A DNA stretch of 64,000 nt from a bacterium. GTDB lineage: Bacteria; Patescibacteriota; Dojkabacteria; SC72. Under the pieces are notes generated by a model, which had not been told where the DNA came from, did not search any database, and saw nothing but the letters and a program-made list of their open reading frames with translations. Each line of letters begins with the position of its first letter. Positions within the stretch are counted from its first letter, which is position 1. Of the stretch, positions 1 through 64,000 are shown one piece after another. The position numbers and the translations under genes were made by a program. The stretch covers positions 5,249 through 69,248 of the forward strand of contig JAIOSB010000021.1 in the NCBI GenBank assembly GCA_021107795.1. Direction: 5' to 3'.

Positions 1-1093
1 AGTAGGGAATATCCTCTAGAAGAGATTCTTCAAAGTCGTTGAAGTATGTGTCAAGAAATTGAAGGAATTTGGTAGAGCCTTTGTATTCTTTGTGTTTAAT
101 GTTCTCTTTTTCGGTTGATATATTAAAACGGTTGTCCCAGTTAAGGACCTTTTTCCCCCAGAAAAGATATGTTTGTGTGTTGATTCCATGTACTCCTAGG
201 TTTGGTAGTACATCGGAGATGTAGTCTAGAAACATTCTGTTGGGAGCTACGATTAGGGATTTTTCAGGTAGGATTTCATCTTTGTAGTTAAAGAAGAGGT
301 AGGCAAGTCTATGGAGGAGTATTGTGGTTTTACCACTTCCTGCTACTCCTTGGATTATCGCAGGTTTATTTATCTTTCCTCTAATTATTTCATTCTGTTG
401 TTCTTGTATTGTAGATACTATATCTGCTAGTTTTTTACCGAGTCTGCTGTTGAGTTGGCTTAGTAAGAAGGCGTCTGCTGCACTGTTTCCGGTTGTTGCA
501 TTGTAGATGTTTTGTATTCTGGATCTTGATATTTCAAATTGTTTCTTTTCTTTTAGTTCTCCCTTTCTTTTACCTACGGGAGCTTCGAAATGTACTTTTT
601 TAGTTGGTCCACTGTTTTGGTAGTAGAGGTTTGCGATTGGTGCTCTCCAGTCTACTACAAGTGGTATACGAGTTTTTTTGTCTGTAACTGCAAATTTCCC
701 TATGTAGATATTCATATCTTTTTTAGTAGGTGTATCATTTGGAGTGAATATGATTTTACCAAAGTATGGGGAGTCTACCTTTATTAAGTCCTTGTTAATT
801 CTGTTTACTGTAAGTTGTATTTCTTGGAGTATTTGGTTGTATATACTTTTTGCTGCTGCTGCGTCGTCTCCAGTTTCTTGTTCTACAATATGGATTTGGT
901 CTTCTAGGTCTTGTGTTAGTCTTTCTAGTCTTGGTAGGAGCCATTCAATGCTTTTTACATTGATTTTTGTAATGTGTTCGAGGTATGGGTATTCAATCTT
1001 TTCTTGATCGTTTTTGTATTTAACATCCGAGAAGTTTTGTACTTGATCAATATCTTTGTAGAGAGGGTTGAGATATTTTTTAAAGTCCTGCAT
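1..1093 (-). CDS. HelD/UvrD-like superfamily-1 DNA helicase (3' end cut by window edge)
   Basis: Hand translation of minus strand from ATG (rc of 1091-1093): MQDFKKYLNPLYKD... continuous to position 1; contains VDWRAPIANLYYQ (HelD/helicase IV-type N-region motif) and Walker A GVAGSGKTT; absent from ORF track because it runs off the window. Confidence 0.6.
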   Translation of the reverse strand, partial: MQDFKKYLNPLYKDIDQVQNFSDVKYKNDQEKIEYPYLEHITKINVKSIEWLLPRLERLTQDLEDQIHIVEQETGDDAAAAKSIYNQILQEIQLTVNRINKDLIKVDSPYFGKIIFTPNDTPTKKDMNIYIGKFAVTDKKTRIPLVVDWRAPIANLYYQNSGPTKKVHFEAPVGKRKGELKEKKQFEISRSRIQNIYNATTGNSAADAFLLSQLNSRLGKKLADIVSTIQEQQNEIIRGKINKPAIIQGVAGSGKTTILLHRLAYLFFNYKDEILPEKSLIVAPNRMFLDYISDVLPNLGVHGINTQTYLFWGKKVLNWDNRFNISTEKENIKHKEYKGSTKFLQFLDTYFNDFEESLLEDIPY

Positions 1094-1162
1094 AAGCGCG
1101 TTTAAAAAGTTTAGGGCAAAGCATTATATCATCAATGTGTAAGAGGGTCTAGAGGTGGTTTT

Positions 1163-2113
1163 TCATTGTGTATTGTTGGTCAAAAAGGTTAGGTAATCTT
1201 CAACAATGTTTTCTGAGTTGTGTAGTACTTCATAAAGGTTGTAAGCTTGTTCGTATCCTCGATTGGTGATTCTGTCTAAACTTCTAACAGTTTTCTGTTT
1301 AATCTCCTCCGGAGTTCTATGATTTTTATCATATAGAAATTCTTTAATTATTTGAGTTACAACTTTTATTAGTGTTTCCTCCATATAGATGAATGGAGTT
1401 GTGTGAATCTTTTGTAGTTTTTTAGGAACTTCTATATGTTTTGTTAGCTCAACATGTTTTTGGAACAAACTGTTCTTCATGAGGTTTTTTTTAAAGATAC
1501 TGTGTGAGAATTCGTGTATTGCGTTTGAAATAACTGATTGTTGTACAAATTGTGTTTTGTTATCAATTTCATAAGGGCTTGTTATCGAATAAATATTGTT
1601 TTTTCTAAATAATCCGAAGCTGTGACCCAGTTCAAATATATTTGGTATGAGGATGAAGTTCATGTTGTTGTGATTAACGCCCCAAATCTTCTTTATCGAT
1701 TTCTCTACATCCCCATTAAAGTATTTCTCTATATCTTTGTTGAGAGTTTCGTGTAGGGGGAGTATCTCTGTAGTAATAAGTTCGTTGAAGTTTGTTTCTT
1801 TTGCTATTTCTTTAACTACGGGGTATATCTTTTCTGTATAGAATTTGGAGTTTTTTGGTCCAAAACCACATTCACCGTTCATTTCTTTCGATGAGAGGTC
1901 GGAGTTAGTGTGTATAGCATAGAGAGCGTATCGATAAGGGTGTATTGGATATGAATTGTGATGGTTTTGAAAGTTTTTATAAGAGGTGGCCTGAGAGTAG
2001 TTTATAAGTTTGAGAATCTTCTTTCCAAGAGGGTGGTATGGTTGATCTGGTTGGAGTTGTGCGAGTAAGGAGAAGAAGAAAAGGATGTTTTTATTAGATT
2101 TGATTTTTATCAT
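1163..2113 (-). CDS. hypothetical secreted protein with HExxH motif (putative zinc metallopeptidase)
   Basis: ORF track 316 aa; N-terminal hydrophobic stretch ILFFFSLLAQL (signal-peptide-like); HEFSH zinc-binding-type motif; no family recognised by eye. Confidence 0.35.
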   Translation of the reverse strand: MIKIKSNKNILFFFSLLAQLQPDQPYHPLGKKILKLINYSQATSYKNFQNHHNSYPIHPYRYALYAIHTNSDLSSKEMNGECGFGPKNSKFYTEKIYPVVKEIAKETNFNELITTEILPLHETLNKDIEKYFNGDVEKSIKKIWGVNHNNMNFILIPNIFELGHSFGLFRKNNIYSITSPYEIDNKTQFVQQSVISNAIHEFSHSIFKKNLMKNSLFQKHVELTKHIEVPKKLQKIHTTPFIYMEETLIKVVTQIIKEFLYDKNHRTPEEIKQKTVRSLDRITNRGYEQAYNLYEVLHNSENIVEDYLTFLTNNTQ

Positions 2114-2137
2114 AGGTGGTTTGTTAATATGAAGCTT

Positions 2138-2173
2138 GCCCGAGGGTGTAAAAAGTTTTTTACACCCCCGGGC
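2138..2173. terminator. GC-rich stem-loop (about 15 bp stem, 4-nt loop) directly downstream of the small peptide gene; putative terminator or RNA-stability element
   Basis: gcccgagggtgtaaaa / ttttacacccccgggc pair with one mismatch; strongly GC-rich relative to surroundings; no clean U-tract on either strand. Confidence 0.45.
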
Positions 2174-2193
2174 GTCTTGAGGAACTTTAGAGT

Positions 2194-2319
2194 CTAGTCT
2201 GTATCATAACATTCTCCGACACCACTAGAGTTATCTTCGAGTTCGCAAGCGCAACCATTGTTCGCATAGACTGAACTCGTGTCTTCAAGACTTACGACTT
2301 TACCAAAAAGTTCTGACAT
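2194..2319 (-). CDS. small acidic Cys-containing peptide, candidate RiPP precursor (41 aa)
   Basis: Hand translation: MSELFGKVVSLEDTSSVYANNGCACELEDNSSGVGECYDTD, stop TAG; AGGAG 7 nt upstream of ATG; lies 19 bp downstream of and co-oriented with the radical-SAM/SPASM gene; below the ORF-track length cutoff. Confidence 0.55.
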   Translation of the reverse strand: MSELFGKVVSLEDTSSVYANNGCACELEDNSSGVGECYDTD

Positions 2320-2338
2320 GATATTTTCTCCTTTTCTG

Positions 2339-3637
2339 TTAGGCTTCCAATTTTGTGATGAGAATGTTGAAAAGCATAGCTTTTGTTAATAAACAGTGCT
2401 CTTCTGACATTTTCCCATTGTTACTTAATCTTGTATGGTGGCACCCACCTGTGCAGTACCACTTTGCAAAGCAATCGTGACATTGTTTGAAGTTTTGAAT
2501 ACTCAAACCTCTAAGGAAGGAGACTTTTTCGTGATCAAAATGAAAATCTCCATTTGAGTCAATATTGCCTATGATGAAACGATTGGACAATTCATCCTGT
2601 GATCTTGTTACCCTGGTGCAGGATGAAATTTGTCCATCCGGCAAAACACAAAACATTTCTCCATTACCAGCACAAAACTCCGTTTTGGTAATAAGTTTAT
2701 GAGAATATGTTGACTTGAAAATCACACCAAGTTGATCTGCAAGCTTTTTAGCATCATTATAGGCTAGGAAGAAATCCTTATAGGAAACTTCAATCATCTC
2801 CTTTGTTGCACGACCTGTTAGAGTTAAAGGCTCAACTTTTAGGCTACACCCAAAAGCTTTGGCTATAAGAAGGAGCTCCTTTATTCGATGTATATTGTTT
2901 TGAGTAATTGTTGCTCTTATACTAAAGTCAACATGATGTTTTTCTAAGAACAACATTCCTCGGATACAATCATCGAATGATCCCCTTCCATTGGCTTTTA
3001 CTCTTTGAAGGTCGTGAACATCTTTTGGGCCATCTAGTGATACTGTTATGTGGAAATTGTTTTCTTTTAACCACTTTGCTTTCTTATCGGTTATTAATGT
3101 TCCATTTGTTACGAGGGAAAACTTAGTGGTGTTATTCCAGAGTCTCTTTACCTCTTCAGTTGCTTTCTGCAACTTGTTCCATTCTACTGTAGCCTCTCCA
3201 CCTCCATGAAATAGAAGTTTGAATGTTTTCTTTCCTACTTTTCTACTAGCTTTGATGGAAATTTTAATTGCCTGTTGGATAGTTTCCCAAGGGATACTAT
3301 CGTGTGTATCACCAGCAAAAGCGTAGCAGTATTTACATCTCAAATTACAGTTAGATGTTAGAGATAGGATTAAGTTTATTGGTTCATACTTTTTACCTCT
3401 CCTTGTTGCTATTTTTGGTAAGGGACCACTTAGTCCGTTTTCCTTCAGGAAAACTTCTAGCTCAGGATCAAGCTTGTTATTCAGAAAATAGTCTGTTAAC
3501 TTCTTGTAACCTCCTTTGTTTTTGATTGGAAAAAGTTTCTTTCGAAGTGGTGCGTACACTAACATGGTATTACCAGAACTGAGGATGTACAAATCTGTGC
3601 TAATCTTTTTGGACAAAATTTGGGGAGTTGAATTCAT
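2339..3637 (-). CDS. radical SAM / SPASM-domain peptide-modifying enzyme (anSME / ranthipeptide-sactipeptide maturase-like)
   Basis: CNLRCKYC (Cx3Cx2C) after a roughly 95-aa N-terminal extension (possible RRE); C-terminal Cys-rich SPASM region CAGNGEMFC...CTRV...CHDCFAKWYCTGGCHH...HC (8 Cys); AAGGA RBS upstream. Confidence 0.8.
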   Translation of the reverse strand: MNSTPQILSKKISTDLYILSSGNTMLVYAPLRKKLFPIKNKGGYKKLTDYFLNNKLDPELEVFLKENGLSGPLPKIATRRGKKYEPINLILSLTSNCNLRCKYCYAFAGDTHDSIPWETIQQAIKISIKASRKVGKKTFKLLFHGGGEATVEWNKLQKATEEVKRLWNNTTKFSLVTNGTLITDKKAKWLKENNFHITVSLDGPKDVHDLQRVKANGRGSFDDCIRGMLFLEKHHVDFSIRATITQNNIHRIKELLLIAKAFGCSLKVEPLTLTGRATKEMIEVSYKDFFLAYNDAKKLADQLGVIFKSTYSHKLITKTEFCAGNGEMFCVLPDGQISSCTRVTRSQDELSNRFIIGNIDSNGDFHFDHEKVSFLRGLSIQNFKQCHDCFAKWYCTGGCHHTRLSNNGKMSEEHCLLTKAMLFNILITKLEA

Positions 3638-3779
3638 GACATAGTCCTTTTTGTTATTAATGAGCTAGTCGAATGCTGGAATATATCACAAATGTCCTGG
3701 TATTGCAAGGGAATCTAGGGGTTTCCCATTGTATGAGGAATTTGATAATATGCTGGTATAGTTTATAATCTACATTATT

Positions 3780-4307
3780 ATGAAGAAGGTAATTATTGTC
3801 TCTCAAAATCCCGTCAAGATTCAGGCTGTTAAGAATGGCTTTAAGAAAATGTTCCCTAATCAAGAATTTGAGTTTATTGGTATAACTGTTCCTTCAAATG
3901 TCTCTGATCAGCCTTCTAGTAATGAGGAGACTTTCATTGGAGCAAAGAATAGAGTCGACAATGCATCCAACGAGATAAATGACGCTGATTTTTATGTCGG
4001 TATGGAAAGTGGGATTGAATATATTAAAAATGAAATGGAGGCTTTTGCTTGGGTGGTTGTAAAGTCGGCTGGTAAGTATGGTAAATCAAGGACGGCAACA
4101 TTTTTTCTTCCAACAGAAGTTGTTAAACTTATTAAAGAAGGGAAAGAGCTTGGTGAAGTGGATGATATTGTATTTAAAAGGAAAAACTCTAAACATGCAA
4201 ATGGGACTGTTGGGATTTTGACAGAAAATGTAATCGATAGAACAGGATATTGCACAGACGCAGTAATATTGTCTTTAATCCCCTTTAAGAACGTTGATTT
4301 ATATTAA
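3780..4307 (+). CDS. yjjX: inosine/xanthosine triphosphatase, YjjX family
   Basis: 175 aa; SDQPSSNEETFIGAKNR, ATFFLP, GTVGILT...AVILSLIPF match the YjjX/NTPase family along full length. Confidence 0.8.
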   Translation: MKKVIIVSQNPVKIQAVKNGFKKMFPNQEFEFIGITVPSNVSDQPSSNEETFIGAKNRVDNASNEINDADFYVGMESGIEYIKNEMEAFAWVVVKSAGKYGKSRTATFFLPTEVVKLIKEGKELGEVDDIVFKRKNSKHANGTVGILTENVIDRTGYCTDAVILSLIPFKNVDLY

Positions 4308-5335
4308 AAAATCTCTTTAATCACCCCACCCCCTATACACTCCTGCCTTTTGTAAAGTACTAAGCTCTGTCCAATAGAGGGTGTCCAAACCTTCCCTTTA
4401 AAAACAATTGTTTTACTATCCCAATCTACACTACACCTACTACCCCTTGCCCTATACCTCACTACTCCTGTTAAGCCCTTTGTAATATTAATATTCTCTT
4501 TGTTTATAAAACTAAAATCTTTTAGAATGAAAGTATCCTTCCAAAGATATGGATTGTACTTACCCTTTGCTACAAATATTGTATTGGTAGAGATATCCTT
4601 CTTGGCTACAAAGTAAGGCAAATCACTTCCTCCTACTAAGATACCCCTTCTCTGACCTAAAGTGAGTGAATGAATACCTGAGTGTCTTCCTACAACTTCT
4701 TTTGTATCAATATCTATAATATCTCCCTCCTTGTTTATAATATGCTCATCAAGATACTCACTAAGAGAGGTGTCTATGAAACATACCTCTTGACTGTCTT
4801 TTTTACTCATATTTGGCAGAGATAGGCTTTGAGCTTGCTTTCTTACCATCTCCTTAGTCATATTACCAATGGGAAAGATGGTTCTCCTTAAGATATCCTC
4901 TGATATACCACTGAGGAAATATGATTGATCCTTTCCACGATCTCTTCCTCTAAAAAGTTTTCCATCTTTTGTTTTACAGTAGTGTCCAGTAGCGATTAGG
5001 TCTGCACCATTATCAAAACACCAGTTAGCAAAGATACCAAATTTGAATTTAATGTTACAATTAACACATGGGTTTGGAGTCTTTCCTTCTTTGTATGATT
5101 TTATAAAAGGCGAGATTACACTCTTTTCAAAATTTTCTTGAAAATCAACAATCTCAAGTGGAATACCAATATGCTTTGCAATGGACTTAGCTTCTTCCTC
5201 TGCTACTTTGTTACACTGCTCATTGTGTGTATTTCTAAACATTACTGCAGTTACATCATATTTCTTTGTTAGTAGAAATGCAGAGACCGCACTATCTACT
5301 CCCCCTGAGAATCCTACAAATACTTTCTTTTTCAT
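4304..5335 (-). CDS. mnmA: tRNA-specific 2-thiouridylase MnmA
   Basis: 343 aa; N-terminal PP-loop VGFSGGVDSAV; full-length MnmA-like. Confidence 0.9.
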   Translation of the reverse strand: MKKKVFVGFSGGVDSAVSAFLLTKKYDVTAVMFRNTHNEQCNKVAEEEAKSIAKHIGIPLEIVDFQENFEKSVISPFIKSYKEGKTPNPCVNCNIKFKFGIFANWCFDNGADLIATGHYCKTKDGKLFRGRDRGKDQSYFLSGISEDILRRTIFPIGNMTKEMVRKQAQSLSLPNMSKKDSQEVCFIDTSLSEYLDEHIINKEGDIIDIDTKEVVGRHSGIHSLTLGQRRGILVGGSDLPYFVAKKDISTNTIFVAKGKYNPYLWKDTFILKDFSFINKENINITKGLTGVVRYRARGSRCSVDWDSKTIVFKGKVWTPSIGQSLVLYKRQECIGGGVIKEIF

Positions 5336-5358
5336 ATATTAGAGTATATCATGGATAA

Positions 5359-5889
5359 ATGAGTAACCATCTTAAACTTTTGATATATATTGGCACTATT
5401 GTAGGGATATTTTGCCTAGTTCAGGAGAAGTTTGATTTGTTTAATGTGAGATTGATAGATGGTAATGGTGAACAGGTAGAGAATATGGACAATAAAGAAG
5501 GGGAGGAGGATGAGAAGTACTTGGAAATATATATTCCTAATGGGCTTAGGGTAAGAGTGAATGTGGAGGTTGTTGATACAGAGGACAGTAGAGCAAAGGG
5601 GTTGTCCTCAAGAAGATATTTAGGAGATTATGATGGTATGTTGTTTGTGTTTGAGAAGGAAGTAGACAATCCTTTTTGGATGAAGGATATGTTGATTCCA
5701 ATAGATATTATCTTTATTGATTCCAAGGGGTATATTGTTGATATTAAGGTTGATGAACAACCGTGTGATGCTACATATTGTCCACAGATTTATTCTAAGG
5801 ATCCTTATCGATATGTTTTAGAGGTTAATGCTGGTTTTTGTGAGGAGAATGAGATTGAGATAGGTTACAGTATGGTACAATATCTCTAG
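5359..5889 (+). CDS. DUF192 (COG1430) family protein with N-terminal membrane anchor
   Basis: GMLFVF...FWMKDMLIPIDIIFID...RYVLEVNAGF match the DUF192 consensus. Confidence 0.65.
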   Translation: MSNHLKLLIYIGTIVGIFCLVQEKFDLFNVRLIDGNGEQVENMDNKEGEEDEKYLEIYIPNGLRVRVNVEVVDTEDSRAKGLSSRRYLGDYDGMLFVFEKEVDNPFWMKDMLIPIDIIFIDSKGYIVDIKVDEQPCDATYCPQIYSKDPYRYVLEVNAGFCEENEIEIGYSMVQYL

Positions 5890-5908
5890 TAATTTTAAAT
5901 CTGACTGT

Positions 5909-6529
5909 ATGATTGAGAATATTGTTGTTTGGCTAACCTCTCTTATTGAATCCTCAGGGTACTTTGGGGTTGGGCTTGCAATGTTTATTGAAAGTTTCTT
6001 TGCCCCTATTCCTAGTGAATTAATTCTTCCATTTGCTGGGTTTGTTGCTTCTAGGACAGATCAGGTATTGGTAATTTCTATTCTTGTTGCTTCGGTTTGT
6101 GCATATCTTGGGTCTTTACCGTTTTACTTTCTTGGTATTTGGGGAGAGGATTTTGTGAACAGGTTTCTTAAGAGGTATGGGAAGTACTTCTTTATTGAAG
6201 AAAGCGATGTTAAGAAAGGCTTTGAGGTGTTTGAGAGGTATGGGAGTGGTATTATCTTTTTTGGAAGGTTAATTCCAATCATTAGGACTGTGATATCTTT
6301 CCCAGCGGGTGTAGCTAAGACTTCTTTTCTTAAATTTTCTGTATATACACTACTTGGGAGTGCTATTTGGTCAACTCTTTTGGCTACAGCAGGGTATCTG
6401 TTGGGTGAGCAGTGGGAATTAGTTGGTGTGTGGTTGTCTCAGTATGAGAATGTTGTAATATTTTGTGGTGTAGCTACCGTGGTTGGTTATGTAGTCTTTC
6501 TAATTGCTCGAAGAAGTAGGAAGAAGTAG
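5909..6529 (+). CDS. DedA/SNARE-associated family membrane protein
   Basis: 206 aa multi-TM; GYFGVGLAMFIESFFAPIPSELILPFAGF is the classical DedA N-region. Confidence 0.75.
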   Translation: MIENIVVWLTSLIESSGYFGVGLAMFIESFFAPIPSELILPFAGFVASRTDQVLVISILVASVCAYLGSLPFYFLGIWGEDFVNRFLKRYGKYFFIEESDVKKGFEVFERYGSGIIFFGRLIPIIRTVISFPAGVAKTSFLKFSVYTLLGSAIWSTLLATAGYLLGEQWELVGVWLSQYENVVIFCGVATVVGYVVFLIARRSRKK

Positions 6530-6532
6530 AAA

Positions 6533-8071
6533 CTAAAATTCTGTGTAATTTCGTATTAGACTACTTCCTGTCATCTCTATTGGTTGTGCTATTCCCAGAA
6601 GTTGTAGGATTGTAGGAGCAATATCTCTAAGAGATCCATATGGTAATACATGAGGGTTAATTTTAGTGCCAACGAGAGTGAATGGTACAGGATTGAGAGA
6701 ATGTTCTGTATCCATTTCTCCTGTATCTAAATTAATGAGTTCTTCTGCATTCCCATGGTCTGCGGTGATGATAACGGAACCACCTTTACTGATAAATGCG
6801 CGTGTTAGAATCTTTGTGTAGTGGTCGACGGTTTGTACAGCTTTTATGGAGGCCTCTATATTCCCAGTGTGGCCTACCATATCGGGATTGGCGAAGTTTA
6901 CAAGTATGAAGTCGTAGAGGTTTGAGTTTATTCTGCTTATCAATATATCAGTCATTTTCTCTGCAGACATTTCTGGCATTTCATCGTAAAGTGATACATC
7001 AGGGGAAGGGATATTAATTCTGTCCTCATTATCGTACTGTACAGAGATTCCACCATTGAAAAAGTACGTCACATGAGGGAATTTCTCCGATTCGGATATT
7101 CTTAGCTGTTTTAAACCGTAGCTACTGATGATTCTGCCAAGTGGTAGTGATATGTACTGTTTAGGTACCAAGATATTTGTAGGGTAGTCTTTTCTGTACT
7201 CTACCATTGCAGCATAGAAGGTTTCTGGAATGAATTCTCTTTGGAATGTGTTTAATTTAGAATCTGTGAATGCTTTTGAGAGTTGGAGTGCTCTGTCAGC
7301 CCTAAAGTTCATGTGGAAGATGGCGTCTCCTGATTTAATTTTTGTTTGTACAATTACGCTTGGTTTTATAAATTCATCAGAGAAACCTTGTACGTAGGAG
7401 GCTGATATTGCATCTGCGTAATTTTCGAATTTTGTACCAACACCGTTGGCGATCAAGTCATATGCTAGTTTAGTCCTGTCCCAAGCCCCATTCCTGTCCA
7501 TACCAAATCTCCTCCCACATACTGTCGCTATCTCTCCTACACCATTTTTGTTGATATGGAATTGTAGCTTGTCTAGAAATTTCTTTGCTTCTTCGGTGGG
7601 TGTATCTCTTCCGTCTGTGAATATATGGAAGTAGATTTTGTTTTGAAAGTTGTTTTGTGCAAAGAATTTTAATGTAGAAATGAAGTGATTAATATGGCTG
7701 TGTACTGAACCGTCGCTTAGTAATCCTAGTATATGGATATTTCCTTTGTTTTGTAGGGCATATTTAAGACCTTTGGTGAGTGCGTCACATTGAAAGAGCG
7801 CCCCTGTTTTAATGGCTTTGTTGATTCTTGGTAAATTTTGATTAACGATTTGACCAGATCCAATGTTTTGGTGTCCAACCTCACTGTTTCCTTTTACATT
7901 TTTTGGTAGGCCAACGGCTTGGCCAGAGGCTAGTAGGTATGTGTGTGGGTTGGTGTTCCAGAGTGAGGAGAGGTTGGTAGGGTTGGCTAGTACAACAGCA
8001 TTTCCTTTACTTTTTGGGGCAACTCCTAGTCCGTCTAGGATTATGAGGAGTACTTTTTGTTTTGCGATCAT
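6533..8071 (-). CDS. gpmI: 2,3-bisphosphoglycerate-independent phosphoglycerate mutase
   Basis: 512 aa; LIILDGLG, TADHGNAEE, full-length iPGM similarity. Confidence 0.9.
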   Translation of the reverse strand: MIAKQKVLLIILDGLGVAPKSKGNAVVLANPTNLSSLWNTNPHTYLLASGQAVGLPKNVKGNSEVGHQNIGSGQIVNQNLPRINKAIKTGALFQCDALTKGLKYALQNKGNIHILGLLSDGSVHSHINHFISTLKFFAQNNFQNKIYFHIFTDGRDTPTEEAKKFLDKLQFHINKNGVGEIATVCGRRFGMDRNGAWDRTKLAYDLIANGVGTKFENYADAISASYVQGFSDEFIKPSVIVQTKIKSGDAIFHMNFRADRALQLSKAFTDSKLNTFQREFIPETFYAAMVEYRKDYPTNILVPKQYISLPLGRIISSYGLKQLRISESEKFPHVTYFFNGGISVQYDNEDRINIPSPDVSLYDEMPEMSAEKMTDILISRINSNLYDFILVNFANPDMVGHTGNIEASIKAVQTVDHYTKILTRAFISKGGSVIITADHGNAEELINLDTGEMDTEHSLNPVPFTLVGTKINPHVLPYGSLRDIAPTILQLLGIAQPIEMTGSSLIRNYTEF

Positions 8072-8164
8072 ATGTATATTGTGGCATATTTCTTGATTTT
8101 ATTCTATAATTACACCGCTAAGTGACAATTTTCACTTGATTATATTAAATAATTATTAATAAAG

Positions 8165-8635
8165 ATGGATAGTACAATGTTAAAAGGTATTGAGGAAGGG
8201 CAATACAAGAAGAGGCCTGATGTAAGAGTTGGGGATACTGTTAAATTGCATATGAAGATTAAAGAGGGTAGTAAGGAGAGGGTTCAGGTTTTTGAAGGGG
8301 TTGTTATCGCTATTAAAGGTTCTGGGATAAATAGGAATATGACAGTTAGAAAGATTTCATATAGTGTGGGTGTAGAGAAGATAGTCCCTTTTCATGCTCC
8401 TACGTTAGAGAAGATAGAGGTAGTTAAGAGGGGTAGTGTAAGAAGATCAAAGCTTTACTATCTTAGGGATAGAGTGGGTAAGAAGGCTCTTAAGGTTGGT
8501 ACTACTTCAGATGTTTATCTCACAGATGAGAAAGAAAAGGCTCCTATTAAGAAAAAGGTGAAGAAAAAAGAGGTAAAGAAAGTGAAGGAAGTCAAGAAAG
8601 AGAAGGTGAAGAAAGAAGAAGTTGCATCTAAGTAG
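8165..8635 (+). CDS. rplS: 50S ribosomal protein L19 with lysine-rich C-terminal extension
   Basis: N-terminal 115 aa match L19 ([10 protein letters not shown]...[11 protein letters not shown]...); C-terminal [24 protein letters not shown] tail. Confidence 0.9.
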
Positions 8636-8663
8636 TTGTTATTATATATTTTAATGTACTACT

Positions 8664-8740
8664 GCGAGAGTAGTTCAATTGGTTAGAATATCTGTTTTCC
8701 AAACAGAGGGTTGCGGGTTCGAGTCCCGTCTCTCGCTCCA
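8664..8740 (+). tRNA. tRNA-Gly (anticodon UCC)
   Basis: Cloverleaf by hand: acceptor GCGAGAG/CTCTCGC, anticodon stem TCTGT/ACAGA, loop TTTCCAA (U33, UCC, A37), T-loop TTCGAGT, discriminator U73, encoded CCA. Confidence 0.8.
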
Positions 8741-8790
8741 AGTGAATATCTGCCCTAATATAGCTAATATTTTAGGGAAACTCTACAACA

Positions 8791-9705
8791 ATGTGCGAAA
8801 GAGCCAAAGAAACCGCTCCTGTAGACGCCATTCTCCTTGCTGGTAGAGATTCTAATGCGGTTGGTTTTAATAGTCAGCACAAGTTTTCTTTGGAAATGGG
8901 AGAACAAGATATTTTAGAAGGGGTATTGGAAGCTATCGACAAAACAGACAGTATTGATAAGGTGTTCTTTGTTGGTCCGTTAGAACTGATTGACGATAGG
9001 GTAAAAGGGAGAAAAAAAGGCTATATAACTATACCAGATACAGGTAGTCTTTGGGGGAATTTATCCGAAACTATTGAGAAACAGCAACAACTTTGTGGAA
9101 ATCATGAAGTTTTAGTGATTTGTTCAGACTTACCATTTTTGACTGCAGAATCAATGGATTGGTTAATTGCAAACTCTAGAGGGAAAAACAATTTACAGAT
9201 CCCTGTTGTTCCGAGAGAACAGATTCTAAAACTTTCTCCTACATACGAAACATACTATTGGCCAATGAGAGAGTTCCCATTTAAGTGGTCAAATAATATA
9301 TTGTTAGATATAAATAAAATCGTTGATAGTAGAGTGGCACAACTTTTTACTAAGTATAGAGAAACTGATGGTGATAAGTTCCCTTTATCAGCGTTAAGAA
9401 GAATACATCTATTACAGAAGCATGGTGGATCAGAAGCCGTGTATGCTCTTTTGTTAAATTATGCGTCATATCTATTGCAACTCAAATTTGATGAGCGGGT
9501 ACCATTCTCGGAGCTTATAGGTAAAAGAGATTACGAGGAAATCCTTACAAGGGCTATTGCGATTGATTCTGAACTTCTTAAGACTCCGTTTGCTGAGATG
9601 GTGCTTGATGTAGACAATCACCTCAGATTGGGTATCTTCCAGAGAGGTTTTCAAGAGATTAAAGGGGTGATTAAAGAGCAGAATAATTCTTATCCACAAT
9701 TATGA
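8791..9705 (+). CDS. hypothetical protein, possible MobA-like nucleotidyltransferase fold
   Basis: VDAILLAGRDS near N-terminus resembles NTP-transferase glycine-rich loop; rest unrecognised. Confidence 0.3.
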   Translation: MCERAKETAPVDAILLAGRDSNAVGFNSQHKFSLEMGEQDILEGVLEAIDKTDSIDKVFFVGPLELIDDRVKGRKKGYITIPDTGSLWGNLSETIEKQQQLCGNHEVLVICSDLPFLTAESMDWLIANSRGKNNLQIPVVPREQILKLSPTYETYYWPMREFPFKWSNNILLDINKIVDSRVAQLFTKYRETDGDKFPLSALRRIHLLQKHGGSEAVYALLLNYASYLLQLKFDERVPFSELIGKRDYEEILTRAIAIDSELLKTPFAEMVLDVDNHLRLGIFQRGFQEIKGVIKEQNNSYPQL

Positions 9706-9716
9706 TATAATCCCTT

Positions 9717-10298
9717 ATGAAATTATCAGATTTTGACATTGGTAGTGCTAAAAAAGACTTACCTTCTCCTAAGGAGCGCTTACCTATGATTAAGAAAGTT
9801 TTTAAATTAGTACTAAATAGGGAACCAAGCTCTAGAGAACTCTCCTTTTATAAATACGGGGTTCAAACTAAGGAAGAAGTTGTTGAGAAGCTTCTTAATA
9901 GTGAAGAACACAAAGAAATGTTAAAAACATTTAAAAAATTCCCTAAGTTAGAAGAAAGAGCTAAGAGTGCTGAACACAAAGCATCTAAGCTTAAACAAAA
10001 TATAGAAGATAGTGGGCAGGAAGAACTACATCTTAAAAATCTTTTGGATGAGAAGAATAGGGAGATAGCTATACTGAGAAAAAAGGCAGAAGATCCTTAC
10101 AACTTTACACACTCTAAGGCATTGAGCTATATAAAAGGTCTTACAGAGAATAATAGGGATAATGTAAATCATCTCTCTCATGATAGTACCCCACAACAGA
10201 TAGAAAGCAATCATTATTCATCAATATCCTCATCTCACCAGAAGGAATCTAAGGAAACTTTTATAGATAAGATATATAAGATACTAAATCTTAATTAG
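9717..10298 (+). CDS. hypothetical coiled-coil protein with DUF4214-like N-terminal motif
   Basis: VLNREPSSRELSFYKYGVQTKEEVVEKLLNSEEHKEM resembles DUF4214 consensus; lysine/glutamate-rich coiled-coil follows. Confidence 0.3.
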   Translation: MKLSDFDIGSAKKDLPSPKERLPMIKKVFKLVLNREPSSRELSFYKYGVQTKEEVVEKLLNSEEHKEMLKTFKKFPKLEERAKSAEHKASKLKQNIEDSGQEELHLKNLLDEKNREIAILRKKAEDPYNFTHSKALSYIKGLTENNRDNVNHLSHDSTPQQIESNHYSSISSSHQKESKETFIDKIYKILNLN

Positions 10299-10878
10299 GA
10301 GGTGTTAACCACTTAACTAGGGCTTTAGAACTCTTCTTTAGGAGTATGACTAGTCCCCAAAGTCCTAAACCTCCAAGTAGTGTAAGGATTAAAATCTTTG
10401 CAATATTACCAAAAGTATAACCAGGATCTACTGGTTGAACTACAAGATTACTATCGAAGGTAACAACATCACTAACACTGTTAGTATAGTTTGTATCATG
10501 TTGCCATGCTATCAGATTAACACTTAGGGTAAAACTACCCTCTCGTTCTGGCTTAAGTATTGCTTTGAAAGAATAGGTTTGGCCCATATAGAGATCTACA
10601 AACTCTTCATGCTTTGGAGTAATACCTACCAATGTAGGTGTATCCCAAAGAATTTGTGTTTTTGGAGAATCTATTTTAGGAATAACGGTAATTACATAGG
10701 TTACAGACTTGTCCCAAGCAGATTGTCCAGTACATTCTAAGGATATATCGAAATACTTAGTATTTGTTGTTAAACTATCCTCTTGTGCATAAACATTTCC
10801 TAGAAAGGAAGGAAGTATTAAAAGGGAGACTAGTAGTATTAAAAATGTTTTTCTCATTTCAATATCCTCGTGATACAA
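10291..10878 (-). CDS. hypothetical secreted/surface protein (signal peptide plus C-terminal TM anchor)
   Basis: N-terminal MRKTFLILLVSLLILPSFLGNVYAQ, C-terminal ILILTLLGGLGLWGLVILLKK. Confidence 0.3.
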   Translation of the reverse strand: MYHEDIEMRKTFLILLVSLLILPSFLGNVYAQEDSLTTNTKYFDISLECTGQSAWDKSVTYVITVIPKIDSPKTQILWDTPTLVGITPKHEEFVDLYMGQTYSFKAILKPEREGSFTLSVNLIAWQHDTNYTNSVSDVVTFDSNLVVQPVDPGYTFGNIAKILILTLLGGLGLWGLVILLKKSSKALVKWLTPPN

Positions 10879-11270
10879 AGTTTATATATATGATATGCTT
10901 TCTTAGATTCTTTAAGAGTCACTAACTCATCTTTATGTACTATCTCATTTCTTAATTTGTGTACATCCCAAAGTTTTTGATAGGTATCTTTTCTAAAAAG
11001 CTTGTTTGCTTTCTTAAGATTAAAACCACAGCTACTGGAATTCCTATACTTGTGGTTAAGAGCTTTTGCAAGCATATTATCAAGTCTAATTATCGCATCT
11101 TTCCTTTCATAATCGTTCTCGCTCTCAGTATGTGGTTTAAGTTCTACGAGCTTTTTAAGAATAGTGGATTTTCTTCTGGCTATACTCTTAGAGCTATTCA
11201 ATCTAGAAAAGAGTATGAGTAGAGCAACCATACTAAGGGTTATAATTGTGAGAATTAATGGGTCACTCAT
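10854..11270 (-). CDS. hypothetical membrane-anchored protein
   Basis: N-terminal TM LILTIITLSMVALLILF; no recognised domain. Confidence 0.3.
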   Translation of the reverse strand: MSDPLILTIITLSMVALLILFSRLNSSKSIARRKSTILKKLVELKPHTESENDYERKDAIIRLDNMLAKALNHKYRNSSSCGFNLKKANKLFRKDTYQKLWDVHKLRNEIVHKDELVTLKESKKAYHIYKLCITRILK

Positions 11271-13111
11271 TTCTTATATACTACTTTATTTAAAATGAAA
11301 TATACAGTACCCAGAAACATTAAGAAAAAGGTTGCAGAAAGTATCTGAACTAGAGTCTCGTAACCTGTATGTTGCGTAACTGGATTATTAATTGAGAGAA
11401 GTTCTAATTGGAGAGTTTCTTCTCCATTCTTAATGTTTGCAGTTGTGAAGATTCTCTCTTCTTCAAGTTGGTCGAATGGAATATGGAAGTTAATATATTT
11501 ATGCATGTGAGGAAGTAAGATGGAGTTTGTAGAATTGCTAACGTAGTCAATATATTGATTGAGATCAGGGTTGGAGTCAGTAAATTCTATACCGGTCAAT
11601 ATTGTATTCCCAGTATTTTCTATAAAGATGCTCCCGTGTAAATATTTATTTAATACAGAGTATGGTTCTAAACTGATAAAGAGGTTGCTTTGAGGAGAGT
11701 AAACCACATCGCTATCTTTTACATACTCAAAACGTATGTCGTTGTCCGAATAGTAGGGGAGTGTAGGGGATATTGATTCATGTATTCGATTTAGAATTGA
11801 AATATGATCAGAATGATCTCTCCCAAAGAGAGAAACCTTAGAGTAATCCTCAAGGTATGGATCTAGAACTAACCATTGATTTCCGTCATAGGTTTGTACC
11901 CAGTAATGGAACATTCCGTTTTCTTGATAGTTTGATATATCAGAGACATACCCTATGGTATATATGCTTGGGATTTGATAGTAGTCGAGTAGAGCTTTGA
12001 GTACATCGGCATAATCCTCAGGAGTGCAATTTATAGGGTTCTTTAATATCTCAACAGTCCCCTTCCTTATCCCGCCTGAAAGTGAGCTAGGTTGTGTAGA
12101 GGGGGTAAGTGTCTCTACAGTATATCTGTAAAGATATTGGATTAGGGTGTCTCTATCTGTTGAGCTATTTGTAATACCCTTGTCTAAGAGATATTGTTCT
12201 ATCTTCTCAACTTGCTTGTTTTCTAAACTCCAATATATACTAGTGGAGTTGTAGTTTGTACTGTCAAGAGGAGGATAGTAATTATGATATCCCATGATTA
12301 TATATCCAGAAATCTGTACATCTACTTGAGTTTGAGCGTCTACTGTAAAAATGAGGAGGTAATTCAAATTGTTGTCTTGTATGACCTGCGTAGGTTGTAT
12401 ACTGATATCTTCTATTATAATTTTTTGAAATTGTGAGTCTTGGGGTATGAGAAGCTCGTATTGTGTAGTAGTATCACTTTGATTGTTAAAGGATTTCGAT
12501 ATATCAAACCTATACACAATGTCTTGATTGAAGATGAGCTTAAGAGTGGTTGAATCTGGGGATTTAATATTAAGTATGTAGTTTGTGTTATCCTGCTTTT
12601 CACTTTCGGTTTGATCAGATATCCAACCAACCTTTCCAAAACTCTTCGGGTAGCTAATGGAGACTTCTGAGGTATTGATATCTGCAATTTTGGACACAAG
12701 ACTTAGGATGTTGCTATCATTATATGGGTAAGAGTATGTTATATGTATTTCTTGTAGAGAATCTGGAGCTACAATGGAGTTGGCGAAATCAATTAGAATG
12801 TCAGTAGCATTATTCCGGTTGTATATGGTTGCTTCGAGAGGAGAGTTTTCTGTTACTGAGAATATTTCAGGCTCGATATTACTTTGTGGAAGAGTAATTG
12901 TGTAGTAGGTTAGGACTGTCCTTTCACTTGATGAGATGGTAAGTGTAGCAGTAGTATCTACATAGCCATTGGTTTTTACAATATGGGAGAATGTTGCATT
13001 TGTTGTGATACCTTCTTGGGCCGATATAGAGGTTGGATTAAGAAATGCAAAAAGAAAGAGGATGTTAGAAATCCATAGGGCCTTTTTTAAATATCCAATC
13101 AAACTTTTCAT
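11267..13111 (-). CDS. large secreted transglutaminase-like domain protein with C-terminal TM anchor
   Basis: 614 aa; signal peptide; CTPEDYADVLKALLDYYQIPSIYTIGYV...FHYWVQTYDGNQWLVLDP fits the transglutaminase-like Cys-His-Asp core; C-terminal TM LVQILSATFFLMFLGTVYFIL. Confidence 0.45.
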   Translation of the reverse strand: MKSLIGYLKKALWISNILFLFAFLNPTSISAQEGITTNATFSHIVKTNGYVDTTATLTISSSERTVLTYYTITLPQSNIEPEIFSVTENSPLEATIYNRNNATDILIDFANSIVAPDSLQEIHITYSYPYNDSNILSLVSKIADINTSEVSISYPKSFGKVGWISDQTESEKQDNTNYILNIKSPDSTTLKLIFNQDIVYRFDISKSFNNQSDTTTQYELLIPQDSQFQKIIIEDISIQPTQVIQDNNLNYLLIFTVDAQTQVDVQISGYIIMGYHNYYPPLDSTNYNSTSIYWSLENKQVEKIEQYLLDKGITNSSTDRDTLIQYLYRYTVETLTPSTQPSSLSGGIRKGTVEILKNPINCTPEDYADVLKALLDYYQIPSIYTIGYVSDISNYQENGMFHYWVQTYDGNQWLVLDPYLEDYSKVSLFGRDHSDHISILNRIHESISPTLPYYSDNDIRFEYVKDSDVVYSPQSNLFISLEPYSVLNKYLHGSIFIENTGNTILTGIEFTDSNPDLNQYIDYVSNSTNSILLPHMHKYINFHIPFDQLEEERIFTTANIKNGEETLQLELLSINNPVTQHTGYETLVQILSATFFLMFLGTVYFILNKVVYKK

Positions 13112-13811
13112 TATTTCTTAAAATTTGTTTAATTATTGGTGTCTTCTTAGTAATATTCCAATCTTTAAGAACTTTATTAGTATTAATTTCTTCAATATCG
13201 TTTACTATCTTGTAGGCAGGATTTCTAACTATTTCTACTTTAGCGTTCTTCCTGATAATATAATAGGACATGCCGTGTTTATCTTCAAGCACTACTCGAG
13301 TGAGAGCTTTTTTAGAAGATATCTCTATTGCTATTAAAGTAGAAGCTTGTCGGGTATTAATCATACAGATGGAATATCCTGGGGGTACAATGAACTTACT
13401 TCCTTTCCTGACCTGCAGCCTATACACCTTGTTTTGAATGGGGCTAATGTATTTTTGAAGTAACACATTACCACCACCGTAAACAATCTCAAAGAGTCTT
13501 GGGAAGCTACTACATTTTGTAGCTTTAGTCTTAACAAATTCAATACCTGCTAAATTAGGTTTCATTAAGTACATATTTACACGAAGATTATTGTTCTTTA
13601 AATCCTGTGCTTGATTGTCGAAAGCTTTGTACTTAGTGTAGAAGGTTTCTGGACAATCTAAGTCTTGATTAAGAAGTTGAAGAATAATGTTTTCGATATG
13701 TATAGTAGAGATTTCTTTTGGATGGTATTCTTCAGAAAGAAGACTCTCTCCATTAAAAAAAAGGGGCAGACCACTACTTTGCTTTAAATTTGTTTTGGCC
13801 ATATGAAGCAT
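13065..13811 (-). CDS. hypothetical protein (possible cupin-like fold)
   Basis: 248 aa ORF; overlaps start of upstream gene by 47 nt; no confident family. Confidence 0.3.
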   Translation of the reverse strand: MLHMAKTNLKQSSGLPLFFNGESLLSEEYHPKEISTIHIENIILQLLNQDLDCPETFYTKYKAFDNQAQDLKNNNLRVNMYLMKPNLAGIEFVKTKATKCSSFPRLFEIVYGGGNVLLQKYISPIQNKVYRLQVRKGSKFIVPPGYSICMINTRQASTLIAIEISSKKALTRVVLEDKHGMSYYIIRKNAKVEIVRNPAYKIVNDIEEINTNKVLKDWNITKKTPIIKQILRNNEKFDWIFKKGPMDF

Positions 13812-13841
13812 TATACCATATTTTTGCCAAAATTGCTTGTT

Positions 13842-14129
13842 TTAGTCCTGCCTAAAAGCTTTTAACAACTCCGAGAGTACAAAACCAACGATTGCAAAGA
13901 AGACTAATGCTACAACTGGAGTAATGGGGATTTGGAAATTGTCAATAACCAAAGTGTCTGCAGTAACACCGGAGAATAGGGAGATAAATATATCAGATAC
14001 TGAGAAAATCCAGGCTACATACATATTGGAGAGATTGGCAGAGAATATGGATAGAATGATTCTAATAAGGATGATCGCCTCGATCAAAGTGTCTCCGATA
14101 TATGCAATTTGTAATATTAGCTTAATCAT
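13842..14129 (-). CDS. small membrane protein, YggT-like
   Basis: 95 aa, two hydrophobic segments; AIILIRIILSIF resembles YggT family motif. Confidence 0.3.
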   Translation of the reverse strand: MIKLILQIAYIGDTLIEAIILIRIILSIFSANLSNMYVAWIFSVSDIFISLFSGVTADTLVIDNFQIPITPVVALVFFAIVGFVLSELLKAFRQD

Positions 14130-14131
14130 GG

Positions 14132-14857
14132 CTAAATATTCTCTAAGTTATTTAAATAAAAGTTTAACTCACTCATATATCGTACCACACCATTTGCCCA
14201 TAAATGACTTGGATTAGCAGCACATGGTGGACAATATGTTGGCTCTATATCAAAAGGTGTGAGTGATATCCCATACCCCAAAGCTAATCGTTCTGTTACA
14301 TGCTCTACACCTGCACCAAAGTCATCAAATACGCTGTAGGCACCACCTGGTCCTCCTCTCCATCCCCAGCCATTGTTGTATCCAGTATGGGGTATGAGGT
14401 TTCCAAAAGCAGATTCTACTCCAGAAATGCTTGCTACTAATCTCCAGTCTAATCCATACCTGTCAGATTCTACAACAAAGACCTCTGCATATGGTTGCAT
14501 TGGGGAGTTGTAATCACTTAAGAACTCAGACATAGCCAATACCCTAGGATCTTTCACATAATATTGTGTTTTAGAGTTTATAACATCAAGGGGATTCTCT
14601 TGACCAATCTCGGAGAGAGAGTATGAAGATTTTGCATTAGATGTGGCATATACTGGTGTTAGAAAGTTGAATTTCTCGGATTTTGTACTTCGGATGACAT
14701 TGAATAAAAGCTCCTCGATAGAAGGCTCTACAATTGGAGAGAGAAAGTATATATAAAGTACCAATAATAATGGTACAAGAAAAAACTCCCATTTTCTCTG
14801 TGGCTTACTGCTTACGCTTTCAGCGTGTGACTGTAATTTTAGGACAGTGTTTGGCAT
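14132..14857 (-). CDS. membrane-anchored lytic murein transglycosylase (MltB/SLT_2-like)
   Basis: N-terminal TM; LVASISGVESAFG matches MltB-family GVESxxG motif. Confidence 0.45.
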   Translation of the reverse strand: MPNTVLKLQSHAESVSSKPQRKWEFFLVPLLLVLYIYFLSPIVEPSIEELLFNVIRSTKSEKFNFLTPVYATSNAKSSYSLSEIGQENPLDVINSKTQYYVKDPRVLAMSEFLSDYNSPMQPYAEVFVVESDRYGLDWRLVASISGVESAFGNLIPHTGYNNGWGWRGGPGGAYSVFDDFGAGVEHVTERLALGYGISLTPFDIEPTYCPPCAANPSHLWANGVVRYMSELNFYLNNLENI

Positions 14858-14894
14858 AATTTAGTATAACAGAAATAATCTATGTAACAAAATC

Positions 14895-17800
14895 ATGTTC
14901 ACACATCTACATCTGCATACAGAGTTCTCACTACTAGATGCTACTATAAAAATAGACGACCTTATTGAGAAGCTGAAAAGTAGCAATATGACCTCTTGTG
15001 CGATTACTGATCATGGGAATATGTATGGGGTATACAAATTCAAAACCTATATGGAAGACGCAGGCCTGAAACCTATACTCGGCTGTGAGATATATGTTGC
15101 ACCAAGGGGTATGGAAGACAAGGAGCATGGGATAGACAACAAGTATTTTCATTTAGTGTTGCTAGCGAAGAATTTAGAAGGGTATAAAAATTTGGTAAAA
15201 ATAGTGTCAATCGCTCATATGGAAGGCTTCTACTACAAACCACGTATTGATTTCGAGACGCTTGCTAAATACTCTGAGGGAATAATAGCGCTGTCTGCAT
15301 GTCTCGCAGGCCCAATCTCAAGACCTTTGCTAAATAACCAACCTGCAGAGGCTCTTAATACCGCAAAGAAATATGCAGAGGTATTTAAGGATAATTTCTA
15401 CATTGAAATTCAACGCAATGGGATGGAGGAGCAAAAAGGTGTAAATGAAGGATTACTTAAAATAGCAAAGGAGTTAAAATTGCCAATAGTGGCTACTTGT
15501 GATAGCCATTACATAAACAAGGAAGATGCAGAGATACAAGAAGTCCTATGGTGTATAAATGATGGCAAGGAATGGGATGATCCAACTAGGAGAACAATGC
15601 CAACTAATGAATTCTATGTTAAAACACCAGAGGAAATGGAGTTGCTTTTTGAAGATTTCCCCCAAGCGATTGAGAATACTCAGAAGATTGTAGATAGTAT
15701 AGAAGATTATGATATTACATGGGGAAGAGTTGAACCTCATACACTTGATTTGCCTAAAAAGGAAACAGCAAAATCATATCTTAAGAAACTCACACTACAG
15801 GGAGCAAAAAAGAAGTATGGAAAAGTAACAAAGGATTTAAAGAAACGTATAGAGTATGAACTAGAAGTTATCGATAGTAAAAGATACAACGATTACTTCT
15901 TAGTGGTTAGAGATTTTGTATTATATTGTCGTAATAATGATATCGTTGTAGGTATGAGAGGATCTGGTTGTGGATCTGTTGTCGCATACTGTATTGAAAT
16001 TACTGATATTGAACCAATTGGTTGGGAACTTTACTTCGAAAGATTCCTCAACCCAGAGAGAAACTCTCCTCCTGATTTTGATATTGATATTGCAGATAAG
16101 GGAAGAGATAAGCTCATACAATACACCATAGATAGATATGGGAAAGAGAATGTAAAGCAAATAATTACCTTTGGTAAATTGCAAACAAGGCAAGCTATTC
16201 GTGATGTAGCCCGTGTCATTGGGATTGATCTGAGTATAGCGGATCAGTTATCCAAGCAAGTAGAAATAGTTTTTGGTAAAGCTAAGGGTATTGATTACAT
16301 GATTGAGAATAATCCTGAATTTGCAGAAATAATTCATTCGTCTCCCGATACTGAGAGATTGGCAGAAATTGTAAGAAAAGTTGCGGGAATACACAGAAAT
16401 GTAGGTACCCATGCCTGTGGAATTGTCATAACCCCATCTCCAGTAATTGAGTATTGTCCAATTCAAAGAGATGCTCATGGCGAAGGTTTTGGTATGACTC
16501 AATTTGAGATGAAAGATGTTGAACCAATTGGATTAATGAAGTTTGATTTCTTAGGACTTCGCAATCTAAATGTAATAGGGGCTGCCATAAAGAAGGTGGA
16601 AGCAAATCGAGGCAAGAAAATTGTTTTAGGTGGATTAGACCCACATGACAAAAAAACTTTCCAGGTGATTAGAAGTGGGCATACAGTTGGAGTATTTCAA
16701 ATGGAGAGTTCTGGGATGAGGAGTACAATCAAGGCTCTTAAACCTACAACACAGGAGGATCTCTGTTACATTCTCGCTGCATATCGTCCCGGTCCTATGA
16801 AATATATTTCAGAGTATGTTGCAGTTAAAGAGGGTAAACAAGACCCAGATTATGTTTTTAAAGAATTAGAGGATGTCCTAAAGATTACCAATGGCGTTAT
16901 CACATACCAAGAGCAGGTGATGAAAATTGCCCAAATCATTGGAGGCTATACACTAGGAGGTGCAGATATTTTACGAAGAGCTATGGGTAAAAAGCTAATT
17001 GACGTAATGGAAGCAGAGAAGCCTGTCTTTATGAAAGGGGCTAAGCAACAAGGATATGATTTGGTTGAGGTTGAACGACTATGGTCAAAGCTTCTGCAGT
17101 TCGCTAACTATGGCTTTAACAAGGCTCACAGTGCATCTTACGCTACAATTTCTTACTGGACAGCATATCTCAAAGCACACTACCCTTTAGAATTTATGGC
17201 TGCACTTTTAGAGGGGGATCTAGATAATTTTGAGAGGATAATTATTGACCTTAAGGAGTGTGAAAGACTCGGTATAGATGTCCTTTCTCCTACCATTAAC
17301 AAAAGCAATCTTTACTTTAGCATAGAGGATGATAAAGATATCAGGTTTGGTTTAGGTGCAATAAAGAATGTTGGAGAAGATGTAATAAGGGATATCGTAA
17401 AGGAGCGAAAAGAAAATGGTGAGTATACCAGCCTTGACGATCTCATATATCGTCTAATTGATAAAAAACTTTCTAAAAAAGCAGTAGAGTATCTAATCAA
17501 AGCAGGCACTATGGATGAATTTGGTGAACGAGGAGCACTCATCGTACTTCTGGAAGCTGTCTACGAGAATGCGAAAAAAGAAAGTAAGATATTTAGTGCA
17601 GGTCAAATGGATATCTTTAGTATGGGCAATGATCCGAAAGAACAGAAAAGAAGGATTGTACAAGCTACTCCATTACCACAAATTGAAAAGACTCCTGTTG
17701 CTCAAATATTACAGTGGGAAAAAGAATTGCTCGGACTATACTTCTCTAGTCATCCTCTTGATAATCTCCAAGAGTTTTTTGAAAGTAAGGAGGTTATTAA

Positions 17801-18293
17801 TATAGATCAGGCTTTAGAGAAGAAAGATGGCACTTTGGTAATACTTGGGGTATTGATAAGTAAGGTTAGGAGGATTACCACTAAGAAAGGAGCTATGATG
17901 GCTTTTCTTAGTGCAGAGGATAAGAGTGGTAGTACCGATGTAATCGTTTTCCCAAGAACATATAGAGACATGAAAGAGGTTTTGGAGGAGGGGAAGCCAA
18001 TGTTACTGGTTGGAAGGGTAAACGATAGGAATGGAGAAAAAGGTGTAATTTTAGAAAAAGCAAAATATATTAATGAAGAGAAGTTTGGGTCTAACTTTGA
18101 AGGTGTAATATTTAGAATTAGAGGTTCTCATAGTGCAGAGGTAATTAAAGCACTCAAGAAATATATTTCTACTTCAGAAGGAGATACTGCTGTTAAAATA
18201 ATTCTTAACACAGATGGGGAAACTACCACAAAGGTTTTAGAAAAGAAGATAGCTATGAATAGTGAAACGAAAAGATGGTTGAGGAAGTTCTAA
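14895..18293 (+). CDS. dnaE: DNA polymerase III alpha subunit
   Basis: 1132 aa; PHP domain start MFTHLHLHTEFSLLDA; full-length DnaE similarity. Confidence 0.95.
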   Translation: MFTHLHLHTEFSLLDATIKIDDLIEKLKSSNMTSCAITDHGNMYGVYKFKTYMEDAGLKPILGCEIYVAPRGMEDKEHGIDNKYFHLVLLAKNLEGYKNLVKIVSIAHMEGFYYKPRIDFETLAKYSEGIIALSACLAGPISRPLLNNQPAEALNTAKKYAEVFKDNFYIEIQRNGMEEQKGVNEGLLKIAKELKLPIVATCDSHYINKEDAEIQEVLWCINDGKEWDDPTRRTMPTNEFYVKTPEEMELLFEDFPQAIENTQKIVDSIEDYDITWGRVEPHTLDLPKKETAKSYLKKLTLQGAKKKYGKVTKDLKKRIEYELEVIDSKRYNDYFLVVRDFVLYCRNNDIVVGMRGSGCGSVVAYCIEITDIEPIGWELYFERFLNPERNSPPDFDIDIADKGRDKLIQYTIDRYGKENVKQIITFGKLQTRQAIRDVARVIGIDLSIADQLSKQVEIVFGKAKGIDYMIENNPEFAEIIHSSPDTERLAEIVRKVAGIHRNVGTHACGIVITPSPVIEYCPIQRDAHGEGFGMTQFEMKDVEPIGLMKFDFLGLRNLNVIGAAIKKVEANRGKKIVLGGLDPHDKKTFQVIRSGHTVGVFQMESSGMRSTIKALKPTTQEDLCYILAAYRPGPMKYISEYVAVKEGKQDPDYVFKELEDVLKITNGVITYQEQVMKIAQIIGGYTLGGADILRRAMGKKLIDVMEAEKPVFMKGAKQQGYDLVEVERLWSKLLQFANYGFNKAHSASYATISYWTAYLKAHYPLEFMAALLEGDLDNFERIIIDLKECERLGIDVLSPTINKSNLYFSIEDDKDIRFGLGAIKNVGEDVIRDIVKERKENGEYTSLDDLIYRLIDKKLSKKAVEYLIKAGTMDEFGERGALIVLLEAVYENAKKESKIFSAGQMDIFSMGNDPKEQKRRIVQATPLPQIEKTPVAQILQWEKELLGLYFSSHPLDNLQEFFESKEVINIDQALEKKDGTLVILGVLISKVRRITTKKGAMMAFLSAEDKSGSTDVIVFPRTYRDMKEVLEEGKPMLLVGRVNDRNGEKGVILEKAKYINEEKFGSNFEGVIFRIRGSHSAEVIKALKKYISTSEGDTAVKIILNTDGETTTKVLEKKIAMNSETKRWLRKF

Positions 18294-18335
18294 TAATAAT
18301 GTATTATAGGCTATTAAGTTGATAGAGATATCTCT

Positions 18336-18791
18336 ATGATACAAGATCGTGTAATAGACCAATACCCTGGGTTTCCAGCTAACGCTGTTTTTGCACAGGC
18401 ACTTTTATTAAAAGATTATACAAAAGAAAAAGGCTTGTCCTTAGAGAAAGGTGTTTTGGCATCAGACTCAGAATATGTCGATTGGAAAAGGGTGCACCTC
18501 TTTCTAGGTGACATTATTTTAGATACATTAGAAGAAGATAGGGAGGAATGGGAATTTTCAAAAATGGAGAGCCACTTTTGGGATATGGAGTCGTATTACA
18601 AGAAATGCGAAGAAGTAGCATTTGAATTCAATGATAATCTTAAGTTAATAAGATTTAAAGAATATTTACTCATAACTATTATTCCAGAAACATCTGACCA
18701 TGAGGAGAAATTAGTTAATCGACTTGGAGAACTTGGTTTGTCTGAAATAATAATGGTAGATGAGCCTACTTTAATGGATGAAACTTACTAA
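18336..18791 (+). CDS. hypothetical acidic protein
   Basis: 151 aa ORF with ATG embedded in a 14-bp perfect palindrome; no recognisable domain. Confidence 0.3.
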   Translation: MIQDRVIDQYPGFPANAVFAQALLLKDYTKEKGLSLEKGVLASDSEYVDWKRVHLFLGDIILDTLEEDREEWEFSKMESHFWDMESYYKKCEEVAFEFNDNLKLIRFKEYLLITIIPETSDHEEKLVNRLGELGLSEIIMVDEPTLMDETY

Positions 18792-19989
18792 CACTCTCTC
18801 TTGCAAACTTCTCACTGGCATGTACATACCTAGTAGTTGTGTCTAAACTCTCATGACCAAGTAGAACTTGTAGTACTGCAGCGTTTGCACCATTCTCTGC
18901 CATATATGTTGCAAACCCATGTCTTAAACTATGTGCTGATGTAGGAATTTGTATACCTAACCGTCTTCTGTAATCCGCTATCCTCTCCTGAAAGTAGTTG
19001 GTAGAAAGCCTACACTCTTTTTTACGAGTACTTTGACCATGGAAAGGTATAAAGACTGCCTGAGAGTTAAATCTTTCTAAAAACCTATTCCTCCTGTACT
19101 CTTCAATCAACCTAATATACCGTCTACTATCATCTCCACCCTTTAAATCTGCAAACAACCTATCCACCTCTCCAGGACTATCCTCTTTCTCCCTATCCGT
19201 AAACGCATGTTCTAATCTAACTTTCAAATACTTGTTTAACCAATCCATACTCCTAGAAGTTAAAAATACAGCTCTCTCTTTACCACCTTTTCCCAATATA
19301 TACATCTTTCCATCTGTACTGACCTTCTCAAGATCTAAACCAATCAACTCTGAGATACGCATACCAGAGGCAAAGAGCATCTCAAGCATAGTTCTGTTAC
19401 GAAGTGCAACCTTCTCACTCTTCTCGAATTCCATAGGGGACTCTATCAATGATATGAGTTCTTGTATGGAGGCAACCTTCTTAACTCTCTTCTTTGTTCT
19501 AATTAAACTAACCGCATCAGGAGGAAACGGAATATCCCTATCCATCCCAATCTGATACTTAAGATATGATCTGAATGCAGAAAGCATCCTGTTAATACTC
19601 TTCTCATCTAAACCTCCATCTGTTCTACTTCTACTGTTTTGTGGCCTTTCTAATATTCCTAAACTACCATACACTTTTCTGTAAATATCTTCTAAGAAAT
19701 CTTCCCGATATTTTTCAAGATCTTTACCTTCTTTAGTAAGGAACTCCTTTCGTACAATATCTAGTGCATCTAGATGCCTTCCTTCTAGGAGATATCCTTT
19801 GTAATTGCTAATATCATCCTTGGCCATTTTCTCAAAAGGGATATCGTTTGTGTAAAGGTATACGGCTAAGATACACAAATCTCTAGCATAGGTATGTATG
19901 GTTTGTTTACTGTAGGCATTATTTTGTAAATACAACAAAAAGTCATCTTGATTGGGAAGCTTAGGAATGTCTTTAAGTAAGGTACTCAT
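18766..19989 (-). CDS. site-specific tyrosine recombinase (XerC/XerD-like)
   Basis: C-terminal HSLRHGFAT...LGHESLDTTTRYVH (R-H-R-Y catalytic signature); N-terminal SAM-like core-binding domain with a long insert. Confidence 0.75.
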   Translation of the reverse strand: MSTLLKDIPKLPNQDDFLLYLQNNAYSKQTIHTYARDLCILAVYLYTNDIPFEKMAKDDISNYKGYLLEGRHLDALDIVRKEFLTKEGKDLEKYREDFLEDIYRKVYGSLGILERPQNSRSRTDGGLDEKSINRMLSAFRSYLKYQIGMDRDIPFPPDAVSLIRTKKRVKKVASIQELISLIESPMEFEKSEKVALRNRTMLEMLFASGMRISELIGLDLEKVSTDGKMYILGKGGKERAVFLTSRSMDWLNKYLKVRLEHAFTDREKEDSPGEVDRLFADLKGGDDSRRYIRLIEEYRRNRFLERFNSQAVFIPFHGQSTRKKECRLSTNYFQERIADYRRRLGIQIPTSAHSLRHGFATYMAENGANAAVLQVLLGHESLDTTTRYVHASEKFARESVSKFHPLK

Positions 19990-20034
19990 ATATAGATATA
20001 TTACTACAATATGAAGAGGTAGTATAATGAAGGT

Positions 20035-21516
20035 ATGAATGAAATGTTACAAAACAAATTGGACTCACTTCCTCAAGTACCTGGAGTGTATAAGTTTTTG
20101 AATGAGAAAGGAGAAATCCTTTACATTGGTAAAGCAGTAAGGATTGGGTCTAGAGTAAACTCATACTTTAAGGAAGAGATGTATGATAGGCCAAGGGTTA
20201 GACAAATGATGCCCCTTGTTAGAGATTTAGAAATTGTAGAGACTAACAATGAGGTAGAAGCATTAGTATTGGAATCTGCATTAATTAAGAAATACAAGCC
20301 GAAGTATAACTCAGATCTTAAGGATGATAAGTCATATGCATGGATCTATGTATCAACCAAAGAAGATTTTCCTACAGTTAAGATTGTGAGAAGTACGGAC
20401 AGGAAAGAATACAAGAAAGGAAGACTCTTTGGACCATACCCAAGTGGTCTAGCAGTAAAGAGAGTATTTACCTACCTTCGTAAACTGTACCCATTTTGTA
20501 CATGCTCTAAGAATCAAAAAGAACCATGTCTTAATTTTCATCTAGGACTTTGTCCAGGGCCATATCAAGGGAAGATATCTAAAGAAGATTACAGGGTTAA
20601 TATTAACGAGATTGTAAAGTTTCTAAATGGTCGTAAAAAAGGACAGCTCAAAGAGATGAGAAAGGAGATGAAACAATATTCTAAAGAGAAGAAGTATGAG
20701 AAAGCTGCAGAAGTAAGAGACAGGGTGAAGGATTTGGAATATCTAGGGCAAAATATTGAATTTAACTATCACCAGAACGAATCAAATTACAAAGCTAGGA
20801 GGGTAATATCTAGGAATGAGAGTTTTGAGGAATTGGCTATGGAGTTGGATATTGATAATCTTAATCGTATAGAGTGCTACGATATTTCAAATATGCAAGG
20901 TAAACATGCGTATGGTTCAATGGTAGTATCTGTAGAAGGAAATCTCTCTCGATCACAGTACAGGATATTTAAGATAAGGGGTAAGGATACACCAGATGAT
21001 CCTGCGATGTTAAAAGAGGTATTACAGAGGAGATTGAGGCATATTGGTAAGGATGAGGATGAAAGTTTATGTAGTAAGCCAGATATTGTTTTACTTGATG
21101 GAGCAAAATCACAGCTAGGTGTTGTAAAGAAATACATTGATGACGATATCGTCCTTATGGGTATATCGAAAGGAAAGTATCTTAAGAGAGCCGGTTTGAA
21201 GAAAAGAGATGAGTTTTGGATAGTGAGAGATGGTGAAATATATTCCATAGACCTTGTAAATCCAGCTCTACTTATTGATCTTAGAGATGAAGCTCATAGG
21301 TTTGCGATTACTCATTACAGAAAGAGAGCTATTAAGGAAGGTAAGAGATCTGTTTTGGAAAAAATCCCAGGAATAGGGGAGAAGAGAAGAGGGGGGTTGA
21401 TTAAGAAATTTAAGAATATTGAGAATATAAAGAAGGCGTCTGTTGAGGAAATAGATGAGGTTATTAAGAATAAGAAGGTTTCAGAGAGTGTTAAGAATCT
21501 TCTCCAAGATATTTAA
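20035..21516 (+). CDS. uvrC: excinuclease ABC subunit C
   Basis: N-terminal GIY-YIG (GVYKFLNEKGEILYIGKA), UVR motif, C-terminal HhH IPGIGEKRR. Confidence 0.85.
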   Translation: MNEMLQNKLDSLPQVPGVYKFLNEKGEILYIGKAVRIGSRVNSYFKEEMYDRPRVRQMMPLVRDLEIVETNNEVEALVLESALIKKYKPKYNSDLKDDKSYAWIYVSTKEDFPTVKIVRSTDRKEYKKGRLFGPYPSGLAVKRVFTYLRKLYPFCTCSKNQKEPCLNFHLGLCPGPYQGKISKEDYRVNINEIVKFLNGRKKGQLKEMRKEMKQYSKEKKYEKAAEVRDRVKDLEYLGQNIEFNYHQNESNYKARRVISRNESFEELAMELDIDNLNRIECYDISNMQGKHAYGSMVVSVEGNLSRSQYRIFKIRGKDTPDDPAMLKEVLQRRLRHIGKDEDESLCSKPDIVLLDGAKSQLGVVKKYIDDDIVLMGISKGKYLKRAGLKKRDEFWIVRDGEIYSIDLVNPALLIDLRDEAHRFAITHYRKRAIKEGKRSVLEKIPGIGEKRRGGLIKKFKNIENIKKASVEEIDEVIKNKKVSESVKNLLQDI

Positions 21517-22534
21517 TATTTTCAATAATATATTGATATAGTGGATCGGATTTATCCTCAGTGCTTAATATATATGTTACGAAGTTCTTTCCATTTTTTA
21601 GTATTAAAATATCTCTTTGTTGTGTATCTGAGGATATTATTCCACTAAGGGATGAGTTTCCTCTAAAGGTAGTTGTAAAAGTATTTATTACATTCCATTC
21701 TTCACTCCCTGTACTTAGGATTTCTACATAGTCATGTAGTTGATAGTCTAGTGCTTTGCTTCCCCAATATCCTACGGGATAGATGGTAATGTAATTCCCG
21801 GAAGATATTTTTTGGAAATTTACAGCTCTTAGGTCTTCGAATTCGGAGACTTCATATCTTACTAAGTACTCCTTTGGGATTTTAATTTGCCATGGATAGT
21901 CTGGTAGAAGTTCTTGATTATCACTACCAGCTAGTAGCATATCTATCTCTATTTCATTGCTAATTCTATTACTCAGTCCATTCCTTGCTTCCTCTATTGT
22001 GATATATTCGTACCAAATATCATCAAATTTAGAATATATCCTTAATCCTTTCTCACTGTTTACCCAATATTGTCCATATTTCTTTCCCTCACTCCCTATC
22101 AAAATATCCAAGACTAATTCCCACCCTTTATCGTTTAATTCATTGATGTAATATTCTTTTACTTCATCAAAACTACTCCTGTCCGTTATCTCATATGCAC
22201 TTTGTCCACTTGCTAGCATATCTTTTACTGTTTGATTGTCCATATTGTTATGGTAAAGGAACATACTATTTGGGTATATGGGGATATCCTCTAATCCTAA
22301 TACAGTCTCTGTTTTTATACTTTCCTCATCAGGTGTGTGAGTGAGTTTCAGGATTAATCCAAAGACTACACTTATACATATACCTATGATTGTAGTGTAG
22401 AAGAGTATCTTTCTAACATTAATCTTTTGCTTTAGCCCTTGTACTCTCCTTTTGTTCCTTGATCTTTTTAGGCTAGATCCTTTAGTTTTGAAGAAAACTT
22501 TCTTATCTTTAGTAACTTTTTTTCTTTTTCCCAT
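21491..22534 (-). CDS. hypothetical membrane-anchored protein with K/R-rich N-terminal tail
   Basis: 347 aa; single TM ILFYTTIIGICISVVFGLIL after basic N-terminus. Confidence 0.3.
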   Translation of the reverse strand: MGKRKKVTKDKKVFFKTKGSSLKRSRNKRRVQGLKQKINVRKILFYTTIIGICISVVFGLILKLTHTPDEESIKTETVLGLEDIPIYPNSMFLYHNNMDNQTVKDMLASGQSAYEITDRSSFDEVKEYYINELNDKGWELVLDILIGSEGKKYGQYWVNSEKGLRIYSKFDDIWYEYITIEEARNGLSNRISNEIEIDMLLAGSDNQELLPDYPWQIKIPKEYLVRYEVSEFEDLRAVNFQKISSGNYITIYPVGYWGSKALDYQLHDYVEILSTGSEEWNVINTFTTTFRGNSSLSGIISSDTQQRDILILKNGKNFVTYILSTEDKSDPLYQYIIENIKYLGEDS

Positions 22535-22601
22535 TATTTAAGATTACTTTGTAAGAGATATTTTTTCAATATGGGTGTTTTGTAGTATAATTACAAATTA
22601 C

Positions 22602-22676
22602 TGCGGGATCGTCTAATTGGTAGGACGCCGGCCTTTGAAGCCGAGAATCATAGTTCGAGTCTATGTCCCGCAACCA
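22602..22676 (+). tRNA. tRNA-Gln (anticodon UUG)
   Basis: U1:A72 acceptor TGCGGGA/TCCCGCA, anticodon stem CCGGC/GCCGA, loop CTTTGAA (UUG), T-arm CATAG-TTCGAGT-CTATG, encoded CCA. Confidence 0.8.
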
Positions 22677-22712
22677 ATAGGAGAAATTGCAGATCTCTGA
22701 TAAGATATACAT

Positions 22713-23525
22713 ATGAGTAAAAAGAACTGTCTTTTAATTGTATTTGTAGTGATTCTAACTGTTTGTGTATTGACTGCTACCCTTCTCTATCTCCAAAAAG
22801 AAGAAACTTCCTACTGGATTCCACAAGTAGGAGATTCATTCCAATGGCAACTCTCTGGTTCTCCAATTGATACAACCATTGAAGTAGATATCTACGACAT
22901 AGATCTATTCGAAACACCCCAAGAAGTTATAGATAACCTTCATACAAATGATAAGAAGGTCATCTGCTATATCAATGTAGGAGCATGGGAACAATTTCGT
23001 AATGATTCAGACCAGTTTAAAGAAGAAATACTTGGAAACAACTGCGAAGGATGGGAAGGTGAAAGATGGCTTGATATTAGTAGGTATGAGATATTTAGTG
23101 ACATTTTAGAACAACGCTTTGATCTTGCTAAAGAAAAAGGCTGTGACGCTATCGAACCAGACAACATACAAGGATATCAAGAAGAAACAGGTTTCGATTT
23201 AACATACGAGGATCAACTAACCTACAATATATGGCTTGCCCACCAAGCACACTCAAGAGGTATGTCTATTGGTCTTAAAAACAATCCGGATCAAGTAGGA
23301 GATCTTGTAGAGCACTACGATTGGGCATTATTGGAGGATTGTCATGTATGGGAGTTTTGTGAAGAGTTCAAACCATTTATTCAAGAAGGAAAGGCTGTCT
23401 TTCAAGTGGAGTATGTGGATAGTGAGATAGGGTTAAATGATTTTTGTAGTGAAAGTGTTTCCAATAACTACTTTGGTATACTGAAGAATAGGGAATTAGA
23501 TAGTTGGGTAGAGTTTTGTAATTAA
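22713..23525 (+). CDS. secreted glycoside hydrolase family 114 (PelA/Ega3-like endo-alpha-1,4-polygalactosaminidase) domain protein
   Basis: N-terminal TM/signal; VICYINVGAWEQFR, GERWLDIS, KGCDAIEPDNIQGY, WLAHQAHSRGMSIGLKN match GH114 consensus. Confidence 0.65.
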   Translation: MSKKNCLLIVFVVILTVCVLTATLLYLQKEETSYWIPQVGDSFQWQLSGSPIDTTIEVDIYDIDLFETPQEVIDNLHTNDKKVICYINVGAWEQFRNDSDQFKEEILGNNCEGWEGERWLDISRYEIFSDILEQRFDLAKEKGCDAIEPDNIQGYQEETGFDLTYEDQLTYNIWLAHQAHSRGMSIGLKNNPDQVGDLVEHYDWALLEDCHVWEFCEEFKPFIQEGKAVFQVEYVDSEIGLNDFCSESVSNNYFGILKNRELDSWVEFCN

Positions 23526-23541
23526 CTTATTATAAAAGGAT

Positions 23542-23805
23542 ATGGGAAAGAAAAATCTTAGTTGGATATGGAAGAATTTGTTAGTGATAGTGGTTAGTGC
23601 TATTGGTGGAGGTATGTTTTCAATTGTGTATGGGATTCAGGTTTGGTTCCCAGTACAAATGTCCGAATTGTCCGGATTGGAAGCTCTGTTTGGTGTAGTT
23701 CCAATCCTTCTAGTCACAGTAATTCTTTTCGGACTTCTTGGTTTGGTTGTGGGAGGGATAATAGGAATAGTGGTTTATCAAATAATTAGGTTAGTACGGA
23801 AGTAG
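23542..23805 (+). CDS. small hydrophobic membrane protein
   Basis: 87 aa, two predicted TM segments. Confidence 0.25.
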   Translation: MGKKNLSWIWKNLLVIVVSAIGGGMFSIVYGIQVWFPVQMSELSGLEALFGVVPILLVTVILFGLLGLVVGGIIGIVVYQIIRLVRK

Positions 23806-23824
23806 CAGAATGATATAATGTCTC

Positions 23825-24697
23825 ATGCACAAACCCCTTCAAACTAAATCTGCTCTACACAAACTTAAATCAAACTACCTACCATACAAATACGATCTAA
23901 ACATATACAGAGGATGTAAACATAACTGTATATACTGCTTTGCCCAATACTCTCACCAATACTTAGAATCAAAAGACTTCTTTAATGATATTTACTACAA
24001 AGAAAATATAGTAGAGGTATTAGAAAAAGAATTAAGCTCTAGGAACTGGAAAGGAGAAGTAATAAACATTGGGGGAGTTACAGATACATACCAACCAATA
24101 GAAAAGGAGATGGAGTTAATGCCTAAGATTCTCAAACTAATGATTAAATATGAAAACCCAGTAAGTATATGTACTAAATCAGACCTAATACTAAGAGATA
24201 TAGAATTGATAAAAGAACTAAGTGAGAAAACTGTAGTAAACATTGCCTCCAGTATTACATGTAAAGATGAAAAAGTTCGTAAAAAATTTGAACCATACTC
24301 CCCATCTACAATGCGAAGGTTTGACATGTTGGAAAGAATTAAGAAAGAAACAAAAGCTAGTACAGGAATATTAATGATGCCCATATTCCCATATATTACG
24401 GATAGTGTAGAGAATCTGGAATATATCTTTAAGAAGGCTAAAGAGTTGGATGTTGAGTTTGTACTACCCGCTATCCTTAATCTAAAAGGAGATACTAAAG
24501 AAAAAGTATTTAGTTTTTTACAAAAAGAATACCCCTTACTTCTACCTAAGTATGAAAGGATGTACAAAGGGGCATTTGTAGAGAAGGTGTATAGGGATGC
24601 TTTCTATATTAAAATTAGGAATATTAAGAAGAAATACAATTTCCAAAACAAAGGAGTTAAGTATGAACCGGAAAGGCAGTTGTCTATATTTACTTAA
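23825..24697 (+). CDS. radical SAM protein, SplB/DNA-repair-photolyase-like (COG1533)
   Basis: YRGCKHNCIYCFAQ Cx3Cx2C near N-terminus, about 290 aa. Confidence 0.55.
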   Translation: MHKPLQTKSALHKLKSNYLPYKYDLNIYRGCKHNCIYCFAQYSHQYLESKDFFNDIYYKENIVEVLEKELSSRNWKGEVINIGGVTDTYQPIEKEMELMPKILKLMIKYENPVSICTKSDLILRDIELIKELSEKTVVNIASSITCKDEKVRKKFEPYSPSTMRRFDMLERIKKETKASTGILMMPIFPYITDSVENLEYIFKKAKELDVEFVLPAILNLKGDTKEKVFSFLQKEYPLLLPKYERMYKGAFVEKVYRDAFYIKIRNIKKKYNFQNKGVKYEPERQLSIFT

Positions 24698-25469
24698 ATA
24701 ACCGAAGGGTCTCTTTATACCCCATACCGATGTATTCAACCCTATTCTCTACCATCTTCTTAAGTGAAGTGTTCTCGATATTGACAAACAATTTCTTGTT
24801 TGCAGATTCTAAGTCTTTCTGTGCAATATGGTACAAATTTGTTAGATATACCCTATTTGATAAGTCTGCAATATTAAGTTTCTTTTCATCATTCTCAAAC
24901 AATCCTTGGACATTTACTCCAAAAACTTTCCTTCCTCCAATACTCTTCACGGCATGAACAGGAACACTTTCGGCAAGAGCCCCATCTACTAGATATCTAC
25001 CATTGTCTTCGAAAGGTTTGAAAACAAGAGGAATAGACGAACTGGCCCTCATTGCATCTTTGAGAAATCCTGAAGTATGATACACTTTCTGTCCTGTCAG
25101 AATATCTACACTAACAGCAATGAAGGGGATTACACAATCGGAGAGATCTGCATTACCGACATACTTCTCGAGCTCTTTCATAAAAGCGTCTCCTTTTAAG
25201 ACGCCATTAAGTAATCCAACATCACTACCAAAGATTTGAAGTAATCGTTTTGTATCATATCCAACAAATATCTCCTCAACTTGAGAAATATTCCCCCACA
25301 ATGCATACATCCCTCCAATTAAGGCACCTATACTAGTGCCACCAATATGAGTAATCTCAATATCTAGTTCTTCAAGAGCTTTGATTACACCAATATGTAC
25401 AAAGCCCTTAACTCCACCTGAACCAAGTGCTAGTGCATAGCGTGTCTTACCTTTGAGAAATTCAAACAT
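24690..25469 (-). CDS. patatin-like phospholipase
   Basis: GSGGVKG oxyanion loop, GTSIGA (GxSxG), DGAL (Asp of dyad). Confidence 0.75.
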   Translation of the reverse strand: MFEFLKGKTRYALALGSGGVKGFVHIGVIKALEELDIEITHIGGTSIGALIGGMYALWGNISQVEEIFVGYDTKRLLQIFGSDVGLLNGVLKGDAFMKELEKYVGNADLSDCVIPFIAVSVDILTGQKVYHTSGFLKDAMRASSSIPLVFKPFEDNGRYLVDGALAESVPVHAVKSIGGRKVFGVNVQGLFENDEKKLNIADLSNRVYLTNLYHIAQKDLESANKKLFVNIENTSLKKMVENRVEYIGMGYKETLRLFK

Positions 25470-25473
25470 TTAT

Positions 25474-27462
25474 TTATATACTTAATTTAATATCCTTAAC
25501 CTGATCCCTTAACTCTGTTGCTTTCTCAAACTGTAAATTAGAAGCTGCAAACAACATCTTAGATTCTAAATCTTTAATAAGTGATTTCTTCTGTCTCTCT
25601 GACAAAGCCTTAATATCAAACTCTACAGACCTATCTTCCAACTTCTCTTTTTCTACCAAAGAATCCCTAATATCCTTCTTAATACTAGTAGGAGTAATGC
25701 CATGCTCCTTGTTGTAGTGTGTCTGGTACTCTCTTCTACGATTAGTCTCATCAATAGCATACTTCATACTCTCTGTATGCTTATCTGCGTACATAATGAC
25801 TCTTCCCTCTACATGCCTTGCAGCACGACCAATGGTTTGTACTAAACTAATCTTTGATCTTAAGAACCCCTCCTTGTCAGCATCCAATATTAATACTAAA
25901 GAAACCTCTGGCAAATCGATACCCTCTCTAAGTAAATTAATACCTACAACTACATCATATTTACCAAGTCTTAAATCCCGAAGTATTTCTACTCTCTCTA
26001 CAGTATCAATATCTGAGTGAAGATATTGGACTTTCACATTTAACTCCTTGAGATAGTCTGTGAGATCTTCTGACATTTTCTTAGTAAGAGTTGTAACAAT
26101 TACCCTCTGTCCCTTCTCTACATTCTTACTAATCTCTGTAATTACATCATCAATTTGATTCTCTGTAGGCCTAACATCAACTACAGGATCTAGCAACCCT
26201 GTAGGTCTAGTAAGTAACTCTCGTACACACTCATTACTATCCAATATCTCCCATTCATTAGGAGTAGCAGAGAAATATATGGTTTTACCTTGCTTCTTCC
26301 TAAATTCTTCAAAGTTAAGAGGTCTGTTGTCATATGCACTAGGCAATCGAAAACCATACTCAATTAAATTGGTCTTCCTTGCCCTATCTCCATTGTGCAT
26401 ACCTCCAACTTGAGGAATTGTGATGTGACTTTCATCAACAAGTAAGAGATAGTCACTAGGAAAGTAATCAAGAAGAGAAAATGGAGGCTCTCCTGCATGT
26501 CTACCATCGAAATATATGGAGTAGTTCTCCATACTCTTGCAATATCCGACTTCCATAAGCATTTCAATATCATACATAGTTTTTTGCTCTAGCCTTTGGG
26601 CTTCCACCAACTTCCCAATATTTTTAAGAAAATCAACACGCTTCTTTAAATCAATCTTAATCATCTCAATCGCATTTGATATTGTAGACTGTTCAAATAC
26701 TAAGGGTGTAGCTGGAAATACATCTAGCTCCTTAAGCTCTTCCGTCTTCTGTCTTGTAATCGGATGTATCCTAGATATGGCATCAATCTCATTACCCCAA
26801 AATTCGATTCTAACAGGATATTCGTCATATGGCATATATATCTCCACATTATCCCCCGATATTCTAAATCCCTTCCTTTCTAGATCATACTGGTTGCGCT
26901 CATATCTCATAAGGGTGAGCTGTTTAGAAAGTGTATCTAGATCAATATTTTGACCAATATTAAGGTAAATAGCCTTATCTCTGTAATTCTCAGGACTTCC
27001 AATATTGTAAATACAAGATACAGAAGCTACTACAATGGTATCTGTCCGATTAAGAAGTGCGTTCATAGCACTACTCCTCATCGCCTCTATCTCATCATTC
27101 ACTTGAGACTCTTTTTCAATGTAGAGATCTTTAGAAGGAACATATGCTTCTGGTTGGTAGTAATCGTAGTAAGATACGAAATATTTAACAGCATTACTTG
27201 GGAAAAACTCTTTAAACTCTTCATAGAGTTGTGCAGCTAGAGTTTTGTTGTGAGAGAGTATTAGTGCAGGCTTGTTGTACTTCTCAATTAGATTAGCCAT
27301 TACAAATGTTTTCCCTGAACCTGTAACACCAAGTAAGGTTTGTTTACCATTTCCCTGTGAGAGACCCGTATCAAGTAGTGAGATTACTTGAGTTTGATCT
27401 TTAGAGGGATTAAATTTTGATTCTAATTCGAATTTTCTCTTAATCATCTCAGATTTTAACAT
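25474..27462 (-). CDS. uvrB: excinuclease ABC subunit B
   Basis: 662 aa; Walker A GVTGSGKT, helicase motifs, C-terminal UVR domain. Confidence 0.95.
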   Translation of the reverse strand: MLKSEMIKRKFELESKFNPSKDQTQVISLLDTGLSQGNGKQTLLGVTGSGKTFVMANLIEKYNKPALILSHNKTLAAQLYEEFKEFFPSNAVKYFVSYYDYYQPEAYVPSKDLYIEKESQVNDEIEAMRSSAMNALLNRTDTIVVASVSCIYNIGSPENYRDKAIYLNIGQNIDLDTLSKQLTLMRYERNQYDLERKGFRISGDNVEIYMPYDEYPVRIEFWGNEIDAISRIHPITRQKTEELKELDVFPATPLVFEQSTISNAIEMIKIDLKKRVDFLKNIGKLVEAQRLEQKTMYDIEMLMEVGYCKSMENYSIYFDGRHAGEPPFSLLDYFPSDYLLLVDESHITIPQVGGMHNGDRARKTNLIEYGFRLPSAYDNRPLNFEEFRKKQGKTIYFSATPNEWEILDSNECVRELLTRPTGLLDPVVDVRPTENQIDDVITEISKNVEKGQRVIVTTLTKKMSEDLTDYLKELNVKVQYLHSDIDTVERVEILRDLRLGKYDVVVGINLLREGIDLPEVSLVLILDADKEGFLRSKISLVQTIGRAARHVEGRVIMYADKHTESMKYAIDETNRRREYQTHYNKEHGITPTSIKKDIRDSLVEKEKLEDRSVEFDIKALSERQKKSLIKDLESKMLFAASNLQFEKATELRDQVKDIKLSI

Positions 27463-27494
27463 ATCTACACTCTGCTTGTGTTACAATATGTTGT

Positions 27495-29327
27495 ATGAAA
27501 AAGAAATTACAGCTAAACAAACTCTCTAGTGAAGTTATAAATCAGATTGCAGCCGGAGAGGTAATTGAAAGACCCTCGTCCATAGTGAAAGAGCTAGTAG
27601 ACAACAGTATTGATGCTGGAGCTAGCAAGATTGTAATTAGGATTAGAGATGGAGGAATGTCATTAATTGAGGTAAGTGACAATGGGGGGGGTATACCAAA
27701 AGAAAATCTTTCAGATATATTCCTTGCTCACACTACTACAAAATTAGCCAATATGGATGATCTTAACACTCTCCTTAGTATGGGGTTTAGAGGAGAAGCC
27801 CTCTCTACCATTGTGGCAGTTTCTAAGGTCTCTGTGACATCAAAATATGATGGGGAGAAAGTAGGGAACAAGATATCATTTACATCTGACAGTGAATCTA
27901 AAGTTTCAAGTACTCCCAGAGAAAGTGGTACTGTTGTAAAAGTTGAAGATATCTTTGAGAATATTCCAGTTAGAAAAAAATATCTTAAAACTGTACAGAC
28001 GGAATACAGACACATTGTAGATATATTAACTCCCTACTTCTTAATATATCCCAATATTCACTTCGAACTTTTCAAGAATGACAAACAGGTCATTAATCTC
28101 CTATCTAAAGAAGTAAATTCTGGAATATTGGATAAAGATAGAGTAAAAGAAGTACTTAAACAAGATTTTGTGGATAGGATGGAAAAGGTGTTTTTTGAAG
28201 GTAATGGTATTAAGGTTTCTGGCTTAACTGCACATCCATCAGATCATAAGAAGAGAACTAAGTTTCAACATATCTTTGTGAATGGAAGAAGCGTATGGGA
28301 CAATGGGATTGCCAGAGCTGTAATACAGGGCTATGAGCGATATATCCCTCATGGAGAAAAGATCCCTTTCATAATTACAATCAATATCAATCCTGAATTG
28401 GTAGATGTGAATATCCATCCAAGAAAAGAAGAGGTGAAATTTCTTAACCCCTACAGAGTTTTCTCTGCGGTTGAGCAGGCAGTGTCCAAAGCTCTTGAGA
28501 AATTGGTTAGTTACAAAGATGTGGGGAAAAAGAATGTGGGTGATTCAAAAGCTCAATATATTCCAGATTTTACTAGAAAATCAAAAGACTATGCATCTTC
28601 AAAGAATATTACTTTCTCTAAGAGAGGATCAGTAAGTGATAGCTTGAAGTTTAGTGAAGCAATATTAAAGGAATCCAAACCTTTGGGTGCATCTGATATC
28701 GGTATCCAGACATCATTCTTAAAACCAGAGAAGGAAGTTGGGGAGTATAAAGCAAAAGAAGTTGTTTCTTTTTATCAAATCTTTAAGAAATATGTCATTG
28801 TGGAGTTTGAGAATGAAATATGGATTGTTGATCAGCATGCAGCAGCAGAGAGAGTTACCTTTGAGAAACTCTCAAAGAGTGTAGAGATTAAAAATACTGA
28901 TATTCAGAATCTCTTGGTTCCAACAGAGATGGGTATTACACACTCTGATATCGAATTTCTAAAGGAATACAAGAAAATGGTAAACAATCTAGGTTTTGAT
29001 ATTGAGATTAAAAAGGGAAGACTGTCAATTAAATCCATTCCTGTAGAGTTTGTACATGCAGATATTGAGAAACTGTTTAACGATATCTTTGATATGGATA
29101 TTGAAGACAGTAAGAAGAATTTAGATAGGCTTAAGATGGATATGGTAGCTACTATGGCTTGTCATACAAGTATTAGGGCTGGGCAAAGGTTAGATATTCC
29201 ATTAATGAAGGATGTGTATTACAATCTACTAGATTGTGACAATCCATATTCTTGTCCTCATGGAAGACCAATTGTATGGAGAATGAGTATAGAGGAGATA
29301 GATAGTAAATTTGATAGGACATATTAA
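27495..29327 (+). CDS. mutL: DNA mismatch repair protein MutL
   Basis: 610 aa; GHKL ATPase N-domain (IAAGEVIERP, VKELVDNSIDAGA), C-terminal dimerisation domain. Confidence 0.9.
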   Translation: MKKKLQLNKLSSEVINQIAAGEVIERPSSIVKELVDNSIDAGASKIVIRIRDGGMSLIEVSDNGGGIPKENLSDIFLAHTTTKLANMDDLNTLLSMGFRGEALSTIVAVSKVSVTSKYDGEKVGNKISFTSDSESKVSSTPRESGTVVKVEDIFENIPVRKKYLKTVQTEYRHIVDILTPYFLIYPNIHFELFKNDKQVINLLSKEVNSGILDKDRVKEVLKQDFVDRMEKVFFEGNGIKVSGLTAHPSDHKKRTKFQHIFVNGRSVWDNGIARAVIQGYERYIPHGEKIPFIITININPELVDVNIHPRKEEVKFLNPYRVFSAVEQAVSKALEKLVSYKDVGKKNVGDSKAQYIPDFTRKSKDYASSKNITFSKRGSVSDSLKFSEAILKESKPLGASDIGIQTSFLKPEKEVGEYKAKEVVSFYQIFKKYVIVEFENEIWIVDQHAAAERVTFEKLSKSVEIKNTDIQNLLVPTEMGITHSDIEFLKEYKKMVNNLGFDIEIKKGRLSIKSIPVEFVHADIEKLFNDIFDMDIEDSKKNLDRLKMDMVATMACHTSIRAGQRLDIPLMKDVYYNLLDCDNPYSCPHGRPIVWRMSIEEIDSKFDRTY

Positions 29328-30031
29328 TGAGCAAAGGAAAACTCTACTTAATACCAACACCAATATCAGGAGAGGATTTCAATGCTGCAATATTGCCAAT
29401 GGATATAAAGATTGTGGGTAATCTCAAACACTTCATTGTAGAAACACCAAAGGTGGCTAGAGCATATCTTTCTAGTATTAAACTCAGTATCCCAATACAA
29501 GAGATAGAGATGGGGATATATGATGAGCACTCCAAAGAGGAGGAAATACAGGACCTAATTCAACCGTTAATGGTAGGTATTAATATAGGATTAATGACTG
29601 ATGCAGGGACTCCGTGTATAGCGGATCCTGGAGAAGAGATAGTGATGCTTTGTCAGAAGCTTGGGATAGAGATAATCCCTATGATTGGCCCATCTTCCAT
29701 ATTTCTTACACTGATGGCAAGTGGCTTATACGCAGAGAAGTTTACATTCAATGGCTACTTAGCGAGAAAATCAAACAAGAGGAAAAGAGATTTAAATAAA
29801 TTACTACATCGGATATATAAGGGTGAAGGGACTCAGATCTTTATAGAAGCTCCATATAGAAATGAGGGGATGTTTAAAGCTCTGCTCGAGCTACCAGAGG
29901 ACACAATTCTTTGTTTGGGAATTGAAGTTAACGGAGAGAATGAAAAAATTATTACACAGCCAATTAGTGTTTGGAAACAGCAGAGACCTGTCTTAAAGAA
30001 GGTCCCAGTAATATTTCTATTAGGAAAGTAA
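29327..30031 (+). CDS. RsmI-like tetrapyrrole-methylase-family rRNA 2'-O-methyltransferase
   Basis: LYLIPTPIS..., MTDAGTPCIADPG, GPSSIFLTLMASGL match RsmI/YraL. Confidence 0.65.
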   Translation: MSKGKLYLIPTPISGEDFNAAILPMDIKIVGNLKHFIVETPKVARAYLSSIKLSIPIQEIEMGIYDEHSKEEEIQDLIQPLMVGINIGLMTDAGTPCIADPGEEIVMLCQKLGIEIIPMIGPSSIFLTLMASGLYAEKFTFNGYLARKSNKRKRDLNKLLHRIYKGEGTQIFIEAPYRNEGMFKALLELPEDTILCLGIEVNGENEKIITQPISVWKQQRPVLKKVPVIFLLGK

Positions 30032-30055
30032 GGGGGGATATTAACAATTAATATT

Positions 30056-30673
30056 ATGAATATATTACATCACTTCCTTTCGTCTTGGAGTAAAGTGCGT
30101 TTATACTTTGTATTTATCTCAATAGTAGGACTGTTGTTAGGAGTGTATGCAATTGTTCTGATTAATTCTGCGACTGGTAGAGTCTCCTCCCCTCAAAATG
30201 CAACTTATGTTGCCAAAGTCAGTGAAGTGGTTGAGATAGGTTGTATGAAAGAAGAATATACCGAAAAGAATTGGATAATTATTCCTAAGATGAAGATATT
30301 TGAAGAAATCTTCGAAGGCGGTGAGGAAGCGCTGTCTAAAGGGGTTTATCATAAGTTTGCAGAGATGGGGAATCCAGAGAAAGTCGGAAATTTTCTTCTA
30401 ACCGCACATCGACAAGAATTTGGATTGACATTTGATAGTGTACGAAGAAGATCTCCTTTTTATAATATAGATTTGCTTGAAGTGAATGATAAGATTAAGA
30501 TTATTTGGAATCAAGTAGAGTATATATATGTAATCCAACGTATCTATACTGTAGAGCCCGAACAAACGGAAATAGAGGATCAAACAGATGATAGCAGACT
30601 AACTATGTACACATGTACTCTAGGAGGATCAGATGATGGACGTATTGTTGTTGAGGCTTTTCCTAAGTGGTAG
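30056..30673 (+). CDS. sortase family transpeptidase
   Basis: N-terminal TM; LLTAHRQ (His), LTMYTCTLGG (TLxTC Cys), later Arg. Confidence 0.7.
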   Translation: MNILHHFLSSWSKVRLYFVFISIVGLLLGVYAIVLINSATGRVSSPQNATYVAKVSEVVEIGCMKEEYTEKNWIIIPKMKIFEEIFEGGEEALSKGVYHKFAEMGNPEKVGNFLLTAHRQEFGLTFDSVRRRSPFYNIDLLEVNDKIKIIWNQVEYIYVIQRIYTVEPEQTEIEDQTDDSRLTMYTCTLGGSDDGRIVVEAFPKW

Positions 30674-32851
30674 TATAACTGATGTAGCAAATCCGAACAG
30701 GGAAAGTAGTATTAATATCTTAGCAGCATTTATATACCCAGTATGATTAATTCCCGTATCACTAAGTGTCTCTGGTGGTGGGTCTTCAGTTACACCAAGT
30801 ACAGTAGCATCATCATCTTCAGGAGTGTCAGGATTGTCTGAGAGGGAGGTTGTATTGTAAGTACCATTACCTTGTCCATCAAAACTTGCCGTACCTTGAC
30901 TGGTTACTACACCACTTTGTGAAGGGTCTGAGGCAATATTAACATAGAGGTAGATGGTAATGGAGCTTGTTCGTGAGATTGATCCTGTCCAATGTAGAGA
31001 GTCTCCATTCATAGTTAATGTCCCAGAGCTTGTGGAAGATGAGACAAAGGTAGTTCGTGAAGGGATATCAATATCAAAATCTATACTGTCTTCTTTGTCA
31101 CCAGAATTATCCATTACAATTGTGTATTGAATTCTATCTCCAACTTCGTGTGTATTAGGAGATCCAGTTTGGTCAACGGCAACATTTGTAATAGTGACAG
31201 CCGAGATTGGTTGATCATTTCTGGCTCCAATGGTAATACCGTCTCCAAAAAAGATGACATTATCCCCACTGTTTGGTCTACTAGCAGATTGCTCTGTCGT
31301 AGAGGAGTAGGTAGTAAGTGTTTCTATTGTCCAAATGGAATCATTGTCTCTATCCCTTCCACTATTATGCAGAGCTATAGATTCTTCATCACCAGTAGTA
31401 AGAGTCCCTGTAAGAACAGCTGTGGAATGATTGTTGAGTGCTCCCCCAGCTGGATGTTCTCCAGGGTCATCTCCATCGTTATCTCCATTAGAGTCTATTA
31501 TTATATCGTTACCATCATTGGAGGCTATTGAGTTGTAAATAACTGTATCGAGAATATTTCCTCTTAAAACATCTGTAGTATCATTGTAGACAGGTGTTGT
31601 GTAATCAATTGGACTTAGCAGGACAACCTCATCACCATCATCATTAAGGATACACCTATCACGTCCCCAGTAAATGGTTACTACATTATCACCCTCAAAA
31701 CTCCAGTCACTTTGTGGTCTTTCCAGGCCTACATTTAATATTACAAACCCTTGAGGTGGGACAAGTAATCCTGGGAAAATGAATACATGGTCGTGATAGT
31801 TGTAATCATATGTATCATGATTACCACCACTCGTAGCTGTTTTAAGGTCAGTAATTGCCCAATTTCCAATATAGATTGGCTCAGTAGTGGGATTGTAAAG
31901 CTCGATTTGTTCATCATCTTCATTTAACCAAGCATCTCCACCCGCCTGATTATATACAATCTCGTTAATAATTAATCCCGATTGTTGCTCATATAACGTA
32001 TTTGAACTTGGTCCAACACTTCCGTCATTAGACGCTCCAGGTGTAGCAGATCCGGCAGTGATGTCTAACCAACTTGAACTTGAATCCTGGTCAATACCAT
32101 TAGGGTCTAATGCTATCGAAGAATCATTGGCATTTGTCCCCGGTTCGTGTGCTCTTTCAGACGCTATATTAGTAAAGTCTGTACCACCGGGATATTCACT
32201 TGGGTCAATTGTACCGTTTCCGTCTGCATCAATGGCAATATTGTTATTACCACTAGAACCCATACCTCCGTAAGTAACAAAATCAACGACAGTTCCTCTT
32301 ATGTAGTTATTTGTATCATCGTAAATTGGGAGAATACCATCAATTGGTTCCAGTAGAACAATTTGTTCACCACCATTGCTTAATCCACCCGATGTTCGCC
32401 CCCAGTACAAGGTAGCAATGTAATCACCAGAAGCAAAATCAAAATGATAATCATTATTGAAATGTCCTTCACCGTTTGTGTGTGACCCAACGGAAACAAG
32501 AACATAGCCACCTGGCGGAACGATAAGAGGTGGTAATATATAGACCCCATCATGATAGAAAGAGGTTCCTCTTCCAGTGGTGGAGGTGTCAAGATCTGTT
32601 AATACCCAGTTAGTCATATTTATTTCGTTGCTTGATGGGTTGTATAATTCAATCCATTCATTAAGTGGTTCGGCACCAGAAGGATTTCCCATAATCTCAT
32701 TGATAACTATCGAGGTACTAGCAGCTTTTGCGGGTATTGGTTTACAAACCCCATAGAGAAAGGTAAATGATAAAACGGCCAGAATTAAAATTATTCTATT
32801 ATGAAGACAGTATATTATTGTCATTACCATATATAATAGTATTTTCGACAA
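30629..32851 (-). CDS. cell-surface protein with two lamin-tail domains (LTD) and C-terminal LSDTG sorting signal
   Basis: Two copies of INEI...EWIELYN/EQIELYN LTD motif; C-terminus ...ETLSDTG + hydrophobic stretch + RKS. Confidence 0.6.
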   Translation of the reverse strand: MSKILLYMVMTIIYCLHNRIILILAVLSFTFLYGVCKPIPAKAASTSIVINEIMGNPSGAEPLNEWIELYNPSSNEINMTNWVLTDLDTSTTGRGTSFYHDGVYILPPLIVPPGGYVLVSVGSHTNGEGHFNNDYHFDFASGDYIATLYWGRTSGGLSNGGEQIVLLEPIDGILPIYDDTNNYIRGTVVDFVTYGGMGSSGNNNIAIDADGNGTIDPSEYPGGTDFTNIASERAHEPGTNANDSSIALDPNGIDQDSSSSWLDITAGSATPGASNDGSVGPSSNTLYEQQSGLIINEIVYNQAGGDAWLNEDDEQIELYNPTTEPIYIGNWAITDLKTATSGGNHDTYDYNYHDHVFIFPGLLVPPQGFVILNVGLERPQSDWSFEGDNVVTIYWGRDRCILNDDGDEVVLLSPIDYTTPVYNDTTDVLRGNILDTVIYNSIASNDGNDIIIDSNGDNDGDDPGEHPAGGALNNHSTAVLTGTLTTGDEESIALHNSGRDRDNDSIWTIETLTTYSSTTEQSASRPNSGDNVIFFGDGITIGARNDQPISAVTITNVAVDQTGSPNTHEVGDRIQYTIVMDNSGDKEDSIDFDIDIPSRTTFVSSSTSSGTLTMNGDSLHWTGSISRTSSITIYLYVNIASDPSQSGVVTSQGTASFDGQGNGTYNTTSLSDNPDTPEDDDATVLGVTEDPPPETLSDTGINHTGYINAAKILILLSLFGFATSVILPLRKSLNNNTSII

Positions 32852-32972
32852 AGAGTCAAGTTATACACTTCAAAGCTTTTATCTTATAATGTTTTTTGTA
32901 AAATTCTGCTTGTTTTTATAATTTGTTTTTGTTATCTTTAATAGAGTATATAAAGTTAGAAAAATTGGGATT

Positions 32973-35900
32973 ATGTATAAAAACAAACTTGTCTTCATGT
33001 TTTTATTAATCACCTCTTTACTACTTACTAGCCCAATTTATGCGGTTGATCAAACTCAGGATAACCAAACACAATCTCAAAAACAAAGTTTTTTAAAAAA
33101 TTTGTACTGCACTTTTTTTTGGCACAAAGACTCCACTTGTATTAACTATCGTTTAAGTAATTTGTCTGCTGAGGATGGCTATCTAGACCAAGAGATTTAT
33201 TTAGAGAGTATCAAGACTGATACCGGAGTAACTGCTTTACAGATAAGTTTGCTCAAGGGAGAGAAAGGGGACGAGGGTGAAAAAGGAGATAAAGGAGAAC
33301 CGGGTGAGGATGGGCAAGAGGGATCAGCAGGGACCAGCTCGGGCTCCAACACAACAGATTATTCTGCCGGTACTGGTATTAGCATTAACTATGACACAAT
33401 TGCAGTTAAAGATAACTACTTATTAAATACAGGCGATATAGCTAATGGTAATTATACATTTCAAGGGACTTTAGATTTAAGTAACACTACTATCTCAAAT
33501 AGAAAACCCTTAACTTTTGAAGGTGATACTATTGATAATAATGAAACGATTTTTGAAATCGTTGACCCTACTGGAGACAGGACAATATCATTTCCCAATC
33601 AAACAGGAGAAGTGTCTCTCTTGGGACAAAGCGTGAGTACCTCAGAGATAGAGAATAATTCAGTAACTGGGTCAAAGATTGCTCTTGGATCAGATACACA
33701 TGGGGATTTAATGTATTATGATGGTAATAACTGGACCAGACTTATTCCAGGAACTTCTGGACAATACCTTAAAACAACTGGAGTGGGCAGTAATCCAGAA
33801 TGGGCAGATATAAGTGGTGGAGGAATCCTTATCTTTACCACTGTGGCTTTGGCTGAAGTAGCAAGTGCATTTGATAACGATATAGTCTATGTGGTAGAAA
33901 CAGAGACTTTTTATAAATACGAAGCAAGTGGTAGTTCTTACACCGATGACAATCAGTTTGCACTATCCACAGGAGATGGAGGAAATACTAGATGGATAGG
34001 TGTATCCGGACAATTTATAATAGGTAGTGTAAATATTAATAAAGCTTTAAACTTAGCTGCTGTAGACACAACTTCTGATTATGGAGCAACTGAAGAATGG
34101 TTATTTAATCAACTCCACGCAGATACAAGCTCCAGTGATTTGACTATTACCTTCCCAACGCCTGCTAATATGGTGAATTTTCCTGATGGAGCTTCTAGAT
34201 ACATAGTTAATACAGGAACGGGAAGACTATATCTTGATCCAAATGGCAACTCTATCGAAGGTGATACTTCTACTTGGGTAATAGCAAATGGTGGTTTTAT
34301 GGAATTTACTAAAATAGGTTCAAATATCGTAATCCTTACATCAGAATATGCATATATTAGCCAAGAACCAGATGATCTCAGCAATCTAGAAATCTGGTTG
34401 GATGCGGAGCTAGGAATAACTGAGAGTGGAGGAGCTGTCTCTCAATGGGTGTCACAAGATTCGAACTCGAGGACCTTCTCTCAAGCCACAGGAGGCAGTC
34501 AGCCGGTGTTTAACTCAAGTGATCTAAATGGTAGAGCAACTGTTGAAAATGATGCTGCTAAATATATGAGTGCAGGAAGTGGATTTAATATATTTAATAA
34601 TACTTCTGGACGAGGAATTTATGGAATAGCTTTAGTCTACACAACCAATACAGGTACAGACTATATAATCGGTAAAAGTCAAAACGGTCAAAGGGCATGG
34701 AGATTTGGGCAAAGAAACTCAATCATATATGAAGAAAAAGATGGTAATCCGTACTCGAGAGCAACTCAGGGAATCTCAACTAATCAATGGCAAGTAATGG
34801 AAATGGTTTGGAATCCGGGTGAAGGAGTCATGATCTATATCGATGGGGTTAAACAATCTACGGCTGGAACGGTTGCAACAACAATAGATATCGACTGTAC
34901 TTCCAATCTTCAAATATTCGACCTTCAAGAGGGAGGAGACTTTGATGGTAAAATCGCAGAGTTAATAATGTATTCTGATGTACCGACAGCTATTCAAAGA
35001 CAGAATCTAAGGAACTACCTATCTACCAAGTTTGCACTACAAGATATTGGAGAAAGCGCAACTGTTGAAGTTTCTGAACCTAATAGAATTGTTGTAGCTA
35101 AAGATGGGGGAGATTATACTGTTTTGGCTGATGCTCTTGCCTCTATCACAGATGCTACATCGACCAATAGGTATGTAGTTGTATTAGGACAAGGTGAATG
35201 GACAGAAGATATTACTATACCGGATTATGTATATATTTCTGGTAGAAGTACTGGATCGGTAATTAATGGACAAGTTACCTTTAATTCAGACAATTTCGCC
35301 AAGTTACAAAATATCAAAGTTAAAGACTCAGGAACGATTCCGATAGTGTTTGATGGTGATGGGAAATATTATATCGATAAAACAACGGTCGTAGGTATGT
35401 GGTTTGCTAGTGGAGAAGACAATAAAGCACTATTTGATGTCCAAGAAGGTAATATTACAATAAGTGATTCAAGCGCTATTTTTATAGGAACACACGATGC
35501 GGGATATGATCAGTCTACTATTTATTATGTACACGGTTCAGATGAAGTAAGTTTAAAATCTTTCTCAAATGTTCATGCACTAAGCACAGATGATTTAGGA
35601 GACGACATCACTTTGAGTACAAGTACAAATACTAACAGTAGCACTCTTATTGAAGTTAAAAATGGTTATTTTTCTACAGATTTTTCAGGAACAAATCATG
35701 CAAACGATGTTGTTGTATTTTATGGACTCGAAAATGCACATAATTTTCAGGTGTCTCTCAATCAGATAGATATCAATGTCTCAGGAACAACACATACCAA
35801 TTTTGATTTCTTCTCATCATTTATTTATCACGTAGCAACAGGAAATAGTACTGAAATTATACAAAACAATAATGATTACCATTTCACAAATGTAAATGAC

Positions 35901-36281
35901 TCGGATAAACATATAGGTATTGCAGAGCAAGATGGTGGAACTGCCGTTTTATCGATAACCGATGATGTATGGAAAATGGACACAAATGTATTTCCAGATA
36001 CTGGAGGTTCAGGTGTCGTTACTGATGGAGATCTTTACTATACTATAAAAAACGGATTTGGAGGTGTAAAACAGAATGGTGGGATTATTACAAGTGGTAA
36101 CGTAGACTTTAGTGAAGGGTCGTTGGAGATACCTAATAGTACAAATTTACCTGCTACTTGCAGTATAGGACAACTGTTCCATGATACTGATTCAGATGAT
36201 TGTATAGATACAGCTTCAGGTGATGGGGCGCTCTGTATTTGTAAATCGTCAAACTCTTGGACTTTGATATCAGATTTTTAA
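32973..36281 (+). CDS. giant secreted protein with collagen-like G-x-y repeat (tail-fibre/adhesin-like)
   Basis: 1102 aa; signal peptide; GEKGDEGEKGDKGEPGEDGQEG triplet repeat near residues 95-120; otherwise Thr/Ser/Gly/Asn-rich beta-type repeats. Confidence 0.45.
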   Translation: MYKNKLVFMFLLITSLLLTSPIYAVDQTQDNQTQSQKQSFLKNLYCTFFWHKDSTCINYRLSNLSAEDGYLDQEIYLESIKTDTGVTALQISLLKGEKGDEGEKGDKGEPGEDGQEGSAGTSSGSNTTDYSAGTGISINYDTIAVKDNYLLNTGDIANGNYTFQGTLDLSNTTISNRKPLTFEGDTIDNNETIFEIVDPTGDRTISFPNQTGEVSLLGQSVSTSEIENNSVTGSKIALGSDTHGDLMYYDGNNWTRLIPGTSGQYLKTTGVGSNPEWADISGGGILIFTTVALAEVASAFDNDIVYVVETETFYKYEASGSSYTDDNQFALSTGDGGNTRWIGVSGQFIIGSVNINKALNLAAVDTTSDYGATEEWLFNQLHADTSSSDLTITFPTPANMVNFPDGASRYIVNTGTGRLYLDPNGNSIEGDTSTWVIANGGFMEFTKIGSNIVILTSEYAYISQEPDDLSNLEIWLDAELGITESGGAVSQWVSQDSNSRTFSQATGGSQPVFNSSDLNGRATVENDAAKYMSAGSGFNIFNNTSGRGIYGIALVYTTNTGTDYIIGKSQNGQRAWRFGQRNSIIYEEKDGNPYSRATQGISTNQWQVMEMVWNPGEGVMIYIDGVKQSTAGTVATTIDIDCTSNLQIFDLQEGGDFDGKIAELIMYSDVPTAIQRQNLRNYLSTKFALQDIGESATVEVSEPNRIVVAKDGGDYTVLADALASITDATSTNRYVVVLGQGEWTEDITIPDYVYISGRSTGSVINGQVTFNSDNFAKLQNIKVKDSGTIPIVFDGDGKYYIDKTTVVGMWFASGEDNKALFDVQEGNITISDSSAIFIGTHDAGYDQSTIYYVHGSDEVSLKSFSNVHALSTDDLGDDITLSTSTNTNSSTLIEVKNGYFSTDFSGTNHANDVVVFYGLENAHNFQVSLNQIDINVSGTTHTNFDFFSSFIYHVATGNSTEIIQNNNDYHFTNVNDSDKHIGIAEQDGGTAVLSITDDVWKMDTNVFPDTGGSGVVTDGDLYYTIKNGFGGVKQNGGIITSGNVDFSEGSLEIPNSTNLPATCSIGQLFHDTDSDDCIDTASGDGALCICKSSNSWTLISDF

Positions 36282-36306
36282 TATTAGTTGATTAAACATT
36301 AATACT

Positions 36307-36717
36307 ATGAAAAACATAATGCATATAAAAGGTAAGCAATTTGCTACACGAAAGATATTATTATTTGGTGTATTAATAATTGTTATTGGATTGATATCAT
36401 TTACTTCCTATTATTATCACCAATATCAACAAATTAGAAATAATCCAGACATCATTACTGAGAAAGAATTGGAATCTATAACTACTAGTATCAATCGTTT
36501 TATGGACCTACCAGAGGACGAGACACCCACGCTAGCTACCATTACGGATAAGGAGGAGCTCAGTGATCAACAATTCTTCAAGAAAGCCGAGGTTGGCGAT
36601 AAGGTGTTGATTTACACTAAATCGCTTAAAGCAATTCTATATAGACCATCTAGCAAAAGAGTCATTGAATTTGCACCTTTGATTTTGGATATTCAAGATC
36701 AAGAAGACCAACTATAA
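36307..36717 (+). CDS. hypothetical membrane-anchored protein
   Basis: 136 aa, single N-terminal TM. Confidence 0.3.
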   Translation: MKNIMHIKGKQFATRKILLFGVLIIVIGLISFTSYYYHQYQQIRNNPDIITEKELESITTSINRFMDLPEDETPTLATITDKEELSDQQFFKKAEVGDKVLIYTKSLKAILYRPSSKRVIEFAPLILDIQDQEDQL

Positions 36718-36737
36718 TTCCAAAATGCTACATAGTC

Positions 36738-36814
36738 TGGTCGGGGAAACAGGACTCGAACCTGCGACCTCTGCTTCCCAAAAGCAGCGTTCTAGCCATC
36801 TGAACTATTCCCCG
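36738..36814 (-). tRNA. tRNA-Pro (anticodon UGG)
   Basis: rc gives CGGGGAA acceptor, anticodon stem CTGCT/AGCAG, loop TTTGGGA (UGG, G37), T-loop TTCGAGT, A73, CCA encoded. Confidence 0.85.
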
Positions 36815-36850
36815 ATGTCATGCTTAGCAATATTTTACCACAGATTATGA

Positions 36851-36882
36851 AAACAAAAAAGGGAGGAACTCCCCCCTTTTTT
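36851..36882. terminator. bidirectional intrinsic terminator (A-run, GGGAG-gaa-CTCCC, T-run) between convergent genes
   Basis: aaaacaaaaaaGGGAGgaaCTCCCcccttttttaag read directly. Confidence 0.55.
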
Positions 36883-36905
36883 AAGTTGTTTTTATGACAA
36901 AAATG

Positions 36906-37283
36906 TTAGATCTTAGCCATAAGTTTAAGAGCATATTCTGAAATTACAGGTAGGTCATATCTCTCACCATTTGAAACTTTGACCATTGCCATAATCATCA
37001 TTACGAAGATAACGATTCCATAGAAGAAAGAAGCGATACCAACGAGGACTCCTAAGACAGGAATAACAACAAGGACTGACAAAGCTATTGAGACTAATGC
37101 TGCAATCACGAATTGAGCACTCATATATCTTACAAACTTATCATCTTTTTCCGTGAGAAGGAGAATAAGGCCAACAATAGGTAGACATGCTAGTATTGCC
37201 ATTGTCTTATTCACTTCGTTAAATTTAATATCTTCTAAGGTGTAAACCTTTTCCGCACTCTTTGCAGTTGTTTCTTCTGCCAT
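36906..37283 (-). CDS. DUF4870-like small multi-TM membrane protein, divergent from lexA
   Basis: 125 aa; AILACLPIVGLILLLTEKDDKFVRYMSAQFVIAALVS... matches DUF4870 pattern. Confidence 0.45.
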   Translation of the reverse strand: MAEETTAKSAEKVYTLEDIKFNEVNKTMAILACLPIVGLILLLTEKDDKFVRYMSAQFVIAALVSIALSVLVVIPVLGVLVGIASFFYGIVIFVMMIMAMVKVSNGERYDLPVISEYALKLMAKI

Positions 37284-37341
37284 AACACTTGAGTAATAAT
37301 TTATATCTCAAAGTATATAACATCTTCACCCACATATACAA

Positions 37342-37409
37342 TAGTATACTACAAGCTGTTGCGGTATACATACGGTGTGGTATACTTAAATACTAAATTG
37401 ATAGTATAC
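37342..37409. promoter_or_regulatory. cluster of four GTATAC-core palindromic sites in the lexA / DUF4870 divergent intergenic region (candidate LexA operator)
   Basis: TAGTATACTA (37342-51, perfect palindrome), GTATAC at 37364-69, 37380-85, 37404-09; ends 4 bp before lexA GTG start. Confidence 0.4.
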
Positions 37410-37413
37410 CAAT

Positions 37414-38088
37414 GTGTCAAACAAATTAACAAAGAAGCAAGAAAGAGTTCTTGCATTAGTAAGGGATTGTTATCTAGAAAATGGATATGCTCCATCTCTT
37501 GGTGAACTTCAAAGTATGTTAGGATTTAACTCTAAAAGAGGGGTGGTTAACCATCTGGTAGCTTTAGAAAACAAAGGATTTATTATTCGTACTAGCGAAC
37601 CTAGAGGGATACAGATTGTTGAAGAGAGAGATGATAGAAATCTACAGTATGAGTATTTAATAGGTATACCTATATTCGGATATGCTAATGCTGGTACACC
37701 TTTAGTATCTGCTCAAGAAGAATCTTTGGGTATGTTGAGAGTTGATAGAAGTTTAATACGAAGAAAATCTCCTAGAGATTTGTTTGGTTTGATTGTAGAG
37801 GGTGATTCAATGAATCAAAGGGAGGTGGATGGGTTAAAGATTGAGGAAGGTAGGTACCTAATAGTCGATAAAGAGGCAGATATTGTAGAAGGGGATGTAG
37901 TAGTAGCTGTTATTGATAGTAGTGCTACTGTTAAGAATATAAGTCTCACTACAAAGGATATGGTAGTACTTTATCCTAATTCTGATAACCCTAAACATCA
38001 ACCAATGTACTTAGATGCTAGTAGTGATTTTTTGATTAATGGGAAGGTAGTAAAGGTGTTAAATAATCCTATGAAGACTACCTTATAA
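37414..38088 (+). CDS. lexA: LexA repressor (GTG start)
   Basis: N-terminal wHTH LTKKQERVLALVRDCYLENGYAPSLGELQSMLGF; C-terminal S24 peptidase VEGDSMNQ (Ser) and ATVKNI (Lys). Confidence 0.8.
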   Translation: MSNKLTKKQERVLALVRDCYLENGYAPSLGELQSMLGFNSKRGVVNHLVALENKGFIIRTSEPRGIQIVEERDDRNLQYEYLIGIPIFGYANAGTPLVSAQEESLGMLRVDRSLIRRKSPRDLFGLIVEGDSMNQREVDGLKIEEGRYLIVDKEADIVEGDVVVAVIDSSATVKNISLTTKDMVVLYPNSDNPKHQPMYLDASSDFLINGKVVKVLNNPMKTTL

Positions 38089-38761
38089 CTACACGATCTA
38101 CATAAGGAGAAATTATCTGCTTAATAGCTTCTAACTCTTCCTCTGCAAAGGAATTGCTTCTGTTCAATGAAGGGTCGATAGTCTTACCCTTTCTGAAGTT
38201 CTGTATGTAGTAGTTCTTACACCCCTTAATCATTTCTCCAATACCCTTAGCGTCCTCTATGACATGCAGACCTTTGACATATGTAGTTCTAAATTCATAA
38301 TCCTTTCCACTACCCATTATCATATCAATAGTAGACTTAATCGCTTTAGTATCTATACCATACTCTTTGAAATATTCTTGAGGATATTTAATATCCATTG
38401 CCCAATAGTCGACTATATCTAACCCTACTATCTCTTTAACAATATCATCCAACAATCCATTGGTGTCTAATTTGACCAAAAGACCTAAACTTTTAACTTT
38501 TCTAATGAAGGGGATTAAGTCGGGTTGTAGTGTAGGTTCTCCACCAGTTATCACTAGAGCATCGATTAAGCCTATACGTTTTTTGAGATAACTAAGGACT
38601 GTTGCCTCGGGGGTAATGAGAGCCTTCTTGCAAGGCTCTACTACTAATTCTGGATTATGACAGTACCCACATCTAAGATTGCATCCATATGTAAATATAA
38701 TAGACGCAATCTTACCAGGGTAATCCAGTAATGTATTCTTTTCAAAACCAGCTATCAACAT
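38078..38761 (-). CDS. nrdG: anaerobic ribonucleoside-triphosphate reductase activating protein
   Basis: 227 aa; GCNLRCGYCHNPE radical-SAM motif. Confidence 0.9.
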   Translation of the reverse strand: MLIAGFEKNTLLDYPGKIASIIFTYGCNLRCGYCHNPELVVEPCKKALITPEATVLSYLKKRIGLIDALVITGGEPTLQPDLIPFIRKVKSLGLLVKLDTNGLLDDIVKEIVGLDIVDYWAMDIKYPQEYFKEYGIDTKAIKSTIDMIMGSGKDYEFRTTYVKGLHVIEDAKGIGEMIKGCKNYYIQNFRKGKTIDPSLNRSNSFAEEELEAIKQIISPYVDRVVIR

Positions 38762-38763
38762 TT

Positions 38764-38886
38764 TTAACTAAAGGTTTTCCTATCATGGAATTCAGCAACT
38801 TTGCCGTTGTTCCACTGTCTGATAGGCCTGATATATCCAACGACTCTTGAGTAGACCTCACACCTTTGCCTCTGTACTTTTCTCAT
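38764..38886 (-). CDS. glycyl-radical domain of NrdD encoded as a separate 40-aa ORF, in frame with nrdD across an amber codon
   Basis: Hand translation MRKVQRQRCEVYSRVVGYIRPIRQWNNGKVAEFHDRKTFS contains the class III RNR glycyl-radical signature RVVGY; ATG at 38884-86. Confidence 0.6.
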   Translation of the reverse strand: MRKVQRQRCEVYSRVVGYIRPIRQWNNGKVAEFHDRKTFS

Positions 38887-38913
38887 ACTTTTGGACAGTA
38901 ATAATTTAAATAG

Positions 38914-41004
38914 CTAATATTCAGTAACAATGTAATCCATTCCCTCTTTAAATCCAAGTGCAGTATCACACTTTGGACAGAACTCATGCTCACCTGCAAT
39001 ATATCCATGCTTAGGACATACACTGAAGGTGGGAGTTATAGAGAAATATGGCAATGTGTAATTTTCAGCCACTTTTTTTACAAAATCCCTTGTACTTTCA
39101 ATACTAGGCATCTTTTCGCCTAGGAATATGTGAAGAACAGTCCCCCCTGTATATTTGACTTGGAAATCATCTTGCAAGTCGAGAGCTTCCCATACATCAT
39201 CGGTATGTCCGACTGGAAGTTGAGAAGAGTTGGTGTAGTAGGGCTCTGTAGCCTTCATTACCCCAATATCTGCAGCTGTAATTATATCTCCATGCTTTCT
39301 CTTGTCAGCTTTTGCAAACCTGTAAGTAGTACTTTCACCCGGTGTAGCTTCAAGATTAAAAAGTTGATTGGTTTCGTTTTGGTAATCCATGAGTCGTTCT
39401 CTCATGTGATCCATAACGCTAAGACCAAAGCTATGTCCCTTCTTGGTAGTAATGTCGTCACCATCTTCGCCCATGAAGTTAACAATAGATTCGTTTAGTC
39501 CAAGTAGGCCGATTGTGCCAAAATGGTTCTTGAAATACTCGCCTTTAAATCGTTTAGCAACATCAGTAAGATAAAATTTAGAGTAAGGATACAGTCCCTT
39601 TGTCATATATTTTTCGACGAACTTTCTCTTAATCATTAAGCTTTCCTTGGCAATGTCCATCCAGTGATCCAGCATCTTAAAATATTCACTTTTACCCTTA
39701 GCAAGATACCCTATCCTTGCCATATTGATAGTGACAACACCAATACTGCCGGTTAGAGGATTTGCTCCAAACATACCACCACCTCTCTTTCTTAGTACTC
39801 TGTTGTCCAAGCGTAACCGACAGCACATAGATCTTGCATCATCTGGACTCATATCAGAATTAATGAAATTACTAAAGTAAGGAATACCATATTTAGCAGT
39901 CATCTCCCACAGTTTGTCATATTTAGGATTCTCCCACTCAAAATCTTTTGTAAGGTTGTATGTAGGGATTGGATAGGAGAAAAGTCTCCCCTGGGAGTCA
40001 CCTTCAAGCATTACTTCACAAAAAGCTTGGTTAAGCATATCCATTTCTTCTTGGAACTCTCCATATGTTTCCTTCTGTGGTTTGCCACCCACTATTACAG
40101 CCTGATTGGCAAGCATGCCGTGTGGTCTAAGATCCATGGTGATATTGGTAAAAGGTGTTTGACATCCAACTCTAGTAGGAATGTTCATGTTGAATAGGAA
40201 CTCTTGCATGGCTTGTCTTACCTCGTCATATGATAGGTTGTCATATCTAATAAAGGGGGCTAAATAAGTATCGAAACTAGAAAATGCCTGTGCCCCAGCG
40301 GCCTCGTGTTGGAGAGTGTAGAGATAATTCACTACTTGTCCTAAAGCAGTTCTTAAGTGCTTTGCAGGAGAACTTGCAATCTTACCGGGTACACCAGTAA
40401 ATCCTTTGATGAGTAAATCTTCTAGACTCCAACCACAACAATATGTAGCAAGCATGCCTAAATCATGAATGTGGATATCTGCGTTGATATGAGCAGTACC
40501 TATCTCCTTGGGATATATGCTGTGTAACCAGTAATTAGCTTGTACAGTAGAAGATATATGGAAGTTTAAGCCTTGCCAGGAATATGCCATATTACTGTTC
40601 TCCTTAATCCTCCAATCCTCCATATTGATATAGTTATGGATTAGGGTGTTTGCATCTACAAGAGAATTAATATTCTTAATCTGATTTCGGAGATCTAAGA
40701 ACAGGCCAAAGGATACGGAGGTCTTGCCATGCCCCATATCGAGCAAAACTTCCTGTACTGTCTCCGCAATATCAATGGTGGTAACAATATCTTTATCACT
40801 GGGCTTTTTAGAAAGTCTCTCAACTATCTCGCTAGTGATAACCCTGGCTCTTTCCCTGTCGTCCCCGCCTACACTCTCTGCAGCTTTAAATATCCCAGAC
40901 TCTATTCGCTCCCTATTGAAATCAACAATACGTCCATCTCTCTTTTTAACTTTGAATTTTACGATTACACTTTTAGGTGTTGTACTAGATTTTGAGTTAG
41001 GCAT
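38914..41004 (-). CDS. nrdD: anaerobic ribonucleoside-triphosphate reductase (class III), body lacking glycyl-radical C-terminus
   Basis: 696 aa; N-terminal ATP-cone, RSMCCRLRLD, C-terminal Zn-ribbon CPKHG...CPKC; ends at TAG (38914-16) before the glycyl radical motif. Confidence 0.9.
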   Translation of the reverse strand: MPNSKSSTTPKSVIVKFKVKKRDGRIVDFNRERIESGIFKAAESVGGDDRERARVITSEIVERLSKKPSDKDIVTTIDIAETVQEVLLDMGHGKTSVSFGLFLDLRNQIKNINSLVDANTLIHNYINMEDWRIKENSNMAYSWQGLNFHISSTVQANYWLHSIYPKEIGTAHINADIHIHDLGMLATYCCGWSLEDLLIKGFTGVPGKIASSPAKHLRTALGQVVNYLYTLQHEAAGAQAFSSFDTYLAPFIRYDNLSYDEVRQAMQEFLFNMNIPTRVGCQTPFTNITMDLRPHGMLANQAVIVGGKPQKETYGEFQEEMDMLNQAFCEVMLEGDSQGRLFSYPIPTYNLTKDFEWENPKYDKLWEMTAKYGIPYFSNFINSDMSPDDARSMCCRLRLDNRVLRKRGGGMFGANPLTGSIGVVTINMARIGYLAKGKSEYFKMLDHWMDIAKESLMIKRKFVEKYMTKGLYPYSKFYLTDVAKRFKGEYFKNHFGTIGLLGLNESIVNFMGEDGDDITTKKGHSFGLSVMDHMRERLMDYQNETNQLFNLEATPGESTTYRFAKADKRKHGDIITAADIGVMKATEPYYTNSSQLPVGHTDDVWEALDLQDDFQVKYTGGTVLHIFLGEKMPSIESTRDFVKKVAENYTLPYFSITPTFSVCPKHGYIAGEHEFCPKCDTALGFKEGMDYIVTEY

Positions 41005-41022
41005 GTAGGCAGTTATATAATT

Positions 41023-41466
41023 TTAATTAATATTTTCTAATTCTTTCTTAAAATCACTTATTGATTCGAAATTCCGGTATACAGAAGCAAATCGCATATA
41101 GGCTAGGGGGTCTTTTGTCTTTAACCAAGTTAATATCAGGTTGCCAATTTGTGTAGATGTAAGTGGTTTAGGGCTCACTGTTACTTGACGTTCTACATCT
41201 TCACAAAACCCATCGATGTCAGAAGTTGGTATTCTTTCGCTATCAACTGCCTTAAGAATCCCCTTCTTGAGCTTCTCTATATCGAAATTTTCTAAAGAGC
41301 CGTCTCGTTTCTCAATACTTATATCAACCTTTTCAATCCTTTCGTATGTTGTATATCTTCTACCACATCTTAGACACTGTCGTCTTCTTCTAGTAGTGCC
41401 TTCTTCGTTGTTGTCTCTTTTGTCTACTACCTTAGAAGTAGCACATCCGCAATATGGACATTTCAT
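41023..41466 (-). CDS. nrdR: transcriptional repressor NrdR
   Basis: MKCPYCG...Zn ribbon CLRCGRR plus ATP-cone. Confidence 0.9.
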   Translation of the reverse strand: MKCPYCGCATSKVVDKRDNNEEGTTRRRRQCLRCGRRYTTYERIEKVDISIEKRDGSLENFDIEKLKKGILKAVDSERIPTSDIDGFCEDVERQVTVSPKPLTSTQIGNLILTWLKTKDPLAYMRFASVYRNFESISDFKKELENIN

Positions 41467-41470
41467 AATA

Positions 41471-41520
41471 TATACAATGGGTTGTGTATTGTGTTCTCAT
41501 TATATACAACAGGTTGTATA
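41471..41520. promoter_or_regulatory. two tandem palindromic NrdR-box-like sites upstream of nrdR-nrdD-nrdG
   Basis: TATACAATGGGTTGTGTAT (41471-89) and TATACAAC-AG-GTTGTATA (41503-20, perfect 8-2-8 inverted repeat), centres 32 bp apart. Confidence 0.5.
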
Positions 41521-41693
41521 ACGCAAGTGTCTTGTAGTTCTCGTAACACGAAGTGCTTTTACATCAATCTTTTGAAAATATAAGATTGAACTACAGGCTT
41601 GTATATGATTGTAGATAAAGAATATAGGGTATAAGTATTGCAATTGATGAGTTTCTTTGCTTAAATAATGAATAAGTTGTAAATATAAAAATA

Positions 41694-42182
41694 ATGGTAA
41701 TTCCTCTCAAAGACTTTCCCAAACTTAAGGCAGAGAAACTGCAAGGGAAAACAATTGTAGCTACTAGTGGCTTTTTTGATCCTCTACATCCTGGTCATGC
41801 TTCAATAATTGTAGAATCAAAGAAATTTGGAGATATACTTGTTGTTGTTCTAGATGGAGATACAAGAGCTATTACAAAAAATGGGAAGCCTTTCATGCCT
41901 GCTATAGATAGAGCAAAAGTTCTTGATACAATAAAAGGTGTGGACTATGTTGTGATTCATGAACACCCAACAGCAACTAACTGTGTTGAAGCTATTAAAA
42001 TAATAAAACCCGATGTGTTTACTAAGGGTGGAGATAGGGATGGATCAAAGGTTGTTCCAGAGTTTGAAGTAGTTGAAAGAAATGGTGGTAGAGTAGAATT
42101 TAATGTTGGAGATCCAAAAATGTGGTCTAGTTCTAATTATCTTCAGGAATGGGTAGATTTTGTTAATTCAAAAAAAACTTAA
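41694..42182 (+). CDS. cytidylyltransferase-fold protein, RfaE domain II / HldC-like (heptose-1-phosphate adenylyltransferase-like)
   Basis: ATSGFFDPLHPGHASIIVESKKFGDILVVVLDGD (HxGH) and ...KGGD end match RfaE-II. Confidence 0.55.
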   Translation: MVIPLKDFPKLKAEKLQGKTIVATSGFFDPLHPGHASIIVESKKFGDILVVVLDGDTRAITKNGKPFMPAIDRAKVLDTIKGVDYVVIHEHPTATNCVEAIKIIKPDVFTKGGDRDGSKVVPEFEVVERNGGRVEFNVGDPKMWSSSNYLQEWVDFVNSKKT

Positions 42183-43096
42183 CTTCTACTTTTTAAATAC
42201 TGATAAATATCATTACTAGCTATTGCTCCCTCTGAAGTTGCAGTTACTACCTGTCTAAACCCGTTAGAATTGGTTGTACAGTCCCCTGCTGCCCATATCC
42301 CATCTATATTAGTCCTCTGCGCTTGGTTTACTATTAGATATCCTTTATCATCTGTTTCTATTCCCATCTTTAGTGGAAGATCATCGTTTGGTTCACTCCC
42401 TATTTCGATAAATAGTCCATCGGTATTTAATATATTACTACCTTTGTACTCCCTACTTAGCTTAATGGATGATAGTTTCTCATCTCCTTCTAATCCTACA
42501 ACTACAGTTTCCAATATTACATGAATGTTCTCCTTGTTCTCTGCCTGTTTTTTCCATACAGGATCTCCCTTAAGCTCTGTACCTCTGTATATAATGTAAA
42601 CTTCCTTAGCTATATCGCTAAGCATCATAGCAGCCATTGTAGCGGCACTACTTCCTCCAATTACACAAACAATCTTGTCTTTGTAAAAGTTTCCATCGCA
42701 TGTGGCACAGTAGGAGAGCCCTTTTCCTAAATATTTGTCTTCATTAGGAATTGTGAGTTTGGATCTCTCAGTTCCAGTAGTAAGTAATACGGTTTTAGCT
42801 TTATAGCTATTCCCACGATTATTAGTTAGTAAAAAAGTGTCACCATGCTTTTCCACATTAGCAATACTCTCAAACCTTATCTCACATCCATTTGTTTGTG
42901 CATGTTCAGACATCTGAGTACTTAAATCTATACCTGTAATATCTTTTATCCCTGGGTAATTGCATACCTTGTGAGCTTCAGACATAGTTCCACCCATCAT
43001 TTTCCCAAATATTATGGTTTTGAGTTGGTATCTACTTGAATATATTCCAGCACTATATCCAGCTGGTCCACTTCCTATTATCGCGACATCATACAT
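42179..43096 (-). CDS. trxB: thioredoxin reductase
   Basis: AIIGSGPAGYSAGIY FAD motif, redox-active CATCDG, GGGSSAATMA NADPH motif. Confidence 0.85.
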   Translation of the reverse strand: MYDVAIIGSGPAGYSAGIYSSRYQLKTIIFGKMMGGTMSEAHKVCNYPGIKDITGIDLSTQMSEHAQTNGCEIRFESIANVEKHGDTFLLTNNRGNSYKAKTVLLTTGTERSKLTIPNEDKYLGKGLSYCATCDGNFYKDKIVCVIGGSSAATMAAMMLSDIAKEVYIIYRGTELKGDPVWKKQAENKENIHVILETVVVGLEGDEKLSSIKLSREYKGSNILNTDGLFIEIGSEPNDDLPLKMGIETDDKGYLIVNQAQRTNIDGIWAAGDCTTNSNGFRQVVTATSEGAIASNDIYQYLKSRS

Positions 43097-43114
43097 ATTT
43101 TTATTCTTAATATA

Positions 43115-43858
43115 TTAAAAACTGTCTGTAAGTTTAACAAAACCATCTTTCCTCACTATCCCCATATACTCATACATGCTACCGTTAGATCCATCAGAAG
43201 AGAGAATATCCCATCCATTTGTAGAGACGTAGGTACCAAGATTAGTAACTACCTGACATTCTACACATATTACCATACCATCTTTCAGAAGTTCTCCCGT
43301 ATTAGGTTCACCAAAAGAAAGGATCTCAGGTTCTTCATGGAGTGTTTTGCCAATACCATGAGCAGCACATTCTTCTAGAGTGGTATATCCATATTTAATA
43401 GCAGTAGAGCGTAGAGCATGGGAGATATCACCTACCTTGTTGCCAGCAATGGCTTGTTCACAACCATTTTCTGTAGCTTCTCTACCAACTTTCATCAAAT
43501 TTTTATCTTCATCAGATATCTTACCTACACCCCATGTCCAGCAGTGATCTGTACAAAAGCCTTTGTAAACAATACCCGTATCAATTTTAACTAAATCTCC
43601 TTCTTTAAAAGGGGTCTCATTTGGAATACCGTGTAGTATACAATCGTTAACTGATATACATGTAGCATAGTCATATCCGGGTACTGTCATAAAGGAGGGT
43701 TTGACTTTGTATTCCCTACACATATCTTGTGCTAATTTCTCCAAATCGAGTGGTGTGATTCCAATATCAATATTTTCTCCCAGAGTGCGTAAAATATCAG
43801 AAGATACCCCCCCTGCTTCTCTTAGTATTCTTTCTTGTTTAGCATTCTTGATTATCAT
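43115..43858 (-). CDS. map: methionine aminopeptidase type I
   Basis: 247 aa; pita-bread fold with conserved D/D/H/E/E metal ligands context. Confidence 0.9.
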   Translation of the reverse strand: MIIKNAKQERILREAGGVSSDILRTLGENIDIGITPLDLEKLAQDMCREYKVKPSFMTVPGYDYATCISVNDCILHGIPNETPFKEGDLVKIDTGIVYKGFCTDHCWTWGVGKISDEDKNLMKVGREATENGCEQAIAGNKVGDISHALRSTAIKYGYTTLEECAAHGIGKTLHEEPEILSFGEPNTGELLKDGMVICVECQVVTNLGTYVSTNGWDILSSDGSNGSMYEYMGIVRKDGFVKLTDSF

Positions 43859-44216
43859 TTTTCTTTTGTATTGTCCAAGTTATCACAGGATCAACGTCGT
43901 CTAGATTAGCATCAGGGAGAAACGAAGTCTCTTTAATGGAGATGTCAGAATGAGAAGTGTTGTACTTCTCAAATATGAACACACCTCCCAGTGTGGGAGA
44001 TTTGGTTGATTCCCCAACTTGCTGCTGTATTGTGATATCGAGTGCACTCAGTGTGGTTTTAAAGATTTCTTCTGAAGAGCAAGAAAGAGAAAGGCCTATT
44101 TGTAATAGAGAAGACCTTAAAACTTCTTTCATCTTTTCTTGTTCTTGTTGTTCTTGCTTCTTTTGTTCTTGGTTCAAAAAATCTGGGAAACTAGTATGTA
44201 GGTCATTATTTACCAT
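43839..44216 (-). CDS. hypothetical protein
   Basis: 125 aa ORF, QE-rich N-terminus; overlaps map start by 20 nt; no domain recognised. Confidence 0.25.
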   Translation of the reverse strand: MVNNDLHTSFPDFLNQEQKKQEQQEQEKMKEVLRSSLLQIGLSLSCSSEEIFKTTLSALDITIQQQVGESTKSPTLGGVFIFEKYNTSHSDISIKETSFLPDANLDDVDPVITWTIQKKNDNQEC

Positions 44217-44259
44217 GAATATATATATGAATAATATTAACTATGTATTATATCACTAT

Positions 44260-45417
44260 TTAATCTCCTACTATATACAACTCCTCACTAGCTCTTGTAA
44301 CTGCAGTATACAGCCACCTTCTCCACATATCATCATCCATATGGCGAAATCTCTCTTCAAATACTACAACCCTTTTTGCTTGACTACCTTGGGCCTTATG
44401 TACAGTCAAAGCATAACCAAAATCAAAAAGATTTACACCCTCTGGGACCTCAAACAAAGTCTTATCTATATTAAACTGTTTCTTAGAGATCTTTCCTAAA
44501 AAAGAATATTTCTCTTCGTCTAGATCAATCTCTACATCATAATATTGCTTTCCATCATCAGAAATATCTAGCAATGTACCTGTCATCCCATTAAAAATCT
44601 CTTCCTGATGATTGTTCTTAAGACAAATTACTCTATCTCCTAAACTAGGTTCTGGAGACTCAAAACCAAGTAATTGTCTAATACCTTTATTAAGTTTCAC
44701 TCTTGAATTATTATAACCAACTAAGACCATAGAGTCACTATCATATCTCTCAAACAAATCTTGTACAAATTCTCCAGTATCAATCTCCCTCTTATCCAGC
44801 TTCTTTACACTACTTGAGAACTCTTGAATGGGGATTACACCATACTTCCTAGCAATCTGAGAAACTATGATAATGGGGTTGTTGGCCTCCTGCCTATAGA
44901 TCTCCTCTAATCGAAGCTGAGGTTGTTCCATCAAATTAAACCTACCCTCAATTGGTGGTAGCTGACCATGATCTCCAACTGCAAGTATCGGCTTACCGAA
45001 TGAAAGAAGATCGTCCCATATCCGTTGTGTAATCATACTTGCCTCATCGACAATAATCATATCGTAAGGAAAATCCTCCGAGGATAATCTCTCCCAACCA
45101 ACAATTTCTCCATCGTCATCCAATATTGGCCGATATATGAGACGATGAATGGTACCAATGTAATCATTCGTATAGAGAGATTTAGTATCTTTAAGTTTTC
45201 TCTGAAGAACTCTAGCGGCTTTCCCAGTATAACTACAGAAAGCAATCTTAAGTTTTTTCTCTTTCTTCCTCAATATATTAGAAAGATATCCCATGAGAGT
45301 AGTTTTACCAGTACCTGCATAACCACCAAGAGTGATATATTGCGTATTAGGCTCCTTCTTCCATTCAAGAAGGGTATTTAATATATCGGTTTGTTTTTCA
45401 GAAAGTTCAAGATTCAT
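44260..45417 (-). CDS. RecD/Dda-like SF1 DNA helicase
   Basis: GGYAGTGKTT Walker A, VDEASMI, GDHGQLPPI, TVHKAQGSQ. Confidence 0.75.
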   Translation of the reverse strand: MNLELSEKQTDILNTLLEWKKEPNTQYITLGGYAGTGKTTLMGYLSNILRKKEKKLKIAFCSYTGKAARVLQRKLKDTKSLYTNDYIGTIHRLIYRPILDDDGEIVGWERLSSEDFPYDMIIVDEASMITQRIWDDLLSFGKPILAVGDHGQLPPIEGRFNLMEQPQLRLEEIYRQEANNPIIIVSQIARKYGVIPIQEFSSSVKKLDKREIDTGEFVQDLFERYDSDSMVLVGYNNSRVKLNKGIRQLLGFESPEPSLGDRVICLKNNHQEEIFNGMTGTLLDISDDGKQYYDVEIDLDEEKYSFLGKISKKQFNIDKTLFEVPEGVNLFDFGYALTVHKAQGSQAKRVVVFEERFRHMDDDMWRRWLYTAVTRASEELYIVGD

Positions 45418-45446
45418 GAGATATATGATAGTATATATTTCAAAAT

Positions 45447-46892
45447 ATGAAAAACATATTCAAAAAAACGATAATACTAACACTCTTCTTATCCATTCTT
45501 CTTCCTCTAACTTCTAATATCCATGCACAAGAGAGCAAATCTCAACTCCATATAGCGACATACTTTACTGGAATAGGGTGTCCTCACTGTTCATCTGCCT
45601 CTCCATACATTAAGGAAATACTTGATGAGGATGAGAACTTTATGCTTGTTGAGTATGAAGTCTATGAGGAGATAAGGAATGCTGCTTTAATTGAAGATTA
45701 CAATGATGAGTATAATATTGGGAGAGGTATTCCAGTACTCTTTTTTGATAAAGACACCAAACTCGTAGGAGGTTCTGAAATTAAAAACAATCTTAAGTTA
45801 AATCTTTCTACCAATACTAATATCAACACAATTCATCTATCCGATGGAGTGGTGGGATTGAAACAACTTAACATTAACAATCTCAAAGGATACCCAAAGA
45901 TATACAGGAAGGACAGGGTGGCGATGAGAGAGAGTATAACTACTTTGACACAAGATCAGAATGATCAAATAGTATCATTTTTAACCGACGATTTGGCAAA
46001 TTGGACAAAAGAGATTTGGGAAGGCGAACTAGTAACACCACAAGTTGTAAAATATCCCGGAGGTAGTAGTACATATCATCACGCACTCAAATTTAACGGT
46101 TGGGTACTCCAATGGAATGGAGAAATAATCCAAGCCAAAGCAGAGGTAACTGATGACTCAGAATTTTGTGACGAGGAAAAGGTTGTAGTTTGTGAAGAGC
46201 CAATATCTCTTGCAAAAATATTAGGGTTAGCTCTGGCAGACTCCATTAATCCATGTGCAATCTCAGTACTTCTTCTGATGCTTCTCGCTATCACAACGTA
46301 TAATCCCAAAGATAGGAAACAGATTCTACTTTCTGGACTAGCATTTGTACTTGCAGTAATTGTAATGTACATGTTCTACGGCTTTCTCATTATCAAAGCT
46401 TTCCAGTTCTTACAATCCCTATCCGTCTTTAAAGAGTTTCTCTACAAAGGCTTGGCAATAATAGCGTTAATACTAGGGACACTTGAGTTAAAAGACTACT
46501 TTAAATACAAACCAGGAACTGCCGGGACAGAAATGCCGATATCTTTAAGACCCAAAATGCAGAAATTTGTAAGTAAGATAACCTCTCCATTTGGGGCATT
46601 CAGTATGGGACTCTTTGTAACACTCTTCCTACTTCCATGCACTATTGGTCCATATGTGATACTTGGAGGCATGCTTTCAACCTTAGACTTCCTTAAATCA
46701 GTTCCATACCTACTAACTTACAATATAATATTTGTACTACCTATGATTCTAATTACATTTTTAATATTTTGGGGCACAAAGGATATCAAAGATGTAACTG
46801 ATTGGAGAAACACAAATGTAAGACGTATGCACCTAATATCAGGCATACTAATGATAGCATTAGGAATTATTATGTTCTTTGGACTGCTTTAG
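45447..46892 (+). CDS. thiol:disulfide interchange membrane protein: N-terminal thioredoxin-like domain fused to DsbD/CcdA-type transmembrane domain
   Basis: Signal peptide; GIGCPHC; TM core with DSINPC and LLPC cysteines typical of CcdA/DsbD. Confidence 0.55.
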   Translation: MKNIFKKTIILTLFLSILLPLTSNIHAQESKSQLHIATYFTGIGCPHCSSASPYIKEILDEDENFMLVEYEVYEEIRNAALIEDYNDEYNIGRGIPVLFFDKDTKLVGGSEIKNNLKLNLSTNTNINTIHLSDGVVGLKQLNINNLKGYPKIYRKDRVAMRESITTLTQDQNDQIVSFLTDDLANWTKEIWEGELVTPQVVKYPGGSSTYHHALKFNGWVLQWNGEIIQAKAEVTDDSEFCDEEKVVVCEEPISLAKILGLALADSINPCAISVLLLMLLAITTYNPKDRKQILLSGLAFVLAVIVMYMFYGFLIIKAFQFLQSLSVFKEFLYKGLAIIALILGTLELKDYFKYKPGTAGTEMPISLRPKMQKFVSKITSPFGAFSMGLFVTLFLLPCTIGPYVILGGMLSTLDFLKSVPYLLTYNIIFVLPMILITFLIFWGTKDIKDVTDWRNTNVRRMHLISGILMIALGIIMFFGLL

Positions 46893-47398
46893 TTAATACC
46901 AAGTAGCTCCACTTCAAATATCAGGCCAGCATTCCCGGGGATACTACCTGCACCATACTCGCCGTAAGCCATTGAAGAAGGTATCTCCAACATTCTCTTT
47001 TCTCCAACCTTCATACCTACTACTCCTTTATCCCAACCCGTGATTACTTGACCAATTCCAACTACAAAAGAGAACGGTTCACCCCTATCATATGAACTGT
47101 CGAATTTCGAGCCATCTCTAAGCGTACCAAGGTAATGTACTGAGACATCATCTCCTGACACACACTCAACACCATTCCCCTCAGTAATGGTTTCAATCTT
47201 TAATTCATCAAAATCAATATTATCCATAACTTCTTCTCCTTGTACATTATCTAAATTTAAATCTGAATCACCCATATCAACTGAATTTAAGTCAGGCATC
47301 TGAGACCCTTTAGAAAATATCAGAAGTACTGCTACAATTGCAATAGCGAATACAGGGATCATTAAGAATAGGAACTTGCTGCCTTGTGGAACTTCCAT
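46889..47398 (-). CDS. membrane-anchored FKBP-type peptidyl-prolyl cis-trans isomerase
   Basis: GDDVSVHYLGTLRDGSKFDSSYDRGEPFSFVVGIGQVITGWDKGVVGMKVGEKR...LIFEVELL. Confidence 0.8.
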   Translation of the reverse strand: MEVPQGSKFLFLMIPVFAIAIVAVLLIFSKGSQMPDLNSVDMGDSDLNLDNVQGEEVMDNIDFDELKIETITEGNGVECVSGDDVSVHYLGTLRDGSKFDSSYDRGEPFSFVVGIGQVITGWDKGVVGMKVGEKRMLEIPSSMAYGEYGAGSIPGNAGLIFEVELLGIN

Positions 47399-47482
47399 AA
47401 TAATTAGAGTGACATTTTAAATGATATTAATAATTATGCCATACATGATACAATATTGATATAATTTCTTTGATTTCTAATT

Positions 47483-48265
47483 ATGAAAAAACAATTTCTT
47501 TACTACGATACCGAAACAACTGATGTGCAGTCTAAGGATCTTATGCAATTAGCATTTCTAACAGACAATCCTAAAATCCAGATGAATATCTTCATTAAAC
47601 CAAAACAAAAGATCTCCTTTGGCGCTATGTCAATTCACCATATTACACCAGAGATGATTGTAGACAAGCAATACTTTGAAAACACAGCGCTGCCATCGGA
47701 AAATATTGATCCAGAGTACAAAGGAGACAATTTGGTAGAATATCTTAAGTTTCTAGCTGAGAAATATGTTTGGATTGCTCATAACTCAGCTTTTGATAAT
47801 GAGGTAATGCAAAAACAAGGCATTGAGATTCCAAGAAGTATTTGTACACTTAAAGTTGCTAGGAATGCTTTAGCAGAAGGGAACTCTGATTTGGAAAGCT
47901 ATAGACTACAATTTTTAAGATACTACCTTGGGCTATATAAAACAGAAAATAAAAAGCATACGACAGTACATGATGCCCTAAGTGATGTGTATTTCCTTAA
48001 AGATCTCTTCAACCACCTTTTAGAAAACACAAAACTTTCTGCCGAACAAATGATTCTCATCTCTAAGCAACCACAAGTGATGAGAACTATACGATTTGGT
48101 AAATATGCAGGAAAGTCATTGGAAGAAGTTGTGCAGATAGATAGGGAATACCTCATATGGGTTTCAGAGAAGATGATGGATAATGATGATCTAAGATGGA
48201 ACGCTAAACGTGTATTAGATATGGGAACACACTCTACTTCTTCTGGGAATCTAACCTGGATTTAA
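47483..48265 (+). CDS. DnaQ-like 3'-5' exonuclease (DEDDh) with DUF3820-like C-terminal domain
   Basis: YYDTETTD, IAHNSAFDNEVM, HDALSDV; C-terminal FGKYAGKSLEEV...YLIWV. Confidence 0.6.
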   Translation: MKKQFLYYDTETTDVQSKDLMQLAFLTDNPKIQMNIFIKPKQKISFGAMSIHHITPEMIVDKQYFENTALPSENIDPEYKGDNLVEYLKFLAEKYVWIAHNSAFDNEVMQKQGIEIPRSICTLKVARNALAEGNSDLESYRLQFLRYYLGLYKTENKKHTTVHDALSDVYFLKDLFNHLLENTKLSAEQMILISKQPQVMRTIRFGKYAGKSLEEVVQIDREYLIWVSEKMMDNDDLRWNAKRVLDMGTHSTSSGNLTWI

Positions 48266-49199
48266 TCTCCTCTCTAAGCATATCTAATGAATCTTCCAAA
48301 TATGTAGACAAAAGAATGGTAGGTTGACCTGTTGCCTTTCTAAACTCCTCTTCCTTGTCCTTTGCTTGTTCAGGAGAAAAAATATCTGACTTAGTCAAGA
48401 CAACTATCTCCTCCATATCATAGAGTGTAGTAGAAATTCTTTTAAATTCTTCACGCATACTTTTGTATCTTTCAACAAGATCTTCGTTTTCTAAGCTAAT
48501 ACAATGTATAAGTAATTGAGAATATTTCGTATGCTTGAGAAATCTAGTACCCACGCCTTTCCCCTCAGAAGTCCCCTCTATTAATCCTGGCAAGTCCATT
48601 AACTTAATATACCCATCCATCACTGCCATTTGTGGCTCAAGAGTAGTAAATTCATAAGAAGCAACTTTGTAGCGGGCCCTAGTCAGAGCATTGATGATGC
48701 TAGACTTCCCAGCATTAGGATAACCAAGCAGAATAGCTTCAGTTTTGAGATTTAATTCCAACCTAATATCCAAATCTTCCCCCTTAGTAGCTCTTTTGCG
48801 AGACAGCTTACCATCCCAACCCTCACCCCTTAATGTGAAATTCCCTAAACCACCTTCTCCTCCTGTTAGAATAGGGAATTCCTGCTTGTCCTCCTCTATA
48901 CTCACAACCTCTTTCCCTGCCATATCATATACCTTGGTAACCAAAGGAACATTTAACCTCAATGGAGCTCCATCCTTACCATGTTTGCAATAGGTATCTC
49001 CTCGATCTCCATTATCTGCTTTGTATGTATGGTTAGAATCAAACTTGGAAAGATCATACACATTTATATTACCAACAATAACTACACTTGCTCCCTTCCC
49101 ACCATCTCCACCATATGCTTTACCACGATTATCAAACGATATTAGCCCCTCTCCACCATCCCCAGATTTAATTTTTATCTTTTTCTCATCTATTAACAT
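48234..49199 (-). CDS. obg: GTPase Obg
   Basis: N-terminal Gly-rich Obg fold (GDGGEG...GGDGGKG), G-domain GYPNAGKSS. Confidence 0.85.
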   Translation of the reverse strand: MLIDEKKIKIKSGDGGEGLISFDNRGKAYGGDGGKGASVVIVGNINVYDLSKFDSNHTYKADNGDRGDTYCKHGKDGAPLRLNVPLVTKVYDMAGKEVVSIEEDKQEFPILTGGEGGLGNFTLRGEGWDGKLSRKRATKGEDLDIRLELNLKTEAILLGYPNAGKSSIINALTRARYKVASYEFTTLEPQMAVMDGYIKLMDLPGLIEGTSEGKGVGTRFLKHTKYSQLLIHCISLENEDLVERYKSMREEFKRISTTLYDMEEIVVLTKSDIFSPEQAKDKEEEFRKATGQPTILLSTYLEDSLDMLREEIKSRLDSQKK

Positions 49200-49285
49200 A
49201 GAGATATTCTAGCATATATAACTCTTTTTGACTTTGAATATATGAAATGATAGTCTGAAAGACATAAACTCAATCTTGTCGCCCC

Positions 49286-50986
49286 ATGTCTGAATCAAGA
49301 TTAATAATCAAATTTGGAGGAGAATCAGGCCAAGGTATAAACACCTTGGGACAAATTCTAAGTAAATCGATAAAAGAGAGCGGATTTTACAACTTTGCAT
49401 ACAGAGAATACCCCTCATTAATAAAAGGTGGAGTTGCATCATACCAAATAGACATCTCAGATGAACAGATAGCTTCCTCCTCTAGATATTGCAATATCCT
49501 CTCCATCCTCAGCAAAGACGCCATACACGATTACCTTCCCTCTGTTTCGCCAAACGGAGTAGTAATCTACAACAAAGAAGATCTAGAGCTTTCACAAGAG
49601 GAAAACAACTACATCAAAGAAAACAATATTACCCTCATATCACTAGACACTATCAAAATGGCACTAGAGGTCCAAGGGATTGAATTAATGGCCAATATGG
49701 TTCTTCTAGGATTCATCTGGAAGCTCTTAGGCCTTGACACCAAGCCATTAGAAGAAATCGTGAGAGATACATTCAAGGATAAGAATGTAGATTTAGAAGC
49801 AGAGATAAGGTGTGCCATGGTAGGATATAATTCTAACCAGATAAAAAATGATGTTCTTAAACCAATCACATTCAAACCCAAAATGAAGTGGAAAGACTCT
49901 CTTAACATTACGGGGAATGAGGCTGTAGCACTAGGAGCAATATCTGCAGGCTGTAGAGCATTTTACGCATACCCAATGACTCCAGCGACTTCAATATTCA
50001 AATATCTGGGGGATACATATAAAAAAACGGGGATTCTCATCAAACAAGCAGAAAACGAAATAACTGCTGCTCAACTAGTCATGGGGAGTATGAATATGGG
50101 AACTAGAGCAATGACAGCAACCTCAGGAGGAGGATTTGACCTAATGACAGAAACAATATCATGTGCAGGAATATCAGAAACCCCGATGGTAATTGTTCTA
50201 GCCCAAAGAGTAGGTGCAGGTACAGGAGTACCTACATGGACTGGAGCAGGAGATCTTTCACTTGCACTACACGGAGGACACGGAGAATTCCCAAGATGCA
50301 TAATGTCAGTAAGCAACCCTCAGGATGCCTACACCTTAACTCAAGAAGCATTCAATATTGCTGAGACTTACCAAATACCCGTAATACTTCTTACAGACAA
50401 ACAGATCGCGGAATCGATCTTTAATATAAAAGATCTGCCTAAGCCAATTGATATTGAAAGAGGAATTAGTAACGGAGAATATAGATATGAGATAACAGAC
50501 AGCGGGATTTCCCCTAGATGGATACCATCCATTAACAACCCTACATACTTACAAACTAGTGACGAGCATAACATCACTGGCGAAAGTACAGAACAATCCA
50601 ATGATATCGTAGAGATGTCGGACAAGCGCCTAAGGAAAGTAGAAACACTCCGTGAACAAATAAGGGAACCTGAATATTTTGGAAGTAAAAATCCAGACAT
50701 TGTATTTGTAGGATACGGAAGTGCAGGAAATACCGTCGGGGATACCCTCAAAAGACACCCTGATGTAGGATATCTTCACTACCAATACATATACCCTCTT
50801 AAATATGAGAAGATAATTGAGATTGACGGAAAAGGAGCAAGGATCGTACTTATCGAAAATAATCAGACTGGAGATTTTGGTAAACTAATTAAACAAGAAA
50901 GTGGATTTGAAATTACCGAAAGAATACTAAAATATGATGGCAGGCCACTCTTTCTTGAAGATATCTTAAATTTCTTAAACGATTAA
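49286..50986 (+). CDS. 2-oxoacid:ferredoxin oxidoreductase, fused gamma-alpha subunit
   Basis: N-terminal IKFGGESGQGINTLGQIL (gamma domain), then alpha TPP-enzyme N domain ITGNEAVALGAISAGCRAFYAYPMTPATSI. Confidence 0.75.
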   Translation: MSESRLIIKFGGESGQGINTLGQILSKSIKESGFYNFAYREYPSLIKGGVASYQIDISDEQIASSSRYCNILSILSKDAIHDYLPSVSPNGVVIYNKEDLELSQEENNYIKENNITLISLDTIKMALEVQGIELMANMVLLGFIWKLLGLDTKPLEEIVRDTFKDKNVDLEAEIRCAMVGYNSNQIKNDVLKPITFKPKMKWKDSLNITGNEAVALGAISAGCRAFYAYPMTPATSIFKYLGDTYKKTGILIKQAENEITAAQLVMGSMNMGTRAMTATSGGGFDLMTETISCAGISETPMVIVLAQRVGAGTGVPTWTGAGDLSLALHGGHGEFPRCIMSVSNPQDAYTLTQEAFNIAETYQIPVILLTDKQIAESIFNIKDLPKPIDIERGISNGEYRYEITDSGISPRWIPSINNPTYLQTSDEHNITGESTEQSNDIVEMSDKRLRKVETLREQIREPEYFGSKNPDIVFVGYGSAGNTVGDTLKRHPDVGYLHYQYIYPLKYEKIIEIDGKGARIVLIENNQTGDFGKLIKQESGFEITERILKYDGRPLFLEDILNFLND

Positions 50987-50988
50987 AT

Positions 50989-51843
50989 ATGCCAATACCA
51001 ATCACACAATACAATAATGAAGTGAAACCAACATGGTGTAAAGGTTGTGGTAACTATGCAATTCATATCGCTATCAAAAAAGCACTTGGAGAGCTGGATA
51101 TTGCCCCTAACCAAACACTCATCACCTTTGATATAGGGTGTAGTGGAAATGGAGCAGACAAGATTAATGTAAACGCCTTCAAAGGACTGCATGGAAGATC
51201 TATACCACTAGCCATAGGCTCACACCTTGCAAATAGAAAGATAACGGTACTTGCCACCATTGGAGATGGTGGATGCTTACATGAAGGACTGGACCATCTA
51301 ATACATGCCATTAGAAGTAATTATGACATTACAATACTAATTCACAACAACCAAAACTTCGCACTTACAACAGGGCAAGCAACAGCTACAACACTAGAAG
51401 GGAAGGAAATGTACGGACTCCCAGATGGAAGACCCGAAAGAGAGATTAATATAGGGGAGCTAGTACTAAGCAGTAAACCAAGTTTCTTTGCGAGAGGATA
51501 CTCTGGAGACCCACTGCAGCTTACGGACATATTTAAGGCTGCAATAAAGCACAAAGGATGTAGCGTAGTAGAAATTATGCAAACATGCCCTACATACAAT
51601 AGAGAGTCATCACTAGAATGGTTTACAGAAAGGATAGAGAAGCTTGAAAAACCTCTTCTCACTATTAACGATGCTAGAGATACAGTACTTATGCACGAAA
51701 AGATCAAAACAGGTATAATATATACAGACAACTCAATCCCAACCTTTTACGATAGGTTAGAAAATAGGAAGAATTCGACAACAGAATTAATTGACGAAGT
51801 AAAACAATATGATATATCTAAACTCCTTGAAGATTTTAAATAA
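50989..51843 (+). CDS. 2-oxoacid:ferredoxin oxidoreductase beta subunit (TPP-binding)
   Basis: WCKGCGNY, GDGG TPP motif; start 3 nt after alpha stop. Confidence 0.8.
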   Translation: MPIPITQYNNEVKPTWCKGCGNYAIHIAIKKALGELDIAPNQTLITFDIGCSGNGADKINVNAFKGLHGRSIPLAIGSHLANRKITVLATIGDGGCLHEGLDHLIHAIRSNYDITILIHNNQNFALTTGQATATTLEGKEMYGLPDGRPEREINIGELVLSSKPSFFARGYSGDPLQLTDIFKAAIKHKGCSVVEIMQTCPTYNRESSLEWFTERIEKLEKPLLTINDARDTVLMHEKIKTGIIYTDNSIPTFYDRLENRKNSTTELIDEVKQYDISKLLEDFK

Positions 51844-53948
51844 TGAATGAAAATATCCTGAACCCTAAATCTATTGCCATAGTTGGAGCATCAACCAATC
51901 CAAAGAAGATATCAACCATTATTCTCCAAAACTTAATTGGTGGAGGATATAACGGCAAGGTATACCCAGTAAACCCAAAATATGAAGAAGTTTTGGGTAG
52001 AAAATCATATTCTAACATTCTTGCGATAAAAGAAGATTTAGACCAAGTATGTATCGCCATACCTGCTCACCTAGTAGAAGAGGTAATAGACCAATGTATA
52101 GAAAAGAAAGTCCAGTCTGTCATCATCATCTCTGCAGGTTTTAAAGAAACAGGAGAGGAAGGAATTCTCTTAGAGCAACGAATAGCTACAAAACTTAAGG
52201 ACGCAAAAATCCGATTAATTGGCCCAAACTCCTTAGGGTACATCAACAACAACGAAAACATAAATCTATCCTTTGCTCGCAAGAACACAGGGAAGGGGAA
52301 TATAGCCTTTATTTCCCAATCAGGGGCCTTCTGTACAGCGATTCTAGATATGGCATATGAAGATAACTTCGGATTCTCTAACATAATATCAATTGGTAAT
52401 AAGGCAGATATCTTTGAAAACGAATTGATAGAGATGTTTCAAAATGATAGTAATACCACTGCAATAGCACTTTACATTGAAGAATTTTCAGATGGAAAAG
52501 AATTTGTAAAACTAGCACAACAATCAAAGAAACCTATCATTGTAATTGCACCTGGAAGCTCCGAGAAAGCAAAAGAAGCAATATCCTCTCATACAGGATC
52601 TTTGGCTAGTTCATATGAGACTACTTCGACAGCGATTAGCAAAGGAAATACTATTCTTGCTGAAAATTCTGTACAACTCTACAACCTTATGAAATTAATC
52701 AGCTACAAGAAAATACCTAAAGGGAAAAAGATTGCAGTTGTCTCTAATGCAGGAGGGCCAGGTATCATAGCTACTGACAATATAGAGAAGTACGGACTTA
52801 CCCTATCTGAACTCGGGGAGAAGACAACCAAGAAATTACTAAATGCACTTCCATCGGCCTCCAGTATGCGCAACCCTGTCGATATTTTAGGAGACGCATT
52901 GTCCGATCGATATGAGCAAGCAATTTCTGTTTGTGAGAATGATAAGGAAGTAGATTGTATTTTGGTAATCCTTACACCTCAACTCATTACCGATATCATT
53001 GGGACTGCTGAGAAGATTGTTAAGATACAGAACAAGACATCTAAACCCATTTTTGCATGCTTTTTAGGTAAACACGATATCAAGAGTGGAGTAAATCTAC
53101 TAAATGAGTACAATATATATAGCTCTAGCAATATAGAAGCTACAATAAGAATAATTAGCAAATTGGTCAAATACAATAGTGATAGTGTAAATAAGGATAT
53201 AGTAGAGGTTAAAGATATTAAAACATCTTCAAAATATATAACGGATATAAAGGATTCCCTATCATCCGAAACCATTATCCTCCCTGATGATATTACAGAA
53301 AACATTCTTAAGGAGCACAATATTGCAATACCAGAACAAATCATAACTCCTCATATTGAAAATGCAATTGAATTTGCAGTGAACAGGTTTCCGGTAGTGA
53401 TTAAAGCAACCTCGAAAGATCTTGCACATAAAACTGATGTAAAAGCGGTCTATGTAGATATTAGAACAATCTCAGAGTTTGAATCAAAGTTCTATGAGCT
53501 AAGAGAGGTCATCTCTAAAGTAACAGGTACTACCTCTCCAGAGATTTTAGTACAAGAAATGGTAGAGAGCAATTCAGAGATTTTTATTGGAGCCAATAGG
53601 GAAGGAGATAGTCGAATATATGAAGATGATGGGAAAGGGTTTGGTCACCTCTTAGCAATTGGACAGGGAGGTATATACACAGAGGTTTACAAGGATATAG
53701 AGCATGTATTACTTCCTACAAGTAGAGAAGATATCTTGGAAGCAGTTAATAGAACTAGGCTGTCAAAAATAATTGATGGGTATAGGGGAAGACCTCTATT
53801 AGCTAAAGAGAAGCTCTTGGATATGATGGAAAGTATTCAGAGATTGCTAATATCGTACCCACAGATAATTAGTATGGATATCAACCCTGTAATGCTTACA
53901 GAGGAGAAGGTCGTAGCAGTAGACACTAAAATATATATCAAAGACTAG
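51843..53948 (+). CDS. acetyl-CoA synthetase (ADP-forming), fused alpha-beta
   Basis: CoA-binding IAIVGASTNPKKIS...VYPVNPKYEEVLG; succinyl-CoA-synthetase-like and ATP-grasp domains; start overlaps upstream stop (TAATG). Confidence 0.75.
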   Translation: MNENILNPKSIAIVGASTNPKKISTIILQNLIGGGYNGKVYPVNPKYEEVLGRKSYSNILAIKEDLDQVCIAIPAHLVEEVIDQCIEKKVQSVIIISAGFKETGEEGILLEQRIATKLKDAKIRLIGPNSLGYINNNENINLSFARKNTGKGNIAFISQSGAFCTAILDMAYEDNFGFSNIISIGNKADIFENELIEMFQNDSNTTAIALYIEEFSDGKEFVKLAQQSKKPIIVIAPGSSEKAKEAISSHTGSLASSYETTSTAISKGNTILAENSVQLYNLMKLISYKKIPKGKKIAVVSNAGGPGIIATDNIEKYGLTLSELGEKTTKKLLNALPSASSMRNPVDILGDALSDRYEQAISVCENDKEVDCILVILTPQLITDIIGTAEKIVKIQNKTSKPIFACFLGKHDIKSGVNLLNEYNIYSSSNIEATIRIISKLVKYNSDSVNKDIVEVKDIKTSSKYITDIKDSLSSETIILPDDITENILKEHNIAIPEQIITPHIENAIEFAVNRFPVVIKATSKDLAHKTDVKAVYVDIRTISEFESKFYELREVISKVTGTTSPEILVQEMVESNSEIFIGANREGDSRIYEDDGKGFGHLLAIGQGGIYTEVYKDIEHVLLPTSREDILEAVNRTRLSKIIDGYRGRPLLAKEKLLDMMESIQRLLISYPQIISMDINPVMLTEEKVVAVDTKIYIKD

Positions 53949-55525
53949 CTGTCTAACAACCTCTTACTCTCTTCAATATCGCTCCATTCATGCTCTACAC
54001 TCTCAAAACAAAGAGATTTCTCATGTGCCTTTCCTGTGATAATAACCAGATCTCCATCCTCTGCTAACTCAAAAGCCCTCGATATTGCATCTCTCCTTAC
54101 TTCTACATCCTTCGTATCATCATCAAATCTAATAAGCTCTCCACTATCACTACCCCCATCTCTCCAACCCCTCTCAATCTCATCATTAATATCTTTCAAC
54201 CTCTCGCTCCTTGGATCCTCTGCAGTCAATATTGTAATATCAGCCAACTCATTAGAAAACTTACCCATAGGATAGCGCTTAGAAGGATCTCTCATCCCTG
54301 CACAACCAAATACATGGATAACCTTCCCCTTAGTTAATCCTCTTACACTCTCCAAAACCTCTTTAGTAGAATTAGCAGTATGGGCAAAATCAACAAACAC
54401 TTTAAAAGGACCCTCTTGCACAAGCTCCATCCTTCCACTCACTGTCTCAAAGTCTTTAATAGAATTAACAATATTCTCAAGATCTAGTTCTTCATTCAAA
54501 CAACTCCCACAAGCGGCTAGAAAGTTGCTTACATTGTAAATACCATAAATAGGGATATGTACATCAGCCTTCTCCTTACCAACTAACACTTTGAATTCTA
54601 AACCATCTCTATCCTTAATATCCTTGGCAAAGATAGTAGCAGACTTATCACTAACGCTATATTCCATATTCCTACCCATTGAGATACCACTTAGATAATC
54701 ATATGATTTGTCATCTCTATTCAAAACGATTACTGTATCTGGAGTAGTATGCTCCTTAATCAAGAGACCCTTAGAATGCAAGTAATTATCCCAAGTTTTG
54801 TGATAGTCAAGATGCTCACTAGTAATATTAGTATATGTAACTGTATCAAATTTAAGACCAGCAATCCTTCCCTGCTCCAAGCCATGAGAAGTAGCCTCCA
54901 AGACTAAGTGTGTACAATTAGCCTCTATTGCCATATTAATTAATCTCAGAAGTTCTTGTGATGTAGGAGTCGTAGTATGAAAACCAGTATCGATTTCCTC
55001 ATCACCAATAATGGCGGATACTGTACTAATCAGTGCAGGTTTAAATCCATTCTTTTTGAGAATATGGGAAATCATTGTACAAGTAGTAGTCTTACCATCA
55101 GTACCAGTAACTCCGATCAATCTCAAATTCTTTACATCAAGAGAGTAGAGTGGAGCAATATCTGACTCAAAGAATGCCTCTACTTGATTCCCTCCCAAAA
55201 GATCATCCTCGAAATCGTTGATGATAGATTTGTACATCTCTCCAACCTCATAACCATCAATATCACAATTTAACACCTGTATATCTTTCAGGATATTTTC
55301 TGGCAGACTATGTGTATAGATATAGTAGGAGGTATCAAAAACTTCTGTAGGATTACTGTAAGTAATTACTGCACCCATTTTCTCCAACTCCTTTGTCTTA
55401 TCATTTTCGCTAATATCGAAACCTACAACATTTACACCACATAAGAGCAAAAACTTAGCGATGTAGTAAGCACCACTACCACCTATACCTACGATTGTTA
55501 CACTTTCAACTTCATATCTATTCAT
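53945..55525 (-). CDS. Mur ligase family protein (MurE-like C-terminus, MurC-type N-terminal Rossmann domain)
   Basis: IVGIGGSGAY N-terminal fold; GVTGTDGKTTT P-loop; C-terminal FGCAGMRD...AEDPRSE resembles MurE. Confidence 0.5.
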   Translation of the reverse strand: MNRYEVESVTIVGIGGSGAYYIAKFLLLCGVNVVGFDISENDKTKELEKMGAVITYSNPTEVFDTSYYIYTHSLPENILKDIQVLNCDIDGYEVGEMYKSIINDFEDDLLGGNQVEAFFESDIAPLYSLDVKNLRLIGVTGTDGKTTTCTMISHILKKNGFKPALISTVSAIIGDEEIDTGFHTTTPTSQELLRLINMAIEANCTHLVLEATSHGLEQGRIAGLKFDTVTYTNITSEHLDYHKTWDNYLHSKGLLIKEHTTPDTVIVLNRDDKSYDYLSGISMGRNMEYSVSDKSATIFAKDIKDRDGLEFKVLVGKEKADVHIPIYGIYNVSNFLAACGSCLNEELDLENIVNSIKDFETVSGRMELVQEGPFKVFVDFAHTANSTKEVLESVRGLTKGKVIHVFGCAGMRDPSKRYPMGKFSNELADITILTAEDPRSERLKDINDEIERGWRDGGSDSGELIRFDDDTKDVEVRRDAISRAFELAEDGDLVIITGKAHEKSLCFESVEHEWSDIEESKRLLDS

Positions 55526-56855
55526 TTGTTATGCTCATCAATTTAAAAATATCTTTCAAGTCTCCAGCACTAGCAAAGACGATTACATATTCACTACCAA
55601 ACCCTTTAAGAAGGTTAGCTGTATTTTCGAAATCCTTCGTATATCGAATATCCTTCTTAATATTCTCTTCTTTCAAATACTTTACAAATTCTTCGTCAGA
55701 CATACTCTCCCTATACTCCTTAGGCTCCCTTGCAGGGACATAGATATTGGGTATGAAGACAATATCTGCATCATCTAAACTCTTAGCAAACTCTTTCTTA
55801 AACGAAATACTCCTCTCTACACTATGTGGTTGCCATACAAATACAATCTTCTTCTTAGGGTGCATCTCCTTTGTTCCCTGTAAACAAGCAGATATCTTCT
55901 CTGGATTGTGAGCGTAATCAAGATATACTTCACTACCATGCTCACTCTTCCCTATATACTCAAATCTAGAAGAAATACCTGGGAAATCACCTATATCAGG
56001 AAATATTCCCAAGGATTTTGCTACACCACACATTCTAAACACGTTCTCCTTGTTGTGCTTGCCGTGCAATCCTGCATCGACCTCTTCATACACTCCTTCA
56101 ATATCTTTACAATCAATTACCTTTACATCTAAATCCCGGAGCACCTCAGAAGTATTCTTACCTCTACTATCAATAACAACACTGTTTGTAGAATTACCTA
56201 CAAACTCCTTAAAAGCACTATTATAATCCTCCTGACTTTTGTAGTAATCAGTATGATCTAATCCAATATTTGTAATTACAGATATATATGGAGCAGGGAC
56301 TCTATCGATAAACTGCCTTTTGTACTCGCAACTCTCTACTACGAGATATTCGCTGTCTAAATTGTAGTTATATGACTTATCAATCTCCAATATATTATCT
56401 CCAATCACAAAATTTGGTAACTCCCTATACTCCTTGTAGAGCATCCAAGTAACCAATGCCGAGGTAGTAGTCTTACCATGAGTACCGGCAATAGCGATTG
56501 TTTTGAAGTTCTTACTAATCACACCAAATATCTCAGGGAGTGTAATGGTAGGTATACCCAATCCCTCTGCTTTTGAACACTCAGGGTTACCTGGTATAGG
56601 GCCGTTGGGGAATATGACAAGATCTAAATCTTCTGTAATGTACTTTGCACTATGTCCCCCTTCATACAATATTCCTCTTTCAATCCATTTTTTAGCAATA
56701 GGGTTGTCTTGATTGACCTCTGACGCTGTTACTTGTACTCCCATATTAAGAAGGTGTGTGGCAACAAAACTACTAAAACCAGAACATATTCCAATGGTGT
56801 GGACTTTCTTCAAATCTTCAAGCTTTAAATTCTTAACCTCTTCTTTAGTAAGCAT
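55518..56855 (-). CDS. murC: UDP-N-acetylmuramate--L-alanine ligase
   Basis: IAIAGTHGKTTTSAL MurC signature. Confidence 0.8.
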   Translation of the reverse strand: MLTKEEVKNLKLEDLKKVHTIGICSGFSSFVATHLLNMGVQVTASEVNQDNPIAKKWIERGILYEGGHSAKYITEDLDLVIFPNGPIPGNPECSKAEGLGIPTITLPEIFGVISKNFKTIAIAGTHGKTTTSALVTWMLYKEYRELPNFVIGDNILEIDKSYNYNLDSEYLVVESCEYKRQFIDRVPAPYISVITNIGLDHTDYYKSQEDYNSAFKEFVGNSTNSVVIDSRGKNTSEVLRDLDVKVIDCKDIEGVYEEVDAGLHGKHNKENVFRMCGVAKSLGIFPDIGDFPGISSRFEYIGKSEHGSEVYLDYAHNPEKISACLQGTKEMHPKKKIVFVWQPHSVERSISFKKEFAKSLDDADIVFIPNIYVPAREPKEYRESMSDEEFVKYLKEENIKKDIRYTKDFENTANLLKGFGSEYVIVFASAGDLKDIFKLMSITNE

Positions 56856-56857
56856 AT

Positions 56858-58231
56858 CTATTTAAGTGAATTTACATACTCAATAAACTGGTTTCCCCTG
56901 TCAAACTCATTAATAAACATATTAAAACTACTTCCACCTGGACAAAGAATTACCATATCTCCATCACTTGCTAGCTCACGAGCCTTTTCTATAGCACTAC
57001 CCATACTATCGAAATATTTCTCTACAGGGATATCGTCACTAACATACTTAGAAATCTTCTCAGAAGCACTTCCCTCAAACAAAATCAAAGATTTTAAATA
57101 GTTCTCCATATATGGTGCAATTTTACTGTAATCCATCCCTTTATCAATTCCACCAGCAATCATTACAATCTTTCCTTTGTTACCTTCTCCAAACCTATCA
57201 AACATCGCTATTACTGACTGTACAGCAGTAGCACATGTATCATTGTAGTATTTAACACCCTTAAAATCGCGTACAAACTCCTGCCTATGACTAACTCCAC
57301 GAAAAGATTGTACTACTGACACTATCTTCTCAACAGAAAGATCATATATCCGAACTACAGCGATAGCGCAAAGGATGTTGTAGAAATTGTGTTCACCCTC
57401 AAGAATTAAATCTTCTAACTGAAGTAAGATGTTCCCATTTTCAAACACCCTAAGATTCTCATCCATGTAGTAGCTAGCATCGCTATCCTTCATACTAATT
57501 GTAATTACCTTTCCTTTTGCCTCATTTACAAATGCACGGACTGTAGCATCATCATCAATATTTAGAACAAGGTAATCATCACTCCCTTGGTGTAAAAAGA
57601 TATTCTTTTTAGCTTCAATATACTCTTCCATACTTCCATGCCAATCAAGATGATCACTAAATATATTTGTAATCACCGCTATATGAGGAGACACTCTAGA
57701 CTCTCCCATACCATCTAACTGGAAGCTTGAGAGTTCTAGAACCGAGATGTTGTTCTTGTTTAAGCCAGGTAGTTCTCTAATTGCGCTTTTACCAATATTT
57801 CCACCAAGAAGGACCTTTTCTTCATACTTACTCTTAAATAACTCATATATTAGTGTCGTAGTAGTTGATTTCCCTTTAGTCCCAGTAATCCCAACTATTG
57901 GAGTAGGTGAGAGCTTATGAAAAAGAGCCATTTGAGTTACAATTTCTTTTCCAGCATCTCTAGCAATCTTTAAATATTTGTTGTTGGGTTTAATAGCGGG
58001 GTTTCGAACAATGATATCATTTTCAACAAAGTCACTTTCCAAATGACCACCTAGGTGATATGTGATATTGGGATAGGTAGAGAGTCTTTTAAGTGGTTCT
58101 TTTAGTTCTTCCTCACTCTTACCATCTGTAATGGTAACTTTAGCTCCTTGTTCCAAGAAATATTCGGTCATACCCAATCCACCGTCATTGAGTCCTAGTC
58201 CGAAGATTAGTACTTTTTTATTTGTAAACAT
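56858..58231 (-). CDS. murD: UDP-N-acetylmuramoylalanine--D-glutamate ligase
   Basis: VGITGTKGKSTTTTL MurD signature, N-terminal Rossmann LIFGLGLNDGGLG. Confidence 0.8.
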   Translation of the reverse strand: MFTNKKVLIFGLGLNDGGLGMTEYFLEQGAKVTITDGKSEEELKEPLKRLSTYPNITYHLGGHLESDFVENDIIVRNPAIKPNNKYLKIARDAGKEIVTQMALFHKLSPTPIVGITGTKGKSTTTTLIYELFKSKYEEKVLLGGNIGKSAIRELPGLNKNNISVLELSSFQLDGMGESRVSPHIAVITNIFSDHLDWHGSMEEYIEAKKNIFLHQGSDDYLVLNIDDDATVRAFVNEAKGKVITISMKDSDASYYMDENLRVFENGNILLQLEDLILEGEHNFYNILCAIAVVRIYDLSVEKIVSVVQSFRGVSHRQEFVRDFKGVKYYNDTCATAVQSVIAMFDRFGEGNKGKIVMIAGGIDKGMDYSKIAPYMENYLKSLILFEGSASEKISKYVSDDIPVEKYFDSMGSAIEKARELASDGDMVILCPGGSSFNMFINEFDRGNQFIEYVNSLK

Positions 58232-58283
58232 ATTGTTACATCATATACTGAAATATATAAAATTTGAAGTGGCAGAGAGTGAG

Positions 58284-59942
58284 TTAATGACATTCCTTAC
58301 TACACGCCTCTACAAAACCCATGAACAGTGGGTGAGGTGCTAAGAATCTACTCTTTAATTCTGGATGGTACTGAGTAGCTACAAAGAAAGGATGAACGCT
58401 CTTAGGAAGCTCTATAGCCTCTACTAATGTACCATCTGGACTCTGACCACTAACTACAACACCAGCACTCACCAATCTTTCTCTATACTCATTATTAACC
58501 TCATACCTATGCCTATGCCTTTCCTGCACAAGTGGTAAAGCATCAAACAACTCATTCTTGTACTTTGTGTATAACTCTTCTAATATCGAGCCCTTCTTAA
58601 CAATACAAGGCCATGCTCCAAGACGTATAGTGCCCCCATACTTCTTGTTCTCAATATTCTCTTTCTGATCATCCATTAAATGGATAACGGGATGTACAGT
58701 ATCAGAATCAACTTCTTGAGAATTAGCATCTTTAAGATCTAACATATTCCTTGCGAATTCAATTACTGCCATCTGCATACCGTAACACAAACCAAGAAAT
58801 GGAATTTTTTCTTCTCGTAATATCTTAATACAATCTATTTTACCCTCAGCCCCTCTAGAGCCCCATCCCTGTGGGACTATCACACCATCCATACTCTTTA
58901 ACTCCTCCCTCACACTCTCATCATCTAAGCTATCTGCTACAAACCACTTAATATTTGCCCTATACCCCTGCTCCCAACAAGCGTGATCAATTGCCTCAAG
59001 AACAGAAACATAAGAGTCCTTTAGATCAAACTTCCCACTCTTGAAATATTTACCTACAATAGCGATATTAAGATCTTTTTCGATAGAGTGGATCTTTTCT
59101 ACCTTCTTAGTCCACTGCTCAAGTAATTTTGTACGTTTTGTTTTCAAGTTCAACATATCTACAATCTTCTTACCAAAATTGTAACCGCTGTAGCTTACAG
59201 GGACATCGTAGATATATTCGACGTCAGGTGCAGGCACTATATTTTCTTTAGGTACTAGACAGTAAGTACTTAGTTTCTCAATCCTAACGTCATCAATTTG
59301 GGAATGTGCCCTTGCGATAAGGAAATCAGGAAGTATTCCATGCGAATTAAGAAGTTGAGTAGATATTTGTACTGGCTTACTCTTCATTTCTCCCAAAGTA
59401 GAAGGGAGGGGGAGATAGGAGAGATGAACATGGATTACATCATCACCCAATCGTGCTTTCATGATTTTGTTAGCCTCTAGGAATAAAGCGTTACCAACCT
59501 CTCCAACTGTACCACCAATCTCGACAATGGTGACATCCGCTTCCTGTTCGTCTGCCACATTCGTAATCCAAGTAACTATCTCATCTGGGACATGGTAGTC
59601 CAAACTTACCCATTTCCCATCATATGCAAGAGATCTTTCATCTTTGATAACCTTTTCGAGTACAGCACCACATGTCATAGAGTTCGGACGAGAGAATGTT
59701 TGATTAAGGAATCTCTCATAAGTACCAATATCCATATCAGTCTCAAATCCGTCTTCTAATACAAACGTCTCCCCATGCTCTAGAGGATTCATAGTACCAG
59801 CATCGACATTGAGGTATGGGTCGGCCTTTATGATTGTCACTTTTAAACCTTGCGCTTTAAGAAGGAAGGCTATAGAGGAAGATGTTATACCCTTGCCAAT
59901 TCCTGAAATTACACCACCAGACACAAAGATATATTTAGACAT
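58284..59942 (-). CDS. pyrG: CTP synthase
   Basis: MSKYIFVSGGVISGIGKGI...; GATase GLCYGMQ. Confidence 0.95.
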   Translation of the reverse strand: MSKYIFVSGGVISGIGKGITSSSIAFLLKAQGLKVTIIKADPYLNVDAGTMNPLEHGETFVLEDGFETDMDIGTYERFLNQTFSRPNSMTCGAVLEKVIKDERSLAYDGKWVSLDYHVPDEIVTWITNVADEQEADVTIVEIGGTVGEVGNALFLEANKIMKARLGDDVIHVHLSYLPLPSTLGEMKSKPVQISTQLLNSHGILPDFLIARAHSQIDDVRIEKLSTYCLVPKENIVPAPDVEYIYDVPVSYSGYNFGKKIVDMLNLKTKRTKLLEQWTKKVEKIHSIEKDLNIAIVGKYFKSGKFDLKDSYVSVLEAIDHACWEQGYRANIKWFVADSLDDESVREELKSMDGVIVPQGWGSRGAEGKIDCIKILREEKIPFLGLCYGMQMAVIEFARNMLDLKDANSQEVDSDTVHPVIHLMDDQKENIENKKYGGTIRLGAWPCIVKKGSILEELYTKYKNELFDALPLVQERHRHRYEVNNEYRERLVSAGVVVSGQSPDGTLVEAIELPKSVHPFFVATQYHPELKSRFLAPHPLFMGFVEACSKECH

Positions 59943-59972
59943 ATGAAAAACTATTAGAGGTTATTCAATACT

Positions 59973-60839
59973 CTACTCGAACTTTCTCTTAAAATCAATA
60001 CCCTTTACATGCAACTTCTTCCCTGATCTACCTAAATCTTTTTCATATCTTTGTGCATAGTCTCTGTATTTAAATATCCTCTTCTTTCTTTGTTTTACTG
60101 GAAAATGTCCTGCCATACCAATTCCACCTATACACCCACCATCACAAGTAAGTAAATCTAAAAACTTGTAGTGTTTGTACCAACCATCTTTGAACCCATC
60201 GAATATTTTAGTTACCTCTTTCATATCATCCCCAATTAAAATATCCTTCTTCTTTAAAATCTTGTTGGAGTGTAAGGTAGCAGAGAGCCCTCCTGATACT
60301 GGATAGATCTTGGTGTAATCATTGTAGAACTTATCAAACGTCTTTAAATACTTCCTGGCAGTAATCTTCTCTGGGATTTTGTAATCAGTAAAGAGTTGGT
60401 CTAGTTCCTTGTAGGTAAGTGCACTGTCAATGCCTCCTAGCTCTTGTGCCTCAATCTTTTTTGTAAGACAGGGTCCAATGAAGACTTGTTTGTACTTGGG
60501 ATATATCTTTTTACATATGAATGACATACAGCCCATTGGGGAGTGTGCAGGCATTAGATTTCTAATAAGGTGTGGATATTTAACCCTGATTAGGTTTACA
60601 AGGGTAGGGCATGGAGATGCTATCCAGGTACGATCTATATCATCTTTGAGTATGGAGTAGTAGGTAAGATTAGTCATTTTAGCTCCAAAGGTAAGTTCTA
60701 CCACCGTATTAAAGCCCAGTGCTCGTATTCTATATATTACTTCAGGGTAGTCGTAGTCTGCTACAAAAGATGGGGCTAGCATACATACCACATCCTTTTT
60801 ACTATTCAAAATCTTTTTACAGGTAGCTAGGTGATCCAT
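59973..60839 (-). CDS. [FeFe]-hydrogenase H-cluster-domain-like protein (minimal, no accessory domains)
   Basis: CMLAPSF...ALGFNTVVELTFGA (H-domain start), IASPCP (L1 variant of TSCCP), IGPCLTKKIEAQ (L2 MPCxxKKFEA), LLTCDGGCIGGIG (L3). Track ORF extends to 60881 with a TTG; ATG at 60837-39 preferred. Confidence 0.5.
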   Translation of the reverse strand: MDHLATCKKILNSKKDVVCMLAPSFVADYDYPEVIYRIRALGFNTVVELTFGAKMTNLTYYSILKDDIDRTWIASPCPTLVNLIRVKYPHLIRNLMPAHSPMGCMSFICKKIYPKYKQVFIGPCLTKKIEAQELGGIDSALTYKELDQLFTDYKIPEKITARKYLKTFDKFYNDYTKIYPVSGGLSATLHSNKILKKKDILIGDDMKEVTKIFDGFKDGWYKHYKFLDLLTCDGGCIGGIGMAGHFPVKQRKKRIFKYRDYAQRYEKDLGRSGKKLHVKGIDFKRKFE

Positions 60840-60886
60840 GTATAAATATATCATTAAATATCTATAAATGACTAGGTACAATATTC

Positions 60887-61420
60887 ATGATACACTGGAG
60901 TATGTTACAAGCTATTGATATACAGAGTAATAGGTTAGTAAATATCTTAAGGAAGGAGTGGGTACAGATTACATTACTGACCTCCCTTTCTATCTTCGCT
61001 CCTATGGTATTAAAATCGCCTCAGCTTCTAGTGGGTAGTGTTGTTAATCTTGTTTTAACATATTCTGTACTTAAGTTAGGGTTTAAGAAGACTCTTCCTT
61101 CTGTACTTCTTCCTTCTTTAGTTGCATTTAGTAGTAGTGTTCTTTTTGGTGGAGCTACTTACTTCTTAATCTATTTCTTTCCTGTGATATTTATAGGTAA
61201 TGCAATATACATATTGTTAATTGAGAATCTTAGGGCTGGTTTTTTAAGTATTGTAGTTGGTAGTGTTTGTAAGGCGTTGTTACTTTTTCTCTTTGCTTAT
61301 ATTTTCGTAAATCATTTCAATTTGCCAAGAATATTTCTTTCGAGTATGGGGTATATGCAGTTAGTAACTGCTATGATTGGTGGATATGTAGGGTATGGGA
61401 TATCTAAGGTAAACATTTAA
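60887..61420 (+). CDS. hypothetical polytopic membrane protein (possible ECF-transporter S-component-like)
   Basis: 177 aa, about 5-6 hydrophobic helices; no motif recognised. Confidence 0.3.
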   Translation: MIHWSMLQAIDIQSNRLVNILRKEWVQITLLTSLSIFAPMVLKSPQLLVGSVVNLVLTYSVLKLGFKKTLPSVLLPSLVAFSSSVLFGGATYFLIYFFPVIFIGNAIYILLIENLRAGFLSIVVGSVCKALLLFLFAYIFVNHFNLPRIFLSSMGYMQLVTAMIGGYVGYGISKVNI

Positions 61421-61504
61421 CCACTTCAAACCTCTATTGACTCCTAAGCGAAGAAAAAGTAAAATCTTACTAGAATGTTACAAATAATTTAATTCATACT
61501 CCAT

Positions 61505-64000
61505 ATGAAAATAAAGAAATCTTTCATTAAATTATCTGCCACTGTTCCTAATGTCTTACTCCTGCTGTCCATATTAACTTCCAGTGTGTTCTTCCCTGCA
61601 ACTGTGATTGCCCAAGAAATAGATCAATTACCTGAAACAGAGGTTGTAGTAGATATACCTCTTGATGAATCAGAGGACATATTAGAAGAGGGTATAGCTA
61701 CAGGACCAGTCGAAGAAGTATTGGGTACTCGAGATGATATAAAGCCTCCTCTAGAAAAAAAGAAGGCCCTTGATCCTTCGCTTGAAGCACCTACAAACCT
61801 AGGATGGAATATAAGGTCTAAATCTTTAAATACTCCTGGAGAAAGACCCGTCGATATAGCATGTGGAGGAACTACAAACGCAGACTACTACACATATGGT
61901 GATGGGAAAATTTCTCACAATTGGGAACTATCTAATGCTCCGGTCAATGCTCTATACCAAAGAGAATGGAAGACCCCTGGTAGTGGAACTTGGACAACTG
62001 ATGGATATGCATACACAAACGATCACACAGACTTCTCCACCTTTGGTAGTTCAGAAGGGACAGAAGGTGAATGGAACACAAGAGTAAGAGCATGGATAGA
62101 TATAGATGGGAATGGTTTACTAGACGAAAGTATTGATGAATATTCTCATTGGAGTAATGATTGTCAAGTTACATATGATAGGACTAGACCAGCAATTACA
62201 TTAGATTTACCATTACAAGATTCTTTACATTCAGGTACTGTAGGTCTTCAAGCTACCGGAACTGAAGAATTAGATTACATTAACTTCTGGTGGAAAGCAG
62301 AAGGAGAAGATTACTCTAATACAGCACCACATAGGAGATATCACTATATTTATGATAATGGAATACAATTTAAGTGGAGCTTAGACACATTACACGCAGA
62401 AATGTGGGGTAATGATGGTACATATCATATGACTGATGGAGATTACTACTTTTATGCAGCCGGTAAAGATGTAGCAGGAAATTGGGCTAGAACAGATGAA
62501 ATAAAGATTATAGTGGATAATACACCACCAGACGCTCCACACCTGATTACTCCCCTAAACAATAGCTTTGTTAATGGTTCTTCATTAACTTCTCAGTGGA
62601 GTCCTATCTCCGATGCAGATTATTACATCTATGAAAGCTACCATGATGCTGGAGCAACAGACTTAAGATATCATAATACATACACTTCCACTTCTAAGAC
62701 TGCTACCAATGTTGCAAATGCAATATTTTGGTGGAGAGTAAAATCTGTTGATGAGGCAGGGAATGAAAGTGATTGGAGTGATTTATGGAAAGTAACTATT
62801 GATAATGATGCTCCAGAAGTAGAAATTACATCACACAACGATGGAGATATTGTAAACGGTTTACAGAAAATTAGCAGTAAGGTTTTTGACGTTAACCTCT
62901 CACACTACTGGTTTGTAATCGAAGACTCTTCTGGAACCACAGTTGCTGGACCAGGACCTGTACACAATGATGGTCCAGTTGTATTACCAACATTCGATTG
63001 GGATACTACAGGAGTAGATGATGGAATATATACAATAAAGTTAGAAGCTAGAGATAAAGCAGGAAACAAAGATCCAAACCAAGCCTCTGTACCAGCCGAT
63101 CCAGGGGTAGAGAATGATTCTGTAGACTGGGTAGAATTAACCGTAGATAATACAGCTCCTGAATCTACTTTTGATCCAAATATTTCAGGTCAAACATTTA
63201 ATTCCCTAATTAAAATATCTGGATATTCGGATGATAAGTTTAGTCATATTGTAGGTGTAAATCTTTACTACAGCCCATCTGGTGAAGATGAATGGGAACT
63301 AATAGATAAAATAGAGAATACAACACACTCTATCACTCCTACATTGTTCAGGTGGTCTTACGCATGGACCCCAACAAAAGATGGAACTTATGATATAAAA
63401 GCATCTGCATATGATGAATTAGGAAATGAAGAAAGTAGTCCAATAATGACAAATATTACATTTGATAGTACAGCACCTAATGTAGGTCCTATAAGGATAG
63501 TAAGAGATTATGCAGGGTTATATATTAATGGTTGGACAGGATTTACTGGTAGTGCAAAAGTTACAGATTCTCTTTCTCTAGTAAATACAAACTCCTGCGA
63601 ATACATGAGAGATGGAACTAACTGGCTTAAGGGAGATTATACACCTTGGAACAGTAGGTGCAATTTCTACATAATGGGGAGACTAGATGATGCAGAAGTA
63701 TTAGATATGAATGTAAGAGTAAGTGATAATGCAGGGAACAGAGGAGAAGGAACGCAAATAGCAAGAACTGCAGATTCACAACTTCCAAGTGTAGACGTCG
63801 ATATTCCTAACCTTTTCTACGGCCCCAAGACATTTGAAGCAAGCTCGACAATACAAGGCTCAGCAAGTGACACAGTAAGCAAAGTTCGATTAGTAAGAGT
63901 ATCATTACAAAGAAGCGACGATGGCAAATATTGGAGAAGAACATGGAATCCTTACTCTAGCTATGCCTGGAGAAAAGGACCTCAACCACGCAACAATGTG
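61505..64000 (+). CDS. large secreted protein with repeated Ig-like/adhesin-type domains (3' end cut by window edge)
   Basis: Hand-translated open frame from ATG 61505 to window end (832 codons, frame spot-checked at six places); signal peptide MKIKKSFIKLSATVPNVLLLLSILTSSVFFPATVIAQE; recurring ...AGN...W...VTIDNTAP... domain starts. Confidence 0.5.
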   Translation, partial: MKIKKSFIKLSATVPNVLLLLSILTSSVFFPATVIAQEIDQLPETEVVVDIPLDESEDILEEGIATGPVEEVLGTRDDIKPPLEKKKALDPSLEAPTNLGWNIRSKSLNTPGERPVDIACGGTTNADYYTYGDGKISHNWELSNAPVNALYQREWKTPGSGTWTTDGYAYTNDHTDFSTFGSSEGTEGEWNTRVRAWIDIDGNGLLDESIDEYSHWSNDCQVTYDRTRPAITLDLPLQDSLHSGTVGLQATGTEELDYINFWWKAEGEDYSNTAPHRRYHYIYDNGIQFKWSLDTLHAEMWGNDGTYHMTDGDYYFYAAGKDVAGNWARTDEIKIIVDNTPPDAPHLITPLNNSFVNGSSLTSQWSPISDADYYIYESYHDAGATDLRYHNTYTSTSKTATNVANAIFWWRVKSVDEAGNESDWSDLWKVTIDNDAPEVEITSHNDGDIVNGLQKISSKVFDVNLSHYWFVIEDSSGTTVAGPGPVHNDGPVVLPTFDWDTTGVDDGIYTIKLEARDKAGNKDPNQASVPADPGVENDSVDWVELTVDNTAPESTFDPNISGQTFNSLIKISGYSDDKFSHIVGVNLYYSPSGEDEWELIDKIENTTHSITPTLFRWSYAWTPTKDGTYDIKASAYDELGNEESSPIMTNITFDSTAPNVGPIRIVRDYAGLYINGWTGFTGSAKVTDSLSLVNTNSCEYMRDGTNWLKGDYTPWNSRCNFYIMGRLDDAEVLDMNVRVSDNAGNRGEGTQIARTADSQLPSVDVDIPNLFYGPKTFEASSTIQGSASDTVSKVRLVRVSLQRSDDGKYWRRTWNPYSSYAWRKGPQPRNNV

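What the first reader, a model, noticed from the sequence alone, without database searches (positions are those of the whole stretch)
59973..60881. Minimal H-cluster-domain-only [FeFe]-hydrogenase-like protein with altered active-site motifs
The protein begins essentially at the H-domain (CMLAPSF...GFNTVVELTFGA). All four Cys that ligate the cubane are retained: L1 C in IASPCP, L2 IGPCLTKKIEAQ, L3 LLTCDGGCIGG. However, L1 is SPCP instead of TSCCP, so it lacks the proton-relay Cys. The Met residues flanking the 2Fe subcluster in L2 and L3 are Gly and Thr. There are no F-cluster/ferredoxin domains and no hydE/F/G in the window. This suggests a sensory or non-catalytic H-domain protein (Narf/HydS-like logic) rather than a standard hydrogenase. 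It lies upstream of pyrG and the mur cluster, an odd context. The start codon is uncertain: the track uses TTG at 60879-81, with in-frame ATGs at 60852-54 and 60837-39.
Basis: partly seen in the sequence, partly recalled or inferred. Interest (0 to 1): 0.55.

Follow-up and report, generated by a model that had tools for sequence, protein, structure and literature searches.

The report
Ultraminimal [FeFe] hydrogenase in a CPR bacterium
This gene encodes a real, strongly conserved 288-residue "bare catalytic domain" [FeFe] hydrogenase of the ultraminimal group E type described in 2024, found here in a tiny-genome Dojkabacteria-like bacterium, where it most likely vents surplus electrons from pyruvate fermentation as hydrogen rather than acting as a hydrogen sensor.

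Summary
Window 59973-60839 (-) encodes a 288-aa protein that is only an [FeFe]-hydrogenase H-domain (Pfam PF02906, E=1.8e-34; AF2 pLDDT 87, TM about 0.75 to CpI). All four cluster cysteines are present. It has Pro in place of the proton-relay Cys299 and Gly in place of Met353. One correction: Met497 aligns with Leu230, not Thr231.

The "sensory or non-catalytic" reading is only partly right. The protein is 41% identical over its full length (E=2e-74) to Fm, the 286-aa group E "ultraminimal" hydrogenase of the archaeon Ca. Forterrea multitransposorum. Fm carries the same kind of substitutions, binds an H-cluster and evolves H2 (Greening et al. 2024).

More than 120 Dojkabacteria-type orthologues of 268-307 aa exist, with invariant H-cluster-pocket residues. 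dN/dS against an 83%-identical orthologue is 0.07. A 2-oxoacid:ferredoxin oxidoreductase and an ADP-forming acetyl-CoA synthetase lie 6-10 kb away, and are adjacent in relatives. This points to ferredoxin-driven fermentative H2 release.

No hydE/F/G is in the window, which is typical for group E hosts.

Group E was defined from archaea only, so this is a bacterial (CPR) member of a known kind. One new detail is an uncharacterised six-helix membrane protein with a weak ECF-S-component-like fold. It sits next to the gene in most of the Dojkabacteria-type loci examined and in three DPANN archaeal loci.

The parts
59973..60839 (-). Gene for the 288-aa (33.3 kDa, pI 9.5) H-domain-only [FeFe] hydrogenase, group E-like; the coordinates include the stop codon and use the ATG at 60837-60839 as start
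   Evidence: ORF. Pfam PF02906. 41% identity, E=2e-74, to Fm. AF2 model and Foldseek matches. Start codon supported. Molecular weight.
60765..60776 (-). Codons for Ala22-Pro23-Ser24-Phe25, equivalent to CpI Ala230-Pro231-Ser232, which line the [2Fe] subsite next to a CN ligand
   Evidence: Ala and Pro are invariant and Ser is near-invariant in 217 aligned sequences. The mapping to CpI numbering is by my own reading of the CpI sequence around the alignment, so it is an inference.
60606..60620 (-). L1 motif Ala74-Ser75-Pro76-Cys77-Pro78. Cys77 is the cubane ligand (CpI Cys300). Pro76 replaces the proton-relay Cys299.
   Evidence: Pro is present at this position in all 123 Dojkabacteria-type sequences.
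60450..60476 (-). L2 motif Gly122-Pro-Cys124-Leu-Thr-Lys127-Lys-Ile-Glu130. The equivalents are Cys355, Lys358 and Glu361, with Gly in place of Met353.
60123..60158 (-). L3 motif Asp228-Leu-Leu230-Thr-Cys232-Asp-Gly-Gly-Cys236-Ile-Gly-Gly239. The equivalents are Cys499 and Cys503, with Leu230 in place of Met497.
60840..60886 (.). 47-bp divergent intergenic region between hyd and the membrane-protein gene. The overlapping promoter-like site TAGTCA-18-(TG)TATATT at 60874-60845 (- strand) ends 6 nt before the ATG.
   Evidence: This is a consensus match only, and the count in the region is not above the shuffled expectation.
60887..61420 (+). Uncharacterised 177-aa all-helical membrane protein. 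It is a recurrent neighbour of the hydrogenase gene and a tentative partner.
   Evidence: No Pfam or NCBIfam hit. It lies within 200 bp of hyd in 10 of 85 fetched loci, including three archaeal ones, and also in L086 and L088. AF2 pLDDT is 81. The best PDB fold matches are ECF S-components RibU, ThiT and FolT, with TMq 0.5-0.6 and E 0.3-2.
49286..51843 (+). 2-oxoacid:ferredoxin oxidoreductase: fused alpha/gamma subunit (49286-50986) and beta subunit (50989-51843). This is the presumed source of the reduced ferredoxin.
   Evidence: Pfam POR, POR_N, TPP_enzyme_C and PFO_beta_C. TIGR03710 scores 521 bits, above its cutoff. The homologous genes are directly upstream of hyd in 9 archaeal loci and 2-7 kb from it in Dojkabacteria-type loci.
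51843..53948 (+). ADP-forming acetyl-CoA synthetase (acetate--CoA ligase), the ATP-yielding end of the fermentation branch
   Evidence: It is syntenic with POR and hyd in L081, L083 and L088.
58284..59942 (-). pyrG (CTP synthase), 30 bp downstream on the same strand with no terminator-like site between. It is probably co-transcribed. It is context, not part of the mechanism.
   Evidence: The hyd-pyrG adjacency recurs in L083, L085 and L088 (separated by one gene in L088) but not in L081.

Best explanation
The gene encodes an ultraminimal, H-domain-only [FeFe] hydrogenase of the group E type in a Dojkabacteria-like CPR bacterium.

What the sequence shows:
- Four cysteines (Cys77, Cys124, Cys232, Cys236) are positioned to bind the [4Fe-4S] part of the H-cluster.
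- Cys236 is equivalent to CpI Cys503, the residue that bridges to the [2Fe] subsite.
- The pocket residues that cradle the [2Fe] subsite and its CN ligands are conserved: Ala22-Pro23-Ser24, Ser100-Pro101, Pro123, Lys127 and Glu130.

What is inferred:
- The basic 33-kDa protein accepts electrons directly at its only cluster from reduced ferredoxin. That ferredoxin would be made by the nearby 2-oxoacid:ferredoxin oxidoreductase.
- It reduces protons to H2. This lets pyruvate be converted to acetyl-CoA, then to acetate plus ATP by the ADP-forming acetyl-CoA synthetase, without any other electron sink.
- The canonical Cys299-Glu279-Ser319-Glu282-Arg286 proton relay is absent, so protons must arrive by another route. 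That route is probably short, because the site is predicted to be solvent-exposed in these stripped-down enzymes.
- The [2Fe] subsite must be made or acquired without nearby hydEFG, as in archaeal group E hosts.
For: Family membership:
- Pfam H-domain match, fold match to solved hydrogenases, and 41% full-length identity to Fm at E=2e-74.
- The L012 ORF in the closed Ca. Forterrea genome is 286 aa and 33.5 kDa. This fits the 33-kDa Fm protein that Greening et al. purified, matured with [2Fe]adt and showed to be H2-evolving.

Selection:
- Cluster and pocket residues are invariant or near-invariant across 217 sequences.
- dN/dS is 0.067.
- There are more than 120 orthologues of 268-307 aa that contain PF02906 only.

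Metabolic link:
- POR and ACD are at 49286-53948.
- Gene order is hyd-pyrG-ACD-POR in L083 and POR-ACD-pyrG-dcd-hyd in L088.
- POR lies directly upstream of hyd in 9 archaeal loci. Greening et al. noted the same association.
- The published metabolic model of the closed WS6 genome ends in pyruvate to acetate plus ATP, and its main text does not mention a hydrogenase.
- The window also carries anaerobe markers NrdD, NrdG and NrdR.
Against: - No activity data exist for any bacterial member, or for any member with Pro at the Cys299 position. Fm has Asn there.
- Pro or Ala at 299, Gly at 353 and Leu at 497 is exactly the pattern of the group C sensory-type relatives.
- The Dojkabacteria clade is well supported (98% NJ bootstrap), but its position next to the Fm clade is not (22%).
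- No ferredoxin gene with a CxxCxxCxxxC motif is in the window.
- No maturase genes are in the window. Whole-genome absence could not be checked.
- POR is 6-10 kb away in this window, not adjacent.
Confidence: 0.6

Rival explanations
1. It is an Fe-S protein that carries only the [4Fe-4S] cluster and never receives a [2Fe] subsite, because the organism has no HydEFG. Its real role would then be something other than H2 chemistry, such as electron transfer, or a Nar1-like role in Fe-S protein biogenesis.
For: No hydE/F/G is in the 64-kb window, and none is listed in the flanks of the Dojkabacteria-type loci L081-L085 and L088. These genomes are 0.6-0.9 Mb with sparse metabolism. Eukaryotic Nar1/NARF proteins show that an H-domain-like fold can persist without H2 chemistry (own knowledge).
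Against: Residues that contact only the [2Fe] subsite and its ligands (equivalents of Lys358, Ala230-Pro231-Ser232, Ser323-Pro324) are invariant or near-invariant across bacteria and archaea. That is hard to explain if the subsite is never present. Fm comes from a closed genome that also lacks maturases, yet it binds [2Fe]adt and is active in vitro (and the passage). There is no N-terminal Cys-rich Nar1-type cluster domain.
Confidence: 0.2
2. It is an H2 sensor or regulatory H-domain. H2 binding at a slow, relay-less H-cluster would be transmitted to a separate partner protein.
For: The active-site substitution pattern is shared with the multi-domain proteins that fuse an H-domain to PAS, histidine-kinase, sigma-54-activator, MCP or GGDEF modules. 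Greening et al. place group E as sister to sensory group C.
Against: It has no signalling or output domain and no N-terminal Fd cluster. No regulator gene is conserved next to it. The characterised group E enzyme is catalytic and biased toward H2 evolution, unlike TmHydS. In DPANN hosts it is often the only hydrogenase, so there is nothing obvious to regulate.
Confidence: 0.1
3. It is a catalytic hydrogenase, but it works in vivo in the uptake direction. It would take H2 from the host or environment to reduce ferredoxin.
For: Fm is bidirectional on an electrode. H2-rich subsurface habitats are typical for these lineages.
Against: Fm is biased toward proton reduction. The neighbourhood contains ferredoxin-reducing enzymes, not ferredoxin-consuming ones. 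No respiratory or CO2-fixing sink is seen in the window.
Confidence: 0.07

Closest known systems
Group E 'ultraminimal' [FeFe] hydrogenase, e.g. Fm of Ca. Forterrea multitransposorum (Greening et al., Cell 2024, PMC11216029)
   Same: Both are about 286-288 aa and about 33 kDa, H-domain only, with a single [4Fe-4S] plus [2Fe] site. They share 41% identity over the full length. Both have a non-Cys residue at position 299, Gly at 353 and Leu at 497, and both lack the proton relay. Both have condensed loops, hosts with tiny genomes, a POR/ACD association, and no nearby maturases.
   Different: The host here is a CPR bacterium, whereas group E was defined from DPANN archaea only. Pro, not Asn, sits at the Cys299 position. 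The Dojkabacteria sequences form their own clade (98% bootstrap) whose exact position is unresolved. In most of the Dojkabacteria-type loci examined the gene is paired with an uncharacterised six-helix membrane protein, which is absent at the Fm locus.
[quoted passage not shown] Thermotoga maritima HydS)
   Same: The H-domain shares 30-38% identity. The L1/L2/L3 substitution pattern is the same (P/A at 299, G at 353, L at 497), and the canonical proton pathway is missing.
   Different: Group C proteins are 480-1035 aa. They carry an N-terminal ferredoxin-like domain, a CGACGY Cys motif, and PAS, kinase, sigma-54, MCP or GGDEF output modules. The window protein has none of these.
Chlamydomonas reinhardtii HydA1 (group A, M1 architecture)
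   Same: It is an H-domain-only enzyme with no accessory clusters, reduced directly by ferredoxin, and functions as a fermentative or photofermentative H2 producer (own knowledge; size).
   Different: It is 457 aa, has canonical TSCCP/MPC/ExMxC motifs with the Cys proton relay, and depends on HydEFG. Identity to the window protein is only weak (PDB hits at E about 1e-4).
Eukaryotic Nar1/NARF (IOP) proteins
   Same: They have an H-domain-like fold with retained cubane cysteines, no HydEFG, and no [2Fe] subsite (own knowledge).
   Different: They carry an extra N-terminal Cys cluster, are eukaryotic, and act in cytosolic Fe-S assembly. The window protein shows no specific similarity to them, and its relatives include a proven hydrogenase.
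ECF-transporter S components (RibU, ThiT, FolT): comparison for the neighbouring membrane protein only
   Same: It is about 170-180 aa with a six-helix bundle. These are the best and almost the only consistent PDB fold matches (TMq 0.5-0.63, Foldseek prob 0.7-0.99).
   Different: E-values are only 0.3-3. There is no sequence-family match. No EcfA/EcfT genes were detected in the window.

Membership tests
[FeFe]-hydrogenase H-domain superfamily (PF02906) | Profile match above the curated threshold covering the whole domain | tested here: met
   119.9 bits against a cutoff of 22.1; profile positions 2-244 of 245.
[FeFe]-hydrogenase H-domain superfamily (PF02906) | Four cysteines that bind the [4Fe-4S] subcluster, one of which bridges to [2Fe] (CpI Cys300, Cys355, Cys499, Cys503) | tested here: met
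   Cys77, Cys124, Cys232 and Cys236 align to them. They are invariant in 217 sequences.
[FeFe]-hydrogenase H-domain superfamily (PF02906) | H-domain fold | tested here: met
   AF2 pLDDT 87, pTM 0.84. Foldseek TMq 0.73-0.77 to CpI, CbA5H and TmHydA at E about 1e-14.
[FeFe]-hydrogenase H-domain superfamily (PF02906) | Binds a complete H-cluster and turns over H2 | not testable with these tools
   Needs expression, [2Fe]adt maturation, FTIR and an activity assay.
Group A (prototypical catalytic) [FeFe] hydrogenases | L1 TSCCP with proton-relay Cys299; L2 MPC with Met353; L3 ExMxC with Met497; Glu279/Ser319/Glu282/Arg286 relay | tested here: not met
   The motifs are ASPCP, GPC and DLLTC. The relay positions are Tyr, Met, Ile and Asp. 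TIGR02512 scores 70 bits against a cutoff of 406.
Group B [FeFe] hydrogenases (TIGR04105) | Full-length match above cutoff, including the N-terminal Fd domains | tested here: not met
   This is the best NCBIfam hit, but it scores 126 bits against a cutoff of 450 and covers only profile positions 216-458 of 462.
Group E ultraminimal [FeFe] hydrogenases (Greening et al. 2024) | About 286 aa on average, H-domain only, no accessory Fe-S or other domains | tested here: met
   288 aa with PF02906 only.
Group E ultraminimal [FeFe] hydrogenases (Greening et al. 2024) | Closer in sequence to characterised group E members than to other groups | tested here: met
   41% identity, E=2e-74, full length, to Fm. 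Identity is 38-49% to 58 DPANN homologues, 30-38% to group C-like H-domains and about 21% to CpI.
Group E ultraminimal [FeFe] hydrogenases (Greening et al. 2024) | Falls inside the group E clade in a phylogeny | tested here: inconclusive
   NJ tree only, with no group A/B/D/F/G references. Support is 98% for the Dojkabacteria clade, 100% for the Fm clade plus CPR Peribacteria/SR1, and only 22% for Dojkabacteria joined to that clade.
Group E ultraminimal [FeFe] hydrogenases (Greening et al. 2024) | Archaeal (DPANN) host, as the group was originally circumscribed | tested here: not met
   The window is bacterial: mur ligases, UvrB, LexA, DNA pol III alpha. The nearest named relatives are candidate division WS6 / Dojkabacteria.
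Group E ultraminimal [FeFe] hydrogenases (Greening et al. 2024) | Host genome lacks HydE/HydF/HydG | tested here: inconclusive
   Absent from the 64-kb window and from the listed flanks of the Dojkabacteria-type loci. Whole genomes could not be scanned.
Group C sensory [FeFe] hydrogenases | H-domain fused to an N-terminal Fd-like cluster and a C-terminal PAS or other signalling domain | tested here: not met
   Single domain of 288 aa.
Nar1/NARF-like proteins | Additional N-terminal Cys cluster; eukaryotic cytosolic Fe-S assembly factor | tested here: not met
   The protein starts 19 residues before the APSF motif, leaving no room for an N-terminal domain. The host is bacterial.
ECF transporter S component (neighbouring gene 60887-61420) | Six-helix S-component fold plus sequence-family membership and EcfA/A'/T partners | tested here: inconclusive
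   Fold resemblance at TMq 0.5-0.63 but E of 0.3 or higher. No Pfam or NCBIfam hit. No ECF ATPase or T genes seen in the window.

The most novel reading that the evidence does not exclude
The six-helix, ECF-S-component-like membrane protein is a functional partner of the hydrogenase. It is paired with the gene in most of the Dojkabacteria-type loci examined and in three DPANN archaeal loci.

One possibility is that it is a scavenging importer or insertion factor for a ready-made [2Fe] precursor, or a building block of it, taken from the host or environment. That would explain how episymbionts without HydEFG obtain an active H-cluster.

A related lead comes from another DPANN subclade, where a TIGR04084 radical-SAM/SPASM gene and a U32 (UbiU/TrhP-like) gene flank the group E gene. 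These could be parts of an alternative maturation route.
Probability: 0.06. Interest if true: 0.85.

Novelty: new member of a known kind. Interest (0 to 1): 0.35.

Why it matters
Group E ultraminimal [FeFe] hydrogenases were described in 2024 as an archaeal (DPANN) invention. This locus and its relatives show that the same roughly 33-kDa enzyme is widespread in CPR bacteria: over 120 Dojkabacteria-type sequences, plus Peribacteria and SR1 sequences that group with the characterised archaeal Fm clade at 100% NJ bootstrap. So the smallest known hydrogenase is shared across the two radiations of ultra-small symbionts, probably by gene transfer between them.

It also supplies the missing electron sink in the published Dojkabacteria model, in which pyruvate goes to acetate plus ATP. 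These enzymes are of practical interest as minimal scaffolds for H2 catalysis.

The open question of how an H-cluster is matured without HydEFG applies here too. The recurrent membrane-protein neighbour gives one concrete candidate to test.

Tried and rejected
Hypotheses considered and rejected:
- Group A or group B hydrogenase. Rejected on motifs and on NCBIfam scores far below cutoff.
- Nar1-like protein. Rejected because there is no N-terminal cluster domain.
- Decaying or pseudogene copy. Rejected because dN/dS is 0.067 and the catalytic residues are invariant.
- TTG 60881 start and the MLAPSF start used by one gene caller (P0001, 269 aa). Both rejected in favour of ATG 60839.
- Radical-SAM genes of the window as HydE/HydG. 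They are a PapB-like RiPP maturase, an Rv2578c-family protein and NrdG.
- Obg as HydF.
- uvrB co-occurrence with hyd in Peribacteria loci. This is ordinary local synteny.
- The source name 'Putative Fe-only hydrogenase, partial' on a homologue of the membrane protein (P0293). This is an annotation slip. The true hydrogenase gene lies one gene away (about 0.5 kb) on the same contig.

Dead ends:
- The supplement of Greening et al., which holds the sequence tables, is not held.
- No Pfam or NCBIfam family matches the membrane protein, even at E<=10.
- No ferredoxin CxxCxxCxxxC motif is in any frame of the window.
- No Rfam features other than 3 tRNAs.
- Literature searches found no description of group E or minimal [FeFe] hydrogenases in CPR bacteria.
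Full report
OBSERVATION

Its product matches the Pfam [FeFe]-hydrogenase large-subunit C-terminal (H-cluster) domain over essentially the whole profile: PF02906, E=1.8e-34, profile positions 2-244 of 245. No other domain is found.

HMMER alignment to Clostridium pasteurianum CpI shows the following, using residue numbers from the ATG at 60839:
- ASPCP aligns with TSCCP. Cys300 is kept as Cys77, and the proton-relay Cys299 is Pro76.
- IGPCLTKKIEA aligns with MPCTSKKFEA. Cys355, Lys358 and Glu361 are kept, and Met353 is Gly122.
- DLLTCDGGC aligns with EVMACHGGC. Cys499 and Cys503 are kept.

One detail needs correcting. Met497 aligns with Leu230, and Thr231 aligns with Ala498, so the L3 'Met' is replaced by Leu, not Thr.

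The other members of the canonical proton pathway are also missing: Glu279 to Tyr, Glu282 to Ile, Arg286 to Asp, Ser319 to Met.

An AlphaFold2 model built on 58 homologues is confident (pLDDT 87.2, pTM 0.84). Its best PDB matches are all [FeFe] hydrogenases, with TMq 0.73-0.77 and E about 1e-14.

START CODON

The ATG at 60837-60839 is the best start, giving a gene of 59973-60839. Three lines support it:
- An 83%-identical orthologue begins with the same MDHL..C.KIL.SKKD.VCMLAPSF sequence.
- The whole family has a conserved N-terminal helix before APSF, and it is modelled at pLDDT 95.
- A promoter-like TAGTCA-18-TGxTATATT element lies at 60874-60845, inside the longer TTG version of the ORF. 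This is weak evidence.

WHAT IT IS RELATED TO

The word-indexed search found 1249 homologues. The best 120 are all 268-307 aa, carry PF02906 only, and are 60-84% identical (one identical, differently started copy aside). Their named sources are candidate division WS6 / Dojkabacteria.

The exhaustive representative search shows two tiers:
- About 25 clusters of short (256-316 aa) H-domain-only proteins at 33-55% identity.
- Then proteins of 480-1035 aa at 30-38% identity. Their sequences have an N-terminal ferredoxin-like domain, the H-domain, a CGACGY motif, and PAS, histidine-kinase, sigma-54, MCP or GGDEF modules. This is the group C sensory architecture.

A scan of one genome per GTDB species returned three Dojkabacteria/Patescibacteria loci at 55-58% identity. 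It also returned dozens of DPANN archaea (Nanoarchaeota, Woesearchaeota, Iainarchaeota) at 38-49%, and other CPR bacteria (Peribacteria, SR1/Absconditabacterales and others).

One hit, L012, is the closed genome of Ca. Forterrea multitransposorum. Its 286-aa, 33.5-kDa ORF fits the 'Fm' enzyme of Greening et al. 2024. That paper defines group E 'ultraminimal' [FeFe] hydrogenases, with an average length of 286 residues, in DPANN archaea and as sister to sensory group C. It shows that Fm binds one [4Fe-4S] cluster, incorporates [2Fe]adt, passes through Hox/HoxH/Hred' states, and catalyses bidirectional H2 turnover biased toward proton reduction.

The window protein is 41% identical to this ORF over its full length (E=2e-74). 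Fm has Asn at position 299, Gly at 353 and Leu at 497. So the substitutions that prompted the 'non-catalytic' reading are compatible with catalysis.

CONSERVATION

I aligned 217 sequences: 120 Dojkabacteria-type, the window protein, 80 GTDB loci, and 16 group C-like proteins. The following are invariant: the four Cys, Ala230-Pro231, Ser323-Pro324 and Pro354. Ser232, Lys358 and Glu361 are near-invariant.

The Cys299 position is variable across lineages: Pro in all 123 Dojkabacteria-type sequences, Val/Asn/Ala/Pro/Thr in archaea, Pro/Ala in group C-like proteins. dN/dS against the orthologue in L081 is 0.067, with dS about 1.5, which is close to saturation. This is a gene under strong purifying selection with an intact [2Fe]-subsite pocket.

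PHYLOGENY

Only a rough phylogeny was possible: NJ on 277 trimmed columns with 100 bootstraps.
- The Dojkabacteria clade is supported at 98%.
- The clade holding Fm plus CPR Peribacteria/SR1 sequences is supported at 100%.
- The union of the two is supported at only 22%.
- The multi-domain group C-like proteins group at 77%.

Two conclusions follow. First, group E-like enzymes are not confined to archaea. Second, the exact position of the Dojkabacteria clade within the short-protein radiation is unresolved. No group A/B/D/F/G references were available to me.

CONTEXT

The window is a typical CPR bacterial stretch at 35-39% GC, with DnaE, UvrB/C, MutL, LexA, Mur ligases, iPGM, and anaerobic NrdD/NrdG/NrdR.

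On the minus strand, hyd is followed after 30 bp by pyrG and then three Mur ligases, tightly packed with no terminator-like site. They are probably one transcription unit.

On the plus strand, 6-10 kb away, lie a two-subunit 2-oxoacid:ferredoxin oxidoreductase (49286-51843; TIGR03710 above cutoff) and an ADP-forming acetyl-CoA synthetase (51843-53948).

This block is syntenic in the Dojkabacteria-type loci fetched by exact-protein look-up:
- L083: TM | hyd | pyrG | ACD | POR.
- L081: TM | hyd | 121-aa ORF | murE ... ACD | POR | obg.
- L088: POR | ACD | pyrG | dcd | hyd | TM | large surface protein.

In nine archaeal loci the POR genes sit directly upstream of hyd. Greening et al. also noted this association.

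The published metabolic model of the first closed WS6 genome ends in PGA to pyruvate to acetate plus ATP, and its main text does not mention a hydrogenase. A ferredoxin-oxidising hydrogenase is the obvious missing electron sink. I found no ferredoxin gene with a classical motif in the window.

MATURASES

No hydE/F/G is in the window.
- The three radical-SAM genes are a PapB-like SPASM maturase (2339-3637), an Rv2578c-family protein (23825-24697) and NrdG (38078-38761).
- The GTPase at 48234-49199 is Obg.
- None is listed in the flanks of L081-L085 or L088.

Greening et al. report that most group E hosts, including the closed Forterrea genome, lack maturases, and they infer an alternative pathway. 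Whole-genome absence in Dojkabacteria could not be tested with the tools here.

INTERPRETATION

The best-supported reading (confidence about 0.6) is a group E-type, ferredoxin-dependent, H2-evolving hydrogenase that re-oxidises OFOR-reduced ferredoxin.

Shown by the data:
- The domain, fold, ligands and conserved pocket.
- The relationship to a characterised active enzyme.
- Purifying selection.
- Linkage to OFOR and ACD.

Inferred, not shown:
- Actual H-cluster loading in vivo.
- The direction of catalysis.
- The identity of the electron donor.
- The proton route.

Rivals:
- A [4Fe-4S]-only protein with another role (0.2).
- H2 uptake (0.07).

SIDE FINDING

The divergently transcribed gene at 60887-61420 encodes a 177-aa helical membrane protein with no Pfam or NCBIfam family.
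- A profile of its 40 homologues finds it within 200 bp of hyd in 10 of 85 fetched loci. These are seven of the eight bacterial (Dojkabacteria-type) loci, and three archaeal loci: L007, L022 and L024.
- Two further homologues looked up independently also lie close to a hyd gene: adjacent in L088, one gene away in L086.
- The AF2 model (pLDDT 81) resembles ECF-transporter S components (RibU, ThiT, FolT; TMq 0.5-0.63). The E-values are non-significant at 0.3-3.
- Greening et al. mention an uncharacterised 4-6-helix 'hyd6TM' protein next to archaeal group A hydrogenases. I could not test whether it is the same family.

Its role is unknown. Possibilities include a membrane anchor, an ordinary vitamin-uptake protein (for example thiamine for OFOR), or a maturation or import factor.

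In another DPANN subclade (L018, L027, L028, L033, L043, L051, L059) a TIGR04084 radical-SAM/SPASM gene lies near the group E gene. In most of these loci a U32/UbiU/TrhP-like gene lies on the other side. The paper does not mention either.

NOVELTY

The kind is known: group E, described in 2024. The bacterial (CPR) distribution, the Pro299 Dojkabacteria clade and the conserved membrane-protein neighbour appear to be undescribed in the literature I could search. I classify it as a new member of a known kind, of moderate interest.

Noticed in passing
window 60887-61420 (+); also L001 9412-9966, L002 9406-9987, L003 9457-10023, L007 9368-10117, L022 8399-8947, L024 1368-1949, L081 9423-9968, L083 9399-9935, L088 6001-6522: An uncharacterised 170-185-aa six-helix membrane protein with no Pfam or NCBIfam family and invariant P39, P45-Q46, G50, N54, P76, K129, M154-G155 and Q158. 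It sits right next to the minimal hydrogenase gene in most of the Dojkabacteria-type loci examined and in three DPANN archaeal loci. The predicted fold weakly resembles ECF S-components. It may be the 'hyd6TM' family mentioned by Greening et al.
   Followed up: partly
L018 2492-5809, L043 8551-12379, L059 7783-12073, L033 1038-3145, L027 2615-6451, L051 83-3438, L028 10001-11988: In one DPANN subclade a TIGR04084 (rSAM_AF0577) radical-SAM/SPASM gene lies near the group E hydrogenase gene: adjacent in four loci, one small ORF away in two, and on the opposite strand in L028. In six of the seven loci a U32-peptidase/UbiU/TrhP-like gene lies on the other side. Both are Fe-S enzymes of unknown role here and could be candidates for the postulated HydEFG-independent maturation route.
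   Followed up: partly
L025, L032, L042, L046, L050, L056-L058, L066, L069, L070, L077 (match coordinates): Minimal hydrogenases from CPR Peribacteria and SR1/Absconditabacterales group with the clade containing the characterised archaeal Fm enzyme at 100% NJ bootstrap. This indicates CPR-DPANN gene exchange and shows that group E is not archaea-only.
   Followed up: partly
window 59976-60107 (residues 245-288 of the hydrogenase): The protein has a basic C-terminal extension: a long helix at 248-268, then a tail with pLDDT below 50. It ends in a motif G(I/L)DFxR(K/E)F that is conserved from Dojkabacteria to DPANN archaea. The motif's function is unknown and it may be a docking element.
   Followed up: no
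window 61493-64000 (+), running off the end: A large secreted protein (more than 836 aa) with a signal peptide and Ig-like/PKD-type repeats lies downstream of the membrane-protein gene. A large Big_13/PKD surface protein is also adjacent to the membrane-protein gene in L081 (2358 aa) and L088 (1010 aa).
   Followed up: partly
window 1163-3637 (-): A PapB-like radical-SAM/SPASM peptide maturase (2339-3637) sits next to a family-less 316-aa protein with an HEFSH (HExxH-type) motif (1163-2113). This may be a small RiPP-type cluster in a CPR genome.
   Followed up: no
window 38078-41466 (-): An NrdG-NrdD-NrdR cluster (anaerobic ribonucleotide reductase with its activase and regulator) is consistent with a strictly anaerobic lifestyle.
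   Followed up: no
window 18766-19989 (-); window 29327-32851: There is a tyrosine recombinase/integrase at 18766-19989. Separately, a sortase (30056-30673) is followed by a 740-aa LTD/DUF11 surface protein (30629-32851).
   Followed up: no
protein P0136 (sequence): A 4122-aa predicted protein in the representative library carries about seven near-identical tandem copies of a group A-type H-domain (FTSCCASW motif), followed by flavodoxin-like repeats and a reductase-like C-terminal region (assigned by eye). It looks like a eukaryotic polyprotein or an assembly artefact, and is unrelated to this window.
   Followed up: no
protein P0293 / locus L086 1919-2382: In GenBank a homologue of the membrane protein is named 'Putative Fe-only hydrogenase, partial' (candidate division WS6 bacterium 34_10). 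The real hydrogenase gene lies one gene away (about 0.5 kb) at L086 524-1396, so the name looks like an annotation slip.
   Followed up: yes
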